From: a virus | Length of the DNA: 64,000 bases | IMG/VR virus record: IMGVR_UViG_3300027741_000001 | Direction: 5' to 3' (one strand) | Part shown: piece by piece, positions 1 through 64,000 of the stretch | Layout: every line of letters starts with the position of its first letter | Numbering within the stretch: position 1 is the first letter of the stretch | Made by a program: the position numbers and the translations under genes | The notes under the pieces: generated by a model | What the model saw: the letters and a program-made list of their open reading frames with translations, nothing else | Databases searched by the model: none | What the model was told of the DNA's origin: nothing

Positions 1-17
1 TAAACATCCATACCCAT
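1..17 (-). CDS. 5' end of a gene running off the window (MGMDV...)
   Basis: ATG at 17 preceded by CTGAAAGGAAATCAAA, the same RBS as genes starting at 1291 and 4994. Confidence 0.7.
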
Positions 18-49
18 TTTTGATTTCCTTTCAGTCGGGTTATGTTTCC

Positions 50-78
50 AAATTACCAGCTAATCAGATACAAGTCAA
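50..78 (-). promoter_or_regulatory. early sigma70/SigA-type promoter
   Basis: TTGACT-N17-TAATTT upstream of RBS. Confidence 0.55.
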
Positions 79-218
79 GTTTCTTTACAAAACTTTTCGT
101 GGATTTTCCAAAACAAGTTATCAACTCCACGCCACCACCAGAAGTAATACCACCGATTAGCGTGAGCATACATTTTACAAACTAGGGGTCTGCCCTTACA
201 GATTTCGCAGTTGATCAC
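75..218 (-). CDS. 47-aa Cys/Trp-rich hypothetical protein
   Basis: GTG start overlapping the stop of 215..514; MINCEICKGRPLVCKMYAHANRWYYFWWWRGVDNLFWKIHEKFCKET. Confidence 0.55.
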   Translation of the reverse strand: MINCEICKGRPLVCKMYAHANRWYYFWWWRGVDNLFWKIHEKFCKET

Positions 219-514
219 TTATCAAGCTTTATCTTGTAGTGGTTCGGCACTAGGTCATTTAGGTCAAACATAAACTCTAAGCTGTCGTATTGGTCTAGGT
301 TCTCGTCAAGCCACTCCTCAAAATCCGGTGTGTATTTGATGTTGGTGATTAGCCAATAGCCCTCGTCAATTTCCATTTGACACCATTGTTCAGTTCCTCG
401 CCACTCAAACCAAATCTGTCTGCCAGCGTTTTCTAGCCAAGCTCCCTCAACTTTTGTAATGACTACATCAGGGATAAAGTTGTTGTCCTCGTTGGCGTAT
501 AGATCGTATTTCAT
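215..514 (-). CDS. acidic hypothetical early protein
   Basis: 99-aa ORF with AAAAGGAAATCT RBS. Confidence 0.8.
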   Translation of the reverse strand: MKYDLYANEDNNFIPDVVITKVEGAWLENAGRQIWFEWRGTEQWCQMEIDEGYWLITNIKYTPDFEEWLDENLDQYDSLEFMFDLNDLVPNHYKIKLDK

Positions 515-865
515 AGATTTCCTTTTCTAAGAAGTTAGGTGAGCAGTTTATCAACTTACTCAGGTTTAGCATTTTTTTCTTTTAGGGAGAGAGAATAAAA
601 TACAAAAAAAGAAAACCGGATAGTTATTACCATCAACTCCAATAGGGCTACAATTTTTAGGTCTGGAAGTCAAGACCCTTAGTTTTTTCTCTTGCTAAGG
701 AACAAGCGTAGTTTAGCGACATACATTGGTCGGATTTCACTAGGTTTTCAGGGTAGTAATCCCCATACCACCAACACTTGTTCCTGAACGGACACCTCTG
801 GTTCTCCACCTAAAACTAAGACTTCTAGGTTTAGGTTTCGGTATGCCTAGCAAAAGTTTATTTAG

Positions 866-1291
866 TTATTCCTCATAAGGATTATAGTCCTGTTCGGGCG
901 ATAACTCAAATCTAAAACTAGCTCCGTATTCATCGTGGCTTGATCGGGTAATTACCATTTCCTTTTCAGGCGTAATCTCAACCCTTAGCGTGTAATCGCC
1001 ATTTATGGCAAGAGCTTTTAGTAAGTCCTTAGCAGGAACTTCTGTCCAACCACTCGTGTTGTCCCAATTCATTTTCTCGCCAACAACTCTGATGATCGTG
1101 TCCTCGTCCCAACCCTTACTGTTCAGGTATGGCATTAGAAACTCGTCTGTGAAGTATTGCTTATCGTCCTCAAAACAACCGAAACACTCGTCACTCCAAG
1201 TCATTTCGCCTGTTGTTTCGTCCTCAACCTCGCAAGAGCAAGTGTTAGACATTTTCATTTCTGTTGCCTGTGGTTCAGTTTCTTTATCCAT
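866..1291 (-). CDS. very acidic hypothetical early protein
   Basis: 141-aa ORF, conserved RBS, CxC and CxxC, D/E-rich. Confidence 0.85.
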   Translation of the reverse strand: MDKETEPQATEMKMSNTCSCEVEDETTGEMTWSDECFGCFEDDKQYFTDEFLMPYLNSKGWDEDTIIRVVGEKMNWDNTSGWTEVPAKDLLKALAINGDYTLRVEITPEKEMVITRSSHDEYGASFRFELSPEQDYNPYEE

Positions 1292-1322
1292 TTTGATTTC
1301 CTTTCAGTTGGATAAGTTCAGT

Positions 1323-1607
1323 TTATAGACTTACAAGCTGTTCGTCAAGTTCTATCGGCAAGTAGTTTGGAACTCCACCACACATAACCATACCGATTTT
1401 GATTACCAGATCACTAGGCTCAATAGCCAAACATTGAGCAACCTCTATCAGCATTTCACTACTGACTTCTTTGCGAGCTTTTTCTATTTCCCATAGGTAA
1501 GTAAGCGAGATACGCCCTGATCCTCTATTTACTGTTTGGCGTAGCGTGAGCTGTTTGTCTTGCCGGTATTCAGCGATTATGTGTCCTAGTGCTTGTCTAA
1601 ATAGCAT
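1323..1607 (-). CDS. XRE-family HTH regulator, ClgR-like
   Basis: LTLRQ...ISLTYLWEIEKARKEVSSEML resembles actinobacterial ClgR (VSLGYLSEVERGQKEASSELL). Confidence 0.8.
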   Translation of the reverse strand: MLFRQALGHIIAEYRQDKQLTLRQTVNRGSGRISLTYLWEIEKARKEVSSEMLIEVAQCLAIEPSDLVIKIGMVMCGGVPNYLPIELDEQLVSL

Positions 1608-1638
1608 TTCATTTTCCTATTCGTTTAGTGGTTTATTC

Positions 1639-1668
1639 AGCCTATACCCCTGTGTCAAGTTTTGTCAA
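1639..1668 (-). promoter_or_regulatory. early promoter
   Basis: TTGACA-N18-TAGGCT. Confidence 0.6.
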
Positions 1669-1796
1669 GTTTTAGAGAGGGACTAGGTAAGAAAAAGAAC
1701 CACCAAAAATTTACCTAGTCCCTGAACGGATAGTTAGAGAGGCATAGCGTCTATCCGTTATCGGTGAGAGAAAGCATAAACTCACCGAAGTTTGTT

Positions 1797-2684
1797 TTAT
1801 TCTAGCGTAGGAACTTCACTATTCAGGGTCGGGTATTGTCTAACTCCCTGATCGTCAAGAACCCAAGCTGTCGTTTCATCAAGAACTTCCATTTGCTCGT
1901 CAGGGTCGTTCCCCTGTTCCATAGCAAGCTCGTAAGCGTTCTCTGCTGTGTTAGTTCTTACTCGGTAAGACTTCTGAATAACAACAATGAACTCTTGTTC
2001 ATCTCTCGGACAGTCCTTATACCACTCGTCCTCGTCGCTGTCGTTGGCACACCTACAACTGTCCTCTTGGTCGCTATCGACATAGTCCTTGTGGCTTTGT
2101 GGTATGTCCCACTCTTTGTCGATACCATAACTTCCACCTGATCCTGAAAACTCTGCTCCCCAGCCTTGTTCCTCGGTTGAGTGTAAGTGGAAATGTAGTT
2201 CGGGGTGTTGCTGAACCATAGCCCTAAATACAGGTTCAGGGATAGACCAAGCAGTAGAAAAAGTGTAGCTCAAACTTCTAGTGAGATCGTCTATCTCGTC
2301 AAGTTCGGGTGAAACACACTCATCACTAGCGTCCCACTTAGTTCCCCAGTTGCTACTGTTCCAGCTATACCAGTCATCAGAAGTTTCCTTACTCTCGCCA
2401 GTAAAACCTACTCCCTCAACAAAACCAGTAGTTCCGAAATAATCGCCCAGGCTATCTGTCGGTGGTGCTATGAAGTTCCAAAAAGACATAGGACTTTCAT
2501 CTGACATTACAGTCAAAATCTTTCGGTCTTTGTCCTCTACCTTAGTAGTAGTTTTGTCCTCGTTGCGTATCCAGCTTTCAGATAGCCAGCGAGTTTCGTG
2601 TTGTTGGCTTGCCTTAGTAGCAAACTTTTTCAGTTCAGCAGGTTCGCCTGAAACAGTTAGAGAGTTATAGACCCAGTTAGGCAT
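1797..2684 (-). CDS. DUF1281/YubB ferredoxin-like domain phage protein
   Basis: MPNWVYNSLTV start; WYSWNSSNWGTKWDA and FSTAWSIPEP motifs. Confidence 0.8.
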   Translation of the reverse strand: MPNWVYNSLTVSGEPAELKKFATKASQQHETRWLSESWIRNEDKTTTKVEDKDRKILTVMSDESPMSFWNFIAPPTDSLGDYFGTTGFVEGVGFTGESKETSDDWYSWNSSNWGTKWDASDECVSPELDEIDDLTRSLSYTFSTAWSIPEPVFRAMVQQHPELHFHLHSTEEQGWGAEFSGSGGSYGIDKEWDIPQSHKDYVDSDQEDSCRCANDSDEDEWYKDCPRDEQEFIVVIQKSYRVRTNTAENAYELAMEQGNDPDEQMEVLDETTAWVLDDQGVRQYPTLNSEVPTLE

Positions 2685-3010
2685 TACTTACCCCATTTCT
2701 TTCTCTTACTAGCAGGGTGTCGCATTTGAGAAATCATTTTTGTAATGACTTCGTGGTGTTCCATTTCGCAAGTGATAACTATGTCGTTTAGTTCCTGATC
2801 ACCTAACTTTTCAGCTAGAAGTTTCATAGGCTCAAATGCTCTGTAAATAGCAGGGTTAGGCATTTCAGCCTGAACTAATGCTGATGAAATCGCACAAAAA
2901 ATTTGGATAGCAGTCGCAGCTACATCTTGTGGTTCGTTGATTTCATTTTGGATAACAGACAATAAGCTCTCGTCCTCGTTATTGTGATCGTGTGTCGGGT
3001 TATCGCACAT
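2684..3010 (-). CDS. hypothetical protein
   Basis: 108-aa ORF with RBS, translationally coupled to the next gene. Confidence 0.75.
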   Translation of the reverse strand: MCDNPTHDHNNEDESLLSVIQNEINEPQDVAATAIQIFCAISSALVQAEMPNPAIYRAFEPMKLLAEKLGDQELNDIVITCEMEHHEVITKMISQMRHPASKRKKWGK

Positions 3011-3044
3011 TTGGCAGTTCCTTTCATTTCTCGGTTGTAGTTCT

Positions 3045-3074
3045 AATTTACTTTGCTTTATACAACTTTGTCAA
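3045..3074 (-). promoter_or_regulatory. early promoter
   Basis: TTGACA-N18-TAAATT. Confidence 0.6.
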
Positions 3075-3149
3075 GTTCCTTTTTTATTTTTTTATTCCGA
3101 ACAAGTCAAGAGAAAGGAAATGAAAACTTGACCTGCTCGGAACTTTATG

Positions 3150-4994
3150 CTATCGCCCTATTCGCATACCTGCTTTGGTAAGAGCCTCTGCCCCTGCCTT
3201 ACCAACAATTTCAGCAACTTCGGTAATCGCACCCTTGACTTTTACAAGCTGTGTGTCCGAACCCTCAATAACAGCACTAGCATAAACACCCTGATCGTAA
3301 GTTATCCATAGGACACCCACCCCTGCTTGCTTACATCTTTGTAGCCAAGACTTACACGCTTTGATTTCCTCGTTGGTGTAGCAAGCGTCAGAAACGATTA
3401 CTAGCAACCTCGCACTTGTTCCACCAAGTAAATCAAGTTGTCCGTTTAGTGCCTGAAATCCTAAGTCAAACTTTTCAGTTCCGTCTGGTGCTGTATAGAC
3501 ATTTACATCTTCCAAGTGTTGTCCTACACGCAAGGTTGGAAACACGCCTGAACCGAAATAGACCATAGCAGTCTTAGCCTGAACACGCCTACCTGCCTCA
3601 CTCAAAATCCAAGCTGTGCTTGCCATAGGTTTCATAGCAGAACCCATAGAACCTGAAACATCTACCATAATCCCAATAGACAAGTTAGGTGTTTCGGTGT
3701 GCTTGCGAGTTTTGTGTCGCCAAGTTTCCACCTGCGACATAATGCCCTTAGACCTAAGAGCCTCACGCTGAACCATAGCCCTAGAACGCAACCTGCCCTG
3801 TGGCATAACCGAGTTGATTTTAGTTTCAGTTCTGTTTCTGTATTTAGCTTTCATAAACAACTTAGCAATTAGAACAGCACTTGCTCTTTCAGCAGAAGTA
3901 GGCTTGCGAGTTTCCTCTAAGCGAGAACCTGAACCACCCGAACCAATAGTTTCTTTCTCACCAAATACACGCTGACCAACTGCCTTGTGCTTGTTCTTTT
4001 CCTCTGTGGCGTTGCTCTTGCTCTTGGCTTTTTCTTTTGAGTGTTCGCCCTCTTGCTGATCGGCTAATTTGTCGTTAGCAGTCATTTCAGCGTTTTCTTT
4101 GGCGTTCTCAACTTCTTTCAGCATTTCCTCAATGGTCTTACTGCGACCCTTGCTTTTGCCCTCGCCCTCACCCTCGCCCTCACTTTCGCCCTCGCCCTCA
4201 CCACTAGGGAACTCGCAACCACCTTGCGTATCGTCCTCGCCCTTTTCTTTGGCTCGTTCAGATACAAGTCTGTCCCACTCAATAGCAAGAGGGTAAAGGT
4301 CAGTAGCGTTGTGGTGATTATCGTGAGCTTGTGCTTTTAGCCATAGTTCTCTCAACTTCTCAATAAAGTCAATGCCTAGTTTTGTTTCTAACATTTCAGC
4401 AATACCCTCAACATCACTTCTGTAAAGAATACCGGCATCTATTCTTGCCAAGACTAATCCTGCCAAGTGAGCCAATGCCCTAGTTTCAGACATTAGGGAA
4501 AGCGTATCAACATCACACTCGGCTAACACGATCTCTAAGGCACAAGAGGTTAGAAAATAACGATTAGTTGGAATAGCCATAGCACCAAATCCCTCAATGC
4601 GACTTTCCTCTAACAAGTGGAGAGCTTTGTTTTGTCTAGGGGTCAAGTCCTTAGAACTTTGTTCCAATGACCAACGAGAGAACTTAGCGTGGCAAGCCTC
4701 GTGGTAGATAGCACCGATAGCCTTTGGAAACTCATACTGATTATTTTTGTCTGCCAAGTTAGGAATAAAACTTGGTGGAATAGTCCCAAAAGCAATTTCC
4801 GTATTTACTTCTATCTCTGACGAAATAGGGTTGTATAGAGCAGGAACGGGTGCGTTTAGTTTTGTTCCAACATAAGCGATCAAGTCAGTTCTGCCTGACC
4901 AAGTATTAGCAAGTTCGCCAATAGTTTTTCCAATAGGTAGCCACTCTTTCGGTGTAGCCTTTACACCATTTGAGTTAGTTCCGAAGTGCGACAT
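3150..4994 (-). CDS. CobT-like VWA protein with N-terminal HExxH metallopeptidase-like domain
   Basis: HEACH...LEESRIE, acidic GEGE linker, MIDAS motif DVSGSM. Confidence 0.88.
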   Translation of the reverse strand: MSHFGTNSNGVKATPKEWLPIGKTIGELANTWSGRTDLIAYVGTKLNAPVPALYNPISSEIEVNTEIAFGTIPPSFIPNLADKNNQYEFPKAIGAIYHEACHAKFSRWSLEQSSKDLTPRQNKALHLLEESRIEGFGAMAIPTNRYFLTSCALEIVLAECDVDTLSLMSETRALAHLAGLVLARIDAGILYRSDVEGIAEMLETKLGIDFIEKLRELWLKAQAHDNHHNATDLYPLAIEWDRLVSERAKEKGEDDTQGGCEFPSGEGEGESEGEGEGEGKSKGRSKTIEEMLKEVENAKENAEMTANDKLADQQEGEHSKEKAKSKSNATEEKNKHKAVGQRVFGEKETIGSGGSGSRLEETRKPTSAERASAVLIAKLFMKAKYRNRTETKINSVMPQGRLRSRAMVQREALRSKGIMSQVETWRHKTRKHTETPNLSIGIMVDVSGSMGSAMKPMASTAWILSEAGRRVQAKTAMVYFGSGVFPTLRVGQHLEDVNVYTAPDGTEKFDLGFQALNGQLDLLGGTSARLLVIVSDACYTNEEIKACKSWLQRCKQAGVGVLWITYDQGVYASAVIEGSDTQLVKVKGAITEVAEIVGKAGAEALTKAGMRIGR

Positions 4995-5022
4995 AAGATT
5001 TCCTTTCAGTTGTCGTATCTTG

Positions 5023-5052
5023 ATTTTATAGAGTTGATCTTGTTTTTGTCAA
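5023..5052 (-). promoter_or_regulatory. early promoter
   Basis: TTGACA-N18-TAAAAT. Confidence 0.7.
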
Positions 5053-5121
5053 GTTTTGATTTGAGGGTAGGTAGCCAACTATAACTACCTACCCTCGCCA
5101 AAAAGCTAGGGGACACAATGC

Positions 5122-6159
5122 CTAGATTTTGGCAGTCTTTACTTCCTCGCCATAAACCCTAGACAGAACTTCGGCAACGATAGGTCTATCCAATTCGGGT
5201 GCTGACGAGATTAGGTTGCTAACAGCCCACTTAGTTCCGAACACCTTTTCCAAATCCCTAAACGCAAGTAGTTCTCGCATTTGAGGACACCAAGAAACTT
5301 CGCCAGACATAAACTTCTTAGCTAGATTTTGACTTGCTGTTGTGATAATGGCAGGGACACCCAACTTCTTAGCAAGAACCCAGTCAGTAGTGATTTCCAC
5401 TTGTGCTGTAAATCGTGAGAGCAACGCCTCTGATAGAACAACACCGACAGCATTAGGGTTAGTAGCCCCGACAACATAAAATCCGTCTTTGGCTTTGATA
5501 GTGCCTCTTTCGGGATTTTGAGTAATTGGCAATTCTCGTCTGCCGTCCATTAGACCATAGACAACTGATAGAACTTTCGGGTCAATAAGTCCGATCTCGT
5601 CAATAAATAAGACCTCACCTCGTTCAGCAGACTTGACTAATGCCCCGTCTATCCAGTCAAAAGAGCCACTAGGAGTTTGGACATAGCCACCTACCAAGTC
5701 AGAAACTTCGGTATCGCCAGAACCTAGAATTGTGTGAAGTTCCTCACCAAAAGTAGCCTCAACGAGAGCAGTTTTTCCTGTTCCCGGACTGCCATAAAAT
5801 AGTGCGAATTGGTTGATAGAACGGAGTTGTTTTAGAACAGCAGTATCTTTGTGTTCGCCCCAATTACGAGTGTAGTAAAGCTCACCATTAGGTCTTGCTA
5901 GTGCCTCGTCAGCAGATAGAGTTTCAGCCACTTTTTCTTTTACTTTCTTTTTAGTTGTTTCAGCAGACCCACGCATAGTAAGCCCACCAGATTTGGATAG
6001 GTTGTTTTTCATAGTTGTTGCGAAGTCAGCATTTACAGCTTGCGAGCCGACAGCGATCAGTAATTCAGGCAACTTAGAGGATAGACCCTCTAAATCGTTT
6101 ATCCTTGTTAGTGCTGTTGTTTCTTGTTCGGATAATGTAGCACTTATGTTTATAGTCAT
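5122..6159 (-). CDS. MoxR-family (CbbQ/NirQ/NorQ/CobS-like) AAA+ ATPase
   Basis: Walker A GSPGTGKT, Walker B LFIDE, ATNP and EALLSRF; adjacent VWA partner. Confidence 0.92.
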   Translation of the reverse strand: MTINISATLSEQETTALTRINDLEGLSSKLPELLIAVGSQAVNADFATTMKNNLSKSGGLTMRGSAETTKKKVKEKVAETLSADEALARPNGELYYTRNWGEHKDTAVLKQLRSINQFALFYGSPGTGKTALVEATFGEELHTILGSGDTEVSDLVGGYVQTPSGSFDWIDGALVKSAERGEVLFIDEIGLIDPKVLSVVYGLMDGRRELPITQNPERGTIKAKDGFYVVGATNPNAVGVVLSEALLSRFTAQVEITTDWVLAKKLGVPAIITTASQNLAKKFMSGEVSWCPQMRELLAFRDLEKVFGTKWAVSNLISSAPELDRPIVAEVLSRVYGEEVKTAKI

Positions 6160-6191
6160 TTGTTTTGTGTCCTTTCGGGGTTGTAATAAGA

Positions 6192-6719
6192 CTATACAGC
6201 AGGGGTAGGGGTTAGGTCAAATAATTCGTCAGGAAATCCGAGAGCTTTACGAGAACGCATAATTCTACGAATAAGAGCATTAGGAGTGTTCCAGTCCCTA
6301 GTGTCCTCTAAGTCCTCTTGTGAGAACTCAATGACAATAGGTTCTTTGTAAAGTTCCCATTTCTGATCAACGAGGCTATGGAAAGTTCTGTCCATAAATA
6401 CAAGACCACCGACAGCATACTTCTTTGCTAAATCGTGATCTAGCGTTTCAGCAGAACCACCATTAGCAGTTCTAGTTTCTTTTCTCTCATTTACAACTTT
6501 CCACTCTTGCGAGTAAGCTCGCCAAGGTCTGCGAGGTGAGTATGCCGATACTTGCCTACGCCAGATAGTAGAGGGAACATAAATAGGGGTAGTGCTGTCG
6601 TTCTTATCTACCGACATACTTTCAGGCGTGTAGATAACTTGTAGTGTGTGTCCGTCTTTGCGAAACTCTGTGTATAGGGCATAACCTACCGAGATGTTTG
6701 CTTTGTTTGTTTCAGCCAT
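6192..6719 (-). CDS. hypothetical protein
   Basis: 175-aa ORF with GAAAGGACAC RBS. Confidence 0.8.
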   Translation of the reverse strand: MAETNKANISVGYALYTEFRKDGHTLQVIYTPESMSVDKNDSTTPIYVPSTIWRRQVSAYSPRRPWRAYSQEWKVVNERKETRTANGGSAETLDHDLAKKYAVGGLVFMDRTFHSLVDQKWELYKEPIVIEFSQEDLEDTRDWNTPNALIRRIMRSRKALGFPDELFDLTPTPAV

Positions 6720-6759
6720 TTTTTGTGTCCTTTCAGGGTTGATTTCGGCTTACTTAGAA

Positions 6760-6789
6760 AGTCTAAGTCTTTTGTTAGAAGTTTGTCAA
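6760..6789 (-). promoter_or_regulatory. early promoter
   Basis: TTGACA-N18-TAGACT. Confidence 0.7.
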
Positions 6790-6806
6790 GTTTCTATAAA
6801 AGTTTT

Positions 6807-7340
6807 TTAGAAGTGGAAATCCACTAAAACTAGGAACTGATTTTCAGGGTTAGCGTCTATACGCTTACGGAACTCCGACAAGTTGGTATCCCACATTTCC
6901 AGATCGTAAATAGCACTATCAGATACCCACTCACCATTTAGAAGTTCAGATAGTTTCTTAGCGTAATAGAGAGGCATACTTTCAGGAACAGACCAGTCTG
7001 CCTCGTGGTCGTAGTTGTGGCTGAACAAGATGTCCTGCTTGCCCTCGTTATAGAGCTTTTGTCTGTAATTGTCTATGTCTGCGTATCTGTGTTTTAGATA
7101 GATAGCAATAGCTTTTTCAGCAGTTTCAGGATCATCTGAATACCGGAGTGTGTCAAGCTCGGCTTTTTCGCCAAATACATTTTCACTTTCCCAGCGACCA
7201 GCGAAAGATACCTCTGAATTAGATGAAACTTCGTTCCAGTCAGACCACTTTGGTTCTCCGTCGCTGAACTTGTCGGCTACTATTCCTCTTGCCTGTTCGT
7301 GAGTGTCTGCCACAACTAGCATTATTTGTGAAGTGTGAAT
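6807..7340 (-). CDS. hypothetical phage protein (FAGRW / LVLVDFHF type), probable ATT start
   Basis: ORF open; the RBS GGAAGGACAC is spaced for ATT at 7340, not for the ATG at 7322. Confidence 0.75.
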   Translation of the reverse strand: MHTSQIMLVVADTHEQARGIVADKFSDGEPKWSDWNEVSSNSEVSFAGRWESENVFGEKAELDTLRYSDDPETAEKAIAIYLKHRYADIDNYRQKLYNEGKQDILFSHNYDHEADWSVPESMPLYYAKKLSELLNGEWVSDSAIYDLEMWDTNLSEFRKRIDANPENQFLVLVDFHF

Positions 7341-7368
7341 TTTAGTGTCCTTCCGTCTTTGTAGTTCT

Positions 7369-7398
7369 ATTGTATAACTTTTATTTCTATTCCGTCAA
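7369..7398 (-). promoter_or_regulatory. early promoter
   Basis: TTGACG-N18-TACAAT. Confidence 0.65.
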
Positions 7399-7620
7399 GC
7401 TGTGGAGTGTATTTCCTTGATCCTCTAAGTATTGTCTCAGACTGACCCCTGCTGACCACCCCCTAGATGTCGGTTCAATAAAAACTATGTCGTTGGCAAA
7501 TCCATTTTTGCCCCAACGCCACTCACCATTTATGTATTGTAGCTGTCCAGCATAGATGTATCCGTTTAGTAGGTCTAGGTCTAGGATTAGTTGCGCTCTT
7601 TTTATTCCTGTTATAGCCAT
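7387..7620 (-). CDS. hypothetical protein
   Basis: TAATG coupling with upstream gene; YINGEW motif. Confidence 0.65.
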   Translation of the reverse strand: MAITGIKRAQLILDLDLLNGYIYAGQLQYINGEWRWGKNGFANDIVFIEPTSRGWSAGVSLRQYLEDQGNTLHSLTE

Positions 7621-7835
7621 TAGCCCCACCACTCGGCTAACGGATTATGAGTTCTCAATGCCTCTAAATACATCTCGTCGGTTTCAGGTGAAATGTAAAG
7701 TTGTATCTCTACCGGAAAAGTTGGTTTTCCTTGTATAAGCATTTGCCATTTACCATTTACAAATCCGTATTCCCTATGACGAATTCTGTATTCCAGTTCT
7801 ATCTCGGTTTCTTTTCTTATGGTTGGTCGCATCAT
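7620..7835 (-). CDS. hypothetical protein, paralog of 7837..8049
   Basis: LEY...YGFVNGKW...DEMY...PL.E. Confidence 0.7.
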   Translation of the reverse strand: MMRPTIRKETEIELEYRIRHREYGFVNGKWQMLIQGKPTFPVEIQLYISPETDEMYLEALRTHNPLAEWWG

Positions 7836-7836
7836 T

Positions 7837-8049
7837 TTAGAAATCTTCCGATAGAGGTCGGCAGTGCTTGTCTAGCCAATTTCTATAACGCACTTCATCA
7901 GCAGGATCCTCAACGATAGTAATTTCTATCCCAAAAAGAGGTCTGCGCTTGTGTATGTAGTGCCACTTACCATTTACAAATCCAAAGTTTGCTACGAGTG
8001 TGTGATACTCCAAGCTAGACGGTGTTTCATTTCTATTTCTTATATCCAT
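7837..8049 (-). CDS. hypothetical protein, paralog of 7620..7835
   Basis: likely start MDIRNRN; FGFVNGKW motif. Confidence 0.7.
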   Translation of the reverse strand: MDIRNRNETPSSLEYHTLVANFGFVNGKWHYIHKRRPLFGIEITIVEDPADEVRYRNWLDKHCRPLSEDF

Positions 8050-8080
8050 ACCTAAATGGTACAGGTTATATAAAAGAAAA

Positions 8081-8326
8081 TCAAGCCACAAAGCCGGGTG
8101 AAAGAACCGGTGAAACGCAACCGTCGCACAGCAGGAACTCAATGTCCTCGTCGCTGTCGTCGGTTGATAAAACGATCACGCAAGGATAGAAACCGTTAGG
8201 TGTATAGGCGATCGGTTCGTCGCAGTTTTCGCAGACCTCGAATACGCCGAACGTAGTTAGCCCAAACTCCTCGGCTTGGACAGCGTCGTGTTCGTTGTTC
8301 ATAACGTGTAGCTCTATGTGTTGCAT
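8081..8326 (-). CDS. small Zn-finger protein
   Basis: CENC...CDGC; GGAG RBS. Confidence 0.7.
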   Translation of the reverse strand: MQHIELHVMNNEHDAVQAEEFGLTTFGVFEVCENCDEPIAYTPNGFYPCVIVLSTDDSDEDIEFLLCDGCVSPVLSPGFVA

Positions 8327-8384
8327 TTGGTCTCCGTTTCAGGTCTAATGCCATTTTACGGGACGTTCTTAATAGGTGATTTGG

Positions 8385-8618
8385 CTACTCCCAGTGTTCG
8401 AGACACTGCCTTTGTTCTTCCTCACTTTCGAAGATACGGATTACGTGAATACAAGGGTCTCCACCCTCGTCAAACTCGTTCTGTTCGGTTGCAGTCATAG
8501 GTGTTCCGTCGTGTGTGTTGCACACAACTTGTGGAATAATCCAGCCTTGTTTCTTTCCATAGTCCAGCCACTCGGCTAGGTCGGAGTTGCGTTCAGGGTC
8601 TTTTATAAAATCAGTCAT
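8385..8618 (-). CDS. hypothetical actinophage-type protein
   Basis: VCNTHDGTP...EGGDPCIHVIRI. Confidence 0.75.
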   Translation of the reverse strand: MTDFIKDPERNSDLAEWLDYGKKQGWIIPQVVCNTHDGTPMTATEQNEFDEGGDPCIHVIRIFESEEEQRQCLEHWE

Positions 8619-8622
8619 AGCT

Positions 8623-8817
8623 TTACTTTACTTTCTCTAAACAGACAGTGCAAATTTTTTCTAGACAAAAACCCTCGTTGTCGGTGTTGCACTCATAGTT
8701 GCACTCAAGGCTTGATTTATGTAGATATCTTTTGAATTGATGTAGGCAGTCCAAGTCTCTGGTCAAGTCAAACTTGAACCCCATTGAACTTGCTCTAATG
8801 ATGTCGGGAGTATTCAT
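8623..8817 (-). CDS. small Cys-rich protein, probably leaderless
   Basis: TTGACT...TACGAT ending 6 nt before ATG. Confidence 0.6.
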   Translation of the reverse strand: MNTPDIIRASSMGFKFDLTRDLDCLHQFKRYLHKSSLECNYECNTDNEGFCLEKICTVCLEKVK

Positions 8818-9004
8818 ATGTATATCGTATCGGTTTAATTGAAAAAGTCAAGAAGAATTTTTGCCATCGGCTGTGGAGCTAACTTCTGATGAGTTTCGTT
8901 GGAAGTTTGAGGATGCGAAAGCTTCCAGGCGGCGGGAACTTCAAATGAGGTTCGTTGGAAGTTTTTGCCTGGAAAGCTACTTTCAGATTTATTCCCGGTT
9001 TGGC

Positions 9005-9040
9005 AAAAAAAAATCCCCGCTGTTTAGGCGGGGAATTTTT
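9005..9040. terminator. intrinsic terminator
   Basis: TCCCCGC/GCGGGGA hairpin with A/T tails. Confidence 0.75.
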
Positions 9041-9308
9041 AGTCGAGTTCTGTCATATACCAATGTCGAAAAGCTATTGCTGTTCTTCTGTCTGCAGACG
9101 TCCATCGGTTTCTTATCCACTCGTCGTCAAACAACTCTGATGGTTTGTGAGGTTGTCTGACTCTAGTGTTTGCGTCTTTTAGATAGTCAATGCAATAGTA
9201 TGGCGATTTGTGTTGGAATGCTATCCACTCGCCCAAATGTTCAATGATGAAATATTGGCATGTGTCGCAAACTTTTAGTTCCCACTGTTTGTCATTGCCT
9301 ATACGCAT
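9039..9308 (-). CDS. hypothetical protein
   Basis: start MRIGND coupled by TAATG; CxxC. Confidence 0.65.
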   Translation of the reverse strand: MRIGNDKQWELKVCDTCQYFIIEHLGEWIAFQHKSPYYCIDYLKDANTRVRQPHKPSELFDDEWIRNRWTSADRRTAIAFRHWYMTELD

Positions 9309-9583
9309 TAGTTTTCCTCTTTGAAAATCCAATTGTTTTCAAAATCATGTCTGACATTTTCGTGGTCTTCGGCGCAACTAATGCACCACCACTCTCTATA
9401 TCCGTTAGACACATAATCAACGCATTCGCTGGCTAGTCCGTCTCCACACCCCTCGCAAGTGAAGCAGTTTGACCCGTTCATACAGTCAGAACATTGATAA
9501 TACTGTTTGTCTCCGGTTATAAACATTGAGGCTGCCCCGATGTTGGAGATTAGTTCGGGACAGGAGTAGCATTGCTTACTCAT
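9308..9583 (-). CDS. multi-CxxC Zn-finger protein
   Basis: four CxxC pairs. Confidence 0.7.
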   Translation of the reverse strand: MSKQCYSCPELISNIGAASMFITGDKQYYQCSDCMNGSNCFTCEGCGDGLASECVDYVSNGYREWWCISCAEDHENVRHDFENNWIFKEEN

Positions 9584-9794
9584 CGTAGTAGCCTTCCTCG
9601 TCAGCCTCTTCGTCGAGGTCTTGACAACAACTCATACACAATCCGTGTTCGAGCATTTCTTCTGGGGTTTCAGTAGAGCAGTCTCTGCATGTGTTCTCGC
9701 AGTTTGTGCAGGCGGTTAGCTCGCCTAGTTCAGTAAAGATCATAGACGTCGGTTGCCATATCAGGCACCTCGTGCATTTTAGATTTTCTTCCAT
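9576..9794 (-). CDS. multi-CxxC Zn-finger protein with acidic tail
   Basis: four CxxC pairs, DEEADEE tail. Confidence 0.7.
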   Translation of the reverse strand: MEENLKCTRCLIWQPTSMIFTELGELTACTNCENTCRDCSTETPEEMLEHGLCMSCCQDLDEEADEEGYYDE

Positions 9795-9835
9795 ATAAGT
9801 AAGTTATCACCTTATATAAAAGAATGCAAGTTTAT

Positions 9836-10618
9836 TTATGGAATTACTGTAAAAAAGTTTCCGGTCTCTAAAGCGAGACGTTCGAGGCTTGGAAAGTCTG
9901 GAATGCCGGTTACGCTGCTTCCGATGTATCCGATTCTTCGTTGGAAGTTTGCGAAGGCTGCAGTCGTTTTGTGGTCCCACTCTCCTCGCTTAGCTCCGCG
10001 CAAACCAACGGTCATACCGAGTGCAAGTTGGATAGTTGTTACGTACGGGTGCTTGAGTCCTGGAATGATGACTGAACTTTTAACGAACGGCTTCGTTGGA
10101 AGTTTACCTGGGTCCGGATCGCTCCTCTCCTCCTGCTTCGAAAATGTTCGTGAGAAGTTTGGCCGCGCGAAGGCAAGCACGTCGTAAACATATCGGTTTC
10201 GTCTGTAGACGCCATCATTGGCCTGGCTGCCTTTTGGAGTTCCGTTGGAGGTTTGAGCTTCGATCGTCTGAAACATCCCGTGCTTTAAAAAGTGCTCGAC
10301 GTCAGTGACGATTCCTACGTGAGGCATACCCAGATCTCCTCCGTTGGAAAAGCTGAAGAAGACAATGTCGCCTGTTTTTGGTCGAACGTGCGTCATCCCT
10401 CGTTGGAAGTAGTAGCTCAGAGCTGCAGCTGTGTGCACATGGGATGGCAAGTTCAAACGAACGGTTCGTGCGATCACGTCGATGAAGCTGCCGTTCCAAT
10501 CCTTGTCTGGGTACCCAACCAGTTCTCCGTACGTTGAACCTTTGTTCATACGTGCTTGATACCCAACGTGGTTACCAGCTTCCCTAAGGAATGCTTCGCG
10601 GTTCGCTCTCGTCATCAA
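9836..10618 (-). CDS. CHAP-fold protein with C-terminal peptidoglycan-binding domain; catalytic Cys absent
   Basis: PKTGDIVFF, HVGIV, TIEAQT, DGVYRRNR; TIQLAL...DHKTTAAFANFQRR PG-binding motif. Confidence 0.8.
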   Translation of the reverse strand: MMTRANREAFLREAGNHVGYQARMNKGSTYGELVGYPDKDWNGSFIDVIARTVRLNLPSHVHTAAALSYYFQRGMTHVRPKTGDIVFFSFSNGGDLGMPHVGIVTDVEHFLKHGMFQTIEAQTSNGTPKGSQANDGVYRRNRYVYDVLAFARPNFSRTFSKQEERSDPDPGKLPTKPFVKSSVIIPGLKHPYVTTIQLALGMTVGLRGAKRGEWDHKTTAAFANFQRRIGYIGSSVTGIPDFPSLERLALETGNFFTVIP

Positions 10619-10790
10619 TCTCTCCGGTCGTTAGAAGTTTCTCCAGGGCCTGCAGCAGCAAAGCTGCTTCGTTGGCTCTGGCTGTAAGTCTTATATGTTC
10701 TAGTCTAGTGGACGCCTGGTTAACGTCTGCAGCAAGCTGGGATGCGAGTTCACGTGCGTTCGTTAGAAGTTGCGGATCCGAGCTATGCAT
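10584..10790 (-). CDS. hypothetical protein
   Basis: 68-aa ORF with GGAGG RBS between TerS-like and CHAP genes. Confidence 0.7.
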   Translation of the reverse strand: MHSSDPQLLTNARELASQLAADVNQASTRLEHIRLTARANEAALLLQALEKLLTTGEIDDESEPRSIP

Positions 10791-10795
10791 GTCGG

Positions 10796-11821
10796 TTAGT
10801 CCTCCTGGATTTCTGCGTCGATGACGTCTTCGTTGGAAGTTGTAGATCCGGCAGCGGGTGCAGCTGCAGCTTCCTGGTTCGGATCAACTTCGTTGGAAGT
10901 TACCAGGATGCCTGCCTCACTGAGCTTAGACGCAGCTTCAATTGCGTTCGTTGCAAGTCGGTTCAGACGTTCAGCAATGATGCTTGCGGCCGGACGAACA
11001 TCTAATGAGATGTTGGTATCAATTTCCATTCCTCCACGTACTCCGGCTCGGTCAAGAATTTCGGTGGCGGCTTTAAGCTTTACCGGTTCACTCTCAGCGA
11101 ACTCCATCATTTGTTCTAGAACGTCGACGGCGTAAGGAGCTGCCTGGAATAACTTCTGACGAGCTCGTTCGATGTCATCGCCTGGACGATGCTTCACTGA
11201 CCTGAGGTGGATGCGGCAAAGTCCGTCATCTTGTAGACGTCCTGAAGACCAGAGCTGGCAGCGGATCCCATCATCCTTTACGTTGGAACATCTCGTTGGA
11301 AGTGCGGCCGGCTTTCTCTTTCCAGACGTAGGCGGGCTGGATTGTTCTTTTATATAAGCACGGGTTGCGCCGATGACCCAAGGTGGGCAGATGTAGTCGG
11401 AAGCTTCTTCAGCGATGAGATCGAGGCCCGTTAGATAATCTGAGTTTTTGTTCGTTGGATCTGACAGGATGGGTTTCTTTTCAGCAAGAGAGAGGATACG
11501 TTTCTCGGTTGCCATTTCTGATGAGATAGCTTGGATCAATCCCGTTGGAACTCCGTTGGATGCGTAGACCGGTATCCAGTTGAACTTCGCACGACGTAGG
11601 AGTTGTCGGTTTTCAAACGTATCTTCGCAGACGCCGCGGTCGCTCTCTTCAATGCCGAGGAGTGAAAGGTCTGGACGTAGGTTTAAAGGTTCATTGATTT
11701 CTATAATAGGAGCTTCGAGCTCTGGAGTTTCGAAAGGATCTGAAGGGATGGCCTTAACTTCCAATGGACGTTCATTAGAAGTTGAGGATCCGGATCCTAG
11801 ATCCGAGCTATCGTCTGTCAT
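10796..11821 (-). CDS. putative terminase small subunit
   Basis: C-x9-C...CRIH Zn motif followed by AVDVLEQMM...EPVKLKAATEILDRAG, typical of TerS-like proteins. Confidence 0.6.
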   Translation of the reverse strand: MTDDSSDLGSGSSTSNERPLEVKAIPSDPFETPELEAPIIEINEPLNLRPDLSLLGIEESDRGVCEDTFENRQLLRRAKFNWIPVYASNGVPTGLIQAISSEMATEKRILSLAEKKPILSDPTNKNSDYLTGLDLIAEEASDYICPPWVIGATRAYIKEQSSPPTSGKRKPAALPTRCSNVKDDGIRCQLWSSGRLQDDGLCRIHLRSVKHRPGDDIERARQKLFQAAPYAVDVLEQMMEFAESEPVKLKAATEILDRAGVRGGMEIDTNISLDVRPAASIIAERLNRLATNAIEAASKLSEAGILVTSNEVDPNQEAAAAPAAGSTTSNEDVIDAEIQED

Positions 11822-12035
11822 ATGTTCCTTCGTTCGAAGTTTGGATCGGATGGAGTCAACCGGGGAGAGGCTCGTGACTCCACCCGACCTCTTTTGCGTT
11901 TGTTTTTGTAAACGCTAGTAAGGGGAGCCTCTTCCGCAACCTCTTTTATATAAGGTTGATAGTTCTCATTATGGGGGTAGTTTGAAAAGTTTTTTAGGCG
12001 TGAGGTGTGAGAACGCTACTCTTTCTGGTTTAGAA

Positions 12036-12078
12036 ACAAAAAAATCCCCCCGAAACCATAAGGCTTGTAGGGGGGACT
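12036..12078 (-). terminator. intrinsic terminator
   Basis: CCCCCC/GGGGGG stem with U-tract on minus strand. Confidence 0.55.
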
Positions 12079-12113
12079 AAGTAAAGTTTTGAAGTTTTAC
12101 TTTTTAAAATAAA

Positions 12114-12584
12114 CTACTTGGCAAATTTGCCTCTGCTGTCTTTTTTCTGTACCAAGGCTCTTTCACGAAGTTTTTGGTTTCTTTCTTCGTTTTTGTAGAA
12201 AGGCTCACGATATGAAAGCTCGGCCACTTCATCTCTGTGAACTAAATAGTATTTATCATTACCTAGAACATAATACTTTTGTAGTCGTCCTTGATTGATG
12301 TGGTAATTTAATGCTCTTCGATTTAGGTAAAGCATTTCAGCAGCTTCATCCAAAGTAACCAAATCAGGGTGAACTTCTAAAACACGGTCTAGCCATTTAG
12401 ACGCTAGCCGAGCTTCATTGAGATCGACCAGAAAGTTCCAACCATTTGGGTTTTGATATCTTTTTAGTCTGCCTTTTTTAATCCAGTAGTGAACCATACC
12501 GACAGTAACGTAAAGAGCTTTACCTGCTTCTTTTGCAGTTACCAACTCTACTTCTTTTTCTTGCAATTGCATATCTCCCAGCAT
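12114..12584 (-). CDS. tandem excisionase/MerR-like HTH DNA-binding protein
   Basis: two repeats of LVT..EA...L.....V/L.Y.I..GRL..Y. Confidence 0.8.
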   Translation of the reverse strand: MLGDMQLQEKEVELVTAKEAGKALYVTVGMVHYWIKKGRLKRYQNPNGWNFLVDLNEARLASKWLDRVLEVHPDLVTLDEAAEMLYLNRRALNYHINQGRLQKYYVLGNDKYYLVHRDEVAELSYREPFYKNEERNQKLRERALVQKKDSRGKFAK

Positions 12585-12754
12585 TCTTGAGTTTTTTCTA
12601 GCCTAGCATTTCTGTCTGACAAAACTCTAATTCTGCGTTGTTCTTTTAAATCATCATCTAGTCCCCAAATAGTAGGGGGCCAAGTTTTAGGAGGTTCAGG
12701 TGGATCGATTATAAACCTTCCAACAGAATTTCTAAGCGGTTCACTAATGCTCAT
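12548..12754 (-). CDS. hypothetical protein, paralog of 12751..13032
   Basis: RNSVGRFI...RNARLEKTQECWEICNC. Confidence 0.65.
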   Translation of the reverse strand: MSISEPLRNSVGRFIIDPPEPPKTWPPTIWGLDDDLKEQRRIRVLSDRNARLEKTQECWEICNCKKKK

Positions 12755-13032
12755 TGGGTTCCTTTACTTTTTTCCTTGCAATTGCATTCTCCCCAACATT
12801 CTTGAGTTTTCTCCAATTCGGCGTTTCTCTCTAATAAATTTTGTATTTTATATCGTTCTCTTAAGGAATCGTTATGTTGAAAAATTACATCTAATGTTTC
12901 ATCATCCATGCTTAAGGTGTAAGGCAGCGGTAGTCCTAATTCTGGGTCGGAAGGATATATAAACCTTCCAACAGAATCTCTAATCGGTTCACCATTTGCT
13001 TTTTTCAAAGGTTCATTGTTCTTTGGATTCAT
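12751..13032 (-). CDS. hypothetical protein, paralog of 12548..12754
   Basis: RDSVGRFI...RNAELEKTQECWGECNC. Confidence 0.7.
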   Translation of the reverse strand: MNPKNNEPLKKANGEPIRDSVGRFIYPSDPELGLPLPYTLSMDDETLDVIFQHNDSLRERYKIQNLLERNAELEKTQECWGECNCKEKSKGTQ

Positions 13033-13162
13033 CTACTTCTTCTTCTTCTTCTTCTTTCTTGCTGGGATGACATTTGGTGCAATCACAATACCAAATCTTG
13101 TCGTAATATTTAATTTCTGTTTTGCAGTTTTCGTGATGACCCGTGGCACAAAAACCGCACAT
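13013..13162 (-). CDS. small Cys/His Zn-binding protein
   Basis: MCGFCATGHHENC...WYCDCTKCH, read manually. Confidence 0.65.
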   Translation of the reverse strand: MCGFCATGHHENCKTEIKYYDKIWYCDCTKCHPSKKEEEEEEVDESKEQ

Positions 13163-13166
13163 TGGT

Positions 13167-13649
13167 CTACTCGGGTTCTTCGCCCTCATTAAAATCCTCT
13201 GGTGTCGGGGGTTCTGGATATTCTTCTAGGTAGGATACAAATGCTTCGTAAAGCATATCCGGAGTTAATTCTGGAGTATCTTCGTCAATTTCTTCTTCGT
13301 ACTCTTCCATAGCTGTTCGTTCGAACTCTAGATCATCTTCAAACTCTTTCTCTTCTCTAGAAAGTTCATTGTAGTAGTCATCTTCTTCGGCTTGACGATT
13401 TGACTCTTCTTGACTTTTTTCCATCCACTGATCAATAACTTTAATTAGCTCGCCCATTGTTAAATATTTTATAACCCCATTCCAATCTTCAGAGTTGCGT
13501 AAAGCTAGTCTAAGCAAGTCCACTGACATTTTCAATCGTTGCATATCAGCTGGCATACTTAACACTCTCAAAACTTTAAGTCCGGGGAGTTCGTGCATTG
13601 GCATAACTTCCAATTCGATATCGGAAATCTCTAAAACTATATATTCCAT
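13167..13649 (-). CDS. acidic hypothetical protein
   Basis: 160-aa ORF, E/D-rich C-terminal half. Confidence 0.75.
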   Translation of the reverse strand: MEYIVLEISDIELEVMPMHELPGLKVLRVLSMPADMQRLKMSVDLLRLALRNSEDWNGVIKYLTMGELIKVIDQWMEKSQEESNRQAEEDDYYNELSREEKEFEDDLEFERTAMEEYEEEIDEDTPELTPDMLYEAFVSYLEEYPEPPTPEDFNEGEEPE

Positions 13650-14134
13650 TACAGACCTTTCGAAACAAGAGGGGTGATTTTAAGTTTTGGATCATTGGAG
13701 AAGGTTATACCCCAACCCTCGCATTGAGGGCAGTCTTCCGTATTCACCCTATGAACTATTCCGGTGCCTGTGCATTTAGGGCAAGTGATAAGTATCTCAC
13801 CATTTAGATTTTCATATTCATAAACGCTTTCCAGCTCTATATCAGAAATCTCTAATTCAACTATTTTTTCCATAATTTTCTGGATAACTTCATTGGCATT
13901 GAACTCGCTAATGGTATTCATGTATTGCTCAATCCAGACTTTAACAATTGTGCCTTTGGCACTAATTGAATAAGTTGCTCTGCCAGTAACATCTTCTCTA
14001 ACGCCGATGCTTTTGTAGATTACATCTCGAGCGATCTGAACTGCTTCATCTAGGTATTTAACTTCTAAGTATTGACCTTGCTTTGTGTATCTGAACTCGG
14101 CGTAGGTCTGAACTATTGGTCTATCTATTGTCAT
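13649..14134 (-). CDS. hypothetical protein with DnaJ-type Zn-finger repeats
   Basis: CPKCTGTG...CPQCEGWG. Confidence 0.75.
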   Translation of the reverse strand: MTIDRPIVQTYAEFRYTKQGQYLEVKYLDEAVQIARDVIYKSIGVREDVTGRATYSISAKGTIVKVWIEQYMNTISEFNANEVIQKIMEKIVELEISDIELESVYEYENLNGEILITCPKCTGTGIVHRVNTEDCPQCEGWGITFSNDPKLKITPLVSKGL

Positions 14135-14158
14135 TATGTATTTATCCTATCGGTTATC

Positions 14159-14608
14159 TTATCGGCAGTCAACACAAAGAAATGCGTTGTACCCGTGTTT
14201 ACCATTTTGAGAGATCGCTACTGGACTAATTGGCTTTTCCACATCACATCTATCGCATTTAGGATCAATCAGCCACTTAATCTCTACTCCAAGAGATTTT
14301 GCCTTAGACATAGATTTACTCAAAGCGTGTGAAGTTCCTGATCCATTAGTTTTTCTCAAAAACAGTCTTGTATCAGATACTTCCAAAACTAGACGAATCT
14401 GCTTACAATCGCAAGCCATCCTGGTTGGGTTACAAGCTACAACATCAGCATAAGTTGAATGTCTTGTATTTGGGTGTCCGCAGATACAGATCCGTCCATC
14501 ACGTTCTCTAGTTCGAATAACTTCTTCTTCTGCAACTTGTAAAGCTTCTTCTTCCGAGAAATCGAAAAAGCTCATTGCATCCTTATTTTCTTCCAATTTT
14601 ATCTCCAA
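14159..14608 (-). CDS. Cys-rich Zn-binding hypothetical protein
   Basis: CICGH...H...C...CDC, CDRC, CVDC. Confidence 0.75.
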   Translation of the reverse strand: MEIKLEENKDAMSFFDFSEEEALQVAEEEVIRTRERDGRICICGHPNTRHSTYADVVACNPTRMACDCKQIRLVLEVSDTRLFLRKTNGSGTSHALSKSMSKAKSLGVEIKWLIDPKCDRCDVEKPISPVAISQNGKHGYNAFLCVDCR

Positions 14609-14766
14609 TCGATAATTAAAAATGATACCTTACGAAACAACTATAACACAACTAAAAACCCATTTATTGGTTTATTTCAACCTTTTTTTACTACGCGTAT
14701 AGAGAAAAAATTCCGCATTAAGGGAAAATATAGTTGCAATAAACCATAAAGTGTATATTGGATTAG

Positions 14767-14873
14767 TTATACTATCAACTTTTTTACAAAAACTTTTGTT
14801 TTTTCCGATAGTATCTCTACCATAGATACTATTCACTTTTTGCAATAACTTTTCAAAATATCTGATAGTATCT
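14767..14873. repeat. two tandem 50-bp inverted-repeat elements (operator/origin candidate)
   Basis: 14767-14816 and 14824-14873, AGATACTAT-N32-ATAGTATCT (first copy degenerate on the left); third copy at 47403. Confidence 0.85.
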
Positions 14874-14912
14874 TTTATAGTTGTACACAAGATCCCTCGA
14901 AAGGACCCCCCG

Positions 14913-15323
14913 ATGAGTTGTCGTGAAACACCAGATTTTGACGAATCCGAGGTCCTTATGTACAAAAAATTACACAAAAAAGCTTCTGGAAACCCTTGGA
15001 TATTCTCCACGTTTAAGGGTGACGAATATCCTCCAGACATCATTCTTTCGATAGTTTTAAGTGCGGCAGCTTGGCCGGTAATGATCTGGTATTGGACAAA
15101 ATCATATCTTTGGCCTATTTTCTCAATTCTTCTATCTACGGCACTTTTGGCAATTTGCTTCAATTTAGGCTCTTTCTATCTTTATGTCTTAATTGGCTAT
15201 TTCAGCGCATTATTCGGAATTACAAGCTGGCTCCTAATTGGCTTTGCTCACGGAACTACCCCAAAACACAGAGAAATGACCATAAAAGAGTGGTCAGACC
15301 ATATTACTAAAGATTTAGATTAA
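14913..15323 (+). CDS. membrane protein
   Basis: about three hydrophobic helices. Confidence 0.65.
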   Translation: MSCRETPDFDESEVLMYKKLHKKASGNPWIFSTFKGDEYPPDIILSIVLSAAAWPVMIWYWTKSYLWPIFSILLSTALLAICFNLGSFYLYVLIGYFSALFGITSWLLIGFAHGTTPKHREMTIKEWSDHITKDLD

Positions 15324-15393
15324 AAGGTCATAAACCCGATTCTGCGGTAAAATAGATTCGGGAGAGATACACCTCTATAGAGAGATATCTCAT

Positions 15394-18279
15394 ATGAAAC
15401 GCAACAAATCAAAAAAAGTGCCACAAATCATTATTGTGACACTTCTTTCGGGATTACCGATCTGCTATGCAGAATCAGCTTTAGCTACTTCTTCTTTCGG
15501 TTTATTAGAACAGAAGCAATCGAGCTCACAACAATCAGTGAAACCCAACCAACTACTAAACCAACCCAAAAACTATCTAAATTCACGGTTACAATCATCT
15601 CTAACTCCTTCAGTTGAGGATCTTAATACTCTAAAGTCTACACTAGCTGACTACAACACGCAACTTGACACACTAATCAGCAAACAGCCTACAAACGACT
15701 CCCCAGAACTTCAAACAGCCATTAAAAAAGCTCAAACAGCTATCCAGACTCTAAAAACTGACGTTTCTGACCTTGAATTGGCCTTAACTACCTATAACAA
15801 TGCCAAAACTGCTCTTACCTATGCTCTAAAAGCACAAACTCTTGCGGACAAAGACGCACAGGATAAGAGAAAGATCCTCAGCTCATCGCAAACTTCCCAC
15901 GAAGCCACGAAACAACAATTAGAAGTTCAGAAGACCGCCGTAGCTCAAGCTCAAACTCAAGCCACAGAAGCAGATGCAAGTGCGCTCCAGGCACAGGAAC
16001 TTCTAATGAAGACGACGGAAGCACTGACGCAGCAGAAAGCCATCACAGCTCAGGCACTACAAACTTTAAACGAACGTCAAACTGACGCCATCGCAGCATC
16101 GTCAACATATACCCAAGCACAACAAACACTTACAAATGCAGAAGAACAGAAAGCACAAGCAGAAAGAAATCTTTCAGCTGCAACTTCCAACAAAGCACAA
16201 GCACAGAAAAACTTAGCTGCAGCTACCGTCCAACTTCAAACGAAGCAATCAGAAGTTAACTCATCCAGGGAGATCTACAATTCCGCCGTTGCCCACTACA
16301 ACCAAACTTTAGATGAGTACAACCAAGCTTATGACTGGTATCTATATACACAACAGAACGTCAACTTAACACGCACTAATCTTCAAGCAGGACAACAAAA
16401 CCTAGACCAAGCACAGTGGAACTATGACAATAACCTCATCCCAGATCCAACGTGGACACCAGCAACTTACCAACAAGAGCACACCAGGCAAGTTCCAACG
16501 ACCACTCTTGTTCCAGTAACAACTACCACCCTTACTGGTGGACTAACCGCTGATTCATTCAACAGGCAGAATTACTCATCCCGCCCTCCTCTTCCAACTT
16601 CTAACGAAACTCCTATTGCAACTCTTAACGTTCCAAATATTAACTACCAATGGGGCGGAGGTAGTGTTCTAAACTCAGGTAGGTATGACCGAGTCCTCGT
16701 TCGCTTCACCGGCCAGCTCTCGGCCCCGGTCACCGGCGACTACCAGTTCTACGCCCCCGCGGACGACGGCGTCATGCTCTACCTCAACGGTCAGCTTCTG
16801 GTCAACGACTGGCGCGACAAGGGCGGCGGCGGGTCCACCTCGGTCCCCGTCCACCTCGAGGCCGACACCCCCCAACAGCTGACCCTCTACTTCTACGAGA
16901 ACGGCGGCGGGGCAAACGTCTGGCTTTACTACGCAACTCCAACCACAGGCTTCCAGATTGTTCCAGCAGCCTACTTAGGCACAACTGCTACCACTACAAC
17001 CACCTACGTCGAACAAACCACATACATCACCGAAACCTATTACACAACTGAAGTAATTCCTAACCAAATAGCCCCACTTATTCACGACCCCGCTCTACTT
17101 CCTGACCTAAAGAACGCACAGATCTACTACGACGCAACTGTTCTATCAAACCAGCAAGCAGAAGAAGACTGGCAGTTAGCACAAGCAGATCAACAACAAG
17201 CAGCTCAGAACTCTACAACTGCTTACAACCAAGTTATAGATACTGCCACCACTCTGAACGCCCTTTCTTCAGATCTGGACGTCGAACAAAACGCATTCAA
17301 CCAAGCCCAGGCAACTTCTAACGAAGCAGATTCAAATTTCCAGAAAGCACAAAGCGTGCGATTAGAATCCCAGCAAAATTTGGCATCAGCTGAACAAACT
17401 GCAAACGAAGCAACCCAGTATTTAGCTGGATCTAATGCACAATTACAGGCAGCTCAACTTGCTTATAACATAGAAGAACAAAAAAACCAAGAGACTAAAA
17501 CTTCCAACGAACAAGCAAAGACATCATTGGAAGCAGCATCCTCAGCTCAATCTCAAGCCCAAGCAAATCTAGAAACACAAACAAGCTTGCTAAGCTCTGC
17601 AACTTCTAACGAAGCTCAAGCTCAAGTTGACGCAGATCTAGCTGCAGCAAACTCAACCCAAGCTGACACCACATCAAACGAAGCATCAAGTACAGCACAG
17701 CAAGCTCAGATCACCACCGACAACTCATCAACCTCATTCCAGTCTTCATTGGAAGTTGCCCAGGCTACCATTCTCACAATCCCAAACCTCATCAAAGAAG
17801 CCACCGACATCTTCAGCACACCACAGGGCTCAGCAGATATTCCAACAAATCTAGATGCAAGCAACTTACAGGACATTGATTTAGCTCAAATTGACCCAAC
17901 AGAACTTAGCCCAGAACAAGCCACACTACTTGTAGCAGCTGCTCTAGAAACCTTCAATACAGCCACAGAAGGCTCTCCAGAGTACAATCAAGCCCTAGAC
18001 GCCCTTTACCTAGCTGCACAGCAAGATGACATTGTTGTTGACGAGTCCCTAGCCAATATCCCGGGTGTTGGACAGGCTGCAGTAGCCATTGCTAACGTTT
18101 TGAACTTAGTTGGCAACGTTGGAGCCGATATTTCACCTAAAGCCCGTAAAAAAGCTCAAAACCTTGTTGTAACCACCCTTGTTGTTGGACAAATTGCCCA
18201 AGCAGCAGCTCTAGCTACCGCCAGTTCAGGCGGTTCATCTAACAAAACAAACAGAATAAACAGGAAGACAGGAAAGTAA
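15394..18279 (+). CDS. large exported coiled-coil protein with central PA14 domain
   Basis: signal peptide, Q/A heptads, INYQWGGG...VRFTG...ADDGVMLYLNG...YFYENGGGA PA14 motifs. Confidence 0.85.
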   Translation: MKRNKSKKVPQIIIVTLLSGLPICYAESALATSSFGLLEQKQSSSQQSVKPNQLLNQPKNYLNSRLQSSLTPSVEDLNTLKSTLADYNTQLDTLISKQPTNDSPELQTAIKKAQTAIQTLKTDVSDLELALTTYNNAKTALTYALKAQTLADKDAQDKRKILSSSQTSHEATKQQLEVQKTAVAQAQTQATEADASALQAQELLMKTTEALTQQKAITAQALQTLNERQTDAIAASSTYTQAQQTLTNAEEQKAQAERNLSAATSNKAQAQKNLAAATVQLQTKQSEVNSSREIYNSAVAHYNQTLDEYNQAYDWYLYTQQNVNLTRTNLQAGQQNLDQAQWNYDNNLIPDPTWTPATYQQEHTRQVPTTTLVPVTTTTLTGGLTADSFNRQNYSSRPPLPTSNETPIATLNVPNINYQWGGGSVLNSGRYDRVLVRFTGQLSAPVTGDYQFYAPADDGVMLYLNGQLLVNDWRDKGGGGSTSVPVHLEADTPQQLTLYFYENGGGANVWLYYATPTTGFQIVPAAYLGTTATTTTTYVEQTTYITETYYTTEVIPNQIAPLIHDPALLPDLKNAQIYYDATVLSNQQAEEDWQLAQADQQQAAQNSTTAYNQVIDTATTLNALSSDLDVEQNAFNQAQATSNEADSNFQKAQSVRLESQQNLASAEQTANEATQYLAGSNAQLQAAQLAYNIEEQKNQETKTSNEQAKTSLEAASSAQSQAQANLETQTSLLSSATSNEAQAQVDADLAAANSTQADTTSNEASSTAQQAQITTDNSSTSFQSSLEVAQATILTIPNLIKEATDIFSTPQGSADIPTNLDASNLQDIDLAQIDPTELSPEQATLLVAAALETFNTATEGSPEYNQALDALYLAAQQDDIVVDESLANIPGVGQAAVAIANVLNLVGNVGADISPKARKKAQNLVVTTLVVGQIAQAAALATASSGGSSNKTNRINRKTGK
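15891..17613 (+). repeat. right cluster of dispersed motif AACTTCYAACGAA
   Basis: perfect copies at 16596, 17313, 17499, 17601; one-mismatch copies at 15891, 15998, 16182, 16232. Confidence 0.85.
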
Positions 18280-18479
18280 TGAAAAAACTAGGAAAGTTCC
18301 TATCAGACCTACTAAAAGACCTACTTGACCAAGCTTGGACCCTACTAGGTTTAGCTTTAGGTTGGGTACTTCTAGAAGGCTCAGCAAGAGATATCGTAGG
18401 AAAACTAATTGGAGTCACACTTCTAATCTGGGTACTCACATTCCCTATTAGACGTGAAAAAGACGAGGATGACGAGTAA
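18279..18479 (+). CDS. small two-TM membrane protein (holin-like)
   Basis: two hydrophobic segments, charged tail, upstream of M23 peptidase. Confidence 0.7.
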   Translation: MKKLGKFLSDLLKDLLDQAWTLLGLALGWVLLEGSARDIVGKLIGVTLLIWVLTFPIRREKDEDDE

Positions 18480-18679
18480 TGTTTGCTTATTTAAAGCACT
18501 ACTACTTTATAAAACACAAAGATGTCTCTCTGCTTGCATTAGAAGCTTGGAGAGAGTACATCAAAGGTAAACCACGTATCTACAATATGGATATTTGTCA
18601 CAATTTTCAAAAAGGGTTTATTAACACTTACCGTCACAATTATGCTAAGGCTCAACTAGCCTTAAATAAAGCGTTGTAA
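18479..18679 (+). CDS. hypothetical protein
   Basis: 66-aa coupled ORF. Confidence 0.6.
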   Translation: MFAYLKHYYFIKHKDVSLLALEAWREYIKGKPRIYNMDICHNFQKGFINTYRHNYAKAQLALNKAL

Positions 18680-18720
18680 AATTAACTGTAACACCCAATC
18701 ACTATTAAGGAGACAAAATT

Positions 18721-19254
18721 ATGGCCGTTGAAGTGACATACTTCGAACCATTTGATCCAAAGCTTCGCGGAGACGAGCTTGGAAACTTAGCACCATATCG
18801 TAACGGACGTCCACATCGTGGACAGGACTGGCATCCAAAGGAGAAGAGCCCAATCAAGGCTATCTGCGATGGCACAGTTGGTCTTGTTGCTTGGACCGAT
18901 GTACTAGGACACATCCTTGTTCACTCTTCAGCAGATGGCAAGCACTGGGTTCTATACGCACACCTCGCAGTAGCACCTACCCTAAAGAAGGGTGACAAAG
19001 TTGTTGGCGGTCAAACCGTTCTAGGTCTAGTTGGTGGCGGTAAGAACACACCAAGCGGATCCGCAAGTACCGGGGCCCACCTTCACATGACTGTTGCCAC
19101 AATGGGAAAGAACTTTGCAGGAGTTGAAGCACACTTGCTTCCATTCGAGCGTCTAGTTGACCCACTAAAGCTTTTCACAGCAGCTCCTAAGAAGTCTGTT
19201 GCAGCAAAGGTTGTATCCGCCGTCAAGAAGGTAGTTCCTACCAAGAAGGCGTAA
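18721..19254 (+). CDS. M23 peptidase (endolysin candidate)
   Basis: HRGQD, YAHL, STGAHLH motifs. Confidence 0.9.
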   Translation: MAVEVTYFEPFDPKLRGDELGNLAPYRNGRPHRGQDWHPKEKSPIKAICDGTVGLVAWTDVLGHILVHSSADGKHWVLYAHLAVAPTLKKGDKVVGGQTVLGLVGGGKNTPSGSASTGAHLHMTVATMGKNFAGVEAHLLPFERLVDPLKLFTAAPKKSVAAKVVSAVKKVVPTKKA

Positions 19255-19310
19255 TAAGCTAGCCCGGAGATAAAGGTGTAATTAAAACACGTAATAAACC
19301 TGACCGGTAG

Positions 19311-19348
19311 AAAGAAGCCCCCACCTGACGAGGATGGGGGTTTTCTTT
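19311..19348. terminator. bidirectional terminator
   Basis: GCCCCCA/TGGGGGT hairpin between convergent genes. Confidence 0.65.
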
Positions 19349-19557
19349 TACTTCTTTTTTAATTTACTAATTAATTTTCTTATTGGCCACAGAAGAATCC
19401 AAAAGCATTTAAATATTGTATGTAGTACCCAAATAAATAAAACTAACGAAGTTAACATAAATAAAGTTAGTGGGAACTGACTTCTTTTAGGAAGTTTAGA
19501 TCTTGTTTTTACAGTAGCTCTATAGCTAAACGGTTGATTCCTACTATTTCTCGGCAT
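19348..19557 (-). CDS. small membrane protein
   Basis: basic N-terminus plus hydrophobic helix. Confidence 0.5.
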   Translation of the reverse strand: MPRNSRNQPFSYRATVKTRSKLPKRSQFPLTLFMLTSLVLFIWVLHTIFKCFWILLWPIRKLISKLKKK

Positions 19558-20029
19558 GAGTCACCCAGTAGTAATTACAACCCTCACAACAGGGTTTATT
19601 ATCTGGATCACTTACAGAATCAAAGAACTGAAAGTAGTACACAGGATCTTTCTTATAAAGATTTGCCTTGTGTGTAGCCAAAACTCTATGGCTTTTATCA
19701 GAGTCATGGAACCAGTTAGGTAGTCCATTACCCCAATTATCATAATTTGCTAAGAACAAATTCTTGATATTGATTACGTTATTTATAGTTTTTATGCCAC
19801 GTTTGTCAGCTTCTTTAACGCAACACATAATGTAAGCCAACAATGATTTTTCGTGCCCACGCCACATCTTTACTGCAGGGTGATTACGCCATCCGGCTTT
19901 AGGGTCGTCACTCGATAGAACTTTAAGAATCTGATAACCCTCTAGAATCTGCTTGTTCAATCGCTTATTGTCTAGCACTTGCGCGGACTGATCAAAGTCC
20001 TTATATGGTAGAAATGTTTGCATACTCAA
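19544..20029 (-). CDS. pyrimidine-dimer DNA glycosylase-like, MSMEG_6728 family
   Basis: MQTFLPY...LDNKRLNKQILEGYQI...WRNHPAVKMWRG. Confidence 0.9.
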   Translation of the reverse strand: MSMQTFLPYKDFDQSAQVLDNKRLNKQILEGYQILKVLSSDDPKAGWRNHPAVKMWRGHEKSLLAYIMCCVKEADKRGIKTINNVINIKNLFLANYDNWGNGLPNWFHDSDKSHRVLATHKANLYKKDPVYYFQFFDSVSDPDNKPCCEGCNYYWVTHAEK

Positions 20030-20068
20030 ACCATACTGACGTTTAGCATATCTGTCAAGATATATTTA

Positions 20069-21262
20069 CTATTTTCTGCCTAATTTAATTACATTACTGT
20101 AAGTGACATATCCAAAAGGATCTATTACAATTGATCCCTCAGGGTAGCCATCAGCATACCTTTCATGGGCAGTAGCAACAAAATAGACTCCAACCCCTTC
20201 AATTTCAGTGACATGCTTATGAGGGTAATCAATTAGATTAGATACTAAAATAGCCGGACTTCCAGTTTCAATATTTGTTTCAGGTTTAAATGCCTTACCT
20301 AGAATGTAAAGATCTAAACCATTCTCTTCAGCTACAGACGCAGCAAACTCTCCATGCCACTTCTCATAATCTTCTCTAGATTTCATAAGATCTTCAAATA
20401 TGTTGTGGCTTAGCCCAACACTTTCAGCTAACCAGCTTAGAGCAATATTATCTCTAGGGTGACAACCACCACCATCACTCATACCAGCCCTCATATATTT
20501 AGGAGAGATAAGTCTTTTAGTTGAGACAGACCATGCTTTAAAAATGTCATCAAAGTTCATACCAATCTTATGAGCAAGCTCTCCCCAAGTATTTGCGATA
20601 ACAGTCTTTGCAGTAATCCAGGTATTGTATGAAACTTTAATACCTTCTGCAGTTGTTATATCAGTAACAATATGAGGCTTTTCAAACAGAGTCTCATAGA
20701 ACTCTTGAAGTTTAGAGCTAGCACGATCACTTTCTACCCCAATTAGAGCAAATTCTGGATCTAGATAGTCTTCAATGGCAGTACCCATAGCAATAAACTG
20801 CGGAGTATAAACATACTCAATGTAATCATTCAATAGAGGCTTTATTCTATTTTCGTACGTTGTAGGTAGGCAAGTGGAGATAACTGCAACAATTGTTTTC
20901 TTTTTTCCCTCTTTAGCAATCCTAGCAATACTTTCAATGCCATCTATTAGGTATGAATAGTCAAAGTCCTTCCTAAGTTCCGGAAGAGAGGTAGAGCCTT
21001 CATACTGAGGGTCGTGAGGAGTTTGGATCGGAACAAAGATAATGTCTGATCTGGCTACTATGTACTCAAGACTTTTTAGCTTAAGCTTTGTAGAGTTTAG
21101 AAGAGGCTCCATACCTTTTTCAATAAAAGGTGTTGATTTAGTATCTAAATACTTTTGAATATCTGGGTTTATATCGTATCCAAAGATCTCATGTCCTTTA
21201 GATTCAATAGCCAAAGCTACAGGAAATCCAAGCTTTCCCAGTCCAACAAAACCTATTTTCAA
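20069..21262 (-). CDS. ugd: UDP-glucose/GDP-mannose dehydrogenase family protein
   Basis: GLGKLG Rossmann motif, AEGIKVSYN, GGGCHPRD catalytic Cys, AFKP. Confidence 0.88.
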   Translation of the reverse strand: MKIGFVGLGKLGFPVALAIESKGHEIFGYDINPDIQKYLDTKSTPFIEKGMEPLLNSTKLKLKSLEYIVARSDIIFVPIQTPHDPQYEGSTSLPELRKDFDYSYLIDGIESIARIAKEGKKKTIVAVISTCLPTTYENRIKPLLNDYIEYVYTPQFIAMGTAIEDYLDPEFALIGVESDRASSKLQEFYETLFEKPHIVTDITTAEGIKVSYNTWITAKTVIANTWGELAHKIGMNFDDIFKAWSVSTKRLISPKYMRAGMSDGGGCHPRDNIALSWLAESVGLSHNIFEDLMKSREDYEKWHGEFAASVAEENGLDLYILGKAFKPETNIETGSPAILVSNLIDYPHKHVTEIEGVGVYFVATAHERYADGYPEGSIVIDPFGYVTYSNVIKLGRK

Positions 21263-21263
21263 C

Positions 21264-21953
21264 TTACTCTCCTACGTTCTTTAGCATTTTTTCTTTTAGT
21301 TTTTCAGCGTCATTAAGCCGCTTTTTTTGCATTTCCAAGCTACTGTACAAAGACGCAACTCCACCATTCTGATTATGTCTATCCAATCTATCAAGCGTGT
21401 TCCTATCAATCACAGCTTTTCCAAATAGGTAGTGCATATGCTCAGTAAGAATGTCGACATGTATATGACGACCTATCATCTTAGCTACGTCATTTAACCA
21501 AGTGTCGTTGTAGTCACTAACAAAATACGGAGGAACAAAGTACCCTACAGCCTCAACCCAATCTCTATGAATAAATCCATGAGTACCAAAAACCCCATTA
21601 AAATGGCTACCATCATTCCCATATACAAAAGCAATATTGTCAGGGTACTCTTTAAATTTATTAGAAACTATAGTGTCCCACCCTTTAGTTCTAAAAATAA
21701 TGTCATCCCCACAATGCATAAGAATATCTCCAGAAGCTTTTTCATAGCACTTGTTCCACATCTCACTTAAAATAATTCTCTCACCAGACACTTTTGTAAA
21801 AGGAACTTCTAAGTTATCGTAGCTGTGGTCATCTTCATCAATATAAAGAATCATTTCTATGTTTGAAACATCATCTGCAGTCTCTAAAACAGATTGCCAT
21901 AGTCTAAAAACATTTAAAGGTCTTTGTCTAGTTGGCATTAAAATACTGATCAT
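21264..21953 (-). CDS. GT2-family glycosyltransferase
   Basis: ISILMPTR, GDD DxD-like motif. Confidence 0.85.
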   Translation of the reverse strand: MISILMPTRQRPLNVFRLWQSVLETADDVSNIEMILYIDEDDHSYDNLEVPFTKVSGERIILSEMWNKCYEKASGDILMHCGDDIIFRTKGWDTIVSNKFKEYPDNIAFVYGNDGSHFNGVFGTHGFIHRDWVEAVGYFVPPYFVSDYNDTWLNDVAKMIGRHIHVDILTEHMHYLFGKAVIDRNTLDRLDRHNQNGGVASLYSSLEMQKKRLNDAEKLKEKMLKNVGE

Positions 21954-22466
21954 TTAGCTCTCCTTGATTAATCTTTTTTGTTTTGCTAAAAATATTCTTT
22001 CGTGGATAGTTCTAACGGAAGAAACTCCTTCAATACTAGCAATTGTCTGAGCTACATTAGAGATCCCAAACTGCTTTAAAAACAAATATTCCTCAGCTGT
22101 TCGTTCTAATACAGTTAAACCAATGCTCATATCTTTCCAATGACCAGCAAGATGCATCATAGCTAATGCAGTCCTCTTTTTAGAGTCCGGAATGATATTA
22201 CCTACTACACCATCTCCCCCATAGAACGTCTTGGCAATATAAAGAACGTCTTCCAGTAGAAATCCTGCACGTTGACGAGCTTCTATCTCATTATTTCCAT
22301 AGATCGGGAAGTTCATAACTGCCATAACCTGTAAACTTCCCATGAAGTTACCTGATACCCACCACTCACATGCGTATCCGTCACCCTCCTTACGGACGTC
22401 GGCGGTAACAACCCGACCATCACTGACCCACATCAGTAGGTTGTCCGTATCAATTGCAGTCTTCAT
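21954..22466 (-). CDS. hypothetical protein with possible C-terminal HTH
   Basis: IASIEGVSSVRTIHERI. Confidence 0.7.
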   Translation of the reverse strand: MKTAIDTDNLLMWVSDGRVVTADVRKEGDGYACEWWVSGNFMGSLQVMAVMNFPIYGNNEIEARQRAGFLLEDVLYIAKTFYGGDGVVGNIIPDSKKRTALAMMHLAGHWKDMSIGLTVLERTAEEYLFLKQFGISNVAQTIASIEGVSSVRTIHERIFLAKQKRLIKES

Positions 22467-22499
22467 ATAGTAATCTTACCAATACTTTACTTACCCTAT

Positions 22500-22536
22500 A
22501 AAAAACCCCCCGGGTCATAACTCTCGAGGGGCTTCC
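22500..22536 (-). terminator. intrinsic terminator
   Basis: CCCC/GGGG stem with U-tract on minus strand. Confidence 0.55.
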
Positions 22537-22566
22537 TTTGACAGGCACTATGGTCGATTTAATATA

Positions 22567-22893
22567 TTATTCCGTACCCAGATATTCTGCCAAATCTTTT
22601 AGAATGCCAGGCTTAGGTCTAGCACCAATAATAGTCTTAACTATTTCCCCGTTGTTGTACACCAGTATAGTAGGAATAGAGCTAATACCATAGCGATCCA
22701 ATAACTCAGGCTCTTCATCTGCATTTACCTTTACAATCTTTAGCTGTTCAGAATATTCTTCAGCAAGCTGATCAAGGATAGGAGCAACCATCCTACAAGG
22801 GCCACACCAAGTAGCCCAGAAATCGACAAGTACCAACCCGCCACCATCAACCACTTCTTGATCATATTCATCAGTTTTAATATCCTTAATCAT
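22567..22893 (-). CDS. trxA: thioredoxin
   Basis: DFWATWCGPC active site. Confidence 0.95.
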   Translation of the reverse strand: MIKDIKTDEYDQEVVDGGGLVLVDFWATWCGPCRMVAPILDQLAEEYSEQLKIVKVNADEEPELLDRYGISSIPTILVYNNGEIVKTIIGARPKPGILKDLAEYLGTE

Positions 22894-22910
22894 TTTGCTG
22901 CAACTTTCTT

Positions 22911-23609
22911 CTAGTTTACTATATAAACAGTCTCTTTGTGATGCTTAAGTTTTACTGTAGGGTCTATGTATATTTTATACCCATTTCTTCTAGCATTCAT
23001 ACACCAAGAGTAATCTTCTCCTACATAAGTTTCAAGTTCAGAGTTGTCCCAGCTCAAGTACTCAACTCTAAACCAAGGACGATCCATACTTTCAAAAACT
23101 CCACTTTTCATAGTAATAAATCCGAATCCAACCCCAAAGACTTCAATTGGATCTACTTTACCAAAAAAAGCAAACTCATGTAAATTTGTAGTAGGTCTTT
23201 CAATCCCACGAGAATAGTAGTCTTGATTGAAATTTGAAACATTAACAATGCCATCACCGGTCAGTGCAGTGATTCCAGAGATTACATCAAAATCCGATTC
23301 ATATAGCTTTTTAAAATTTTCAACTTCCCACTCGATATCAGAGTCAATCCAGAAGATTTTGTCGTAAGTATATTGTTTAGATCCAACAACTCCGTATTCC
23401 GAACTTAAAGCACTGTTTTTATCAAAATCAGGCCCCCTATCCAAAGCCGTTACTTCTCTAGTTAAAGGAATAAAAGATCCACTCATTGTTAAAAACCTGT
23501 ATGTCAATCCAACAGACTCTAACCATGTAATAGTTTTAATCAAGCTTTTAACATAAGAAGCGTGCATCTGCTTTCCAGGAGTTGCAATCAAAACGTTGTA
23601 GTGCTCCAT
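22911..23609 (-). CDS. GT-A fold glycosyltransferase-like protein
   Basis: LIATP, WIDSD, GFGF, GED..WC. Confidence 0.8.
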   Translation of the reverse strand: MEHYNVLIATPGKQMHASYVKSLIKTITWLESVGLTYRFLTMSGSFIPLTREVTALDRGPDFDKNSALSSEYGVVGSKQYTYDKIFWIDSDIEWEVENFKKLYESDFDVISGITALTGDGIVNVSNFNQDYYSRGIERPTTNLHEFAFFGKVDPIEVFGVGFGFITMKSGVFESMDRPWFRVEYLSWDNSELETYVGEDYSWCMNARRNGYKIYIDPTVKLKHHKETVYIVN

Positions 23610-23621
23610 CAGATCTTCTCC

Positions 23622-23831
23622 TTACCTGTCTTCATACCATTCCGTATCCATTTTTGTTTGGCTACCAAATGACACTGCAAACATAAGTAAGGTTACAAAC
23701 ACAACAAACGGTTGAAAGTACCACCAGTTCCATCCAGTACCAAATGACACAATACTTGAGATTGTCTCGTGGTATCCAAACCAGAACAAAAAGGCAATCA
23801 AAGCATCTTTATTTATTTTTCCCATGTACAT
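23622..23831 (-). CDS. small membrane protein
   Basis: two TM segments. Confidence 0.65.
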   Translation of the reverse strand: MYMGKINKDALIAFLFWFGYHETISSIVSFGTGWNWWYFQPFVVFVTLLMFAVSFGSQTKMDTEWYEDR

Positions 23832-23960
23832 ACGCTTCCTGAGTGAGGCCCACTCAAATCTTGATACTCAACAACACTACATTTATAGTGCTGAAACGTG
23901 TATAGTAATCCCATAATACCTATAAACACTGCCAAGGTAGTTAACATCATCTTAGCTTCA

Positions 23961-24155
23961 CTACTCACCGTCATGCACCTCACACATTCTTATTGCAACA
24001 TCTTCCCCAGCATCTTGATACTGCTCCCAGCATGACATAGGGGCGGGCACGTTTTCCTTTTTGATTAGGAAATAGCCGTAAACTAGAGAACCAAGCATTG
24101 CAGCAAAAATTAGCATAAAGGCAGTAATTTCTTTTTTAGTTAGCTTTTCATTCAT
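23961..24155 (-). CDS. small membrane-anchored protein
   Basis: start MNEKLT with GGAG RBS; one TM. Confidence 0.65.
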   Translation of the reverse strand: MNEKLTKKEITAFMLIFAAMLGSLVYGYFLIKKENVPAPMSCWEQYQDAGEDVAIRMCEVHDGE

Positions 24156-24351
24156 TAGATTCTCCTCTAATAAGTTCAACAGCCTCGCAAAAACAATAGC
24201 CAAGTTTATTATGTCCACCATCCAGAGCGCATTCACTGTTCTCTATTAGCAGGTTTATGATGCGTGCTTCAGCATCTTCAAACCCCCAGTCATAACACTG
24301 GCGTTCAAGCTTACTCATGGTATTACGAGCAGCACTATTTGGTTTACTCAT
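24148..24351 (-). CDS. ERIIxLL-family small protein
   Basis: EARIINLL...VELIRGE. Confidence 0.7.
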   Translation of the reverse strand: MSKPNSAARNTMSKLERQCYDWGFEDAEARIINLLIENSECALDGGHNKLGYCFCEAVELIRGESNE

Positions 24352-24541
24352 TCGTTTCCCCCTTAATAAGAGCAATTGCTTCATCTACATTAATCATTGT
24401 TGCTTCGCCATATTCAAGAGTCATTTTTTCTGACCAAAACTCTTTGAGTTCCTCTAGCAATTTGATAATGCGTTCTTGCTCACGCTCTACAGCACGGGCT
24501 CTACCTCTTAGGGATTCATCTAATGTAATCCATTTACTCAT
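24344..24541 (-). CDS. ERIIxLL-family small protein
   Basis: EQERIIKLL...IALIKGE. Confidence 0.7.
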   Translation of the reverse strand: MSKWITLDESLRGRARAVEREQERIIKLLEELKEFWSEKMTLEYGEATMINVDEAIALIKGETNE

Positions 24542-24716
24542 TCGTTTCTCCTTTGATCAGAGCAATAAGCTCTTCCATTTCCATGATTCCATCAATGTAG
24601 TGCTTAGCAGTGTAAGCCTTGTGGCGATCCTTTAGCAAGTTAATAATACGCTCTTGCTCCGCAGCTTCACCTGCCTCAAAGCCAAGAGCTAATGCTCTAG
24701 CGTTGTCTTCATTCAT
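24534..24716 (-). CDS. ERIIxLL-family small protein
   Basis: EQERIINLL...IALIKGE. Confidence 0.7.
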   Translation of the reverse strand: MNEDNARALALGFEAGEAAEQERIINLLKDRHKAYTAKHYIDGIMEMEELIALIKGETNE

Positions 24717-25104
24717 TCGTAGATCCTTTACGTCTAGCTCTAGCAATTCTTGAACGTTCAGCATTGGCAGCACGGCAGTCTGTACATCTACAGCCCTCTT
24801 TATATTTTGCATAAATTCCATGAGCATTATCTATACGTCGTTCGTCACTAGTTTTTTTCTTGTGGCAACCATAGCACAATACCTGGCAATTAGCCAACTC
24901 TTTTTCTTGTATCTCAGAGGTACGGGACCATATGCTAGTCGGGTTCATAGTCTTTAGACTTCTGTCTATATGATCGACTTCTAAAGAATTGACTGACCCA
25001 CACTTCTCACAGCGCCCGCCACGAGAAACTATGAATGCATTTCGGTTAGCTTTAAGCCACTCAACCTGATACTTACGTTGTCTATCTTTATCTTTATAAG
25101 GCAT
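24709..25104 (-). CDS. HNH endonuclease
   Basis: CEKC...LEVDH...NCQVLCYGCH; C-terminal GCRCTDC. Confidence 0.88.
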   Translation of the reverse strand: MPYKDKDRQRKYQVEWLKANRNAFIVSRGGRCEKCGSVNSLEVDHIDRSLKTMNPTSIWSRTSEIQEKELANCQVLCYGCHKKKTSDERRIDNAHGIYAKYKEGCRCTDCRAANAERSRIARARRKGSTNE

Positions 25105-25294
25105 CTTTCTCAATCAGTTCTATATGTTGACGAACAGCCCTGCAATTTGCATGGGTTCGCATTATCTTTGCTTCCCTACAGTATGCATGATTACATGTAA
25201 GGCTGTCAAGTAGTTCAATTATTCTGACACGTTCCTCACGTCGACCAACTTCTTCTCCGGCCATCCAAATGATTCTAGCTTCTTCATCATCCAT
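25094..25294 (-). CDS. ERIIxLL-family small protein
   Basis: EERVRIIELL...IELIEK. Confidence 0.65.
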   Translation of the reverse strand: MDDEEARIIWMAGEEVGRREERVRIIELLDSLTCNHAYCREAKIMRTHANCRAVRQHIELIEKDAL

Positions 25295-26211
25295 TAGAGG
25301 TTCTTTTCTAAATCTTTCCAATTCTCTACAAAAACATCCCAGGAGTATTTCTCATTGACAGTGGTGCTCTGATCACCAAAACTATGTTGACCATTCTTAA
25401 TTGTAAGAATAGCCTCAGTTAGAGCTTTAGCATAAGAAGTAGCACTTAAAACATTATAAGGAACCTCAACACCATACCCTAAAGAGACTTCAGATAAAGC
25501 ACCATAGCCAGAATACACAGACAGTAATCCTGCAGACATAGCTTCTACTTGAACTAGACAAAAAGCTTCTTCTACTGTAGATGGATAAGCATGGATATGG
25601 GACTCACTCATAATCTTATGGACAGTTTTCCTAGGAGTTTTCCCCCAAAAAGTGACTCTAGGATCATCTGGATAATCATCAAACATGTGCTCTAGATCTT
25701 CTGGATAGTAGTCATTAAAGATGTTCAACTCAAAGTCTTCATCTACATACTTCAAAGATTTCAATAAGAGGCCCATACCTCTAGAACTATGAGAGGCGTG
25801 TACTATTTTTACCTTCTGGACGTCGACGAACTTTTGCGGATTAAAAGCTATAGGATCAAACGCATTAGGGATAACCACAAACCTATCCTCCGGAACCTTA
25901 TTAAAGTCTTGCATCAGAGTTTTTTTATGGAATTCGGAAATACCTATAATACGCACAATATTCTTAGATATTTCAGGGCTATTAAAAGTCTCAAGAGCCC
26001 ACTTTTTTATGCTAGTAGTGTACATAGCATTATGAGCCCATATGATTATTTTCTTGTCTAGATAGAAGTCTTTATCCCAACTTAGAACTTTCCCGGGGAT
26101 AATAATGCATACATGATCCTGTAGCTTGGGAACGTTAAATGCCACCCTTTCGTGGAAATTCAGAGCCATATATTCAGTACCACCGGTAAACTGGAGGTTA
26201 TACTCAAACAT
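25294..26211 (-). CDS. GT-B (GT4-like) glycosyltransferase
   Basis: GGTE, VIPNA, EAFCLVQVEAMSAG (E-x7-E). Confidence 0.88.
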   Translation of the reverse strand: MFEYNLQFTGGTEYMALNFHERVAFNVPKLQDHVCIIIPGKVLSWDKDFYLDKKIIIWAHNAMYTTSIKKWALETFNSPEISKNIVRIIGISEFHKKTLMQDFNKVPEDRFVVIPNAFDPIAFNPQKFVDVQKVKIVHASHSSRGMGLLLKSLKYVDEDFELNIFNDYYPEDLEHMFDDYPDDPRVTFWGKTPRKTVHKIMSESHIHAYPSTVEEAFCLVQVEAMSAGLLSVYSGYGALSEVSLGYGVEVPYNVLSATSYAKALTEAILTIKNGQHSFGDQSTTVNEKYSWDVFVENWKDLEKNL

Positions 26212-26371
26212 TATCTTTTTTCTTTTCTTTTGCATTGGCTCTCTTAGCCTGTTCATGTAGTCTTTTTTTCTGCATTTGACGATCAAATCTGATCTCTTTT
26301 ATAAGCTTTTTGTATTCTTTGTTTGTCATATTTGTCTTCTTTTCTTCTGGACGTCGACGCTTTTTAATCAC
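26204..26371 (-). CDS. small basic protein
   Basis: K/R-rich ORF filling the gap, coupled to neighbours. Confidence 0.5.
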   Translation of the reverse strand: MIKKRRRPEEKKTNMTNKEYKKLIKEIRFDRQMQKKRLHEQAKRANAKEKKKDNV

Positions 26372-26715
26372 TCTTCCGATACAAGCCATTGTATTAGCTC
26401 CGGGTTGTCTCGCATAACCATGATCAATGAGTTCTCCCAAACACCAATAAAGTAATGCTCCCAAGTTTCAAAATCATCTGACTTCTTAGGTTTGACAGAG
26501 TTATCAAAAACCATTCTAGCAGCATGAAGTACCTCATGCATAACAGTTACTTTCTTTTTAGTCAGGTGCATCCCGGACTCTATTACGATTAAGTTCTGAG
26601 TCTCAAGTGTGTAGCCATAGCTACCATCACTCAGCATCCCATCTTCCTTCTGAGTACGCTCAATAATCTCGAAGACTTGTACTCCGATCTTCACTGACTT
26701 AAGGACGTCGACCAT
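26368..26715 (-). CDS. HExxH metallopeptidase-like phage protein
   Basis: TVMHEVLHA. Confidence 0.75.
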   Translation of the reverse strand: MVDVLKSVKIGVQVFEIIERTQKEDGMLSDGSYGYTLETQNLIVIESGMHLTKKKVTVMHEVLHAARMVFDNSVKPKKSDDFETWEHYFIGVWENSLIMVMRDNPELIQWLVSEE

Positions 26716-26920
26716 TTTTTACCTCCAGGTCTAGTATACAACAGGCCCTAAAATTAACTTCCCACCAAACTTCGAACAGATGTACGAATATCTATAATAT
26801 AGAAGTTATATAATATAAGGTATCACTTTTGTACAGAGGCTTTTTAAACCTTGCCATGTAAACTTAAACTTAAGTTTATACAGCTAAATCGCTTGTATCT
26901 AGAGGGTTTACACTATATCT

Positions 26921-28006
26921 ATGGAAGAAAACCTTGTACCCGAAGAACGCGATCTAGCTAACGCTTTGCGCGTCATTGTCAAGAAGCATGGCAAGTTTAA
27001 TGCTGATAACACCGGCGTTTGGGCTGGCTATGACTCTGCCGAGAAGAATGCAGAGAACGCTTCCATAGGAGTAAAGTGCGGAAACTGCGTATTCTGGAAC
27101 GCTCCAAATGGTTGCGAGATCATTGCTGCTGAGACTGAAGAAGGCGGCCTATGTCGCTTCGCGGTTCTTCCAGACGGTGCTGTAACAGCAACAGCTGGAT
27201 CTAAGCCAGCTCCAAAGAAAGATCAAATTAAGGGCTCAGATAAGAACAAAGAGGGCTCTGCCTCAGATGGCAAGGGCGTAACCTTTACAGCCGAGATCAC
27301 TAAAGCTCTTGAAAAGAAGGTTTCTGAACATAATGAGAAGGCACCTAATGGCCGAAAGGTTACACTAGGCAAACTTAAAGCTGTTTACAGACGAGGAGCT
27401 GGAGCTTTCTCAACTTCCCACAGAGCAGATCAAAATCGCAACTCATGGGCGATGGCTCGCGTTAACGCATTTCTAAAGCTAGTTAAGTCAGGTAAGCCTA
27501 ACAACCCTAAGTACGTTCAAGACAACGATCTTCTTCCAAAGATGCATCCAAGAAGCAATGAAGCCTCTACCATTCAACCTCTACTTGCTTCTCTAGTTGC
27601 AGCTTTAGATGATAACTCTTGCCCCCCAGCTACACAGGATATTGGAGTTAATCTTGCTAACCGAGAGAAAGCTATTGAAACTGCTGGCTATGGTCCACTA
27701 AATCCTAAAGAACCAAACAACGAGTTCTGGAAAGAGAAGGCAGATCGTTGGTCAGTTACAGTTGATGAAGCCAAAAAGAGCCGTTGCGGAACTTGCGTAA
27801 TGTTTATTCGCACACCAAAGATGTTGGACTGTATTGAAGGTGGTATTGCTGCTGGAGATTCAGGATCGCAAAACGCATGGGATGCTATCGATCAAGCAGA
27901 GCTAGGTTACTGTGAGGCATTTGACTTTAAGTGTGCAGCTAGTAGAACTTGCAACGCATGGGTTGTTGGTGGACCTATTACTGAAGAAAAGTCTACTCCT
28001 CAGTAG
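26921..28006 (+). CDS. multidomain protein with two Cys-cluster domains
   Basis: CGNCVFW...C...CRF; LKAVYRRGAGAF...WAMARVNAFL; CGTCVMF...GYC...KCAASRTCNAW. Confidence 0.8.
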   Translation: MEENLVPEERDLANALRVIVKKHGKFNADNTGVWAGYDSAEKNAENASIGVKCGNCVFWNAPNGCEIIAAETEEGGLCRFAVLPDGAVTATAGSKPAPKKDQIKGSDKNKEGSASDGKGVTFTAEITKALEKKVSEHNEKAPNGRKVTLGKLKAVYRRGAGAFSTSHRADQNRNSWAMARVNAFLKLVKSGKPNNPKYVQDNDLLPKMHPRSNEASTIQPLLASLVAALDDNSCPPATQDIGVNLANREKAIETAGYGPLNPKEPNNEFWKEKADRWSVTVDEAKKSRCGTCVMFIRTPKMLDCIEGGIAAGDSGSQNAWDAIDQAELGYCEAFDFKCAASRTCNAWVVGGPITEEKSTPQ

Positions 28007-28181
28007 GGTCTAAAGACTTAATAAATTCAATTATGTGCTCACTTCTAAAATGATCTCTGTACATAGTAAAGTCATCATCGAACTCTACGCCAGTTCGATT
28101 TTCTTCGATCCAGTCTAGAATCTTTTTACAGGTTTCATTGATACCATCTTTTTTACCGTAGTCATAAGCTTCAATGCCCAT
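27993..28181 (-). CDS. hypothetical protein (distant ERIIxLL-like)
   Basis: GGAGG RBS before MGIEAY. Confidence 0.7.
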   Translation of the reverse strand: MGIEAYDYGKKDGINETCKKILDWIEENRTGVEFDDDFTMYRDHFRSEHIIEFIKSLDPTEE

Positions 28182-28206
28182 ACAGACCTCCAAGATCTTT
28201 ACTAGT

Positions 28207-28402
28207 ACTTTCGCAGACTGCGCTGGTCTCGAACCAACCACCATCCGAACTTCTATCATCGATAGAAGGACATACTCCCGAAGGAGATTAGATGGGCATC
28301 CCCATTCAGCCTCACTGGAACCTCATACACCAACCATCCAGCGCGATCAAGTTTCAGTCAAAGATCCGTTTGCAACCAAATCAATAACCTCTGCTACTGC
28401 CT
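28207..28402 (-). ncRNA. unassigned structured RNA or long leader
   Basis: several hairpins including C(UUCG)G, T-loop-like UUCGAGA arm, GCGCUGG/CCAGCGC long-range pair; GGTAAAAT upstream. Confidence 0.5.
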
Positions 28403-28433
28403 ATTAGATTTTACCTAATATCAGGGTAGTTCT

Positions 28434-28775
28434 TTATACTATATCAAAACTCGATTGAGGTTCAAGTTTTTTCCATATTAAATTATCAATTTCTTCATTC
28501 TTAAAAAGAAGATCTAAAGCTTCCTTTTCAGGATGCGAAGCTATCAAACTATAATATTCTTTTTTAAAATCATCTGATTGATTTGCAGAAGACCTAACTG
28601 TATTGTAGGTATGATGAAAATGAAGCTGAAGATCATTAAACTTCATCCAAAGTTCTAGAGCATACCTAACAGCATCACGCTGCGCATCAATAGATTCTGT
28701 TGAAAACTCTTTTTCTAAGAGATCTTCATCCGTAGAAATAATCTCCCAAACTCTGTGCTCAATACTTTTACTCAT
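28434..28775 (-). CDS. hypothetical protein
   Basis: 113-aa ORF. Confidence 0.7.
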   Translation of the reverse strand: MSKSIEHRVWEIISTDEDLLEKEFSTESIDAQRDAVRYALELWMKFNDLQLHFHHTYNTVRSSANQSDDFKKEYYSLIASHPEKEALDLLFKNEEIDNLIWKKLEPQSSFDIV

Positions 28776-28798
28776 AGAAAAATACTAACATAAAAGTT

Positions 28799-28919
28799 TG
28801 GCGGACCTAGTACTGACTTTCCACAAGTTTGGACCTTGCTTCCAGATGTTCCCACTCTTTCGAGTCGTCTCAAGTTTTCACTCTGCTGGTTGGTCTTGTG
28901 GACTCAGCAGTAAAGAGCC
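28799..28919 (-). ncRNA. unassigned ~120-nt structured RNA ending GCCA
   Basis: UCCACAAG/CUUGUGGA, GACC/GGUC, CCAG/CUGG helices and GAAA tetraloop. Confidence 0.55.
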
Positions 28920-28928
28920 TATAGTTAT

Positions 28929-29126
28929 TTAAGAGTATAAGTAGTTTACCAGAACCACTGTCCCAACTACTATCAAGCCAAAAAGAGTAAGCCCAACTAC
29001 TAGAAGTAAACAACTCTTCCATTCATTTTTCCAGCCAAGCCAACCAGTCGAATACTTCAACTTCTCCCTATGATGTGAATCGTCTGGAATGGGGTCTGGG
29101 TAAGGATTTATGAAGCCACCAGCCAC
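28929..29126 (-). CDS. small membrane protein
   Basis: GTG start with AAGGAG RBS; C-terminal TM. Confidence 0.65.
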   Translation of the reverse strand: MAGGFINPYPDPIPDDSHHREKLKYSTGWLGWKNEWKSCLLLVVGLTLFGLIVVGTVVLVNYLYS

Positions 29127-29148
29127 TACTTACTCCTTATCTAATCCG

Positions 29149-29220
29149 TGGACTGTGTAGATTTGCACTACCGACTACTACTTATCGAATCGACTCGTAG
29201 CACCTTGGCTACGCCAGTCC
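29149..29220 (-). ncRNA. 72-nt tRNA-like element without a canonical anticodon arm
   Basis: GGACUG/CAGUCC acceptor, 6-bp D-like stem, GUAG-UGCAAAU-CUAC T arm. Confidence 0.55.
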
Positions 29221-29278
29221 TTGGAGATTCCGTTGCCTAGGACGGGTAGACCGCTTTACGCTCCTTTGTCTACAAGCG

Positions 29279-29579
29279 TGGAGATGCGGGGAATCGAACC
29301 CCGGTCCAATTGACATTCAGTTATTCTTCTACAAGCTTAGGTTTTACCAACCACGGTATTACAGGGCACTACGAGAGGATTTGTTCTACTTATTTAAAAC
29401 CTGACTGCCCACCTAGAACTAGTGCTTTGTCAGGGGCCTAAGCGTTGCGATTAAATCACGCGGCTAGAGCGAATGCGGAAGTACGTTCAGCATTTATTGT
29501 TTTACCACACTTTAAGAATGCGTGGCCGTTTCTGCTTGCTTCACTAACATCAAGACAACTGTCGAAACCAGTCATCCCC
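29279..29579 (-). ncRNA. ssrA: tmRNA
   Basis: GGGGAUG/CAUCUCC acceptor with G3-U wobble, GGUUUCGAC 5' motif, T arm GGGGUUCGAUUCCCC, tag ORF 29456-29491 AERTSAFALAA. Confidence 0.95.
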
Positions 29580-29586
29580 TTGTTCA

Positions 29587-29721
29587 CTATTTAGTTATAT
29601 TTACTAGCTTACGTTTAATCTTATCAAAGATCTTAGGACGCTTTTTAAATGCCTTACCGTTCTGTCTTCCAGAACTTTTTACTTCTGGTACCGGCTTTCC
29701 ACCAGGTTTACCTTTTGCCAT
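29587..29721 (-). CDS. 44-aa basic peptide
   Basis: AGGAG RBS; MAKGKPGGKPVPEVKSSGRQNGKAFKKRPKIFDKIKRKLVNITK. Confidence 0.7.
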   Translation of the reverse strand: MAKGKPGGKPVPEVKSSGRQNGKAFKKRPKIFDKIKRKLVNITK

Positions 29722-29747
29722 GTCATTCTCCTATTGTCGTTACTGCG

Positions 29748-29821
29748 TTGCGGGGGCAGGATTTGAACCTACGACCTCTAGCTTATGACGCTAGCGAGCT
29801 TCCGAGCTGCTCTACCCCGCG
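29748..29821 (-). tRNA. tRNA-Met(CAU), initiator-type body
   Basis: cloverleaf, C1:A72 mismatch, A11-U24, anticodon CAT at 29785-29787; CCA not encoded. Confidence 0.93.
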
Positions 29822-29831
29822 GTGTATAAAA

Positions 29832-29879
29832 ATAATAACACATTTTAACTTGACATGTCAACCAACACGTGTATATAAT
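29832..29879. promoter_or_regulatory. divergent promoters sharing palindrome TTGACATGTCAA
   Basis: + strand TTGACA-N18-TATAAT; - strand TTGACA-N18-TATTAT. Confidence 0.75.
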
Positions 29880-29917
29880 AATTTTATTCGATAATGAATA
29901 TAAACTAAGGAAGACAA

Positions 29918-30379
29918 ATGACAGAAGAATACGCAGATCTAATGCGTCCACTATTACCCCTTGCCCGTAAAGCTTACGGATCAAGAGATACAGTTTCAGT
30001 TCAACACGATGCAAGCCGGGAATATACCCGCCTAGCTATTGAATACTATTCAAAAGGTGGAAGCCTATTGAAACTAGCAGATGCCCTAGGAGTTACATAT
30101 GCTGGCCTTCGTAGAAGAATTTTAACCGACGAGATCAGACCAAAAGACAAAAGAACTCGCAGTAAAGCTACTGCAGAAGAGATTAGCTCAGCAGTCACAT
30201 CTATTCTTTTTGCTAAAGGATCAGGAGATGTTGAAAACTACCACGAAACTATTAGGGTTCAGTATGAAGATAGAGGAATCTCCCTAAGTAAAATTGCTAA
30301 AGCCATGGGCCTAAGCTCTGCTAATCCACTTTATTATGCAGTAGCTAAAACAAAAATAAAACAAAAAGAAATTATCTAA
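29918..30379 (+). CDS. double-HTH DNA-binding protein
   Basis: SLLKLADALGVTYAGLRRR and SLSKIAKAMGLSSANPLY. Confidence 0.8.
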   Translation: MTEEYADLMRPLLPLARKAYGSRDTVSVQHDASREYTRLAIEYYSKGGSLLKLADALGVTYAGLRRRILTDEIRPKDKRTRSKATAEEISSAVTSILFAKGSGDVENYHETIRVQYEDRGISLSKIAKAMGLSSANPLYYAVAKTKIKQKEII

Positions 30380-30380
30380 C

Positions 30381-30413
30381 AAAAAACCCCCGGCTAAACA
30401 CCGGGGGCTTTTT
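30381..30413. terminator. bidirectional terminator
   Basis: CCCCCGG/CCGGGGG stem with A/T tails between convergent genes. Confidence 0.8.
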
Positions 30414-30419
30414 ATTTAA

Positions 30420-30683
30420 TTATTCGCCAGACTTTTTAGTCTCAGCAAGCTTAGCTTCAGCAGAGCTGGCAAAAGCGGTATTGATTTCATCATGGTCTAG
30501 AACGCCATCTACGACGTAAGCACGAGCCAAAGACTCAGCTACTTCTGCAACTCCAACAAATGAAGCAACAAGTGCAGACTTCCAAAGTTCAATACCAGCA
30601 ATGCTACCAGCAGCTAGAACGCTGCTCACCTTTAAGATGACGAGAGCAATTGTTCTCTTCAAGATAGTTAAAGCAATTTTCAT
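30420..30683 (-). CDS. small membrane protein (holin-like)
   Basis: hydrophobic N-terminal half; ESLARAYVVDG.L..DEIN.AF. Confidence 0.7.
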   Translation of the reverse strand: MKIALTILKRTIALVILKVSSVLAAGSIAGIELWKSALVASFVGVAEVAESLARAYVVDGVLDHDEINTAFASSAEAKLAETKKSGE

Positions 30684-30739
30684 GGGATCTCCCGGGATAG
30701 TAGGGGTAAATTAACCTCTCTCCCAGGCCTATATCTAGT

Positions 30740-31051
30740 TTACCTGTTTATTCGAACTGTTATTTCTGTAATAAATTTTCCAGATCTTAAACTTTTACGG
30801 ATCTCTTTTCGTTCACCCTCGGTAGTTCCACCCCAAATACCTATTTCGCTGTTTTTAACAGCATAGGTTAGACATTCAATCATGTAAGGGCAAGTTTTAC
30901 AGACAGCTTTTGCCCCAGACTCATTGTAGTAACTAGCTTGTCTCCCACCCTCCCTATCCTGAGGGAAAAAAGCTTCAGGATCGGTGCTAGCGCAAGGAGG
31001 ATCTCCTTCTTTAAAAAAGTTAGGATAGTCCTTAGGTATGATGTCTTCCAT
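30740..31051 (-). CDS. whiB: WhiB-family transcription factor
   Basis: C...DPEAFFP...AKAVCKTCPYMIECL...GIWGG. Confidence 0.93.
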   Translation of the reverse strand: MEDIIPKDYPNFFKEGDPPCASTDPEAFFPQDREGGRQASYYNESGAKAVCKTCPYMIECLTYAVKNSEIGIWGGTTEGERKEIRKSLRSGKFITEITVRINR

Positions 31052-31073
31052 ATATGTCTTTTATCTTTCTGGC

Positions 31074-31277
31074 TTATCGCCAAGGTTTAGAGGTGTTATA
31101 TCCACCTCCTTTAAACTGAATTGGAGGGGCGGTGAATATACGTATTAGTTTAGCATCGCACCCCTCAAATTTGCAAATCAAGTCCTGAGGGGACGGATCA
31201 TTCATACTCCGATCTTCAGAGTATCTGTGTTCTTTATTTTCTGGGTGCTCCGAGCACTTGTAGTCATAAGTAGCCAT
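31074..31277 (-). CDS. FmdB-family zinc ribbon protein
   Basis: MATYDYKC...C...C...RIFTAPPIQFKGGG. Confidence 0.85.
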   Translation of the reverse strand: MATYDYKCSEHPENKEHRYSEDRSMNDPSPQDLICKFEGCDAKLIRIFTAPPIQFKGGGYNTSKPWR

Positions 31278-31297
31278 AAAATAATTCTATAGCATAA

Positions 31298-31326
31298 TAA
31301 AAAAGCCGTCCCGAAGGACGGCCTCT
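31298..31326 (-). terminator. intrinsic terminator after RNR
   Basis: GCCGTCC-loop-GGACGGC with U-tract. Confidence 0.75.
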
Positions 31327-31336
31327 CTATTTAAGA

Positions 31337-33379
31337 CTATTTATCTTTTAGGTTTTCAGTAATTAACTTGACCTCACAGGCATCTGTAGTGCAGTAGGCA
31401 TCGCCAATAGCTTCCAGACCCATGCCCTGATATATACCGTCAAGAGAGATAGGGAATAGCTTTTCAGTTGCAGCTAGGTACTCTTCTTCGGTAATCTGGG
31501 TGTAAGGCATCTGAGGGTAGGTCATGTTGCCTGAAGGCAAGAATGACACAGTCTTTAGCTGACCGTCGTACATGTGGAGTACAGACTCAACGTGCTTAGC
31601 TTCTGTCTCAGGGTCAAACGAGATAGTTACAGATACAGAGTTATCTGACCAGTAACGCTGAGCAGTTGCGGCTAATGCCATCTTCTCAAAGATAGTTACA
31701 TCGCGTTCTGCACGTTCCGCCTCTGACTTGATCGGGAAGTAGACAACAGTCGTGTGATCTGGATTAGATACGTCCGGCTCAACTGTGTAGTTAGCCATCT
31801 TGAACAACGCCAACATAGGATCATCATTTCCAAAACGGATTGCACGGTTGAAGAATTTACCACCCGGAGTCCAGTGGACACCCGGGCTCTCACCAGCAAG
31901 AATTGACACGGTACCTGATGGCTTGACAGTTGTGGTCTTGATTGACTCACGAATACCTAACCACTCCGAGTATGTAATGTCATACTTCTTGACTACCGCA
32001 TAGCCCTCGTCCATCCAAGTACGTAGTTCTGGAAGACCCTTGCGGTCAGCAAAGTTAGCAATACCAGACATCGAGGTTCCGATACGACGGTTTCTCTGCA
32101 TGATTGCGTTTGTCTCTTCCCAGTGAGTAGGTAGAAGAGTTACAGTCTTAGCGTATAGGTAGGCAAACTTCAAAGTACGAAGGTAGTCTTCCTTACTCTC
32201 GTGACGGTTTAGGTAGGTCTCAACAAGAGTACACATTTCGTAGCTCTCCAAAGACTGTTCAGCACAAGGGTTGTAGCCCATGATCCGATGGTCCTTGTTG
32301 TTGATTGGATCACCTAGACGACCGTACGCCTTAGATACATCTTCCCAAATAACTCCAGGCTCACCATTAAGGATGATTCCATCAATAATCTTTGAGAAGT
32401 CAGTTCCAACGTTTACCATAACTGAGTTGTTAGACATCCAACCCCAACCAGGGTTTTCAGAGTCGTAAGAGTTACGAGCAGGAAACTTCTCAACGTTCTT
32501 TAGGTTTAGGAAGTTGTCGTCGTCAATACGGCCGATCAAAAGCTCAGCTGAACGGCGAACGTTACCTGACACAACACAGCGACCAATGAGGTTACCGATA
32601 TCAGCAATATCAACTGTAGTTAGAAGCTCACCGGCACGACCGTTAAAGATCCCACGGATCTTTTCATGCAGTGCAATCAACGGATCTGGACCAGATGCTG
32701 TACCACCAAAGGTAGCAATAGGAGCACCGTACAGACGGATCTCGCTATAGTCAAACTCTACACTTGATTGCTCAGGCTTTAGGTATGAGTTGATCAAAGC
32801 AACAGTGCTCTCCTGCCAACCTTCACGGGTATCCGGAATAACATAAGCACCCTGAGCCTCACCGGGAGTGTAGATCTCAAAGTTTTTATCAGCACCCTTG
32901 TCATCAAAGCCAACACCCACCCCTAGCATCGATGCTTCCATAAGGAAAGCAAATGGCTTACCTGGGTTTGCTTTGGTCATTTCCAAAGTAGATACAAAAG
33001 CACAGTTCTGCAGAGCAGCCGAGTTCTTTTGAACGTTTACGATGTTAGTTCCCATGACCCAAAGGCCACGACCTGGAGGAGACCACTTGAGACGGAATAA
33101 AGAGTCAAAAAACTCTTTAGCTGAGGCAGCAGCCTTAGCATCGGACCATGGCAAGCGGTTCTGCTTTGCATGATCCTTTTGGATCGAGTATGTACCATTA
33201 GTAACACGCTCACAAACTTCGGCCCAAGTTTCCTTAGTGCCATCTTCTTTTTTGCGAGAGTACGTACGCAAGAATGTAATTTCGCCTACAGAGTTGCCAG
33301 CAGCATCTTTGTAACCGAAAGGGGATTCTTTTTGCTTGTACTCCGCTACGAACTCTTCATTTAATTTAAATGAGAACAT
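31337..33379 (-). CDS. nrdJ: class II (adenosylcobalamin-dependent) ribonucleotide reductase, RTPR type
   Basis: PPGRGLW, LQNC, GNVRRSA, NPCAEQ, TTVKPSGT, C-terminal CTTDAC. Confidence 0.95.
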   Translation of the reverse strand: MFSFKLNEEFVAEYKQKESPFGYKDAAGNSVGEITFLRTYSRKKEDGTKETWAEVCERVTNGTYSIQKDHAKQNRLPWSDAKAAASAKEFFDSLFRLKWSPPGRGLWVMGTNIVNVQKNSAALQNCAFVSTLEMTKANPGKPFAFLMEASMLGVGVGFDDKGADKNFEIYTPGEAQGAYVIPDTREGWQESTVALINSYLKPEQSSVEFDYSEIRLYGAPIATFGGTASGPDPLIALHEKIRGIFNGRAGELLTTVDIADIGNLIGRCVVSGNVRRSAELLIGRIDDDNFLNLKNVEKFPARNSYDSENPGWGWMSNNSVMVNVGTDFSKIIDGIILNGEPGVIWEDVSKAYGRLGDPINNKDHRIMGYNPCAEQSLESYEMCTLVETYLNRHESKEDYLRTLKFAYLYAKTVTLLPTHWEETNAIMQRNRRIGTSMSGIANFADRKGLPELRTWMDEGYAVVKKYDITYSEWLGIRESIKTTTVKPSGTVSILAGESPGVHWTPGGKFFNRAIRFGNDDPMLALFKMANYTVEPDVSNPDHTTVVYFPIKSEAERAERDVTIFEKMALAATAQRYWSDNSVSVTISFDPETEAKHVESVLHMYDGQLKTVSFLPSGNMTYPQMPYTQITEEEYLAATEKLFPISLDGIYQGMGLEAIGDAYCTTDACEVKLITENLKDK

Positions 33380-33453
33380 ATGTAGTTATACCTTCTTCTA
33401 GGGGGGAGTATTTGATGTTTTACTAGTATACCCCATAAATAAAAAAGGGAGTA

Positions 33454-33681
33454 TTAGTCGTGATTTAAATATAGTGCGTCTACGATTTGTTTGCAAATCG
33501 GACATACCCTCAGTTTTAAAGGGTCTCTGTGAGGCACAAACTCTATTCCGCATAGAGCTATTACGGTAGTTCCCATAACATACCCCTCTGTTACCTTGGC
33601 AGCTTCCGCATAATGTGCAAAATCTTCTGAATCATCTGTATCAGAAATATCAGTTCGTTCAAGCAGATTTGTACTAGACAT
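33454..33681 (-). CDS. DUF3039 domain protein
   Basis: FAHYA...V.GT.VIALCG..FVP.RDP...VCPICK. Confidence 0.88.
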   Translation of the reverse strand: MSSTNLLERTDISDTDDSEDFAHYAEAAKVTEGYVMGTTVIALCGIEFVPHRDPLKLRVCPICKQIVDALYLNHD

Positions 33682-33778
33682 ATCTAATTATCTCCAAAAT
33701 TTAAGGTAAGTAATAAATTAATAGTACCAGATTAAATAAGGTAAAATTATAGAATAACTCACACTTTAAGGACTTCCA

Positions 33779-34141
33779 ATGAGCCAATACGGATCTTCCG
33801 ACGTTTACAACATTACAGTCACACAAGGTGACACCCTATCTAGAGTCCTAACTTGGACTACTAATGCAAAAGTTCCTTATAACCTTACTGGTTACACAGC
33901 AAAGATGCAAGTCAGATCTTCAGCCGATTCAACTACTGTAGTGCTTGAACTGAGCACTGTCAATGGGTATATAGTTTTAGGGGGCATAGCCGGGACAATA
34001 ACTTTAACGGTTCCAGCAGCTAATATGTCAATAGTTAATGCCGGACAGTATGTTTATGATCTTGAGCTAATTTCTGGAGGAGGACAGAAGACTACCATTG
34101 TAGAGGGGAATTTTAAAGTAAAAGCTCAGGTGACTAGATAA
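33779..34141 (+). CDS. BppU-like/Ig-fold tail adaptor protein
   Basis: QGDT...NLTGYTAKMQVR...YVYDLEL. Confidence 0.75.
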   Translation: MSQYGSSDVYNITVTQGDTLSRVLTWTTNAKVPYNLTGYTAKMQVRSSADSTTVVLELSTVNGYIVLGGIAGTITLTVPAANMSIVNAGQYVYDLELISGGGQKTTIVEGNFKVKAQVTR

Positions 34142-34902
34142 TGTCTCCAATATATGAAGATCTCCCAAATAAAGTAATAATCAGCTCTTCAGATGTAAAT
34201 AACATAATTATTCAAGATGAAGAAAATAAAGTAATTGTTTCCACTGTCGGATCGCAAGGTGCTACTGGATTACAAGGTATTCAGGGTGTACAAGGTACAC
34301 AAGGAACCCAAGGACTACAAGGTTTTGGATATGCCCAACTTCAGGGTACTCAGGGTACTCAGGGTACTCAAGGTGTAACCGGATTACAAGGTATACAAGG
34401 TATACAAGGTATACAAGGTATTCAGGGTGTACAGGGTACACAAGGAATTCAAGGATCAACAGGGATTCAAGGAATTACTGGTACACAAGGTACTCAGGGC
34501 ATTCAAGGAACGCAAGGTACTCAGGGTACTCAGGGTACTCAGGGTACTCAGGGTACTCAAGGATTACAAGGTTTACAAGGGTTACAAGGTATACAGGGGC
34601 TATTAAACAAATACACTGTATCGGAAACTGCTCCTACTATTGGAGTACAGAGTGGAGACCTTTGGTTCCGTTCCTCAACTGCACAGCTCTATATCTATTA
34701 TGATAGCTATTGGATAGAAACATCTTCAAGCTATGTAGGTCCAACAGGTGTTATCACAGCAACTGCTCCAATTACATATAATTCTGGAACTCAAACAGTC
34801 GGAATTGATCAAGCATCACTATCTATTTCTACAGCAACACAAAATGCTCTTAATCTAAAAGCGGATACAAATCTAGCAATTGCATATGCACTTGCACTAT
34901 AA
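34141..34902 (+). CDS. collagen-like (G-x-Q) fibre protein
   Basis: more than 35 GXQ triplets; GDLWF...LYIYYD..W. Confidence 0.85.
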   Translation: MSPIYEDLPNKVIISSSDVNNIIIQDEENKVIVSTVGSQGATGLQGIQGVQGTQGTQGLQGFGYAQLQGTQGTQGTQGVTGLQGIQGIQGIQGIQGVQGTQGIQGSTGIQGITGTQGTQGIQGTQGTQGTQGTQGTQGTQGLQGLQGLQGIQGLLNKYTVSETAPTIGVQSGDLWFRSSTAQLYIYYDSYWIETSSSYVGPTGVITATAPITYNSGTQTVGIDQASLSISTATQNALNLKADTNLAIAYALAL

Positions 34903-34911
34903 GGAAAAATA

Positions 34912-37473
34912 ATGAAGCAAATTATACAAACATATACATTTTCAGCATCAGCTAAAACAGTAACTTTTACTGAACTTGATTCAATTGCTCTTGAGCGTAT
35001 TCTTCTTATTACAAATACAACTAGAAACATAATTATCTATAACTTTGCTGACCCAACTAAGGGCGGAACAATTGAAACAAATGTGCTGACTTTAGCAACA
35101 AGCACAGCTGGTATGGCAGATACAGATAAGCTAAATATTGTTTATGATGAAGCACCTAGGGATATAACATATGAACGAAATGTTGTTGGGACACAGAGGA
35201 GCTTCTTCAAAGATGGAATTAATACTTCTATTGCACAACCAGATTCATCTATTTGGGATATGACTCGTGATAGTAGTACCCACATTGTTAATACCGGTGG
35301 AGGAAGCAACGGCTCTGCGTATATTCGTATATCGTTAGACCCGTTTCTACAAGATAGTGGTGTAACCCTAACTGCTAAAAAACAATTTACCATGCCAGTT
35401 AGAGCATCATTTGGTGTATCTTCATCAATACGCTCAAGTCAAACAGAAACATTTTTTGGCATGGTCGGCTGTGATGTAAATGGAACAATTGCATATAACT
35501 CAACAGTATCTGATCAGACTTTAGCTGCTCAAACAGTAACAATTGCATCCAACATTGCTACATTTACACTAGTAAATCATGGTTTTGTTGCCGGTGATGT
35601 AATATCTATTTTTAATATTACAGCTTCTTCAGGAACACCAACATTCTTAAACATTCCGGTAGCTGTAGTTACTATTGGTAGCAAGGATACATTTACAGTT
35701 GGAACTGGTATTGGTACAGCATCCGTACCTATCACTGGTGGAACAGTAAGACTTTTAGACCCACTTTACTACGCTAAAAATGGTGTTGGCTTTAACTTCA
35801 ACTCAGCAACAGCAACTTCTTCAAACATTATTGGTAGAAGAGACGGAGTTAAGTCAAGAAGACTATCTGCTCAGACAGTCGGAACTATTACTTCTGCTCA
35901 GACACTCACTGATTCTTTTTCTGATGCATGGGACTCAACAACTAATTATGAATTGGTTCTAACTAATGATGAAACAACTTTTAGAAGTTATCCTGCTGCT
36001 TCTACTGCTGGAGTCAGCAGCACGCATAAATTAACTCAACAAACTCCAGATGATTCTATCTACTATAAGCCTTACATTAGAGCTAGAAATCTCCCATCAA
36101 TGTCTAAGCCATTTGCTAGAATTACTTCAATTTCAAAATCTGGAACTACTACAGCAACTATTACTTTTGATGCCGCACATGGGCTATTACAAAATGACAC
36201 ATTCGGTATATATGGTGTTTTGAATGGAACTGATTTTCCATCAGCATCAACTTATGCTGTTGCTTCTGTAACTAGTTCTACAGTGATTACGGCAGTCATT
36301 GGCACAACAACTCCAACAACTACATCTACTGGTGGTTTTGGTTATGTAATAAATAACAATGCTACTAACAGTTCGCCAATAGTAAACTCTATTCAATCAA
36401 TTACTAGAACAAGCAATGTTCTTTCTGTTGTTGGTGTGAATACTTGGTCTGGAGTATCAGTTGGAGATTATGTAAATCTTTATGGAATGACTGGAACTGG
36501 TGCATCAGCTTATGAGGGTGCATATAAGGTTCTTCGATTAAATACAACTACCCTTGAACTTCAGTCAACGGGATCAGATTTTACAATTATTGCTACTGGT
36601 GGTGGTGTTTTAAGAAGAACTGATGTGAGAATTCACTTTGTAAGAGTGACTGACTTTACTAAAAATATTACTGAAATCTATGGTGGCAAGGGAAGCACAG
36701 TTGATGCTAATAACGCTGTTTCAGTCGTGGTAGCTTCTAGTATTACTCAATCTAGCGGAAGCAATGCAACTACATGGTCAGCTGCTGGATGGGGTGGCTT
36801 CCTTGTAAATGATGTTACATCAGCAGCTATTACTACTACTACTAATTCATCTACTATTACGCCTGGTTCTCTAAATAACGTTGGAACCTATGCGCATTCA
36901 TTTAGCGTATCTGTTACTGCAGTATCTGGAACAACTCCAACTATGGATGTAGGTGTAGAAGAATCCCCTGATGCTGGAACAACATGGGTTCGTATATATG
37001 ATTTCCCACGCATTACTGCAACTGGTGTCTATTACTCACCTCAAATTCTTGCTACTTGGGGAACTAGATATAGATATGTAAGAACTGTATCTGGAACTAC
37101 ACCTTCATTCACACACGCAATCAACCGCATCCAGTTTTCCACTAACCCTCAATTTTTTCGTGAATTTCACGATAGAACAATTATCCCAACAACACTAAGT
37201 TCAACTACACCAACATATTTTGTAGATGGTTGTTTTAATATTTCGCTTGTAGTTTATGCCGGAACAGTCACCACAACTGCCGCTGGTTACCAGTTGGAAG
37301 GTTCTGAAAACAACACTGATTGGTACTCAATTGGCTCTGCTGTAACTCCCGCTTCAACAGTCACTTCTGTGACTTTCAACGCCAATACAACGCCAAAGTT
37401 TATTCGCGTAAGAATATCCTCCGCAGGTGTAGCAATCACTGGTCACTATGTTGTAATTAAGGCTCTAGGTTAA
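34912..37473 (+). CDS. Ser/Thr-rich beta-structured tail/fibre protein
   Basis: 853 aa, ILLITNTT...IYNFADP N-terminus, HG[FL] repeats. Confidence 0.75.
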
Positions 37474-37478
37474 ACAAG

Positions 37479-38279
37479 ATGACAGCAATTGATTTTCCAA
37501 ACTCCCCATCCGTAAATGAAACATTTACGGTAGGCGATCGTACCTGGAAATGGACAGGGTCTACTTGGGATATTGTTGTTACAACTCGAGTCACTGGTGC
37601 ACAAGGTACAATTGGTGCTCAAGGCACACAAGGCACACAGGGACTAACTGGAATTCAAGGTACTCAAGGTACTCAAGGTGTTCAGGGTCTACAAGGTACT
37701 ACAGGTACTCAAGGTGCCACTGGCTTACAAGGTACTACAGGTACTCAAGGTACTCAAGGTGTACAAGGTACTACAGGTACTCAAGGTGCCACTGGCTTAC
37801 AAGGTACTACAGGTACTCAAGGTACTCAAGGTGTTCAGGGTCTACAAGGTACTACAGGTACTCAAGGTGTTCAGGGTCTACAAGGTACTACAGGTACTCA
37901 AGGTGTTCAGGGTCTACAAGGTACTACAGGTACTCAAGGTGTTCAGGGTCTACAAGGTACTACAGGTACTCAAGGTGTTCAGGGTCTACAAGGTACTACA
38001 GGTACTCAAGGTGTTCAGGGTCTACAAGGTACTACAGGTACTCAAGGTGTTCAGGGAACTCAGGGTCTATCTGTCCAAGGAACCCAAGGCCTACAAGGTT
38101 TTGGCTATGCTCAGTTGCAGGGTACTCAAGGTATACAAGGTATACAAGGTATACAAGGTATACAAGGTATACAAGGTATACAGAGCACTCAAGGTATTCA
38201 AGGCTTACAAGGTGATTCTGGTACCCAAGGAACCAATGGATTTACCGATTATCAAACATATACATTCATTTATAGATAG
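37479..38279 (+). CDS. collagen-like (G-x-Q) fibre protein
   Basis: [10 protein letters not shown]...WKWTGSTW followed by a long GXQ run. Confidence 0.85.
37845..38057 (+). repeat. 36-bp tandem repeat encoding [12 protein letters not shown]
   Basis: about 6 near-identical units. Confidence 0.85.
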
Positions 38280-38287
38280 GAAACAAA

Positions 38288-38668
38288 ATGGCAGCAACCC
38301 CTCAATTTGCAGCAACAGTTAGAACAGGTGCAGTATCCATTGGTACTGCAGATACTAGCCGTACAGCACCTACTAACGTAGGTACTTTATTTAGTGCAGG
38401 TTCTAATCATTCTAGGGTAGACGAAATAGATATTGTTGCAACAGGTACTACTACCGCAGGTGTAGTGCGTATTTTTGTTTACAATGGATCAACCTATTAC
38501 TTGCTTAGAGAAGTTCTTGTTTCTGCAATTACACCTTCAACAACCGTAGCGGTATTTAGCAACACAATTATTTTTAGCAACCTAGTAATTCCTTCAGGTT
38601 ATTCAATCCGTGTAACAACTAACAACGCAGAAACATTTCATGTAACAGCATTTGGTGGAGACTTTTAA
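38288..38668 (+). CDS. small beta-sandwich virion protein
   Basis: 126 aa within the fibre operon. Confidence 0.7.
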   Translation: MAATPQFAATVRTGAVSIGTADTSRTAPTNVGTLFSAGSNHSRVDEIDIVATGTTTAGVVRIFVYNGSTYYLLREVLVSAITPSTTVAVFSNTIIFSNLVIPSGYSIRVTTNNAETFHVTAFGGDF

Positions 38669-38670
38669 AA

Positions 38671-39537
38671 ATGAATAAAGGTGCCTTACACGGTTATGGA
38701 TTTAGCCCTACAGATGTAAGCCTTCAGCGTGTCATAACCTCTACAACCAGTTCTATAGGTATTCCAGCAGATGTAAAATTTGTGTACGCTGTTGTAGTTG
38801 GCGGCGGTGGAGCAGGTGGCGGTAACTCTGCTACACAAGGTGGCTCTGGTGGTGGCGGAGCAGGGGCCGTAATCCAAGGTTGGACTTTAGCCGTAAACTC
38901 CGCTGTAATTGGTACTGGAGGAACTGCTACTTCAGCAGCAAAAGGCGGTACTGGTGGAACAACTACTTACAGTATTTTCACAGCACAAGGTGGTTCTGGA
39001 GGTGGCTATCCAGCTTCCACAGCAGGAGTGGCAGGAACAAATGGTGCTGGAGCAGGTGCCCCTGGAGCAAGCACGACTACTGCTGGAGCAGCAACTGCTG
39101 GAGCTTTTCTTGGCTACAACTACGGCGGTGGAGGTGGAGTAGCAGCAATTTCTGCTGGAACTCCAGGTAACGGAGAAACAGGAGCATCAGGTGGAGGAGG
39201 CGGTCCAGTTACCGCAACCGCATCTGCCGCATTAGTCGGTGGAGCAGGAGGCTCTGGACTTGCTGGAGGTGGCGGAGGTGGAGCATACAACTCTACAAGT
39301 TCTACACTTACTGGAGGTGCTGGTGGTAACGGAATTTATCCAGGCGGTGCTGGAAGAGTTGTAACTGGTACAGGTGCTTCTGGAGGTGGGGGCGGCGGAG
39401 TTTATGGACCTGGAGTTTCACCAACTACAACTACAGGTGGTGCAGGAGGCATCGGTGGCGGTGGTGGCGGTGGAGTAGGAACTACTTCAACTGCTGGAGG
39501 AGCTGGAGGACAAGGTATCGTTCTCCTGTATTGGTAG
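38671..39537 (+). CDS. glycine-rich fibre protein 1
   Basis: VYAVVVGGGG...GGQGIVLLYW. Confidence 0.8.
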   Translation: MNKGALHGYGFSPTDVSLQRVITSTTSSIGIPADVKFVYAVVVGGGGAGGGNSATQGGSGGGGAGAVIQGWTLAVNSAVIGTGGTATSAAKGGTGGTTTYSIFTAQGGSGGGYPASTAGVAGTNGAGAGAPGASTTTAGAATAGAFLGYNYGGGGGVAAISAGTPGNGETGASGGGGGPVTATASAALVGGAGGSGLAGGGGGGAYNSTSSTLTGGAGGNGIYPGGAGRVVTGTGASGGGGGGVYGPGVSPTTTTGGAGGIGGGGGGGVGTTSTAGGAGGQGIVLLYW

Positions 39538-39543
39538 GTAATT

Positions 39544-40704
39544 ATGAATAAAGGCACATTAAATGGATTTAATAAATCCACAAATGATTTAAAACTCCAG
39601 CGTGTAATTTTAAATACAGGATATGTCGACATCCCATCAAACATTAACATCGTCTACGCAGTTGTTGTAGGTGGTGGAGGCGGCGGCGGCGGTATGGCTA
39701 CTACCAACCTTGTAAGCGGCGGTGGAGGTGGCGGTGGATCAGTTATTCAAGGTTGGACTATTCCATTATCATATGCAGTAATCGGTGCTGGAGGAGCAGG
39801 TCAGGCTGCTAGAGGTAGTAGCGGTGGAGCCACAATATACGCAAATTTTTATGCTTCAGGTGGTGGTGGAGGGGCTGGAAGCGGTACTTACACAGGTATT
39901 GCTGGTAATGGTTCTGGTTCTGGAGGCTCTTCTAGTGGGGTGGCTACTCAAGGTGCTTCTATTACTGCAACATCGATGGGCATCACTTTAGGCGGTGCTG
40001 GCGGAGCGGGGAATGCAGGTAACATAAGTTCTATCTACGAGGGCTATAGTGGAGAGGCTGGCTCAGGTGGTGGCGGTGGAGGTGGAATCTACACTAATGA
40101 TCAAACAGATATTGTAGGCGGAACTGGAGGATTTGGACTTACTGGCGGGGGTGGTGGTTCTTGTTACTCAACAGGTGTGGCAGCAGTTCAAGGCGGTAAC
40201 GGTGGAGACGGAATCTACCCTGGAGGTTTAGGACTTCCTTATGTTTACGGAGATTTAATTATGGTTGCTGGGGGTGGAGGTGGAGGTGGAGTTGTCGGAC
40301 CTGGAGGTTCTCCAAAAGATTTACAAAACCTAAGTTCAACAACTTCATTATCAATTCCATCTACCGCATCGGCTAGAACATTTTATGTAAGCGACACTAA
40401 AGGATTTGTAACTAACTGTGCAGTTAAAATTAGCGTAGTTGGTGACCCTTTTAGTTATGTCGCAGGTCGGGCTACGGTAATTACTAATACTTATGTAAGC
40501 ATTTCATCTTCAAACATGACTGACTTTAGCGGTCTTGGAACCTATAACAACTGGGTTATTGAGTATGATCCTTATGGTGACGGAGGTGTTAGCAAAAACG
40601 CTGGCGGTGTCGGAGGAATCGGTGGAGGCGGAGGTGGAGCTGGTAGCGGAACTAGCACTCCGGGGGGAAATGGAGGTCAAGGTGCAGTTCTGCTGTACTG
40701 GTAA
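39544..40704 (+). CDS. glycine-rich fibre protein 2
   Basis: paralog with an inserted non-Gly domain. Confidence 0.8.
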   Translation: MNKGTLNGFNKSTNDLKLQRVILNTGYVDIPSNINIVYAVVVGGGGGGGGMATTNLVSGGGGGGGSVIQGWTIPLSYAVIGAGGAGQAARGSSGGATIYANFYASGGGGGAGSGTYTGIAGNGSGSGGSSSGVATQGASITATSMGITLGGAGGAGNAGNISSIYEGYSGEAGSGGGGGGGIYTNDQTDIVGGTGGFGLTGGGGGSCYSTGVAAVQGGNGGDGIYPGGLGLPYVYGDLIMVAGGGGGGGVVGPGGSPKDLQNLSSTTSLSIPSTASARTFYVSDTKGFVTNCAVKISVVGDPFSYVAGRATVITNTYVSISSSNMTDFSGLGTYNNWVIEYDPYGDGGVSKNAGGVGGIGGGGGGAGSGTSTPGGNGGQGAVLLYW

Positions 40705-40709
40705 AAATT

Positions 40710-41546
40710 ATGATTGTTAATAAAAAATTTGGATTTGTTCCTTCTGGATTAACTTTACAAAGAACAATACTTTCTACTGGTTATGTTGATATTCCATCCA
40801 ACATCACTCAAGTTTTTGCGGTAGTGGTTGGAGGTGGCGGTGGGAGTTCTCTTACCATAAATGGTTCCGCAGGGGGTGGCGGTGGTGGCGTGGCTTTTGG
40901 GTATGTAACTGCAAGAAACTACGCAATAGTAGGCGTTGGCGGAGCTCAAGACGAAGCAACATCTGAAGGCTTAAGTGGCGGTAGAAGTTCTTATGGCGGT
41001 TTATCTGCTAATGGCGGAGGTGGCGGTGGCGGGCTAATTGCTGGAAAAGCAGTCACTGGTGCTGGAGGTGGAGGCGGTGGAGTAAGTGCTGCTGTTCCAT
41101 CCCCTCCATCCTCTCCATCCCCACAAGCAGGTGGAGTGTCTACTGCCCTTTTTCTTTACAAAAGTGGTAGTGGTGGTGCAGGAGCATCAGGTAGCGAAGT
41201 AACCGCAACATCGGGGGGAAATGGCACTTCTGGCGGTGGAGGAGGTCTTGCTTACAGCAATGCTGCTGGAGACACATCTACAATTACTGGCGGAAACGGT
41301 GGAAACGGACTTACTGGAGGCGGTGGCGGAGAGGCTACAAGTGATAGTTCTCTCACTACTCTTCTCGGCGGTGACGGCGGTAACGGAGTTTACCCAGGAC
41401 AACCAAGAGATGTAATAACTGGTTTTCCTGGTTCTGGAGGAGGAATTTTAGGGTCAGGTGACTCATTTGGAAGAGGCGGTCTTGGTGGGGGCGGTGGAGC
41501 AGGAGGCTCCGACGGAGGAGATGGTTGTATATTATTATTTTGGTAA
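40710..41546 (+). CDS. glycine-rich fibre protein 3
   Basis: paralog ending GGDGCILLFW. Confidence 0.8.
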   Translation: MIVNKKFGFVPSGLTLQRTILSTGYVDIPSNITQVFAVVVGGGGGSSLTINGSAGGGGGGVAFGYVTARNYAIVGVGGAQDEATSEGLSGGRSSYGGLSANGGGGGGGLIAGKAVTGAGGGGGGVSAAVPSPPSSPSPQAGGVSTALFLYKSGSGGAGASGSEVTATSGGNGTSGGGGGLAYSNAAGDTSTITGGNGGNGLTGGGGGEATSDSSLTTLLGGDGGNGVYPGQPRDVITGFPGSGGGILGSGDSFGRGGLGGGGGAGGSDGGDGCILLFW

Positions 41547-41555
41547 GGAGAAAAA

Positions 41556-41738
41556 ATGCCTAATTATGCAGTAGTAAATCCACAAGGTGGAGTAGTGTCA
41601 AACATTGTAGTTGGCAATGATTTAGAGTCGGTCAAAGAAGTAATCAGTGATGTCGTAGAGATTACTGAAGAAACTGGTGTAGCTGGTATTGGCTACACAT
41701 GGAACCCTGCAACTGGTACTTTTAGTTTTGAAGAGTAG
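41556..41738 (+). CDS. small fibre chaperone-like protein
   Basis: MPNYAVV...V.NIVV...AGIGYTW. Confidence 0.7.
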   Translation: MPNYAVVNPQGGVVSNIVVGNDLESVKEVISDVVEITEETGVAGIGYTWNPATGTFSFEE

Positions 41739-43007
41739 TTAAACAGTAACATTAAAAAATTCTTGATTACGAATTGCTAAATTTGGATTTACCCAAATTT
41801 GGTCTTGTATTCCAGAACCCCATTCGTAATAAATATCAACCAATACAAATCCTTGATTTTTCATAAAAACAGTAATTTCAGCGGTAAGAATATGGTTGTC
41901 GTGAGTTGGATTAGTTTCAGTCTCAACATGCAATAATTTGACATGCTTCAGTCGATCACCAAATCCTTCAATAACTTGACCACTAAATCCCTCGGTATCA
42001 ATTTTTACTACATCAATAATTCCATCAATACCGATGTTGCTTAAAAAAGTATCCATACGAGTTACGGGGACAATAACTTTGTCAATAATTCCAATAAAAT
42101 CTTTTGGGTACATAGTATTTTCTTTACTAGCCATAGAAGAACATCCAGCAAGTTCTTTATTGTCTGAGTTTACTTGATAAAAAGTAGTCTCACCATCAAA
42201 ATTTGAAATAGCAGTATATTCAACAATCATCCATGGATGTAATTTTTTTGTAAGTTCTACAGCCTTAACGCTTGCATCTACTGCAATAACTGTAATTCCA
42301 TTTAGTCGGTCAGATAAGTACTTAGCATCATCGCCATCACGAGTCCCAATATCAATAATAATAGGGGCATCAACACCAAAAAATTTACGATAGTTAGTGA
42401 CTACTGGCTCAAGCGGATCTATCTCCTCTAAATTAATTCCTATTTTACGAAGATTATTTTTAACCGCAATTTTATATTCTCTAACTAAATTTTGCTTTTC
42501 CAGTCTTAGTAGTATTTTTATGCTTTCATCTTTTCGACCAATCCACCAAGCACTTATAGCAACTTGAAACTCTAAAGAATAGTCTCCGTGATACCCATCA
42601 ATATCAATAGGAAGTCGAACCAAAGGATTGTCCAACATCATCAAACCAATTGTTGCGTAGGTATAGCACTCCTGCCAGTTTCCATCTTTTTCATAAAATC
42701 TTGACAAAAGAAAATATGCTTCAGGTCTTTTTGGTAAATGGGCAATTGCTTGAAGAATTACATTAGAGACAGTATTTCTCCTATCTTTCTGACCCTCAAT
42801 GCAGATAGATATTCTAAGCAAAGAAGCATAGGCAATAAGAGGTTCAGTTTCATAGCCGTACTCAGCCGCACGCAAATAAAATCCAACAGCAGATGCCGTC
42901 TGACCTAATTTTTCATACTCAACGGCAATATCAAAGTTTTTCTTGGCATCGAGTGGGTCACTAAAAGCCTCAACAACAAGTCTTTCAATAATCTCATTAG
43001 AACTCAT
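41739..43007 (-). CDS. TPR + FkbM-family methyltransferase
   Basis: TPR N-terminus; IIDIG...GD, IDVVKIDTEG. Confidence 0.85.
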   Translation of the reverse strand: MSSNEIIERLVVEAFSDPLDAKKNFDIAVEYEKLGQTASAVGFYLRAAEYGYETEPLIAYASLLRISICIEGQKDRRNTVSNVILQAIAHLPKRPEAYFLLSRFYEKDGNWQECYTYATIGLMMLDNPLVRLPIDIDGYHGDYSLEFQVAISAWWIGRKDESIKILLRLEKQNLVREYKIAVKNNLRKIGINLEEIDPLEPVVTNYRKFFGVDAPIIIDIGTRDGDDAKYLSDRLNGITVIAVDASVKAVELTKKLHPWMIVEYTAISNFDGETTFYQVNSDNKELAGCSSMASKENTMYPKDFIGIIDKVIVPVTRMDTFLSNIGIDGIIDVVKIDTEGFSGQVIEGFGDRLKHVKLLHVETETNPTHDNHILTAEITVFMKNQGFVLVDIYYEWGSGIQDQIWVNPNLAIRNQEFFNVTV

Positions 43008-44016
43008 AAGTCAATGCCTCCGAAATAAGTTCTTCAACAACAAGCTTAGGAGTTCTCAAAATAAAAGCAGCGTTGTCTTGGACACCAAAACTAATCAATA
43101 AATCGTCTCCATACTTAGCAGCACCAGCAACAAACTCCACCCTTGCTTCTAAGAATGTAAGCGGTCTAGGAGATAACCCAATTAGGTTGAACTGCTCATC
43201 CCAAATAACTAATCGATGTCTGTAGATACCATCTTTTTGATCAAGATAGTTTTTGAACAAATCAACTTCGTGAGTGATTGCAATGTACACATTTCCCCAC
43301 CGAACAACTTGAGAACTACCACGTTGGTCTTTAAGTGGAGTAAGTCCTTGATTCAACATAACCTGCTCACATCTTGCTGGCAGCTCTGGATAAGTTCTAA
43401 CAACTTCAGTCGGAGATGTCCACTTCACAAAATGAAACGGTTTGTCAAGAATCGGCATCCAGTTCTTTTCGCAGTAAGAATTGTTTGCTCCAGGAGCAGG
43501 AATGCGAATACGAGATATTTCTTTTACTTCCCAAGTCTCCTCATTGATAGTAATCTCGCTAAGTTCCATACGACCCTCACCATGAGTTGTCGTATCTCTT
43601 CTAACTCCAATGATGTAGTATTTACCATCCCACTCAACGAGGCGACAATCTTCTTCACCAGTAAACTCCCATAAAGGTTGCACATCTAGTTCTGAAGTGT
43701 CAACCAGTCCGTGCCCAACCATAGACAAGTTTTCATCTAGCTTACAAATGTAGTTAGTTGTGCGAAGCGCTTGATCTTGCTCAGGGTGTAGGTAGGACAT
43801 CGGCCCCCACCTGCTGTTGAACCGTTGATTGTTTTCCGAATGATAAAGAGTGTAATTTACATGACGTAAATTTACAAAAATCTCATCTTTTGAATTAACA
43901 AAAACAGATGGATTCATAAGTCCAGTACCTGAAGTTAGTTCATCTGATATAATAATAATAGGAGCAATCCTGCCCCCCTGAAAAATCGATCTTTGAACCA
44001 AATTATTTGAAGTCAT
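42997..44016 (-). CDS. beta-propeller glycoside hydrolase/phosphorylase-like protein
   Basis: MNPS, GEEDCRL, CEKNWMP, VEFVAG, ISFGVQD. Confidence 0.75.
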   Translation of the reverse strand: MTSNNLVQRSIFQGGRIAPIIIISDELTSGTGLMNPSVFVNSKDEIFVNLRHVNYTLYHSENNQRFNSRWGPMSYLHPEQDQALRTTNYICKLDENLSMVGHGLVDTSELDVQPLWEFTGEEDCRLVEWDGKYYIIGVRRDTTTHGEGRMELSEITINEETWEVKEISRIRIPAPGANNSYCEKNWMPILDKPFHFVKWTSPTEVVRTYPELPARCEQVMLNQGLTPLKDQRGSSQVVRWGNVYIAITHEVDLFKNYLDQKDGIYRHRLVIWDEQFNLIGLSPRPLTFLEARVEFVAGAAKYGDDLLISFGVQDNAAFILRTPKLVVEELISEALTYEF

Positions 44017-44165
44017 TTATACCTACTCTTTAATGTGTTCAGTATATCAAAGTATCATATTTATCCACTAAAATATGATTTAAATAGTAAAAATCAGATA
44101 AAATTAAGTACGATAGAATTATTTAGCAAGTAAAATAAATACAAACTACAAACTAAGGAAGACAA

Positions 44166-44351
44166 ATGGCTGAACAAGACCAAATTGAACTAATCGGAAA
44201 TGTACTAAACATTACCCGTGAACAACTAACTCGCTCTATGAATCTAAACGCAGAACTTGAAGCCCTTCTTGGTGCCGAAAGATCTAAAGTTGCAGAACTA
44301 GAAAAGCAGCTAGCTGAACTCACTGGAAAAGAATCTAAAGATAAAAAGTAA
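44166..44351 (+). CDS. small coiled-coil protein
   Basis: RBS, heptad pattern. Confidence 0.7.
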   Translation: MAEQDQIELIGNVLNITREQLTRSMNLNAELEALLGAERSKVAELEKQLAELTGKESKDKK

Positions 44352-44354
44352 CCC

Positions 44355-44831
44355 ATGAGCACTTTTGAAGTTAAAGATGGAGCTAGAACGCTTCAATTTA
44401 ACGGCAAGCTGCTTGGAAAATCTAGCTCTTACAAACGTGGATCCAATCGATGGATAGAGTTTGCACTCTATAAAACCGAGAGCGGATCTTACGTTTTGTC
44501 TAGAGTAGGTATCTCCTTAATCTTTCACGGTGCAGCATGTCCGTTAGTTAAAAGATATGATCTACATGAAATAGACTACAATCTTTTAACTAAATCATCT
44601 ACTCCGTGTGAACAATGTAGACCAACTCAAGAAGCTGAATTAGTTTTTCCAGAAAAAGATCGTTTTTGGGCTCAAGTTAGTGCTGAAGCTAGTGCTATCC
44701 TAGATGCATTGTACAAATACGACGAGAATGGATCGAAGTACCTAACTTATGTTGCTCAGAATCTTCTTGAAAATGCTGGTAAAAACGACACAGGGATTGA
44801 AAAAATCTATAAATTTGAAATTATTCCATAA
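44355..44831 (+). CDS. hypothetical protein
   Basis: LQFNGKLLG.SSS...RWIEFALYKT.SG.YVL. Confidence 0.8.
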   Translation: MSTFEVKDGARTLQFNGKLLGKSSSYKRGSNRWIEFALYKTESGSYVLSRVGISLIFHGAACPLVKRYDLHEIDYNLLTKSSTPCEQCRPTQEAELVFPEKDRFWAQVSAEASAILDALYKYDENGSKYLTYVAQNLLENAGKNDTGIEKIYKFEIIP

Positions 44832-44841
44832 ATCTACTAGT

Positions 44842-45087
44842 ATGTCTGATATGGATAATAATCAGACTGAAGTTTTTTCAATACCCCACATGGACATGGT
44901 TGCTATAGAGCTCCACGAGATGTATCAATCTTTACAACGTGGAGGGTTTACTGAAAAAGAAGCAACTCATATAGTTGGAATGACTGTAGCTTTTGGAGCT
45001 ATGCTTCCAAATAAAGATATGCGTGATTCCCCGGAAACTCCTCCAATGGATTTTGATGATCCAGATGATGGATTAGATCTAATTTAA
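44842..45087 (+). CDS. hypothetical protein
   Basis: ELHEMYQSL..GGFTE.EA. Confidence 0.7.
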   Translation: MSDMDNNQTEVFSIPHMDMVAIELHEMYQSLQRGGFTEKEATHIVGMTVAFGAMLPNKDMRDSPETPPMDFDDPDDGLDLI

Positions 45088-45107
45088 AAATAAATACAAG
45101 GACGAAA

Positions 45108-46931
45108 ATGACAAATGGATTAAATGATGTACAACTTCATCTAGTCGATAGCGTAGAATCTGCCGGTAAGTTTATTACTTGGCTAGGAGAACGTCGACCA
45201 CACGATGCAATTGCTATTGATACTGAAACAGGCGAACGCGAAGGACGCCCACGATCAGATGCACTATCACCATGGCATGGAGATTTAAGATTAGTTCAAG
45301 TCGGCGATGGTATGACTGGATGGGCTATCCCATGGAATGAATGGGGTGGCGTGTTCTACGAAGCAATGGATAGATTTGACGGTCAAATAGTTTGCCACAA
45401 TATTGCCTTTGAAGCTAAATGGTTTGAGATCAGATCTCGTTGGAGTATGCCTTGGCATAGATCACACGACACAATGATTATGGCTCAACTTATTGATCCA
45501 CTAGGTTCAGGTGCCTTAAAAAAACTTACGTCTCAGTATGTAGATTCAAAAGCTGCTGCACTGCAATCACATTTAGATGAAGAACTTCATAAGAATGGCT
45601 GGACCTGGGGAACAGTGCCAACTAACTTTCAACCCTACTGGTCTTATGGTGCCCTTGACACGGTGCTCACTATGCGTCTCTTTGAAAAATTTTGGGAGAA
45701 GTGCGGTCCTGGACAACCTTACTCACAGGCATACGAGCTTGAAATGGCTGCACGTAAGATCGTAACCCGCATGGAACTCAATGGTGCTCGTATTGACCTT
45801 GACTACTCACGTAGGAAATATGATGAATTAACTGCTTACTCCGAGTCTGTAAAAGACTGGGCTAAGGGTATGTATGGTGGAACTTCAATTGCAAGTAACG
45901 TGCAGCTAGTAAGACTTCTTGAGACCCTAGGTGCAGAGATCACAGATTTTACTCCCTCCGGGCAGAAGTCTGCATCAGCAGATCAGCTTAAGAAACTAAT
46001 TATTGACGGCAATCCTCAGGTTAGAGAGCTATCAGAGATCGTTCTTAAACAAAGGAAAGCTGACAAACTTGCTAGTACTTATTTTCTAAACTTTATTAAT
46101 GACAACGTGAATGGTTTTGTACACCCGTCTGTAAAAACAATGGGTGCCCGTACTGGACGTATGTCAATCACAGCTCCGGCTCTTCAAACCTTGCCTAAGG
46201 GAGATGACACCGTACGTCGTGCATTTTTGCCTAAAGATGATGACCATGTAATTATTACTTCGGATCTCGATCAGGTTGAATTCCGTATGTTTGCATCTCT
46301 ATCTAAAGACCCAAACTTAATCAATCTATTTAATCTTGCTGATGCAACTGGCTCTGACCCGTTCACCGAAATCGGCCGTGAGATCTACCAAGACCCATCA
46401 ATGGTTAAGTCAGATAAGCGTCGTAACCTGATTAAGGGTGTAGTTTATGGTCGTCTCTACGGTGCAGGTGTAGCTAAACAAGCTCTTACCGCTGGTGTTC
46501 CAGAAGAGCAGATGCGTTCTGTATCAAATGCTTTTGATGATAGATTCCCCGGAATGATTTCGTTTCAAAAAGAAATTGAAGACATCGGTATGCGTAGACT
46601 TCGTGAAGAGGGTCAGGGATATGTTCACACATGGACTGGACGTCGCTTGCCTTGCGATGAAGACCGTGTATATACTTTGGTTAACTATCTGATCCAAGGT
46701 GGAGCAGCTGAAGTTTTCAAAGCTAATTTGATTAAACTTGACAAAGCTGACTTAACCGACTATCTTATTGTTCCAGTACATGACGAAATCGTTCTCAATG
46801 CACCACGTGGTGAAGCTGAAGAAATTAAACAGCTAGTTCGTGAATGCATGACAACCCGAGACGGCTGGGCAGTCCCCCTAACTGCTGATGTAGATGGTCC
46901 ACTAAACAACTGGGGAGAAAAATACAAATAA
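45108..46931 (+). CDS. polA: family A DNA polymerase with 3'-5' exonuclease
   Basis: DTET, HNIAFE, TGRMS, SDLDQVEFR, KGVVYGRLYG, VHDE. Confidence 0.96.
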   Translation: MTNGLNDVQLHLVDSVESAGKFITWLGERRPHDAIAIDTETGEREGRPRSDALSPWHGDLRLVQVGDGMTGWAIPWNEWGGVFYEAMDRFDGQIVCHNIAFEAKWFEIRSRWSMPWHRSHDTMIMAQLIDPLGSGALKKLTSQYVDSKAAALQSHLDEELHKNGWTWGTVPTNFQPYWSYGALDTVLTMRLFEKFWEKCGPGQPYSQAYELEMAARKIVTRMELNGARIDLDYSRRKYDELTAYSESVKDWAKGMYGGTSIASNVQLVRLLETLGAEITDFTPSGQKSASADQLKKLIIDGNPQVRELSEIVLKQRKADKLASTYFLNFINDNVNGFVHPSVKTMGARTGRMSITAPALQTLPKGDDTVRRAFLPKDDDHVIITSDLDQVEFRMFASLSKDPNLINLFNLADATGSDPFTEIGREIYQDPSMVKSDKRRNLIKGVVYGRLYGAGVAKQALTAGVPEEQMRSVSNAFDDRFPGMISFQKEIEDIGMRRLREEGQGYVHTWTGRRLPCDEDRVYTLVNYLIQGGAAEVFKANLIKLDKADLTDYLIVPVHDEIVLNAPRGEAEEIKQLVRECMTTRDGWAVPLTADVDGPLNNWGEKYK

Positions 46932-47398
46932 TGACAAGAGTAATACTTTCAGTAGATCCAGGTAAAGCTAGCGGTATTGCTTTATTTGAAGTTAAACCTG
47001 ATTCCGAGCCAGAACTACTTTGGTCTGGAGAGTACCAACAACATGAATATGCATTTCCTATCCGCAAAGCTTTTAACTATGCACAATCTAGAGAAACTAG
47101 GTTAGAAGTGGTATGTGAAAGATTTACAATCAATGCTCAGACTGTGAAAAACTCTCAGGCTCCATATTCTTTGGAACAAATTGGAATTTTAAAGCAGGTT
47201 ATGTTAGACTTTGGCCGTGACCCAGAGGATATCTATTTCCAATCCCCAGCCGACGCTAAAGCTATGTTTAACAACGAAAAGATCAGAATCTTGGACTTTT
47301 GGCATCGAGGCGGGGAGGGACACGCCCTAGACGCAATACGACACGGATTGCTAAGATTAGCAAAAAGTGGCTGGATTCCAAGAAAATTACTAAAATAA
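46931..47398 (+). CDS. RuvC-like Holliday junction resolvase
   Basis: ILSVDPG..SG, VCE, HALDAIRH. Confidence 0.8.
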   Translation: MTRVILSVDPGKASGIALFEVKPDSEPELLWSGEYQQHEYAFPIRKAFNYAQSRETRLEVVCERFTINAQTVKNSQAPYSLEQIGILKQVMLDFGRDPEDIYFQSPADAKAMFNNEKIRILDFWHRGGEGHALDAIRHGLLRLAKSGWIPRKLLK

Positions 47399-47402
47399 TC
47401 AG

Positions 47403-47452
47403 AGATACTATTGACTTTTTTAAATAAAGTTTTAAAATATCTGATAGTATCT
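47403..47452 (+). promoter_or_regulatory. 50-bp inverted-repeat element ahead of helicase operon
   Basis: about 44/50 identical to 14824-14873. Confidence 0.8.
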
Positions 47453-47480
47453 ATTTACATAACGACAGAAAGAAAGCTTA

Positions 47481-49295
47481 ATGCCTGTAACAGTTGAGTT
47501 AAATGAGACAGGATCTCATATCAACATCTTCGCCGATTGGCGATTTAAAGAACTTTGCAAGAGTGTGCCAGGGTCTAGTTATGATGCAAAGACATCGACT
47601 TGGCGTGTCCAGGCTTCCTGGGCTACATGCCTAGCACTTCGCTCTACCTTTAAAAATGATCTAGTTATTGGAGAACGTTTACAAGCATGGGCCATTGAAG
47701 AACGTGCAAATAGAATTGACCCATCTAATGCTCTACGCGATTTAGAAGAACTTCCAGATGGTGAAGGGGACTTAGATCTATTTCCTCACCAGAGAGCTGG
47801 AGTTAAGTTTTTAACTACTGCACGTCGTGCACTTCTTGCTGACGAGCCAGGTCTAGGTAAAACCGCTCAAGCTATTCGTGCCTTAAAAACTATGCAGGAT
47901 CAAGGCCAGGATGTTTTTCCAGCTTTGATTGTTTGCCCAAATACTCTTAAAAAGAACTGGCAACGAGAATTTACTAAGTGGTGGCCTGAGGGTGGACCAG
48001 TTATACAAGTTATCAAAGGATCTGCGGCACAGCGTCGCAAGCAGTTTGAAGAGCCAGCAGATGTCTACATCATTAACTGGGAATCTTTACGTTCTCACTC
48101 ACGCTTAGCTCCTTACGGATCTGTAGCACTTGCCCGTTGTGTGGCTTGCGGCGGACACGATGATCGTGTATCTGAAAACCGTTGCGAAGTGCACAAGCGT
48201 GATCTAAACTTGATTGACTTCAAAGCAGTCATTGCCGATGAAATGCACCGCTCAAAGGAGCCTAAATCCAAGCAGACCCGTGCTTTATGGGCAGCTACCG
48301 GAGATGCTGACATTCGTTTCGCACTTACTGGTACACCAATTGCCAATAACGTTCTCGACATGTGGGCAATCCTGCACTGGATTTCCCCAGAAGAGTGGCC
48401 TAGCAAAACCAAGTGGATTGATCGCATGGTAGACACTATGATCAATGCTTTTGGTGGAATGATGGTTCTTGGAGTAAAGCCTCATATGGCTGACGAGTTC
48501 CATGCAACCATCAACCCTCGTATGCGTCGTATGCTTAAGGCTCGTGTACTTCCTTGGCTACCAGAGATGATGTTTGAACGTCGTGACGTCGAGATGTCAG
48601 CTAAGCAAAAGAAAGCTTACGAGCAAATGCGTGACAACATGATTGCTGAAGTAGAAAACGGTGATGCAGTAGTTGCACCTAGCGTATTAACCCAAGCAAT
48701 AAGACTTTCTCAGTTTGCTAGTTCTTTTGCAGAAGTTGTTATAGATGAAGCTACCGGAGAACCTAAGACAATTTTGGCAGAGCCATCCTGTAAAGTAGAT
48801 GCTGTTATGGATGACATTAAAGAGGGCGACTTTGGAGATGACTCAGTGGCAGTCTGCGCTGTGTCCCGCCAATTGATTGATCTTCTTAGTGCAAAAATGA
48901 CTAAAGAAGGAATTGCACACGGTCTAATTACTGGTGCTCAAAATGAAGATGAACGTCAAAAAGCTATTGATGATTTTCAAGCTGGACGTATTAAATGGAT
49001 CTTGTTTACAGCTCAAGCCGGCGGTGTTGGTGTCACCTTGACAGCAGCTCGCAGACTTGTTATGCTACAAAGACCATGGTCACTAGTTGATCACAAACAA
49101 GCTCTAGATCGTATTCACAGAATCGGTTCAGAGATCCACGATTCAGTGGTTGTGATGGATTATGTTACTGAGGGATCAATCGAAGAGCGTGTCATCCAAG
49201 TTCTTGAAACTAAGGCTGATAACTTTGAACAGATTGTTCGAGATAAAGACAAACTACTACAGTTGCTAAAAGACGACAAGGCAGGTAAGCTATAA
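47481..49295 (+). CDS. SNF2-family helicase
   Basis: DEPGLGKT, DEMH, ALTGTP, QALDRIHRIG. Confidence 0.93.
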   Translation: MPVTVELNETGSHINIFADWRFKELCKSVPGSSYDAKTSTWRVQASWATCLALRSTFKNDLVIGERLQAWAIEERANRIDPSNALRDLEELPDGEGDLDLFPHQRAGVKFLTTARRALLADEPGLGKTAQAIRALKTMQDQGQDVFPALIVCPNTLKKNWQREFTKWWPEGGPVIQVIKGSAAQRRKQFEEPADVYIINWESLRSHSRLAPYGSVALARCVACGGHDDRVSENRCEVHKRDLNLIDFKAVIADEMHRSKEPKSKQTRALWAATGDADIRFALTGTPIANNVLDMWAILHWISPEEWPSKTKWIDRMVDTMINAFGGMMVLGVKPHMADEFHATINPRMRRMLKARVLPWLPEMMFERRDVEMSAKQKKAYEQMRDNMIAEVENGDAVVAPSVLTQAIRLSQFASSFAEVVIDEATGEPKTILAEPSCKVDAVMDDIKEGDFGDDSVAVCAVSRQLIDLLSAKMTKEGIAHGLITGAQNEDERQKAIDDFQAGRIKWILFTAQAGGVGVTLTAARRLVMLQRPWSLVDHKQALDRIHRIGSEIHDSVVVMDYVTEGSIEERVIQVLETKADNFEQIVRDKDKLLQLLKDDKAGKL

Positions 49296-49297
49296 AA

Positions 49298-50260
49298 ATG
49301 AATGACGAAACTACACAAGAAGTAAAGCCATACCGTCTCTCTAACTCAGAGATTCAGGTATTCAAAGATTGCAGACGTAAGTGGTGGCTAAACTACTACA
49401 GACGTCTCATGCCAAAGAAAAGAGACTACACCGGTGCTTTAGCCCTTGGATCTCGTATCCACGAAGCTCTAGACCAGTATTACTCTTCTAACGGCACAGT
49501 GGACCTCCTAGAGGCTCATGCTGCCCTTGTAAAAAAGGATATGGAAACTTTAGTCGCAGAATATCGCGACACCTCAGATCTTGAATCCGAGGCCGAACTA
49601 GGACGAATCATGCTTGAAGGATATCTTCAGTGGATGGATGACGAGGGTATCGACGCTGAGCTAGAAATGATTTCTACTGAAGAGATTATTGAAATGCCAA
49701 TGTTTGATGGAGAAGTTATTCTTCAAGGAAAGCTCGATATGCGTGTTCGTCGTAAGATCGATGGCGTTCGTATGTTCCGTGACTTCAAGACTGTTGGTGG
49801 ATCTTTTGCAGATTTTGCAAACCAGGCTCAAATGAATGAGCAGATTCTTACTTACATGATGCTAGAACACGCTCAAAATAAATCACCGGAAGAACGTTCC
49901 GAGGGTGGTATCTTTACTATGCTTAAAAAAGTAAAACGTACAGCTAATGCTAAACCACCGTTTTACGAGCAAATTGAAGTTCGACACAACGTATTTACAA
50001 TGCGTGCTTTTTGGCAACGTATTCATGGTACAGTTGCAGATCTAATGACTGTTAAGAAATCTCTTGATGCAGGTCAGGATCCTAATTTTGTCGCTTACCC
50101 ACGTCCTACCAAGGACTGCAAGTGGAAGTGCCAGTTCTACACTATCTGCCCAATGATTGATGATGGTTCATCAGCAGAAGCAGCTATTGAAGATATGTAT
50201 GAGGTCTCCGACCCATACGGATATTACAAATCACAAGACGAAAAGAAAGGTAGTGACTAA
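49298..50260 (+). CDS. PD-(D/E)xK Cas4/RecB-like exonuclease
   Basis: CRRKWW, GSRIHEAL, GKLD...DFKT, CKWKCQFYTIC. Confidence 0.9.
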   Translation: MNDETTQEVKPYRLSNSEIQVFKDCRRKWWLNYYRRLMPKKRDYTGALALGSRIHEALDQYYSSNGTVDLLEAHAALVKKDMETLVAEYRDTSDLESEAELGRIMLEGYLQWMDDEGIDAELEMISTEEIIEMPMFDGEVILQGKLDMRVRRKIDGVRMFRDFKTVGGSFADFANQAQMNEQILTYMMLEHAQNKSPEERSEGGIFTMLKKVKRTANAKPPFYEQIEVRHNVFTMRAFWQRIHGTVADLMTVKKSLDAGQDPNFVAYPRPTKDCKWKCQFYTICPMIDDGSSAEAAIEDMYEVSDPYGYYKSQDEKKGSD

Positions 50261-50262
50261 GC

Positions 50263-51021
50263 ATGTCAGATGTACAGCGTTCACTAACTATCATGGTCTA
50301 TGGCGAATCAAAGGTTGGTAAATCAACTTTTGCAGTCACAGCACCGTACCCTCGCCTTATGCTAGACGTTGAGGGTGGACACAGATTCCTCCCAATTAAC
50401 GTAAAGTATTGGGACCCAATGCGCGAAGAGCCACCTGTGGCTGACGGCACCTGGGACACCGTAGTTGTCACTGTACGTGACTACGACGTAGTTCTAAAAG
50501 CTTTCCAGTGGTTACAAGCAGGTAAGCACCAGTTCAAGTCATTGATCATTGACTCCATTTCGGAGCTTCAGGTTAAATGCATGGATAACATCGCCGGTAC
50601 CGAGCAGATGAAGATGCAACAGTGGGGCGAACTACTTCGCCACATGGGTGCTCTACTTCGTGACTTGCGTGACCTTACAATGCATCCAACTCAACCTCTC
50701 GAGGCTGTAGTCCTAACTGCAATGGCACGTGCTGATCAGAATGGTCATATGAAGCCTTACTTGCAGGGTCAACTTGCAGTTCAAGCTCCGTACTTCTATG
50801 ATGTATTAGGTGCTATTGCAATTGAAAATATTCCAAATCCAGATCCTACTCAGCTGCCTTACAAGGCACGCCGTATGTACGTGGAACGTACGGACAAGTA
50901 TGATGCTGGAGAGCGTGTTCAAGGCCGATTGGGTTCCATTGTGGAACAGCAAGATCTTGGTGTTGAACGTATGCTCGACATGATTTTCGGTCCACAGACC
51001 GAGAAAAAGAAGTCGGCTTAG
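50263..51021 (+). CDS. AAA_24/Sak4-like recombination ATPase
   Basis: GESKVGKS, LDVEGG, IIDS. Confidence 0.88.
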   Translation: MSDVQRSLTIMVYGESKVGKSTFAVTAPYPRLMLDVEGGHRFLPINVKYWDPMREEPPVADGTWDTVVVTVRDYDVVLKAFQWLQAGKHQFKSLIIDSISELQVKCMDNIAGTEQMKMQQWGELLRHMGALLRDLRDLTMHPTQPLEAVVLTAMARADQNGHMKPYLQGQLAVQAPYFYDVLGAIAIENIPNPDPTQLPYKARRMYVERTDKYDAGERVQGRLGSIVEQQDLGVERMLDMIFGPQTEKKKSA

Positions 51022-51068
51022 ATCCCTAGCCGATTAAACCCTAAATAATAACTATAGGAGTTATAAAT

Positions 51069-51608
51069 ATGAGTACTCTCAACTGGGGCGACCTAGTCAA
51101 AGATGCTGGCGAAACTGCAAGTGGCGGTAATTACGAACCACTTCCAGATGGCGACTATGACCTAAAGGTCATCGAAGCTTCCGCAACCACTTCACAGAGT
51201 GGCAAAACCATGTTCAAGATCACTACCGAAGTTCAGGGTGGCGCAAACAACAAGCGTCGCGTCTGGGATAACCTGGTGATCAGTCCGGAGAGCTCAAACG
51301 CTCTAGGCATCTTCTTCTCGAAGATGGCTGCTCTTGGGCTCCCTCGTGAGTTTTTCACGAACAACAACCCAACTAACGCACAGATTGAATCAGCCTTGAT
51401 CGGCCGTACTTTCCGTGCTCAAATTGGATCACGTACTTGGAACGGTAGCAAGCGTAACGAACTAAAGCGTTACTACGTTCAGCAGACTGCTGGAACTATT
51501 CCTGCTCAGGCAAGTACACCACCTGCTCCACCTGCTCCACCTGCTCCACCTGCTCCAAGCACTGCTGGAGTAGCAGTTCCACCGGCCCCACCTGCAGCTC
51601 CGTTCTAG
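51069..51608 (+). CDS. DUF669-like single-stranded DNA-binding protein
   Basis: YEPLPDGDY, SGK.M, Pro-rich tail ending PF. Confidence 0.85.
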   Translation: MSTLNWGDLVKDAGETASGGNYEPLPDGDYDLKVIEASATTSQSGKTMFKITTEVQGGANNKRRVWDNLVISPESSNALGIFFSKMAALGLPREFFTNNNPTNAQIESALIGRTFRAQIGSRTWNGSKRNELKRYYVQQTAGTIPAQASTPPAPPAPPAPPAPSTAGVAVPPAPPAAPF

Positions 51609-51619
51609 TCTGTAGTAAT

Positions 51620-51651
51620 TGCGGGGGCATTAGGTAAAACTAGTGCCCCCA
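51620..51651 (+). terminator. stem-loop after SSB
   Basis: GGGGGCATTAG/CTAGTGCCCCC. Confidence 0.55.
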
Positions 51652-51667
51652 CTAATTAAAGGTTTAC

Positions 51668-52684
51668 ATGTCAAAAATTTTATTAACTGGTATGACTGCA
51701 CCTCAGTCTTCTTTAAATGCCAATACAAGAAATTTAAGTTTTTCTTCAACTATTAACATGGCACTTCAAAATTCTGGCCATACCGTAGTTTGGGCAGATC
51801 CTAAGATCGACATAACAAAAGACGAATTAGATTCGTACGACTCCGTAATTGTAGGTATTGCACCGGTTACCAGCCTTAGTGCAAATAAAATATACGGAGC
51901 TTTAAATATAATCAATCTTCTCTGGAGCTCAGATAAACTTAACCTACTTATAGATGCTCCAAACGTATCTCAAATAACAACTTCTTTAAGATCTGTAAAA
52001 AATAATCCAGACACTTTAACTAAAGATTTTTTCTCAAATAAAAAAGGCTATTCTTCTGTAGTAAATAATCAATTATTAAAGACAAGTATTTTAAAAGCTA
52101 TAGATTTATTGCTGGAACAAGATTGGCCTACCACACTTGTACCTGTATTACCTTGGAAACAGAACTATTCAGATAAAGAATTAAATCTTCCAAAATCAGC
52201 AAAGAAATCAATAACTTATTTAAATTTAGATTCCCATTTAATTGAAGATCCAATTAATTCATTAGATAAAATATATAAGTGGTCCGCAGATCAACCAGAA
52301 TCAACTTGGACTAAAAAGATCTCAAAGACTATAGAACTTCCAATCTCTCCAGTAAAAATAAATAAAGGATCAACAGATAGAGATGCATTATCTCAAATCT
52401 CCAGATCTGTGGGGATACTACTATCTCCATATAAAAATGAAGGCACATGGTGGTCATATAGATATGTGCAGTCGATCAATAGTCTAACCCCCATAGCAAC
52501 ACTGTGGGAAGAGTCAGGATCTCTTGGATCAGAGTGGAATATACTTGCTGCAGCATTAGAATCTATGTCTGAAGAAAAAAGAACTCTAGTAGCAATAGCT
52601 CAAAGAGAGAGTTATATAGCTAAGATACCAAACAAAAAACAGTCAATAAAGATGCTTGAAAAAGCATTAAAACTAGTAGATTAA
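51668..52684 (+). CDS. putative glycosyltransferase-like protein
   Basis: KILLTG...ALQNSGHTV.W, GTWWSYRY; family assignment from recollection only. Confidence 0.55.
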   Translation: MSKILLTGMTAPQSSLNANTRNLSFSSTINMALQNSGHTVVWADPKIDITKDELDSYDSVIVGIAPVTSLSANKIYGALNIINLLWSSDKLNLLIDAPNVSQITTSLRSVKNNPDTLTKDFFSNKKGYSSVVNNQLLKTSILKAIDLLLEQDWPTTLVPVLPWKQNYSDKELNLPKSAKKSITYLNLDSHLIEDPINSLDKIYKWSADQPESTWTKKISKTIELPISPVKINKGSTDRDALSQISRSVGILLSPYKNEGTWWSYRYVQSINSLTPIATLWEESGSLGSEWNILAAALESMSEEKRTLVAIAQRESYIAKIPNKKQSIKMLEKALKLVD

Positions 52685-52692
52685 GGATAAAT

Positions 52693-53112
52693 ATGAAGGT
52701 AAATATGGACTGGGTTAAATACCAGTTAGGAAATTTAAATGTTCGAATGGGTAACGGTAATGCTGTAATTCACCTATTAAATGCTTGGAAAGAACTTCCA
52801 GAGTTTAAGCGTGAGGATGCAGAACAAATAGCTAACTTATTTATGCATCTTGCTTTAGAGCATTCATTAGTACCACCTCCAAAAGATGAAGTATATGTTC
52901 AAGCAGAACGAGGCTTTTTAAAAGTTAGAGACATTGTTAGAGTAAAGAATGATGCTTTTGCAGGAGATCTTGGGATGATCCATAATGGACGTCCAGGAGT
53001 TATTGTAGCTATCAGATCAGGAGACATCATTGTGGATCTTACAGATCTAGAAAACCCTCCAATTAAATCAGCTCACTATCAACCAGAACACCTATTGAAA
53101 AGAGTTCAGTAA
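52693..53112 (+). CDS. SH3/KOW-like hypothetical protein
   Basis: VRVKNDAF.G.LG.IHNGR.G.IVAIRSGD. Confidence 0.75.
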   Translation: MKVNMDWVKYQLGNLNVRMGNGNAVIHLLNAWKELPEFKREDAEQIANLFMHLALEHSLVPPPKDEVYVQAERGFLKVRDIVRVKNDAFAGDLGMIHNGRPGVIVAIRSGDIIVDLTDLENPPIKSAHYQPEHLLKRVQ

Positions 53113-53330
53113 TGCGTACAACATTTGAACTAGAGTTTGAAGCCTCGGATCTGTACGAATCTCAAGCTGTAGCATTAAACCAGGCTGCAGACTTTTTAAA
53201 GATAGATGTCACTGAAGTGTCTGAAAAACTATCCATAGAGTTTAAAGTTAAAAACTCAGAAACTAAAGATAAGTTTAAAGTTACAGCTCATATTCAAGTA
53301 AAAATCGGAATATCTTTAAATTCATTATAA
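53112..53330 (+). CDS. hypothetical protein
   Basis: coupled 72-aa ORF. Confidence 0.65.
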   Translation: MRTTFELEFEASDLYESQAVALNQAADFLKIDVTEVSEKLSIEFKVKNSETKDKFKVTAHIQVKIGISLNSL

Positions 53331-53412
53331 TAAAATAACTATAAATAGACTGGCGTTTTCCACACATTTTATCTAAAATACTTGTACACTTATCTTGTGA
53401 AGTTGATTATTT

Positions 53413-53751
53413 ATGCGAGATAAACGTACCGGTGAATGCCTATGGTTTGAATGGTCTGGAGATGGGTTTAATACCTCCAGACCTTCTTCAATCATATTTT
53501 TTACCTACGATCACGTAGATCTCGATATAGACCTAATTAAACGAGCACTGGCCTCGGCTCTTCAAAGAGATGGAATTGTTATATCTCTTGGAGAGGGATA
53601 CAAAGCTGTCGAGAGAGGTCATATTTCATTTGGATATGTCGGAGAAATAGATGAAGAGATATATCCAACCGTATGCACCGAACAAGGAGAAACTAAGTAC
53701 GGAAACCTGGCAGCCAATCCAGAACCCGTTACTTGGGTTGAAATAATATGA
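53413..53751 (+). CDS. hypothetical protein
   Basis: 112-aa ORF overlapping the WhiB start. Confidence 0.7.
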   Translation: MRDKRTGECLWFEWSGDGFNTSRPSSIIFFTYDHVDLDIDLIKRALASALQRDGIVISLGEGYKAVERGHISFGYVGEIDEEIYPTVCTEQGETKYGNLAANPEPVTWVEII

Positions 53752-54293
53752 CAAACTGGAAACCTAGTAATGGATTTGACTGGCAAGAAGAAGCCGAATG
53801 CGCTAAAAAAATAAACAGAGACGTGGACTTCTTTTCTCATAAAAATGAAGATAGGATGAAAGCTAAAAATCTTTGCTTTATTTGTCCTGTTAGAAAGCAA
53901 TGCGTAAAGTCAGCTTTAGAAAATATGGAAATTTGGGGGATCTGGGGAGGACATGATGAATATGAAATTAGACGAACTCTTTCAGTAAATATAGATAAAG
54001 CTGAAACCAGATACGATCGATTCCCAAAATGTTTATATTGCGGAGCTAAGACTAAGTTTCTTCGCCCATTAATTGCAGAAAATCCAGAAGGTGGACGTTG
54101 GGCCACAGTACGTTTAGTAAATTGTACAATGTGTGATTTTACTTGGAGAAGTAGAACAAGCGTAAACGCAGTAAATGCTTACTTCAAACTCACAGCAGAC
54201 AAGCAAGAAGAGTTTGACACTCAAGAAGAATTAAACGAAGAGCTTGAAGCAAGCGGAGTTGATCTTAACGAGTTGGAAGAAGATCTGGATTAA
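53748..54293 (+). CDS. whiB: WhiB-family factor fused to zinc ribbon and acidic tail
   Basis: WQEEAEC...AKNLCFICPVRKQC...GIWGG; CLYC...CTMC. Confidence 0.88.
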   Translation: MTNWKPSNGFDWQEEAECAKKINRDVDFFSHKNEDRMKAKNLCFICPVRKQCVKSALENMEIWGIWGGHDEYEIRRTLSVNIDKAETRYDRFPKCLYCGAKTKFLRPLIAENPEGGRWATVRLVNCTMCDFTWRSRTSVNAVNAYFKLTADKQEEFDTQEELNEELEASGVDLNELEEDLD

Positions 54294-55509
54294 CAGCTAG
54301 AACACTTATGTGCTCTCGAGGTTCGTAATCTCCACCCATAACCAATGTCAACAAGCCAGGCTTAGATTCAAGACCGGCACGATCACGGAACCATTCAGAT
54401 CCTGGATCAGTTGTAGGACACTGTAGCCACAAACGTTGACCAATATCTACTGATTTAAAGTTGTGGAAGTGTCCAGAGATCCAAACGTCTGCTAGACCTA
54501 AAGCAGTTTGACCTGCTGCCTGTCCAGATAGATACTTCATAATATCTCTTCCAGCCTGATGCCCATGGAATAAGCCAAGCATTGCTCCATTAATATCAAT
54601 TGTTAAAGTTTGATGTCCAGAAGACGGGTATCTAAACTCAACATGTTGTAGTGCTGGATTTTCTGCACAAGCATCTTGAACTGCTGATGCAATTTCTACG
54701 TTCCAGCCATCAGCGGGATCGGCAGCTACCTGACGAGTTACCTCGTCGTGGTTTCCATTGATGACCGGAACAACTATACGCTCCGCATACGGAGCAAAAG
54801 CTTTAATCTGCGCCATAAGCAAACGACGTGCAACACGAACTTGTTCAGTAAGACCTAGGTCAGATGCTGCTTGACCTTGCAAACGTCCATTTTGACTTGT
54901 AAGACCTTCAACGTGATCTCCCGGAAGTGCTAGAACTATTGTTCCTAAGTTTAGTCCAATCTTTTTAAGATCTTTAAACCTACTTACCGATGCTTCAGTT
55001 AAATACAAAATACGATCGATTGACTGCTGGGTACCTTGACCATTAGCTTTTTTACCAATCTGCTGATCGCTAGGGGCTACAACAAAAGCACCCTCACCGG
55101 TAGCAACTTTGATACCGCGTTCTGGACGCCATTTTTTAATTTCATCAATAAGAGCTTCGGCGTCTAGAGCATCAGCAATAGCTAATCCAGCTGGAGTAAC
55201 GTTTACACGAACCGATTCCAACCATTCACCATGATACGTTTGCCAACGAGAACGACGTAAAGAGGTTACTGTCCAAGAGTTTGGGTCAAGATCAAAGTCC
55301 TTGAGCACGTCTGCTGTGTCAGGAATCTCACCGACCGGATGCGGCTTAGATACAACAAAACCACCCTTGGAGTCGTCAAGATCCAAACGTGGTCGCCAAT
55401 CTTCTGGAGTGTTGAGTGTTTTAATATCTGAACCACTAACTCCAGGACTTGCTAGAGTTTCTAATTTATCTGAAATTCCCATTAGGCTACCTTCCTGTAG
55501 CAACCGCAA
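54265..55509 (-). CDS. calcineurin-like metallophosphoesterase (Mre11-like)
   Basis: SDQQ, GDHVE, GNHD, HGH, GHFH; likely true start MGISDK near 55482. Confidence 0.88.
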   Translation of the reverse strand: MRLLQEGSLMGISDKLETLASPGVSGSDIKTLNTPEDWRPRLDLDDSKGGFVVSKPHPVGEIPDTADVLKDFDLDPNSWTVTSLRRSRWQTYHGEWLESVRVNVTPAGLAIADALDAEALIDEIKKWRPERGIKVATGEGAFVVAPSDQQIGKKANGQGTQQSIDRILYLTEASVSRFKDLKKIGLNLGTIVLALPGDHVEGLTSQNGRLQGQAASDLGLTEQVRVARRLLMAQIKAFAPYAERIVVPVINGNHDEVTRQVAADPADGWNVEIASAVQDACAENPALQHVEFRYPSSGHQTLTIDINGAMLGLFHGHQAGRDIMKYLSGQAAGQTALGLADVWISGHFHNFKSVDIGQRLWLQCPTTDPGSEWFRDRAGLESKPGLLTLVMGGDYEPREHISVLAVNPDLLPTR

Positions 55510-55745
55510 TCTTTGCGGCGATGACGATCAACTGAGCTGTCTGAAAGATCAAATCCTTCATCACGAAGAACTCTTCCTATATCCACATTAGATATTCTAC
55601 GAGGATCTCCCTCGGGCACAGATAAAGCATCAATCAAATAATTACGATCTTTTTCAGGCAAAACAGTTCCAGTAAGCAAAGCTCCTAGTTTACATTTAGA
55701 TCCTGATTTTTTTGAAACTTCGGCTAGTTTATCCGATAGAGACAT
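55482..55745 (-). CDS. small Zn/HTH-like protein
   Basis: CK...SVDRHRRKDCGC. Confidence 0.75.
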   Translation of the reverse strand: MSLSDKLAEVSKKSGSKCKLGALLTGTVLPEKDRNYLIDALSVPEGDPRRISNVDIGRVLRDEGFDLSDSSVDRHRRKDCGCYRKVA

Positions 55746-55813
55746 ATAGTACTCCTTAGTGTGTCATGTATGTCTTTTTAATACTAGCGTCTTTTTACTA
55801 TTTTTATAGCAAA

Positions 55814-56143
55814 TTAAACAACTTTTTTTAGTCTAGTTTTCTTAACAGGGGCAGACTTGGATGACGCGCCCAAAACAAAATCTTTAATTAATCCGACTTC
55901 AGCTTGAGTTTTTACAACATGAAGTTCAATAGTGTTGACCCTATCAGCCAATGAACTACCACCATTTTCCCACAGCTGATGCTCTACCCGGTCCAGTCTT
56001 TCAGAAATTGTGCGCCCTTGAGAGTCTAAACCGATAGATTTTTGAATTTTGTGTGCTAATCTGTAGATAGCTGCAATTCCGCCGACAATGACGCCAACTG
56101 CTGCTACCACAGCTGATACAGTAAAAACTTGATCGATGATCAA
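55814..56143 (-). CDS. membrane-anchored protein
   Basis: N-terminal TM; NGGSSLADRV motif. Confidence 0.7.
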   Translation of the reverse strand: MIIDQVFTVSAVVAAVGVIVGGIAAIYRLAHKIQKSIGLDSQGRTISERLDRVEHQLWENGGSSLADRVNTIELHVVKTQAEVGLIKDFVLGASSKSAPVKKTRLKKVV

Positions 56144-56355
56144 AATAATGCCTTAATTGATGACGGATATTATGTGTATAATTGTACCCTACCCTTTAAT
56201 TGGCGATTAGCCCTAGACGTGCTACGCTTTCTTCTCTAAAAGTAATTAAAATTACATTTCAACTTGAATTTTTCACGTCTTTGCTGTATCGTTTTTGATA
56301 CAGCTCCTATTGAGAGGCTTTTTATGCAACGACAATTTACGGCAGGTAACTAACT

Positions 56356-58956
56356 ATGACTCAACCTGAATCTACTCACATTGAGAAATTATCTAAAGCA
56401 TCCGTCTGGTATGCCCAACAAGGCTGGAAGATCCTACCTTGCCACGGTATTGATGATGGAGGTCGCTGTACCTGTAACGGTATTCACGGTGAACCTAAAG
56501 ATGTAGGTAAGCACCCAGCCATCGGTGAGTGGAACGCACGTGCTACCGATGATCAGCTAGTTATTCATAACTGGTGGAGCACTTCCCCTATCAACAACAT
56601 TGGTGTGTTTTGCCAACCATCTGGATTTATAGTCATTGATATTGACCCTAGATCCGGTGGTATTGAATCATTTGAGAAACTAGATGAACTTTTAGATGGT
56701 GCATTACCAAACACTGTAGAAGCACTTACTGGAAGATATACATATAACGGTAAAGCTGAACGTGGACGTCACTTATTTTTTAAAGTAGATAATTCAGAAC
56801 AGTTTGTAGGTAATTTAAAAGCTAGCGGTTTAAATGGTATTGACATCAAGCACAATGGGTATGTGATGCTTGCACCTAGCCGCCACGGATCTGGAGTCAA
56901 CTATGAATGGAAGCCAGGACATGCCCCATGGGAAATTGAAATGGCAAATGCCCCGGAAGCTTTACTAGAGGTTATTCGTAAAAAGAATCGCAAGTCTGGA
57001 TCGTCCCACGCTGATGGTGACTGGAGTTGGATGGGTGACCTTGACTATAAAGGTGATCGGGTTGATATTGCAAAAATTCTTGAAGAAGGAATTGATGAAG
57101 GATCACGTGCTGTAGATATCTACAAGCTTGCATGTGCACTATCAAACAAGTATGGAGTAGAGACTCCCGAAAAGCGTTTGATGATCGAGACTTTGATGAT
57201 CCGATTCAACTACGAAAAAGTACGTCCACCAATGGAACTCGAGGGCGTTAACTCACTTCTTATGCACGTTCGCCGTGCAATGGACTTTGTTGCTGAAAAT
57301 CCTATTACAGAAAAGATTTGGCCTGGACTACAAGACTGGGCAAAAAAGTCTCAAGAAGAATCTAGATCTGCTAAATCAAAAACAGATTCTGAACCAAGTC
57401 CAACAGCCCAATCTCAATTTGGAACTGTAGGACACTCGATTTCTGAGGCGGCCCATAACGGTGTATCTATTTCAGATGCATTTAGTAGCGGTAACGTAGA
57501 TGTCCCAAAGAACGTTGATGCTATCTCAGAAGCCGAGGGTGGAAAACCTGGAAGCAGATCTTTATCTGATATTGGTAACGGACGTCGACTAGTTGATTCA
57601 TTTGGATCATCAGTTCGTTATACCCCAGGAATTGGTTGGTTTATTTGGGACGGTCAGTATTGGAAACCAGATGCCGAAGATCTTGGAATGAAAGAACTAG
57701 CTAAACACTTACCAACTGTTATTACTACTGAAGTGGTTAATTACACTGACGAAGATAAACGTGGGGAAGTAATTAAGTGGGCTAACCAAGTTAGATCAAA
57801 CAGTAGATTAAATGCTGCCATTGAAAGTGCTAATTCTGACGCTAGAGTAATTACCTCCGTTGAATCCTGGGACGGCGATGAATATCTTCTTGGTGTACTG
57901 AATGGTGTAATTAACCTAAAAACAGGTGAGCTAATGAAAGGTCGTCCAGATCTCCATATTACTAAGCGTATTCCATTGTCTTACACTCCCGGAATGCGTA
58001 ATATCCGTTGGGAGCAATTTATTGACTTTGCTACCGGTGCAGATAAAGAACTTCAAGACTGGCTTCAGCGTGCAGTTGGTTACACACTAACTGGTTTAAA
58101 TAATCAAGACCTTATGTTCCTGGTCTACGGTCCATCAGGATCTGGTAAAAACACATTTGTGGAAGCCATTGTTAAGGCTCTTGGTACCCAGCAATATGCA
58201 TGGCCTTTAGACTCAAGCATTCTTGCCGATACAGGTGCTAGCACTAGCAGTACAGATATGTACCACTGGGCTGAGTTGCGTGGTCGCAGAATGGTTTGGG
58301 TAGACGAGCTTCCAGAATCTGAACGTCTAAAAGAGAATGCTGTTAAGAAACTTACCGGTTCATCTGAAATCTCAGCACGTTCCCCCGGTGAAAAACCATT
58401 CACATTTAAAGCTCAAGCCAAGCTGTGGATTACAACTAATCACCGCCCAATGATCAATGATGATGCTATGTGGCGTCGTATTAGACCTATTCCATGGAGT
58501 AACGTGCCTGAGTCCCCAGACCCAGACCTAAAAGCCTATCTATTTGACCCTGAAGGCGGTCTACCGGCTGTTTTAGCCTGGGCTGTAGAGGGAGCTATAA
58601 AATACCTAGGATCGTCTGCTAGAGACCCTTTAGGGTGGTGTACGGCCGTTTCTGAGGCAGCCGAGATCTATCGTAAGAATGAAGATCGCATTGGCATGTT
58701 TTTGAATGAAGAAACTCGTGAAAACGATGGTGCTTCAGTACTTGTAAAGCAGATGTATTCGATCTATCGTATGTGGTCAGATGAACGTGGTGAGCGTCCA
58801 CTTACTCAGATCGCATTTCATAGAAAGCTTTCAGACAGAGGTCTACAGATTATAGGCCAAGGATCTAAAGCTGAAATTAAGAATAGAACTCTGGCTCCTA
58901 GAGCTGTAGAATCCAAAGAAATAGATTGGAATGTTGCGGTACGTCTAGCCCATTAA
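56356..58956 (+). CDS. bifunctional primase/polymerase fused to D5-type SF3 helicase
   Basis: VIDIDPR.GG, GRHLFF, GPSGSGKN, VDE, WRRI. Confidence 0.94.
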   Translation: MTQPESTHIEKLSKASVWYAQQGWKILPCHGIDDGGRCTCNGIHGEPKDVGKHPAIGEWNARATDDQLVIHNWWSTSPINNIGVFCQPSGFIVIDIDPRSGGIESFEKLDELLDGALPNTVEALTGRYTYNGKAERGRHLFFKVDNSEQFVGNLKASGLNGIDIKHNGYVMLAPSRHGSGVNYEWKPGHAPWEIEMANAPEALLEVIRKKNRKSGSSHADGDWSWMGDLDYKGDRVDIAKILEEGIDEGSRAVDIYKLACALSNKYGVETPEKRLMIETLMIRFNYEKVRPPMELEGVNSLLMHVRRAMDFVAENPITEKIWPGLQDWAKKSQEESRSAKSKTDSEPSPTAQSQFGTVGHSISEAAHNGVSISDAFSSGNVDVPKNVDAISEAEGGKPGSRSLSDIGNGRRLVDSFGSSVRYTPGIGWFIWDGQYWKPDAEDLGMKELAKHLPTVITTEVVNYTDEDKRGEVIKWANQVRSNSRLNAAIESANSDARVITSVESWDGDEYLLGVLNGVINLKTGELMKGRPDLHITKRIPLSYTPGMRNIRWEQFIDFATGADKELQDWLQRAVGYTLTGLNNQDLMFLVYGPSGSGKNTFVEAIVKALGTQQYAWPLDSSILADTGASTSSTDMYHWAELRGRRMVWVDELPESERLKENAVKKLTGSSEISARSPGEKPFTFKAQAKLWITTNHRPMINDDAMWRRIRPIPWSNVPESPDPDLKAYLFDPEGGLPAVLAWAVEGAIKYLGSSARDPLGWCTAVSEAAEIYRKNEDRIGMFLNEETRENDGASVLVKQMYSIYRMWSDERGERPLTQIAFHRKLSDRGLQIIGQGSKAEIKNRTLAPRAVESKEIDWNVAVRLAH

Positions 58957-59005
58957 TGTGGTATAGGATGTAACTGTGTCTTGGGATCTATTCGGGAGAA
59001 GGACA

Positions 59006-59033
59006 TGGAAGGGGTCTAAAAAGACCCCTTCCT
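59006..59033 (+). terminator. stem-loop
   Basis: GGAAGGGGTC/GACCCCTTCC. Confidence 0.55.
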
Positions 59034-59052
59034 CTAATAATCAAGGAGTTTT

Positions 59053-59781
59053 ATGTTAATTGCAATTGCTACCCCTATGTTTGGTGGTATGTGTCACGCT
59101 GGGTACATGCATAGTGTTCTACCGTTATCTTTTACACTTGCCGGCATGGGTGATTCTATGTTTTATCCGGTAATAATTAACGAAAGTATCATATGTAGAG
59201 GTAGAGATGCTTTAGTCCACGATATGCTTCAAAACAAAGAAGCCGACGGAATTTTATTTATTGATGCAGATACTGGCTTTGATCCTATTGCAGTTGCAGA
59301 TATGGTACATTCAGGAAAAGATTTTATTGGAGCAATTTACCCTAAAAAAGCCATTAACTGGGATCAGGTAAGAGAAGCTGCATTAAATGGTGAAAAAAAT
59401 CTTGAAAAATATACAGGATTTTTTACTGGAGCAGTTGCACCGAATACAGAAATAAAAATTAGCGAACCATTGGAAGTTAGCAGAATAGGAACTGGACTTG
59501 TCTACATTAGTAGAAAAGTTTTTGAAGAGCTAGCTCCAAGCTGTAGAACATATAAAGATGTCACTCAAATTAACGGTAAACAAGTTGAAAGAGAAGTTAC
59601 TCAATTTTTTGATACGCAATTTGACGATGAAGGCCAACTTTTAGGTGAAGACTATTACTTTTGTGAGAGATGGAAATCTATCGGTGGAAAAATTTATGCT
59701 GCCCCGTGGGTAGATACTACTCATTATGGAACTTACGGATTCTCTGGAAGCTTTGCTCAAACGATTATGAAGAGAGATTAA
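59053..59781 (+). CDS. GT-A fold glycosyltransferase-like protein
   Basis: IATPMFGG, FIDAD, GTG, GEDYYFC. Confidence 0.8.
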   Translation: MLIAIATPMFGGMCHAGYMHSVLPLSFTLAGMGDSMFYPVIINESIICRGRDALVHDMLQNKEADGILFIDADTGFDPIAVADMVHSGKDFIGAIYPKKAINWDQVREAALNGEKNLEKYTGFFTGAVAPNTEIKISEPLEVSRIGTGLVYISRKVFEELAPSCRTYKDVTQINGKQVEREVTQFFDTQFDDEGQLLGEDYYFCERWKSIGGKIYAAPWVDTTHYGTYGFSGSFAQTIMKRD

Positions 59782-60434
59782 TCTAAAGAGTCGTAAATAT
59801 TTTTAACTGTAGTGGCGTACCATTTCCCTCCATTTTGGGTTGGTACGCCATTATTGTTTAATCGTCTAGCTATTTCGTGAAATGAAAGACCAGAATCTTT
59901 CTGTTTTCTAATTAGATCTTTTACTTCATTAGAAGTTTTATTTTTAGGTCCCATATCAACACCCCATTTAATACCTCGGGCCCGTCGATCTTTATGGACG
60001 TCCTTTTGACGCTCTGCAATAATTCCACGTTCCATCTCTGCCAGGGCAGACATAATTGTAACCACAAACCGTCCTTGATAGCTAGCTGTGTCTAGATTTA
60101 AATCAAGCATTACTAGACGCCATTTGTTAGCATTGGCTCGGTCTATGATGCTCAGGAAGTCCTTCGTAGAGCGGGCTAGGCGGTCGATACGCGTCACAAA
60201 CAGGGCTGAAGCAGTCCCAGTATCCAAACGTTTTAAAGCGCCTGTAAGAGCCGGACGGCCCGTAATTGACTTACCTGAGCGACCCTCCTCACGGACAAGT
60301 TCAAACTCTGTGTACCCAGCTAGTTCAGCAGCTTGACGTAGCTGACGTTCTTGAACATCTAATGAAACTCCGTCACTTACCTGCAGTTGAGTAGATACAC
60401 GAGCATACAAAAGAGCTATTCCTTGATCAGACAC
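59778..60434 (-). CDS. serine recombinase (resolvase type)
   Basis: YARVST, SG, DRLARS; short C-terminal recombinase HTH. Confidence 0.93.
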   Translation of the reverse strand: MSDQGIALLYARVSTQLQVSDGVSLDVQERQLRQAAELAGYTEFELVREEGRSGKSITGRPALTGALKRLDTGTASALFVTRIDRLARSTKDFLSIIDRANANKWRLVMLDLNLDTASYQGRFVVTIMSALAEMERGIIAERQKDVHKDRRARGIKWGVDMGPKNKTSNEVKDLIRKQKDSGLSFHEIARRLNNNGVPTQNGGKWYATTVKNIYDSLD

Positions 60435-60976
60435 TCAAGCTCCAAAAGTTTTTCAATTTTGTCATAGAAATTTTCTATAGTGCTGTCATTACTAAGAACA
60501 GCATTAAAATTATAATCATTCAATTCTTTTTCGGATATGTGATTGTTTGGAGCAAGAAGTCCAGGTCTGTTTACTCTCCACATGGACCCCCCGTGAAACA
60601 TCACAGCCTCCGCTTCATTAGTAAATCTGCAGTCTGAAAATACAACCTTATCATGTTGCTCAGCTTTTTTAAAAGCTTGATCCACCCAAAAATCTTTACC
60701 AAAAATATTACGTCCCACTTCAGTACCCATTTTTTGGATAAGCTCTCTTACTTCAGGATTATCTTCTTTAGCTCTATCCCAACCACCAAGCCTGACCAAT
60801 GTTGATAATTTTATGGAAGATATGCCAAACGCTACGCTTGGATCTAATGCAAGTAGTGCTTCCCTCATTGGATCAGCAAAAGATACCCGCGTAAATCCAT
60901 GATTTTTAACTAGATACTCAGCGGCAGTATCTTTTCCAGATCTAGCCAATCCAGATATTCCAATAAATTTAGTCAT
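60416..60976 (-). CDS. deoxynucleoside monophosphate kinase
   Basis: GLARSGKDT, FADP, Q.MGTE.GR, DCRF.NE, HISE. Confidence 0.92.
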   Translation of the reverse strand: MTKFIGISGLARSGKDTAAEYLVKNHGFTRVSFADPMREALLALDPSVAFGISSIKLSTLVRLGGWDRAKEDNPEVRELIQKMGTEVGRNIFGKDFWVDQAFKKAEQHDKVVFSDCRFTNEAEAVMFHGGSMWRVNRPGLLAPNNHISEKELNDYNFNAVLSNDSTIENFYDKIEKLLELECLIKE

Positions 60977-61082
60977 TTTGTCTCCTATCTATATAGTAAC
61001 TTTATACAGAAATACTAACACAATGCAGTTTGACACACATGGGATAATAGATTAGTAGTAATTGCAGACCGTAAGGCCCCGA

Positions 61083-61232
61083 GTGAAACAGAATAACAAA
61101 CAGGATCCATATCAGTGCAGTAAATGCAAACAAGTATTTGTTGTGATGAAATTGGCTAGATGTTGTGAATTAAAACATCAAGGTATTGTATTTGTTAGAG
61201 ATCCTAGACAAGAACCTAGACCTAAAAATTAA
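61083..61232 (+). CDS. small C2H2-like zinc-finger protein
   Basis: MKQNNKQDPYQCSKCKQVFVVMKLARCCELKH..., read manually. Confidence 0.55.
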   Translation: MKQNNKQDPYQCSKCKQVFVVMKLARCCELKHQGIVFVRDPRQEPRPKN

Positions 61233-61379
61233 ATTTATCTAGATAATAAATCTTGAAATGCTTCATTATAGGTCGAGTAGCAAGCAACTTCTAAATTAGT
61301 AAGTTTATTGTAGACAATAAATTCATCTATCTCATCAGTAGTTATTTTTAAAATTACAAACATTATTTATTTTCCAATC

Positions 61380-64000
61380 CTAAGTAACAGCAGTATAATC
61401 TGTTCTACCATCATCATCTGCTAACGTCACATAACCAGCTGTAGTCATTGAACCAGTTGTACCAGCTGCATAGGTAAAACTGAATGCCCCACCCGAAGTT
61501 GGTCCATCAAAATAAGTTCCTAAAGTATCTACAGGTTCAATCAATACAGCATCAATATTCATTATTCCTCCACCAGTACCCTTAGATATCCAAAGTCTTA
61601 TTTTATTAGTACCAGCTGGTGCAGTTGCAGCTCCAGTATTTACTCTTGTCCAAGTAGCAGCAGGCATTACAAAAGTCTTTTGAACTGAGCCATTCAAAAG
61701 AGTATTTCCATTGTAGAAATCTATGTTAATAGTGACACCACATGCTGAACCTGTATAGACATAAGCACTAGAAGTATATACTCCACCAGAATAATATTTA
61801 CTTGAACTAGATTCAGTATAGTATGCTGTAAAGACAGTCCCATCTGTACCTACAGTAAGGCTAGCTGGGGTCTGATAAAAACGAGTAGTGTCACGACCAG
61901 TAGAACCAGTTCCAGTCCAGTAAGTTGCGTTAGTTGTAAAATTAGGATTTTCGCAGCGGTTGTATCGAATTGTTGAACTTGTAGATACAGTATAAGTTCC
62001 ATTATAGCCAGTAGGTACTACACCAGCGATAGTGACTTTATCACTAGTAGTAAATCCATGAGCAAGGGCAGTAGTAATTGTAACTAAAGAACCACTACCG
62101 CTTGTAGCAGTAATATCAATAGCTGATTTACTAGTTCTCTCCCCCTGAGTCGCTGTCCAGTAAGTAGTCGGAGCCTGACTAGTGACCATACTTGAACCAG
62201 TCCAACTTCTAATAATGGCTGTAAAACCTTGATAGTTCGGATATTCTTTTAAAGTAATTGAATGAATATAAGAAGTAGAGCTAGATATTGGAGTAAATGT
62301 TATATTTGGCACAACGCCTTTTGGAAAAGGAACATCAAAAGTTACAGTTGCTTCTCCGTCTGTACCGGTAGCCCAATCACTAGAAGCAATTCTTCCTGTT
62401 TTTACTTCAAATGGATTTGCATCATACCAACCAGGAGCATTTGCACCCGGAGCAGCATAACCACTCTTCAAAAGCTGCCCAGGCTGAGATGAAGCATTAG
62501 TATATGTAAGCCCTCTAGTAGCATTTGTATATGGAATTCTATATGTACCAGAAGTTGGAACAATTGCATTAGCAAGACCACCAGCTAAAGCAAATGTAAG
62601 GGAAGTAGTCCCCATTGTAACATCACCATTTACAATATTTGTAAAGGTTTTATCGGAGTAAGTGCTGCCATATTGAACATATATTCCATATCTTACAAAG
62701 TTTTCTGAAGCTAAATCAGAATCAAATGCTCTGGTAAATATGAACGGAGTAGTAGTGCCAACCGCGCCTATACCAGTCACTACATAAATACCGTTTTGTA
62801 GAGCAGCAGTTTGATTTTTAATAAGAACACGATCATTTATAGCAAGACTTTGACCATCAATAGTAGTTTCAGTCCAGTTAACAGATGGAGTTATTGTAAG
62901 AGTCGACCTAATAGTGCTTATAGTCCATGTAGTATAAGTACCACTTCCAGAAGAAGCAGTTATAGTAACAGTCATACTTGATTGACTTATTAAAGTAATA
63001 GTTCCATCCATATAAGTGCTTGGAGTATCTGTAACGCTAATACGCACACTTTGACCAATAGACAGGGCATGAGGTGAGCTAGCTAAAGTTAGAGCAAAAA
63101 CAAGACTTCCACTAGAAGCAATAGTTTGATATGTTGATGATGTTATTCCAAAATATCCGGTACCATCAGTACTTGTAGTTCCTAAAGCATTAGAGTAGGT
63201 AGCAGTTATTGTCCCACCAAGAAGATTACCGAGAGAGTTACTATCTGAAGCACCTAGTGCTGCAGTAGTTGCACACTTTACTTGTTCTCTCCAAATTAAA
63301 TTAATAATTTGACTATCTAAATATGCTCTATTTACTAAACTAGTATCATATTTTACGCTTCCAACATCAGAACCGGTGACAGTCGGAATATCTCCTGTAA
63401 ATACTGCGTTATTTATACCTCCACTAAATACATGCGTTGCTGCAGTATAAGTTAGTGTCCCCTGACCAGTAGTCCCCGTACCACCGGAAGCCTGAATACG
63501 AGAGTCGTAGTCAGTTGTTGTTGCTCCCGAGTGAAAATCAATAAATGGTGTTGTTAATACTCCTAACTTACCAAGCTCTATCGAGCCGTTTGCATCTCCA
63601 CCAAATAAAGCAACGCGAACAGCACCAGTTTGCACTTCAAATTGCCCATTTACCGTCAGTCCTGTACTAGTTGCAGTTCCTGTAAATGCAGGATCAGTAA
63701 ACATAGTTGCTTTAGATTCATTAGTTACGTTACCAAGGCCAACCATTGTAGCTGTAATACCAGTTACATTTCCTGTAAATGCATGTGTTGCTGCATTGTA
63801 AGTTAATGTTCCTTGCCCTAATGTTCCATTACCTCCAGATGCAATAATGCGAGAGTCATAGTCAACTGCTGTAGCTCCCGAGTGAAAATCAATAAATGGT
63901 GTTGTTAATACTCCTAACTTACCAAGCTCTATCGAGCCGTTTGCATCTCCACCAAATAAAGCAACGCGAACAGCACCAGTTTGCACTTCAAATTGCCCAT
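61380..64000 (-). CDS. tail fibre protein (start lies outside the window)
   Basis: open to window edge; FIDFHSG...DYDSRI repeats, DRVLIKNQT...NGIY, H-type-lectin/CBM-like C-terminal modules. Confidence 0.85.
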   Translation of the reverse strand, partial: GQFEVQTGAVRVALFGGDANGSIELGKLGVLTTPFIDFHSGATAVDYDSRIIASGGNGTLGQGTLTYNAATHAFTGNVTGITATMVGLGNVTNESKATMFTDPAFTGTATSTGLTVNGQFEVQTGAVRVALFGGDANGSIELGKLGVLTTPFIDFHSGATTTDYDSRIQASGGTGTTGQGTLTYTAATHVFSGGINNAVFTGDIPTVTGSDVGSVKYDTSLVNRAYLDSQIINLIWREQVKCATTAALGASDSNSLGNLLGGTITATYSNALGTTSTDGTGYFGITSSTYQTIASSGSLVFALTLASSPHALSIGQSVRISVTDTPSTYMDGTITLISQSSMTVTITASSGSGTYTTWTISTIRSTLTITPSVNWTETTIDGQSLAINDRVLIKNQTAALQNGIYVVTGIGAVGTTTPFIFTRAFDSDLASENFVRYGIYVQYGSTYSDKTFTNIVNGDVTMGTTSLTFALAGGLANAIVPTSGTYRIPYTNATRGLTYTNASSQPGQLLKSGYAAPGANAPGWYDANPFEVKTGRIASSDWATGTDGEATVTFDVPFPKGVVPNITFTPISSSTSYIHSITLKEYPNYQGFTAIIRSWTGSSMVTSQAPTTYWTATQGERTSKSAIDITATSGSGSLVTITTALAHGFTTSDKVTIAGVVPTGYNGTYTVSTSSTIRYNRCENPNFTTNATYWTGTGSTGRDTTRFYQTPASLTVGTDGTVFTAYYTESSSSKYYSGGVYTSSAYVYTGSACGVTINIDFYNGNTLLNGSVQKTFVMPAATWTRVNTGAATAPAGTNKIRLWISKGTGGGIMNIDAVLIEPVDTLGTYFDGPTSGGAFSFTYAAGTTGSMTTAGYVTLADDDGRTDYTAVT
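63523..64000. repeat. perfect direct repeat of at least 127 bp, period 351
   Basis: 63523-63649 identical to 63874-64000. Confidence 0.9.

Follow-up and report, generated by a model that had tools for sequence, protein, structure and literature searches.

A 16.7-kb early-gene block of an uncultured actinophage is kept free of short restriction-type words and may be the first-entering DNA

An uncultured lake phage, represented by the IMG/VR record IMGVR_UViG_3300027741_000001, carries a block of 16,710 bases from which short words of the kind recognized by restriction enzymes are almost entirely missing. The block accounts for 12% of a genome of about 135 kb. One edge lies at position 8040 of the window, by which we mean the entire stretch of 64,000 nucleotides that was analyzed, and the other about 8,670 bases to the left of position 1. 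As sequence comparison with relatives indicates, this purge is maintained by continuing selection against restriction-type words. The best reading, which we hold to be probable, is an avoidance of restriction sites that is confined to early-exposed and probably first-entering DNA, similar to the first-step transfer (FST) DNA of T5 or the leader of T7. Selection by host restriction and entry of the block ahead of the rest are inferences, and so is the mode by which the remainder would be protected. WhiB genes as well as the terminase and portal relatives place this phage among the actinophages, and it is probably of the virulent type, with freshwater actinobacteria as its hosts.

An earlier note on this DNA, based on reading the letters, had reported that positions 1-7590 lack nine 4-base palindromes and GANTC. 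Exact counts bear this out: CATG, TGCA, GTAC, ACGT, GGCC, GCGC, CGCG, TTAA, ATAT, and GANTC are all at zero, with 8-31 occurrences of each expected under a second-order Markov model of the block itself. The depletion also holds against codon-preserving controls, since 500 shuffles that kept the protein and its codon usage gave means of 5-21 per word and a minimum that was never 0. The words that had been said to persist in this segment do so (GATC 23, AGCT 33, CTAG 39, AATT 24, and CCGG 6). Retained words are near expectation, save for AATT (shuffle mean 39, minimum 26) and TATA (19 versus a mean of 32 and a minimum of 20), which are under every shuffle, and AGCT, which is somewhat low. The list of depleted words can furthermore be extended. 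TCGA occurs twice in 1-7590 versus 21-31 expected, CCGC/GCGG, missed previously, is absent from both strands of this segment, and GCNGC, TTSAA, GAAGA, and CCATC are likewise depleted on both strands. More than 20 distinct words are affected, among them 10 of the 16 4-base palindromes. Outside the block all sixteen occur, CATG and GCGC being only moderately low. The dipeptides Met-His/Gln and Trp-Pro are missing from the block proteins, which is too little to be given weight because only 2-3 were expected.

The purge of 1-7590 is therefore real, but its limits had been drawn too narrowly: it continues to 8040, with two GCGC beyond 7590, and reaches about 8.7 kb to the left of the window. The flank was recovered through look-ups of exact proteins, the 99-amino-acid protein at 215..514 being among the queries, and it is contigs L001 and L006, identical to the window, that carry the purge past the left edge. 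Within 1..8040 just four sites are left, two of TCGA (2077 and 2119) and two of GCGC (7593 and 7945). The first sites had been located correctly (GCGC at 7593, ATAT at 8042, ACGT at 8251/8304, and TGCA at 8322). Site density steps from 0-2 per kb up to 8 kb to 15-53 per kb over the remaining 56 kb, the average load in the window outside the block being about 35 per kb, and the longest site-free gap measures 5,474 bases inside the block versus 291 elsewhere in the window. A genome-wide depletion is ruled out: in two complete relatives, G1 and G2, the purge consists of one block of about 16 kb and one island, and the rest of these genomes carries 25-45 sites per kb. No near match to the block was found in the phage collection, nor an exact match to the window start in IMG/VR, and contig ends in public assemblies revealed no shared break point that would point to the termini.

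The block contains about 45 small genes, among them an SSB gene, all on one strand and accompanied by a dense array of sigma70-like promoters; elsewhere many genes lie on the other strand. The features identified are compiled in Table 1. The 7.4 kb at the start of the window hold 8 promoter matches, whereas the remaining 56.6 kb, counted over both strands, have 10. In the 135 kb of G2, 18 of the 24 plus-strand matches to TTGACN-17/18-TANNNT, which are consensus matches only, are inside the block. The three paralogous genes at the upstream edge form a shoulder of the purge, with two GCGC only, and the same three genes in G2 hold 4 sites.

Table 1. Features of the purged block and its upstream neighbor in the window
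Feature	Position	Strand	Basis or remark
Window part of the purged early-gene block	1..8040	-	Site counts, shuffles, identical contigs
Acidic 99-aa protein, net charge -14	215..514	-	
Acidic 141-aa protein, net charge -22, Cys motifs	866..1291	-	
Small protein, weak helix-turn-helix match	1323..1607	-	HTH_19 E 0.0012, below Pfam cut-off
Very acidic 295-aa protein, net charge -38, DUF1281_C / Api92-like domain	1797..2684	-	
614-aa partner protein, conserved across the phage family	3150..4994	-	Homologue in OQ999401 labelled cobalamin biosynthesis protein
AAA+ ATPase (AAA_5, MoxR/CobS-like)	5122..6159	-	Pfam/PHROGs
Acidic 171-aa protein, pI 4.5, net charge -18; first gene after the first promoter	6807..7322	-	
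First sigma70-like promoter: TTGACG, 18-base spacer, TACAAT	7369..7398	-	Consensus match
Seven more sigma70-like promoter matches	6789, 6220, 5052, 3074, 1668, 1348, 78	-	Consensus matches
Three tandem paralogous small genes opening the block, about 64, 71, and 77 aa	7387..8031	-	Common motif F/Y-[VI]-N-G-[KE]-W
Upstream purge edge, spacer between the first purged gene and a small zinc-finger-like gene (8081-8326)	8041..8080	-	Dense sites begin with ATAT at 8042
Unpurged neighbor: small genes, endolysin (9836-10618), 341-aa protein (10796-11821)	8081..11821	-	

Clear signs of selection emerge from the comparison of relatives, which were found using the 614-amino-acid protein as marker. The blocks of G1 and G2 are 88% identical and have 5-6 sites, versus 255 +/- 15 expected if the substitutions between the two blocks, in equal number and with an equal spectrum, had fallen at random. 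A second purged patch, an early operon of 2.2 kb on the opposite strand with its own promoters, is located 5 kb beyond the block. This island has 2-3 sites versus 32 expected from substitutions, and its purge is itself maintained by selection. The sets of missing words vary by lineage, being different in more distant relatives, and fall into two tiers, regional and genome-wide. G3 is devoid of AGCT, GATC, and TCGA over its whole 125 kb, and its block alone additionally lacks ACGT, ATAT, GGCC, TTAA, and TGCA. The sets of G4 and L025 differ again, CCGG being avoided genome-wide, and DSL-LC01 avoids ATAT and TTAA throughout its genome. Such lineage-specific sets would be as expected for host-specific R-M repertoires.

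Information on the possible position of the block is available from cultured relatives, namely, A3Wally, with a large terminase (TerL) that is 63% and a portal protein that is 60% identical, and GodonK. A3Wally has an exact direct terminal repeat of 15,503 bp, and GodonK has one of 7,581 bp. The A3Wally repeat contains homologues of the 341-amino-acid protein and the endolysin at its very start, along with about 37 co-directional small genes. The order 341-amino-acid protein, endolysin, co-directional small-gene array, and packaging and head genes is shared with the A3Wally/GodonK clade, and the homologue of a 168-amino-acid protein upstream of portal keeps its order in A3Wally too. In terms of gene order, the 15.5-kb terminal repeat of A3Wally is the syntenic counterpart of the block, which makes a location at a physical genome end plausible; since the assemblies are circular, any terminal repeat would be collapsed. 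On this synteny, a repeat would begin in unpurged DNA, about 3.8 kb upstream of where the purge sets in, and the bulk purge is absent from both the A3Wally repeat and the left end of GodonK. An oriented 13-base word forms an array in the unpurged neighbor at 8081..11821.

The proposal of the earlier note that the block is candidate first-injected DNA is in part backed by early-type genes, promoters, selection, lineage-specific word sets, and synteny with a terminal repeat, but its simple version has evidence against it. An unpurged late segment that includes the TerL gene separates the island from the block, so that in this lineage the purged DNA is not a single uninterrupted leading end, and the 2.2-kb operon does not fit a purely positional model. 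Under the reading we prefer, the chain of sigma70-like promoters suggests that the block is probably read by the host RNA polymerase. Early DNA would have to stay uncut and be transcribed before any phage counter-defence exists, and purifying selection would keep the block and its 2.2-kb satellite operon free of the words of restriction enzymes. The remaining chromosome may either still be outside the cell or already be protected when it meets these enzymes. Against this reading stand, besides the island and the predicted repeat start, an early-type cassette past the downstream edge that is only partly purged, the failure to recognize an anti-restriction family in the block, and the lack of a bulk purge in the A3Wally repeat and the T5 FST.

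Precedents for such a mechanism exist. For T5-like and T7-like phages, experiments have shown that sites count only when they lie in the DNA that enters first (PMC10644984, PMC12455610): T5 and BF23 are restricted by R-M systems solely through sites in the FST block (PMC10644984; record NC_005859), and the sensitivity of the T7-like Murciavirus is decided only by R-M motifs in the first-injected region (PMC12455610). The present block resembles the FST block, located in the terminal repeat of T5 and BF23, in that both make up about 8-12% of a 120-135 kb genome and carry small host-takeover genes with host-type promoters, and long exact terminal repeats are found at the syntenic place in the cultured relatives of this phage. 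However, Pfam and PHROGs revealed no A1, A2, or dmp homologue among the ten block proteins of the window, the T5 FST itself has no bulk purge (627 four-base palindromes versus 580 expected), and it consists of two divergent units, whereas the main block described here has a single orientation and a second purged unit that is not contiguous with it. In T5, transfer halts at an injection stop signal until the pre-early proteins A1 and A2 have acted; for the present phage, two-step entry of this kind is a candidate mechanism.

Another example is the leading region of T7 with gene 0.3/Ocr, whose chain of inward-pointing host promoters and acidic first product have likely counterparts in the co-directional promoter matches and the acidic first gene of the block. 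No T7-type RNA polymerase (PF00940) was found, in a search for which the positive control did not respond, and the first acidic protein of the block has no detectable Ocr-like or ArdA-like fold in Foldseek and VIA-align comparisons of its predicted structure. The Murciavirus study concerned single Type I motifs in 40-kb podophages, whereas at least 20 short words have been lost over 16.7 kb here. Leading regions of conjugative plasmids are the first part to enter, and according to work cited in PMC12455610 they show a depletion of R-M targets and an abundance of anti-defence genes. The present block has an SSB gene and presumably is first-entering too, but plasmids are another kind of element that enters single-stranded, and no ArdA, PsiB, or KlcA family was found in the block. 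Classical genome-wide palindrome avoidance affects words of this kind too and presumably has the same selective agent, but in the lineage of the window the avoidance is regional. No description of a comparable regional bulk purge was found in the literature.

Another explanation, which we consider unlikely, is that the whole genome enters at once and is mostly shielded, either by chemical modification or by co-injected proteins that coat the DNA, and that early transcription units are bare and hence site-free; the purge would then mark units rather than a position. Both purged pieces coincide with clusters of sigma70-like promoters, the island stays purged despite the late genes between it and the block, and the equivalent convergent unit of G3 is purged too, all of which is in line with this explanation. 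On the other hand, the last early-type promoter cassette, just beyond the downstream block edge, is purged only partly, and a modification or coating of DNA that is specific to one region is not known to us. Nor was a modifying enzyme found in G1 and G2, where the searches yielded no C5, N4/N6, or D12-class DNA methyltransferase, no ThyA-like or thymidylate-synthase-like hydroxymethylase, and no member of the TGT/DpdA family. PF01555, PF00145, PF02086, PF00303, and PF01702 had no matches in either genome; PF05063 and PF00940 had none either, though here the control genomes gave no response. The window does encode a UDP-glucose dehydrogenase, a GT1 glycosyltransferase, and an FkbM methyltransferase. 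These sugar enzymes were considered as DNA-modifying candidates and rejected, as they resemble enzymes of glycan synthesis.

It is quite improbable that the missing words instead correspond to the specificities of nucleases that the phage brings along or makes early against host DNA, with early DNA being immune to them and the rest entering or replicating later. T5 offers a parallel, since it degrades host DNA during first-step transfer and the escape of its own DNA is unexplained (PMC10644984), and more than 20 distinct depleted words are many for one host population. However, about 20 separate specificities would be needed in one phage, no nuclease of matching specificity was identified, and the words missing genome-wide in some relatives fit host enzymes more simply.

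We give very little credence to a constraint at the RNA level, by which early messengers would avoid the targets of host endoribonuclease toxins or unwanted structure. The word CCCA agrees with it, with a depletion limited to the coding strand (2 versus 28), but palindromes dominate the depleted set, which resembles a catalogue of Type II and IIS restriction sites. Although the genes of the block share one strand, asymmetric words are depleted in either orientation, which points to a constraint on DNA rather than on messenger RNA and largely refutes this explanation. That the block is an assembly chimera, or was recently imported from a word-avoiding genome, and is under no present selection is scarcely credible: it has the sharp edges and nothing else in its favor, and is refuted by a purge that survives the 12% nucleotide divergence between G1 and G2 and by junctions that recur in several independent assemblies from different samples, in a block that has a G+C content similar to the rest of the genome and is syntenic across the family down to 42% protein identity.

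So far, the rule that restriction acts mainly on first-exposed phage DNA has been based on a small number of laboratory phages and on individual sites. The uncultured family described here bears the sequence signature that this rule would leave, at a far larger scale, with edges that are sharp within tens of bases. If restriction avoidance in early-exposed DNA is indeed the cause, sequence alone could locate such DNA, and probably the genome ends, in phages that cannot be grown, and the lists of missing words of the different lineages would predict the restriction repertoires of uncultured hosts. Regional avoidance would then denote enzymes that the phage can disarm, and genome-wide avoidance those that it cannot.

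New counter-defence genes should also be plentiful in the purged block. No known anti-restriction family was recognized in it, and Pfam and PHROGs searches with the ten block proteins of the window identified only the AAA_5 ATPase, the weak helix-turn-helix match, and the DUF1281_C domain. Based only on its position and charge, the 171-amino-acid protein is a candidate counter-defence protein. Foldseek returned no match at E <= 0.001 for its AlphaFold model, which was built from a 17-sequence alignment and has a pLDDT of 83, and VIA-align gave none above Z 3.9. PDB sequence searches with the 295- and 614-amino-acid proteins gave nothing. In the ESM Atlas, one cluster of bacterial proteins has the DUF1281_C / Api92-like domain fused to the polyvalent-protein domain LPD28.

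Exact counting bore out what the earlier note had read by eye from positions 1-7590: CATG, TGCA, GTAC, ACGT, GGCC, GCGC, CGCG, TTAA, ATAT and GANTC each occur zero times there, GATC (23 copies), AGCT (33), CTAG (39), AATT (24) and CCGG (6) persist, and GCGC, ATAT, ACGT and TGCA first appear at 7593, 8042, 8251 and 8322, respectively. A second-order Markov model of the block itself predicts 8-31 copies per missing word. The codon-preserving check proposed in the note, 500 shuffles that kept every protein and the codon usage of each gene, gave means of 5-21 per missing word, and zero was reached in none of them. Two words that had not been listed are also affected, namely, TCGA, with 2 copies (2077 and 2119) against 21-31 expected, and CCGC/GCGG, with none on either strand of 1-7590. 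Among the words retained in this stretch, AATT and TATA lie below every shuffle, AGCT is somewhat low, and GATC, CTAG and CCGG are normal. Pooled sites number 0-2 per kb up to 8 kb and 15-53 per kb in the other 56 kb; the longest gap without sites is 5,474 bases in the block versus 291 in the rest of the window, and there is no G+C shift at the block edge. The limits of 1-7590 proved too narrow, since the purge continues on the right to 8040, with two GCGC as the sole sites beyond 7590, and on the left to a sharp end about 8.7 kb before the window start. The latter was located on flanking contigs that exact-protein look-ups had recovered from two JGI lake metagenomes and from Logan assemblies; these contigs match the window exactly over 5.6 and 10.5 kb and extend past its left edge. 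The whole block measures 16,710 bases.

Word counts over the whole block and numbers predicted from the rest of the window
Word	In block	Expected
ACGT	0	51
CATG	0	40
GTAC	0	59
TGCA	0	79
GGCC	0	18
CGCG	0	9
GANTC	0	46
TTAA	1	94
ATAT	5	86
TCGA	3	36
GCNGC	1	45

With the 614-aa protein of the block as query, 16 related IMG/VR loci were found (42-97% identity; genomes of 125-137 kb), from which four full records were taken: G2 (97% identity, 135,096 bp) and G1 (88%), both circular assemblies, and G3 and G4. In G2, the purge comprises the block and a second patch, the island; G1 has the same layout. The depletion is therefore regional, as the note had held, because G2 carries 25-45 sites per kb elsewhere. 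The 5-kb segment that separates block and island, which encodes small genes, an NlpC/P60 protein, a peptidoglycan-binding protein and the large terminase subunit TerL, is at background level for every word. The blocks of G1 and G2 share 88% identity over 15 kb, and random substitutions of the same number and spectrum, applied to the G2 block, created 255 +/- 15 forbidden sites, whereas G1 actually has 5 and G2 has 6. The same test gave 2-3 sites versus 32 expected for the island and 124-147 versus 169, near equilibrium, for the gap between the two. The purge is thus maintained by selection and not by history.

In a screen for further words, from which words containing the forbidden 4-mers had been set aside, GAAGA/TCTTC, TTSAA, GCWGC and GCSGC (jointly GCNGC), CCATC/GATGG, GGATG/CATCC, GTCTC/GAGAC, GGWCC and ACSGT were found to be depleted in both orientations, as were the six-base words CTGAAG, CTRYAG and AGATCT. 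We take these to correspond to the prototypes MboII, AgsI, Fnu4HI/TseI, BccI, FokI and BsmAI, as well as AvaII, HpyCH4III, AcuI, SfcI and BglII. Depletion in both orientations holds although all block genes share one strand; the constraint is at the DNA level and of the restriction type. CCCA is near-absent on the coding strand only (2 versus 28 expected), and TGGG is not depleted.

Features of the purged regions and of related genomes (window coordinates unless stated)
Feature	Coordinates	Strand	Remark
Block in G2	G2 2907-19253		16.3 kb
CCCA ban	1-8040	minus (G2 block plus)	strand-specific, unlike other missing words
Island	G2 24332-26504; ~14.0-16.2 kb before window start		between TerL and the 168-aa protein upstream of portal
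CAGGCT array	L028 5775-6130 (G2 25775-26130)		in island, 350 bases, non-coding
Tandem paralogues	7387-8031		three genes, ~64-77 aa
DUF3846 gene	G4 114017-114334		opposite-strand unit
DUF3846 gene	G2 11348-11731		main block
AACTTCYAACGAA, first cluster	8895-11841	minus	
AACTTCYAACGAA, second cluster	15891-17613	plus	
Methyltransferases	G3 43.6-45.4 kb		two, tandem, N4/N6
Probable glycan-related genes	19544-26286; 41739-44016		

The genes of the block are mostly small and lie on one strand throughout. Of 24 strict sigma70-type matches (TTGACN, 17-18 bases, TANNNT) on the G2 plus strand, 18 fall inside the block, and the window has 8 in 1-7398 versus 10 in its other 56.6 kb. The island contains four small genes on the opposite strand, which have predicted promoters of their own and strong hairpin terminators, and 3 of the 10 matches on the G2 minus strand, where these genes lie, fall within it. 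In the block, known domains are represented by an AAA_5 ATPase with its 614-aa partner, by SSB and DUF3846, and by a prepilin-peptidase-like protein and HTH proteins. A strongly acidic character is shared by many products, among them that of the first gene downstream of the first promoter, a 171-aa protein whose confident predicted model gave no fold match, and no anti-restriction family could be named among the block products. Past the downstream edge, the last promoter cassette is only partly purged. The block opens, upstream of its first consensus promoter, with the tandem paralogues, which have the motif F/Y-[VI]-N-G-[KE]-W in common. The DUF3846 gene lies in different units in G4 and G2, so genes are exchanged between the two purged compartments. 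The island array contains about 33 CAGGCT copies and four exact 15-base repeats, GGTTAGGGCTAATGC, and could act as a signal for packaging, for a terminus or for replication; in T7, short-repeat arrays adjoin the terminal repeats.

Comparison with cultured phages suggests that the block is probably located at a genome end. Phages of the same terminase clade have exact direct terminal repeats, of 15,503 bp in A3Wally and 7,581 bp in GodonK. At the start of the A3Wally repeat lie homologues of window gene 10796-11821 (38% identical) and of the endolysin, followed by about 37 co-directional small genes; beyond it lie a convergent small-gene unit, TerL, a homologue of the 168-aa protein and the portal. 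This gene order is common to A3Wally and the phage of the window, and the purged array therefore corresponds to the body of the A3Wally repeat. In G3, the convergent unit, which adjoins the 168-aa protein and the portal, is contiguous with the block, so that one purged region of 22 kb results. The synteny with A3Wally puts the repeat start about 3.8 kb upstream of the purge edge. A 13-base word, AACTTCYAACGAA, occurs 38 times at up to 2 mismatches (4 expected) and clusters along the local direction of transcription; its first cluster occupies precisely the unpurged interval from the predicted repeat start to the purge edge.

At 64-97% identity, relatives lack the same words. Across its 125 kb, G3 has zero AGCT, GATC and TCGA, whereas ACGT, ATAT, GGCC, TTAA and TGCA are absent only from its 22-kb block. 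In G4, CCGG is nearly absent genome-wide and the block is without ACGT, ATAT, GTAC, TATA, TTAA and GGCC; locus L025 lacks GATC and CCGG across 21.8 kb and nearly all words in the block; and in the lake metagenome phage DSL-LC01, ATAT and TTAA are missing over 42 kb and there is no regional purge. Such a lineage-specific, two-tier pattern is what would be expected from restriction repertoires that differ between hosts: against some enzymes, only the loss of every site would help, whereas against others it would be enough to keep the early DNA site-free. GATC is absent from five fetched loci (L015, L016, L021, L023 and L025), and G3 lacks AGCT, GATC and TCGA despite encoding its tandem methyltransferases.

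The best reading is that the purge represents restriction-site avoidance limited to DNA whose exposure and use come before counter-defence is in place. Of the interpretation in the earlier note, it is well founded that an early, probably terminal block is under selection against restriction-type words, whereas staged injection is an inference. The principle has already been shown experimentally: in T5-like phages, Type I and II systems restrict only through sites in the first-step-transfer DNA (PMC10644984), and Murciaviruses are restricted only via a motif in an early-injected region, with selection by restriction-modification argued at sub-genome scale (PMC12455610). The present case stands apart by its scale, which makes it extreme; unlike the purged block, the T5 first-step-transfer DNA shows no general loss of palindromes (627 versus 580 expected). 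A simple model, with the leading 16 kb entering first, fails to account for the island, which in the lineage of the window stays purged though unpurged late DNA cuts it off from the block. Nor do the repeat start predicted upstream of the purge edge, the partly purged last promoter cassette and the lack of a nameable anti-restriction family in the block fit the best reading. That every early template must stay uncut while the rest of the chromosome is shielded would account for the separate island, but it needs such a shield and appears unlikely; searches of G1 and G2 yielded no standard DNA methyltransferase or hypermodification family, which weakens the case for a chemical one.

The window also encodes a DNA polymerase I, helicase, primase, ribonucleotide reductase, exonucleases, endolysin and a tail-fibre-like protein. 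An actinobacterial host is well supported by gene content and homology, because each of the four full records has two WhiB genes and the closest TerL sequences are those of DSL-LC01 and of cultured Microbacterium, Gordonia and Arthrobacter phages. Genes for a pyrimidine-dimer glycosylase, a UDP-glucose dehydrogenase, a GT1 glycosyltransferase and an FkbM-type methyltransferase are found at two places in the window, and the genes there probably act on glycans, for example in virion glycosylation, which is known in other actinophages.

Follow-up and report, generated by a model that had tools for sequence, protein, structure and literature searches.

Why would a large uncultured freshwater actinobacterial phage carry about 30 copies of a single word, running in the same direction and embedded in the coding sequence of a few genes for packaging, lysis and a surface protein? 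The word is an asymmetric 13-mer, AACTTYNAACGAA, and we studied it in a 64-kb stretch of the phage DNA, hereafter the window. The 11-mer core occurs perfectly 12 times in the window, against 0.04 copies expected by chance, and its count never exceeded one in any shuffle. All 12 lie exactly where a sequence-only reading of the window had placed them, eight on the minus strand (8897, 8953, 9939, 10094, 10629, 10761, 10831 and 10891) and four on the plus strand (16596, 17313, 17499 and 17601), and no other perfect 11-mer was found in the whole window. When one mismatch to the 13-mer is allowed, the number rises to 23 (0.26 expected), and 21 of these 23 copies follow the sense direction of the local genes. 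The variants proposed by that reading at 10149, 10243, 10401, 10949, 11294, 11773 and 11831 and at 15891, 15998, 16182 and 16232 are present with one or two mismatches, but the one at 11543 is weak, with at least three. Additional one-mismatch copies are located at 6771 and 59925 (minus strand) and, in antisense, at 10075 (plus) and 17745 (minus); the copy at 59925..59937, AACTTCTAATGAA, is isolated and lies in sense within a minus-strand ORF (59778-60434). Two complete relatives (135,096 and 137,503 bp) each have 18 perfect matches to AACTTYNAACGAA, all in the same two clusters, and the word was not found in their remaining 125 kb. The claim that no perfect copy exists elsewhere thus holds for the window and for both of these genomes, in which the perfect copies are clustered instead of evenly spread. 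The oriented 13-mer is real.

The left array (8895..11841, minus strand) consists of 11 copies with at most one mismatch and about five with two, together with antisense partners at 10075 (one mismatch) and 11756 (two mismatches). It extends over the 5' UTR and coding sequence of a small-terminase-like gene, a 68-aa gene, an endolysin gene and an intergenic stretch past the operon terminator, and this layout is common to at least 10 relatives. The small-terminase-like gene (10796..11821, minus strand), the first gene of a putative terminal repeat, encodes a 341-aa protein that has a profile match to the core helices of the PaP3 small terminase (PDB 7joq, E 7.6e-4) and is homologous to the product of gene 1 of phage Big4 and its relatives, which is annotated as a small terminase in phage Cece; the word copies are located in its variable N- and C-terminal tails. 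One copy, AACTTCGAACGAA (11829..11841, minus strand), ends 7 nt before the ATG of this gene and overlaps the ribosome-binding site, and forms with the copy at 11771 the most conserved pair, at -20/+38 relative to the gene start. The 68-aa gene (10584..10790, minus strand) has two copies in frame 1 (QLLTN and KLLTT), and the copy positions in the endolysin-like gene (CHAP/NlpC-P60; 9836..10618, minus strand) are conserved across relatives. Two pairs of copies are inverted, one head-to-head at 10075..10104 with a 4-nt spacer and the other at 11756-11783 with a 2-nt spacer, and inverted pairs with 1-4 nt spacers are also found in relatives. At the far end of the array, two perfect intergenic copies (8895-8907 and 8951-8963, minus strand), 56 bp apart and each with a GAAGTT half-site after it, are located in the interval from the operon terminator (9014-9034) to the first early promoter (predicted, -35 at 8851); this junction holds two to four copies in relatives.

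The right array (15891..17613, plus strand), comprising eight copies with at most one mismatch and three with two, is contained entirely in the gene for a 961-aa surface protein (15394..18279, plus strand) with a signal peptide, a PA14 domain, Q/A/T-rich coiled regions and a C-terminal membrane anchor, and its copies mostly encode T-S-N-E. Two 66-aa genes and then an M23 peptidase gene (18721-19254) lie 3' of it. In one relative (L014), the 961-aa gene keeps the right array even though it is about 4 kb farther from the terminase-like gene; on this comparison, the arrays appear to track genes rather than distance.

Selection acts on the nucleic acid and not on the protein, a view the sequence-only reading had reached and that several comparisons support. 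The word is found in all three reading frames (as NFQR, KLPTK/LLTN and TSNE) and in three intergenic copies. Shuffling of synonymous codons yielded 0.6 perfect copies, with a maximum of 4 in 2000 shuffles, whereas 10 were observed. Third positions of the endolysin gene are conserved across relatives at 49 of 60 positions inside the sites compared with 470 of 1215 elsewhere, in pooled comparisons that are not independent. Moreover, alignment of the terminase-like gene revealed that its copy-bearing tails are lineage-specific and missing from relatives that lack the word. That the word is a functionless by-product, produced by chance, protein repeats or codon-pair bias, is of practically negligible probability. 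Many right-array copies do encode an identical T-S-N-E peptide in a low-complexity protein, as such a by-product would, but the three frames and intergenic DNA, the absence of either array from any longer tandem repeat, the persistence of sites where gene flanks have diverged, the excess over chance and over the synonymous-shuffle null, the third-position conservation and the confinement to two clusters, with none in the other 125 kb of the complete relatives, contradict it.

The word also changes in concert across lineages. Position 6 has changed from C to T jointly at many orthologous sites in three relatives (L009, L011 and L014), and in another (L058) the architecture is unchanged while the word has become AACTTC(K)CATTAR. 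This concerted change supports a trans-acting reader. The candidate encoded at 12114..12584 (minus strand) is a 156-aa protein predicted to contain two winged helix-turn-helix (wHTH) domains of the Xis/MerR/BldC type. It has Pfam matches to HTH_17 and MerR and PHROG matches to excisionase and MerR-like families, and its structure model (pLDDT 75) has two repeated domains. The individual domains match the folds of BldC, Pukovnik Xis and RacA, while the whole chain matches the tandem protein TraN weakly; the PDB entry names describe BldC and Xis as bound to DNA repeats. The gene co-occurs with the word, its family being found only in word-bearing genomes, and is missing from two complete genomes without the word, which makes the earlier proposal of the tandem HTH protein as binder a reasonable one, although the co-occurrence is confounded by shared descent. 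The exceptions, L006/L007 and L037, have the word without the gene in records that are 14-53% complete. Variation of the wHTH domains showed no simple tracking of change in the 3' half of the word, and some lineages with a single wHTH domain retain the full 13-mer. The small-terminase-like protein, the other binder proposed, is an unlikely reader, because its conserved core is invariant in relatives in which the word is missing.

One further copy lies outside both arrays. The single copy AACTTCTAACAAA (6771..6783, minus strand) abuts a -35-like TTGACA (6784-6789) within the spacer of the promoter predicted, by consensus as for all promoters here, for a conserved 175-aa gene (6192-6719), and a copy abutting or overlapping TTGAC(A/T) occurs 5' of this gene in at least five lineages (the window with L005 and L008, L010, L014, L016/17 and L019). 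The early block, previously described as free of sites, thus contains a copy that, judged from sequence, is at an operator position in a predicted early-type promoter.

The sequence-only reading had taken the strand switch at 14.6-15.4 kb as the landmark from which the two clusters point away. The relevant landmark is more probably a terminal-repeat boundary near 12.0 kb. Contig depth changes about 2-fold at ~12.0 kb in three runs, the depth being about 2-fold below this coordinate, and a contig starts at 11979. In Microbacterium phage Big4, which has a terminal repeat of 17,669 bp, the physical genome end is 62 bp upstream of the homologous gene 1. The depth step fits a long direct terminal repeat starting just 5' of the small-terminase-like gene, with its boundary at 11940..12010. 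The left array, starting about 150 bp inside this putative boundary, would occupy the first 3 kb of the repeat, and the right array would lie in unique DNA. The mirror layout consists of only two arrays, each internally consistent, and is by itself a 1-in-2 event.

Given this position, the left array might be a pac- or cosB-like packaging signal that marks the left repeat boundary and is recognized by the wHTH or terminase-like protein, a reading we regard as unlikely. Small-terminase genes often contain or adjoin pac and cos sites, and in P1 and SPP1 the cut site is bordered by repeats. Consistent with such a role, the array begins close to the boundary and continues through the terminase-like gene, whose product has the small-terminase core motif and whose homolog is the end-proximal gene 1 of Big4; the wHTH gene adjoins it across the junction, and the N-terminal wHTH domain weakly matches a PHROG small-terminase family. 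However, the copies are scattered across 3 kb, a second array is found at 3.9-9.5 kb from the boundary and is carried along with its gene, and one copy is in a predicted early promoter 5 kb away. In addition, relatives that share the gene order and whose orthologous terminase core is invariant lack the array, including Big4, whose ends are known, and the complete relatives have no array elsewhere and therefore none at the other repeat boundary. The arrays could alternatively control DNA entry or anchoring by halting or retaining DNA, whether incoming or packaged, at the inner side of an early block that would enter first, in the manner of the T5 injection-stop region or of a RacA-type tether between DNA and a cell structure, which seems quite improbable. 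In the early block (1-8 kb), ACGT, ATAT, CATG, CGCG, GGCC, GTAC, TGCA and TTAA are stripped out, and these words reappear just before the first copies at 8.9 kb; arrays lie on both sides of the putative boundary; one wHTH domain matches RacA; and the T5 region, too, is rich in repeats at the boundary of its terminal repeat and has inverted copies separated by 3 kb (10.1101/866236). Against this, the candidate binder gene is beyond the arrays and therefore would not be expressed before the stop unless the virion carried the protein; DNA moving one way would meet the two arrays in opposite senses, as they are inverted; and the T5 region is non-coding and made of host DnaA boxes.

Polarity toward DNA ends or forks would also be expected if the sites were Chi-like attenuators acting on a helicase-nuclease that enters at the terminase cut, fork barriers or iterons belonging to an origin in the AT-rich region at 14.6-15.4 kb, a group of roles we consider very improbable. 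Both arrays would place 5'-TTCGTTRGAAGTT-3' on the strand ending 3' at the putative boundary, the geometry required of a Chi-like site, and the pair of clusters, separated by 4 kb, is reminiscent of the repeats at ori and crr in phage P4. Nevertheless, 13 fixed bases are long for a Chi site (5-8), no array lies at the far right genome end, and the distance from the right array to the boundary is variable; for any of these roles, the promoter-embedded copy is unexplained and the mirror arrangement rests on two arrays only. It is quite unlikely, too, that the mRNA form, AACUUCYAACGAA, is the target of an RNA-binding protein, nuclease or small RNA controlling transcript stability or translation. 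The strong sense-strand bias would accord with this, as would two copies that end 7-8 nt 5' of start codons beside ribosome-binding sites and the possible hairpins of copies paired with a downstream GAAGTT or an inverted copy. In contrast, the promoter-spacer copy lies 5' of the predicted transcript start, two copies are past an intrinsic-terminator-like hairpin, an Rfam search gave no match at the sites, no complementary RNA is encoded in the window, and the sole co-inherited candidate found has a DNA-binding fold.

Among the functions the sequence-only reading had offered (packaging or terminal-repeat definition, injection stop, origin-flanking loading sites and L5-like stoperators), the last fits best, because the 13-mer is asymmetric, co-oriented with transcription in 21 of 23 copies and, in at least five lineages, present within a predicted promoter spacer. 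As a monomer, the L5-type repressor recognizes an asymmetric 13-mer by means of two HTH-like domains, and its sites are oriented with transcription (PMC9283540). The operators and stoperators of Cluster A mycobacteriophages (L5 gp71 and the TipsytheTRex repressor) resemble the present sites in being an asymmetric 13-mer in more than 20 copies, matching the direction of transcription on both arms, occurring at a promoter and inside transcribed DNA, and belonging to a phage of an actinobacterial host, and their reader, like the candidate here, has two HTH-type domains in one chain (PMC9283540). L5 stoperators, however, are mostly intergenic, genome-wide and serve prophage silencing, whereas the present sites are mostly within coding sequence in two operons, where the encoded proteins accommodate the word. 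For the tandem winged-helix candidate of the Xis/MerR/BldC type, no relation to gp71 was detected, and the phage is large, with an apparent long terminal repeat and no sign of lysogeny. The sites here are for the most part intragenic and clustered, each operon having 10-16, and the phage appears lytic; one or two roadblocks should suffice. The left array, about 150 bp from the putative boundary and over the terminase-like gene, also fits packaging.

Other systems share fewer features. BldC of Streptomyces and excisionases (lambda Xis and Pukovnik Xis) have the domain fold of the candidate and form cooperative head-to-tail multimers on oriented direct repeats, but these are a few adjacent repeats within tens of bp, whereas about 30 sites here are spaced 50-230 bp apart over kilobases and the two domains are fused in one chain. 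The repeats of pac and cosB (lambda R sites, P1 hexamers and SPP1 pacL/pacR) are similarly short, in or beside a small-terminase gene and near a DNA end, but occupy 100-300 bp around the cut, in contrast to 3 kb plus a second array 4-9 kb away. The start-associated sequence (SAS) in mycobacteriophages of Cluster K is also 13 bp long and oriented, with some copies just 5' of start codons; it is strictly upstream of starts and contains the ribosome-binding site, whereas only two of about 30 copies are start-proximal here. The T5 iss is also repeat-rich, at the inner edge of a long terminal repeat beside first-entering early genes, with inverted copies kilobases apart (10.1101/866236). It is, however, non-coding, contains host DnaA boxes together with many different repeats and shows conservation throughout the T5-like phages, unlike the single, gene-embedded word confined to one sub-clade.

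We therefore tentatively favor, at somewhat less than an even chance, the reading of the word as operator and stoperator-like sites for the 12114-12584 wHTH protein. AACTTYNAACGAA would be an asymmetric site bound by a phage-encoded, sequence-specific DNA-binding protein, for which this tandem winged-helix protein is the best candidate, and the reader would affect transcription in a direction-dependent manner. One copy is at an operator position in the spacer of a predicted early-type promoter, and dense co-oriented arrays lie within two operons, one of the small-terminase-like gene, the 68-aa gene and the endolysin gene and the other of the 961-aa surface-protein gene with the M23 peptidase gene downstream. 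We infer the identity of the reader, the repression of elongation and the logic of timing: bound protein may slow or block RNA polymerase within the array operons, as at the stoperators of mycobacteriophage L5, and packaging and lysis functions would thereby be kept off until the regulator is removed or titrated.

The window belongs to a large tailed phage, with PHROG and Pfam matches to a DNA polymerase, a helicase, a primase, a ribonucleotide reductase, tail fibres and endolysins. Its closest named relative is DSL-LC01, an uncultured Actinomycetia phage from lake water (polymerase 78% identical), followed by the Microbacterium phages Big4, Zooman, Pumpernickel and others (186–195 kb); no near-identical phage records were found. 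The runs containing most of the stretch are all freshwater metagenomes, and one run with a small share of it is marine. The stretch also carries a phage-encoded tRNA-Met (29747–29821, minus strand) and a full-length tmRNA (29278–29579, minus strand; Rfam, 116 bits), whose tag peptide, AERTSAFALAA, could be a clue to the host lineage. Long repeat runs with a 9-bp phase (GGTACTCAAGG and TACAAGGTA) at 34270–34590 and 37600–38180 encode collagen-like Gly-X-Y stretches in tail-fibre-type genes.

A search of the window for the core AACTTCYAACG recovered all 12 perfect copies located earlier by a sequence-only reading, eight on the minus strand from 8897 to 10901 and four on the plus strand from 16596 to 17611, compared with 0.04 in dinucleotide-preserving shuffles. 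Eleven bases are fixed in the full site, an asymmetric 13-mer that occurs in 23 copies at no more than one mismatch (0.26 expected), and about 10 further copies with two mismatches lie in the same two stretches. The left array (8895–11841, minus strand) covers the gene for a 341-aa terminase-like protein (10796–11821), a 68-aa gene and an endolysin gene, while the right array (15891–17613, plus strand) lies inside a gene for a 961-aa surface protein (15394–18279, plus strand). Because conservation is absent from the flanks of the copies and Tandem Repeats Finder reported nothing over both arrays, the copies are dispersed short sites and not fragments of a longer repeat. Head-to-head inverted pairs with spacers of 1–4 nt are recurrent. 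A search for paired copies in 185,579 prokaryote genomes gave six matches, all of them unrelated longer tandem repeats in assorted MAGs, which offered no hint of the host, and we know of no consensus of a host transcription factor, sigma factor, DnaA, parS or LexA that resembles the word. In 21 of the 23 copies the site is sense to the local genes, the effective sample being two arrays and two single sites. The mirror-image layout described earlier involves just two arrays and might therefore be a matter of a coin toss.

The proposal that selection acts on the nucleic acid and not on the protein is borne out in several ways. The word occurs in three frames of four unrelated genes (frame 0, NFQR; frame 1, KLPTK and QLLTN; frame 2, TSNE), frame 0 being restricted to the C form since the T form would make TAA, and three copies are intergenic. 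A codon-shuffled null and synonymous-site conservation in relatives, both suggested by the sequence-only reading, agree with it. When synonymous codons were shuffled within genes with the proteins kept, 0.6 perfect 11-mers were obtained versus 10 observed (maximum of 4 in 2000 trials), and at one mismatch the figures were 2.2 and 16. In codon alignments of the endolysin gene with relatives, the site positions are conserved, and third positions match in 49 of 60 comparisons inside sites versus 470 of 1215 elsewhere in the gene, these pooled comparisons not being independent. The copies in the 341-aa gene lie within low-complexity N- and C-terminal tails that are missing from relatives without the word, and in the 961-aa gene a variant word imposes Phe on a polar coil (QTFNE in the related contig L014, QTANE in the window).

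The arrays are shared by part of the phage group. The 18 perfect matches to AACTTYNAACGAA in two complete relatives (135,096 and 137,503 bp) are all located in the same two clusters, over a span of about 9 kb, compared with 0–1 matches for the reversed word, so the statement that no perfect copy occurs elsewhere holds for both complete genomes. At least 10 lineages of related viral contigs have a common architecture, consisting of two copies that bracket the start of the 341-aa gene (about −20 and +38), further copies through the 68-aa and endolysin genes, 2–4 copies past the terminator of the operon and, within the large divergent gene, an array in mirrored orientation. Position 6 of the word is C in the window and T at many orthologous sites of L009, L011, L014, L016 and L037. 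Lineage L058 has the same architecture with the word AACTTC(K)CATTAR, in which the 5′ half is kept and the 3′ half altered; four copies with a spacing of 52–59 bp precede its first early promoter (L058:13070–13250), and additional ones lie in its endolysin and large genes. As judged from these sequences, the concerted change of the word points to a trans-acting reader with a lineage-specific preference. Arrays of this kind are absent from DSL-LC01, from Big4 and from more distant relatives, and k-mer discovery in the first two found no analogous clustered word. Among relatives lacking the word, AACGGCAAGC (L020, L025, L030 and L042) and CGCGAGCGCG (L034 and L039) were considered as functional analogues and dropped because their layout differs. 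Clusters of ACGGCAAGC and pairs of GCATGGAAAAA, present at L025:12130–12300 and in L020, L023, L030 and L042, all without the 13-mer, lie at the junction of the endolysin and early genes and again about 5 kb further on, and are probably sites of a different regulator.

The sequence-only reading had named two candidate binders, the terminase-like protein and a tandem helix-turn-helix protein, and the evidence separates them. The former is unlikely to be the reader, because its conserved core is invariant in relatives lacking the word. The latter, a 156-aa protein (12114–12584, minus strand) with two HTH_17/MerR-type domains, belongs to a family found solely in contigs carrying the word and missing from two complete word-less genomes; the exceptions to this co-occurrence (L006/7 and L037) are fragments, 14–53% complete. 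The version of the protein in L058 is 44% identical and, as a reader, would be expected to prefer AACTTCKCATTAR. A comparison of its domains with the two halves of the word across lineages gave an ambiguous pattern. Its relatives in viral contigs were found in the same phage group only, and hence no independent lineage tests the link between protein and word. The predicted structure (pLDDT 75) contains two repeated winged-helix units; its single domains resemble BldC, Pukovnik Xis and RacA at Foldseek probabilities of 0.99–1.0, and the best match for the whole chain, the tandem protein TraN, is weak. These are per-domain similarities only, Foldseek returning nothing at E ≤ 0.001 for the model. 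Small cysteine-rich, zinc-ribbon-like proteins (9039–9794 and 12548–14608) flank the terminase-like operon and this gene, and one of them (13649–14134) has weak matches to HNH endonucleases and DnaJ-type zinc fingers.

Two further features bear on function. At 6771–6789, a copy lies in the spacer of a consensus-predicted promoter (TTGACA abutted by AACTTCTAACAAA) of a conserved 175-aa gene, which is an operator position, and at least five lineages have a copy placed likewise ahead of the ortholog of this gene. In L014, additional genes separate the large gene from the terminase-like one by roughly 4 kb more, and the right array moves along with the large gene, which argues against a role set by distance from a DNA end. 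The early genes on the minus strand of 1–8800 have promoters of a stereotyped form (AACTTGACAAA, 17 nt, TAnnnT-like) together with GAAAGGA as ribosome-binding site, and the version of DSL-LC01, TTCTAAAGATGTTATAAT and ACGACGAAAGGACAA, stands ahead of about 17 small genes. Downstream of the 961-aa gene, 18279–19254 holds two 66-aa genes and then an M23 peptidase, so that both array-bearing operons include a cell-wall hydrolase.

Profile comparison of the 341-aa protein with PaP3 TerS (PDB 7joq, E 7.6e-4, with ...LKAA.EILDRAG aligned) identifies the core pair of helices of a small terminase; the structure prediction for the protein was too poor for a fold search (mean pLDDT 49). Gene 1 of the Microbacterium phages encodes its homologue; this gene occurs twice per record and, in Big4, whose repeat is 17,669 bp, lies 62 bp from the left end. 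The order of the terminase-like gene, small genes, endolysin and early genes is the same. Depth on 1–20000 was examined with assembled contigs from four freshwater runs. In three of these, the fragmented ones, summed k-mer depth is higher below about 12.0 kb (~28 versus 13, ~33 versus 17 and ~8.8 versus 4.9), these depths being per contig with related strains summed, so that a recombinant strain mixture could mimic the step. One contig begins at 11979. The better reading is a long direct terminal repeat that starts in the conserved intergenic region 11842–12113 (at about 11940–12010) and has its other boundary beyond the window start; it is preferred over a strain mixture because three runs agree and because of the homology to Big4. 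The left array would then occupy the initial 3 kb of the repeat, starting some 150 bp inside the boundary, and the right array would be in unique DNA, 3.9–5.6 kb outside the repeat. At 11931, a 1-nt indel variant has about half depth in two runs. The region 11842–12113, whose high conservation extends to a relative with only 79% identity in the protein, contains nested inverted repeats (GAGGCTC...GAGCCTC and GCGTTT...AAACGC) and may be a terminus, pac or leader element. The early block at 1–8 kb contains no ACGT, ATAT, CATG, CGCG, GGCC, GTAC, TGCA or TTAA; GCGC and TCGA are nearly absent, and AGCT, CTAG, GATC, AATT and TATA are still present. The avoided palindromes reappear from about 8.0 kb, the palindrome-free block adjoining the left array, and the pattern looks like restriction avoidance in first-exposed DNA.

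Our tentative reading, to which we give somewhat less than an even chance, is an operator and stoperator-like system in which a phage regulator would bind the asymmetric 13-mer. One site would act at the predicted promoter, and many co-oriented ones would act within two operons, one for the terminase-like protein and endolysin and the other for the surface protein with the downstream M23 peptidase. Among the options raised earlier, L5-like stoperators are the best fit as far as the manner of working is concerned. The L5 system likewise has an asymmetric 13-mer, an orientation tied to transcription and a monomeric reader with two HTH-like domains (PMC9283540); a 13–14 bp site in many copies that follows transcription has its counterparts here in the 13-mer and its co-orientation, and the copy next to TTGACA, in a promoter predicted from consensus, may correspond to the L5-type site that overlaps a lytic promoter. 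However, L5-type sites occupy short intergenic gaps genome-wide, whereas ours are mostly intragenic and all fall in some 9 kb of a genome of 135 kb, and L5-type phages are temperate with a gp71-family repressor (HTH plus stoperator domain), whereas the candidate here is a tandem winged helix of the HTH_17/MerR type. A fold search with this candidate returned Xis, BldC and TraN and not an L5-type repressor, and no integrase was found in the stretches examined. We file the system as one that works like stoperators and not as a member of the L5 system, because the sites are mostly in genes and clustered, the candidate reader is of another fold family and nothing indicates lysogeny.

A packaging signal at the repeat boundary would account for the terminase gene at the left array and for the array's position about 150 bp inside the boundary suggested by the depth step and the mapped end of Big4. 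We consider it unlikely, since the sites are spread out, the second array is bound to a gene well outside the boundary, one copy sits at a predicted promoter and relatives with the same terminase core have no arrays. A T5-like entry stop or anchoring device is very unlikely; it would suit the palindrome-free early block beside which the left array lies, and the T5 iss region is likewise repeat-rich and boundary-straddling (10.1101/866236), but the gene of the candidate binder is located behind the arrays, which are moreover inverted. The T5 injection-stop consists of non-coding repeats with DnaA boxes at the inner end of the first-step-transfer DNA, whereas most of our sites are in coding sequence and there is no DnaA box in the word. 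A signal acting at the RNA level, with the form AACUUCYAACGAA, seems just as improbable; Rfam gave no match within or close to the arrays. The least probable of these alternatives is a Chi-like, fork-polar or iteron function, Chi-type hotspots being words of 5–8 nt, shorter than the 13-mer, that are over-represented and skewed in the host chromosome.

An elaboration that we regard as quite unlikely is that the arrays and the winged-helix protein form a gene-embedded timing or gating device, coupled to copy number, of a lytic phage whose genome carries a long terminal repeat. A virion genome would carry about 45 sites, owing to duplication of the left array in the repeat, and these would keep the packaging, lysis and surface-protein operons silent and might, in addition, retain the DNA at the border of the first-entering early block, which is free of restriction sites. 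Replication would multiply the sites, titrate the binder and bring about release. The expression of late genes, or the second step of DNA entry, would in this way be linked to the number of genome copies by sites that have evolved within protein-coding sequence.

If the stoperator-like reading holds, polar control of this type is not limited to temperate mycobacteriophages and would also operate in a large group of actinobacterial phages from fresh water that are uncultured and probably lytic. The arrays would, moreover, show with unusual clarity how a DNA signal can take precedence over protein sequence, as in the tails inserted in the terminase-like protein and the non-conservative residues in the surface protein. 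The 13-mer and the 156-aa protein make a compact, testable pair for orientation-dependent blocks to transcription, and the long terminal repeat, the early block without restriction-type palindromes and the arrays at their junction can be tested jointly as three features of these genomes.
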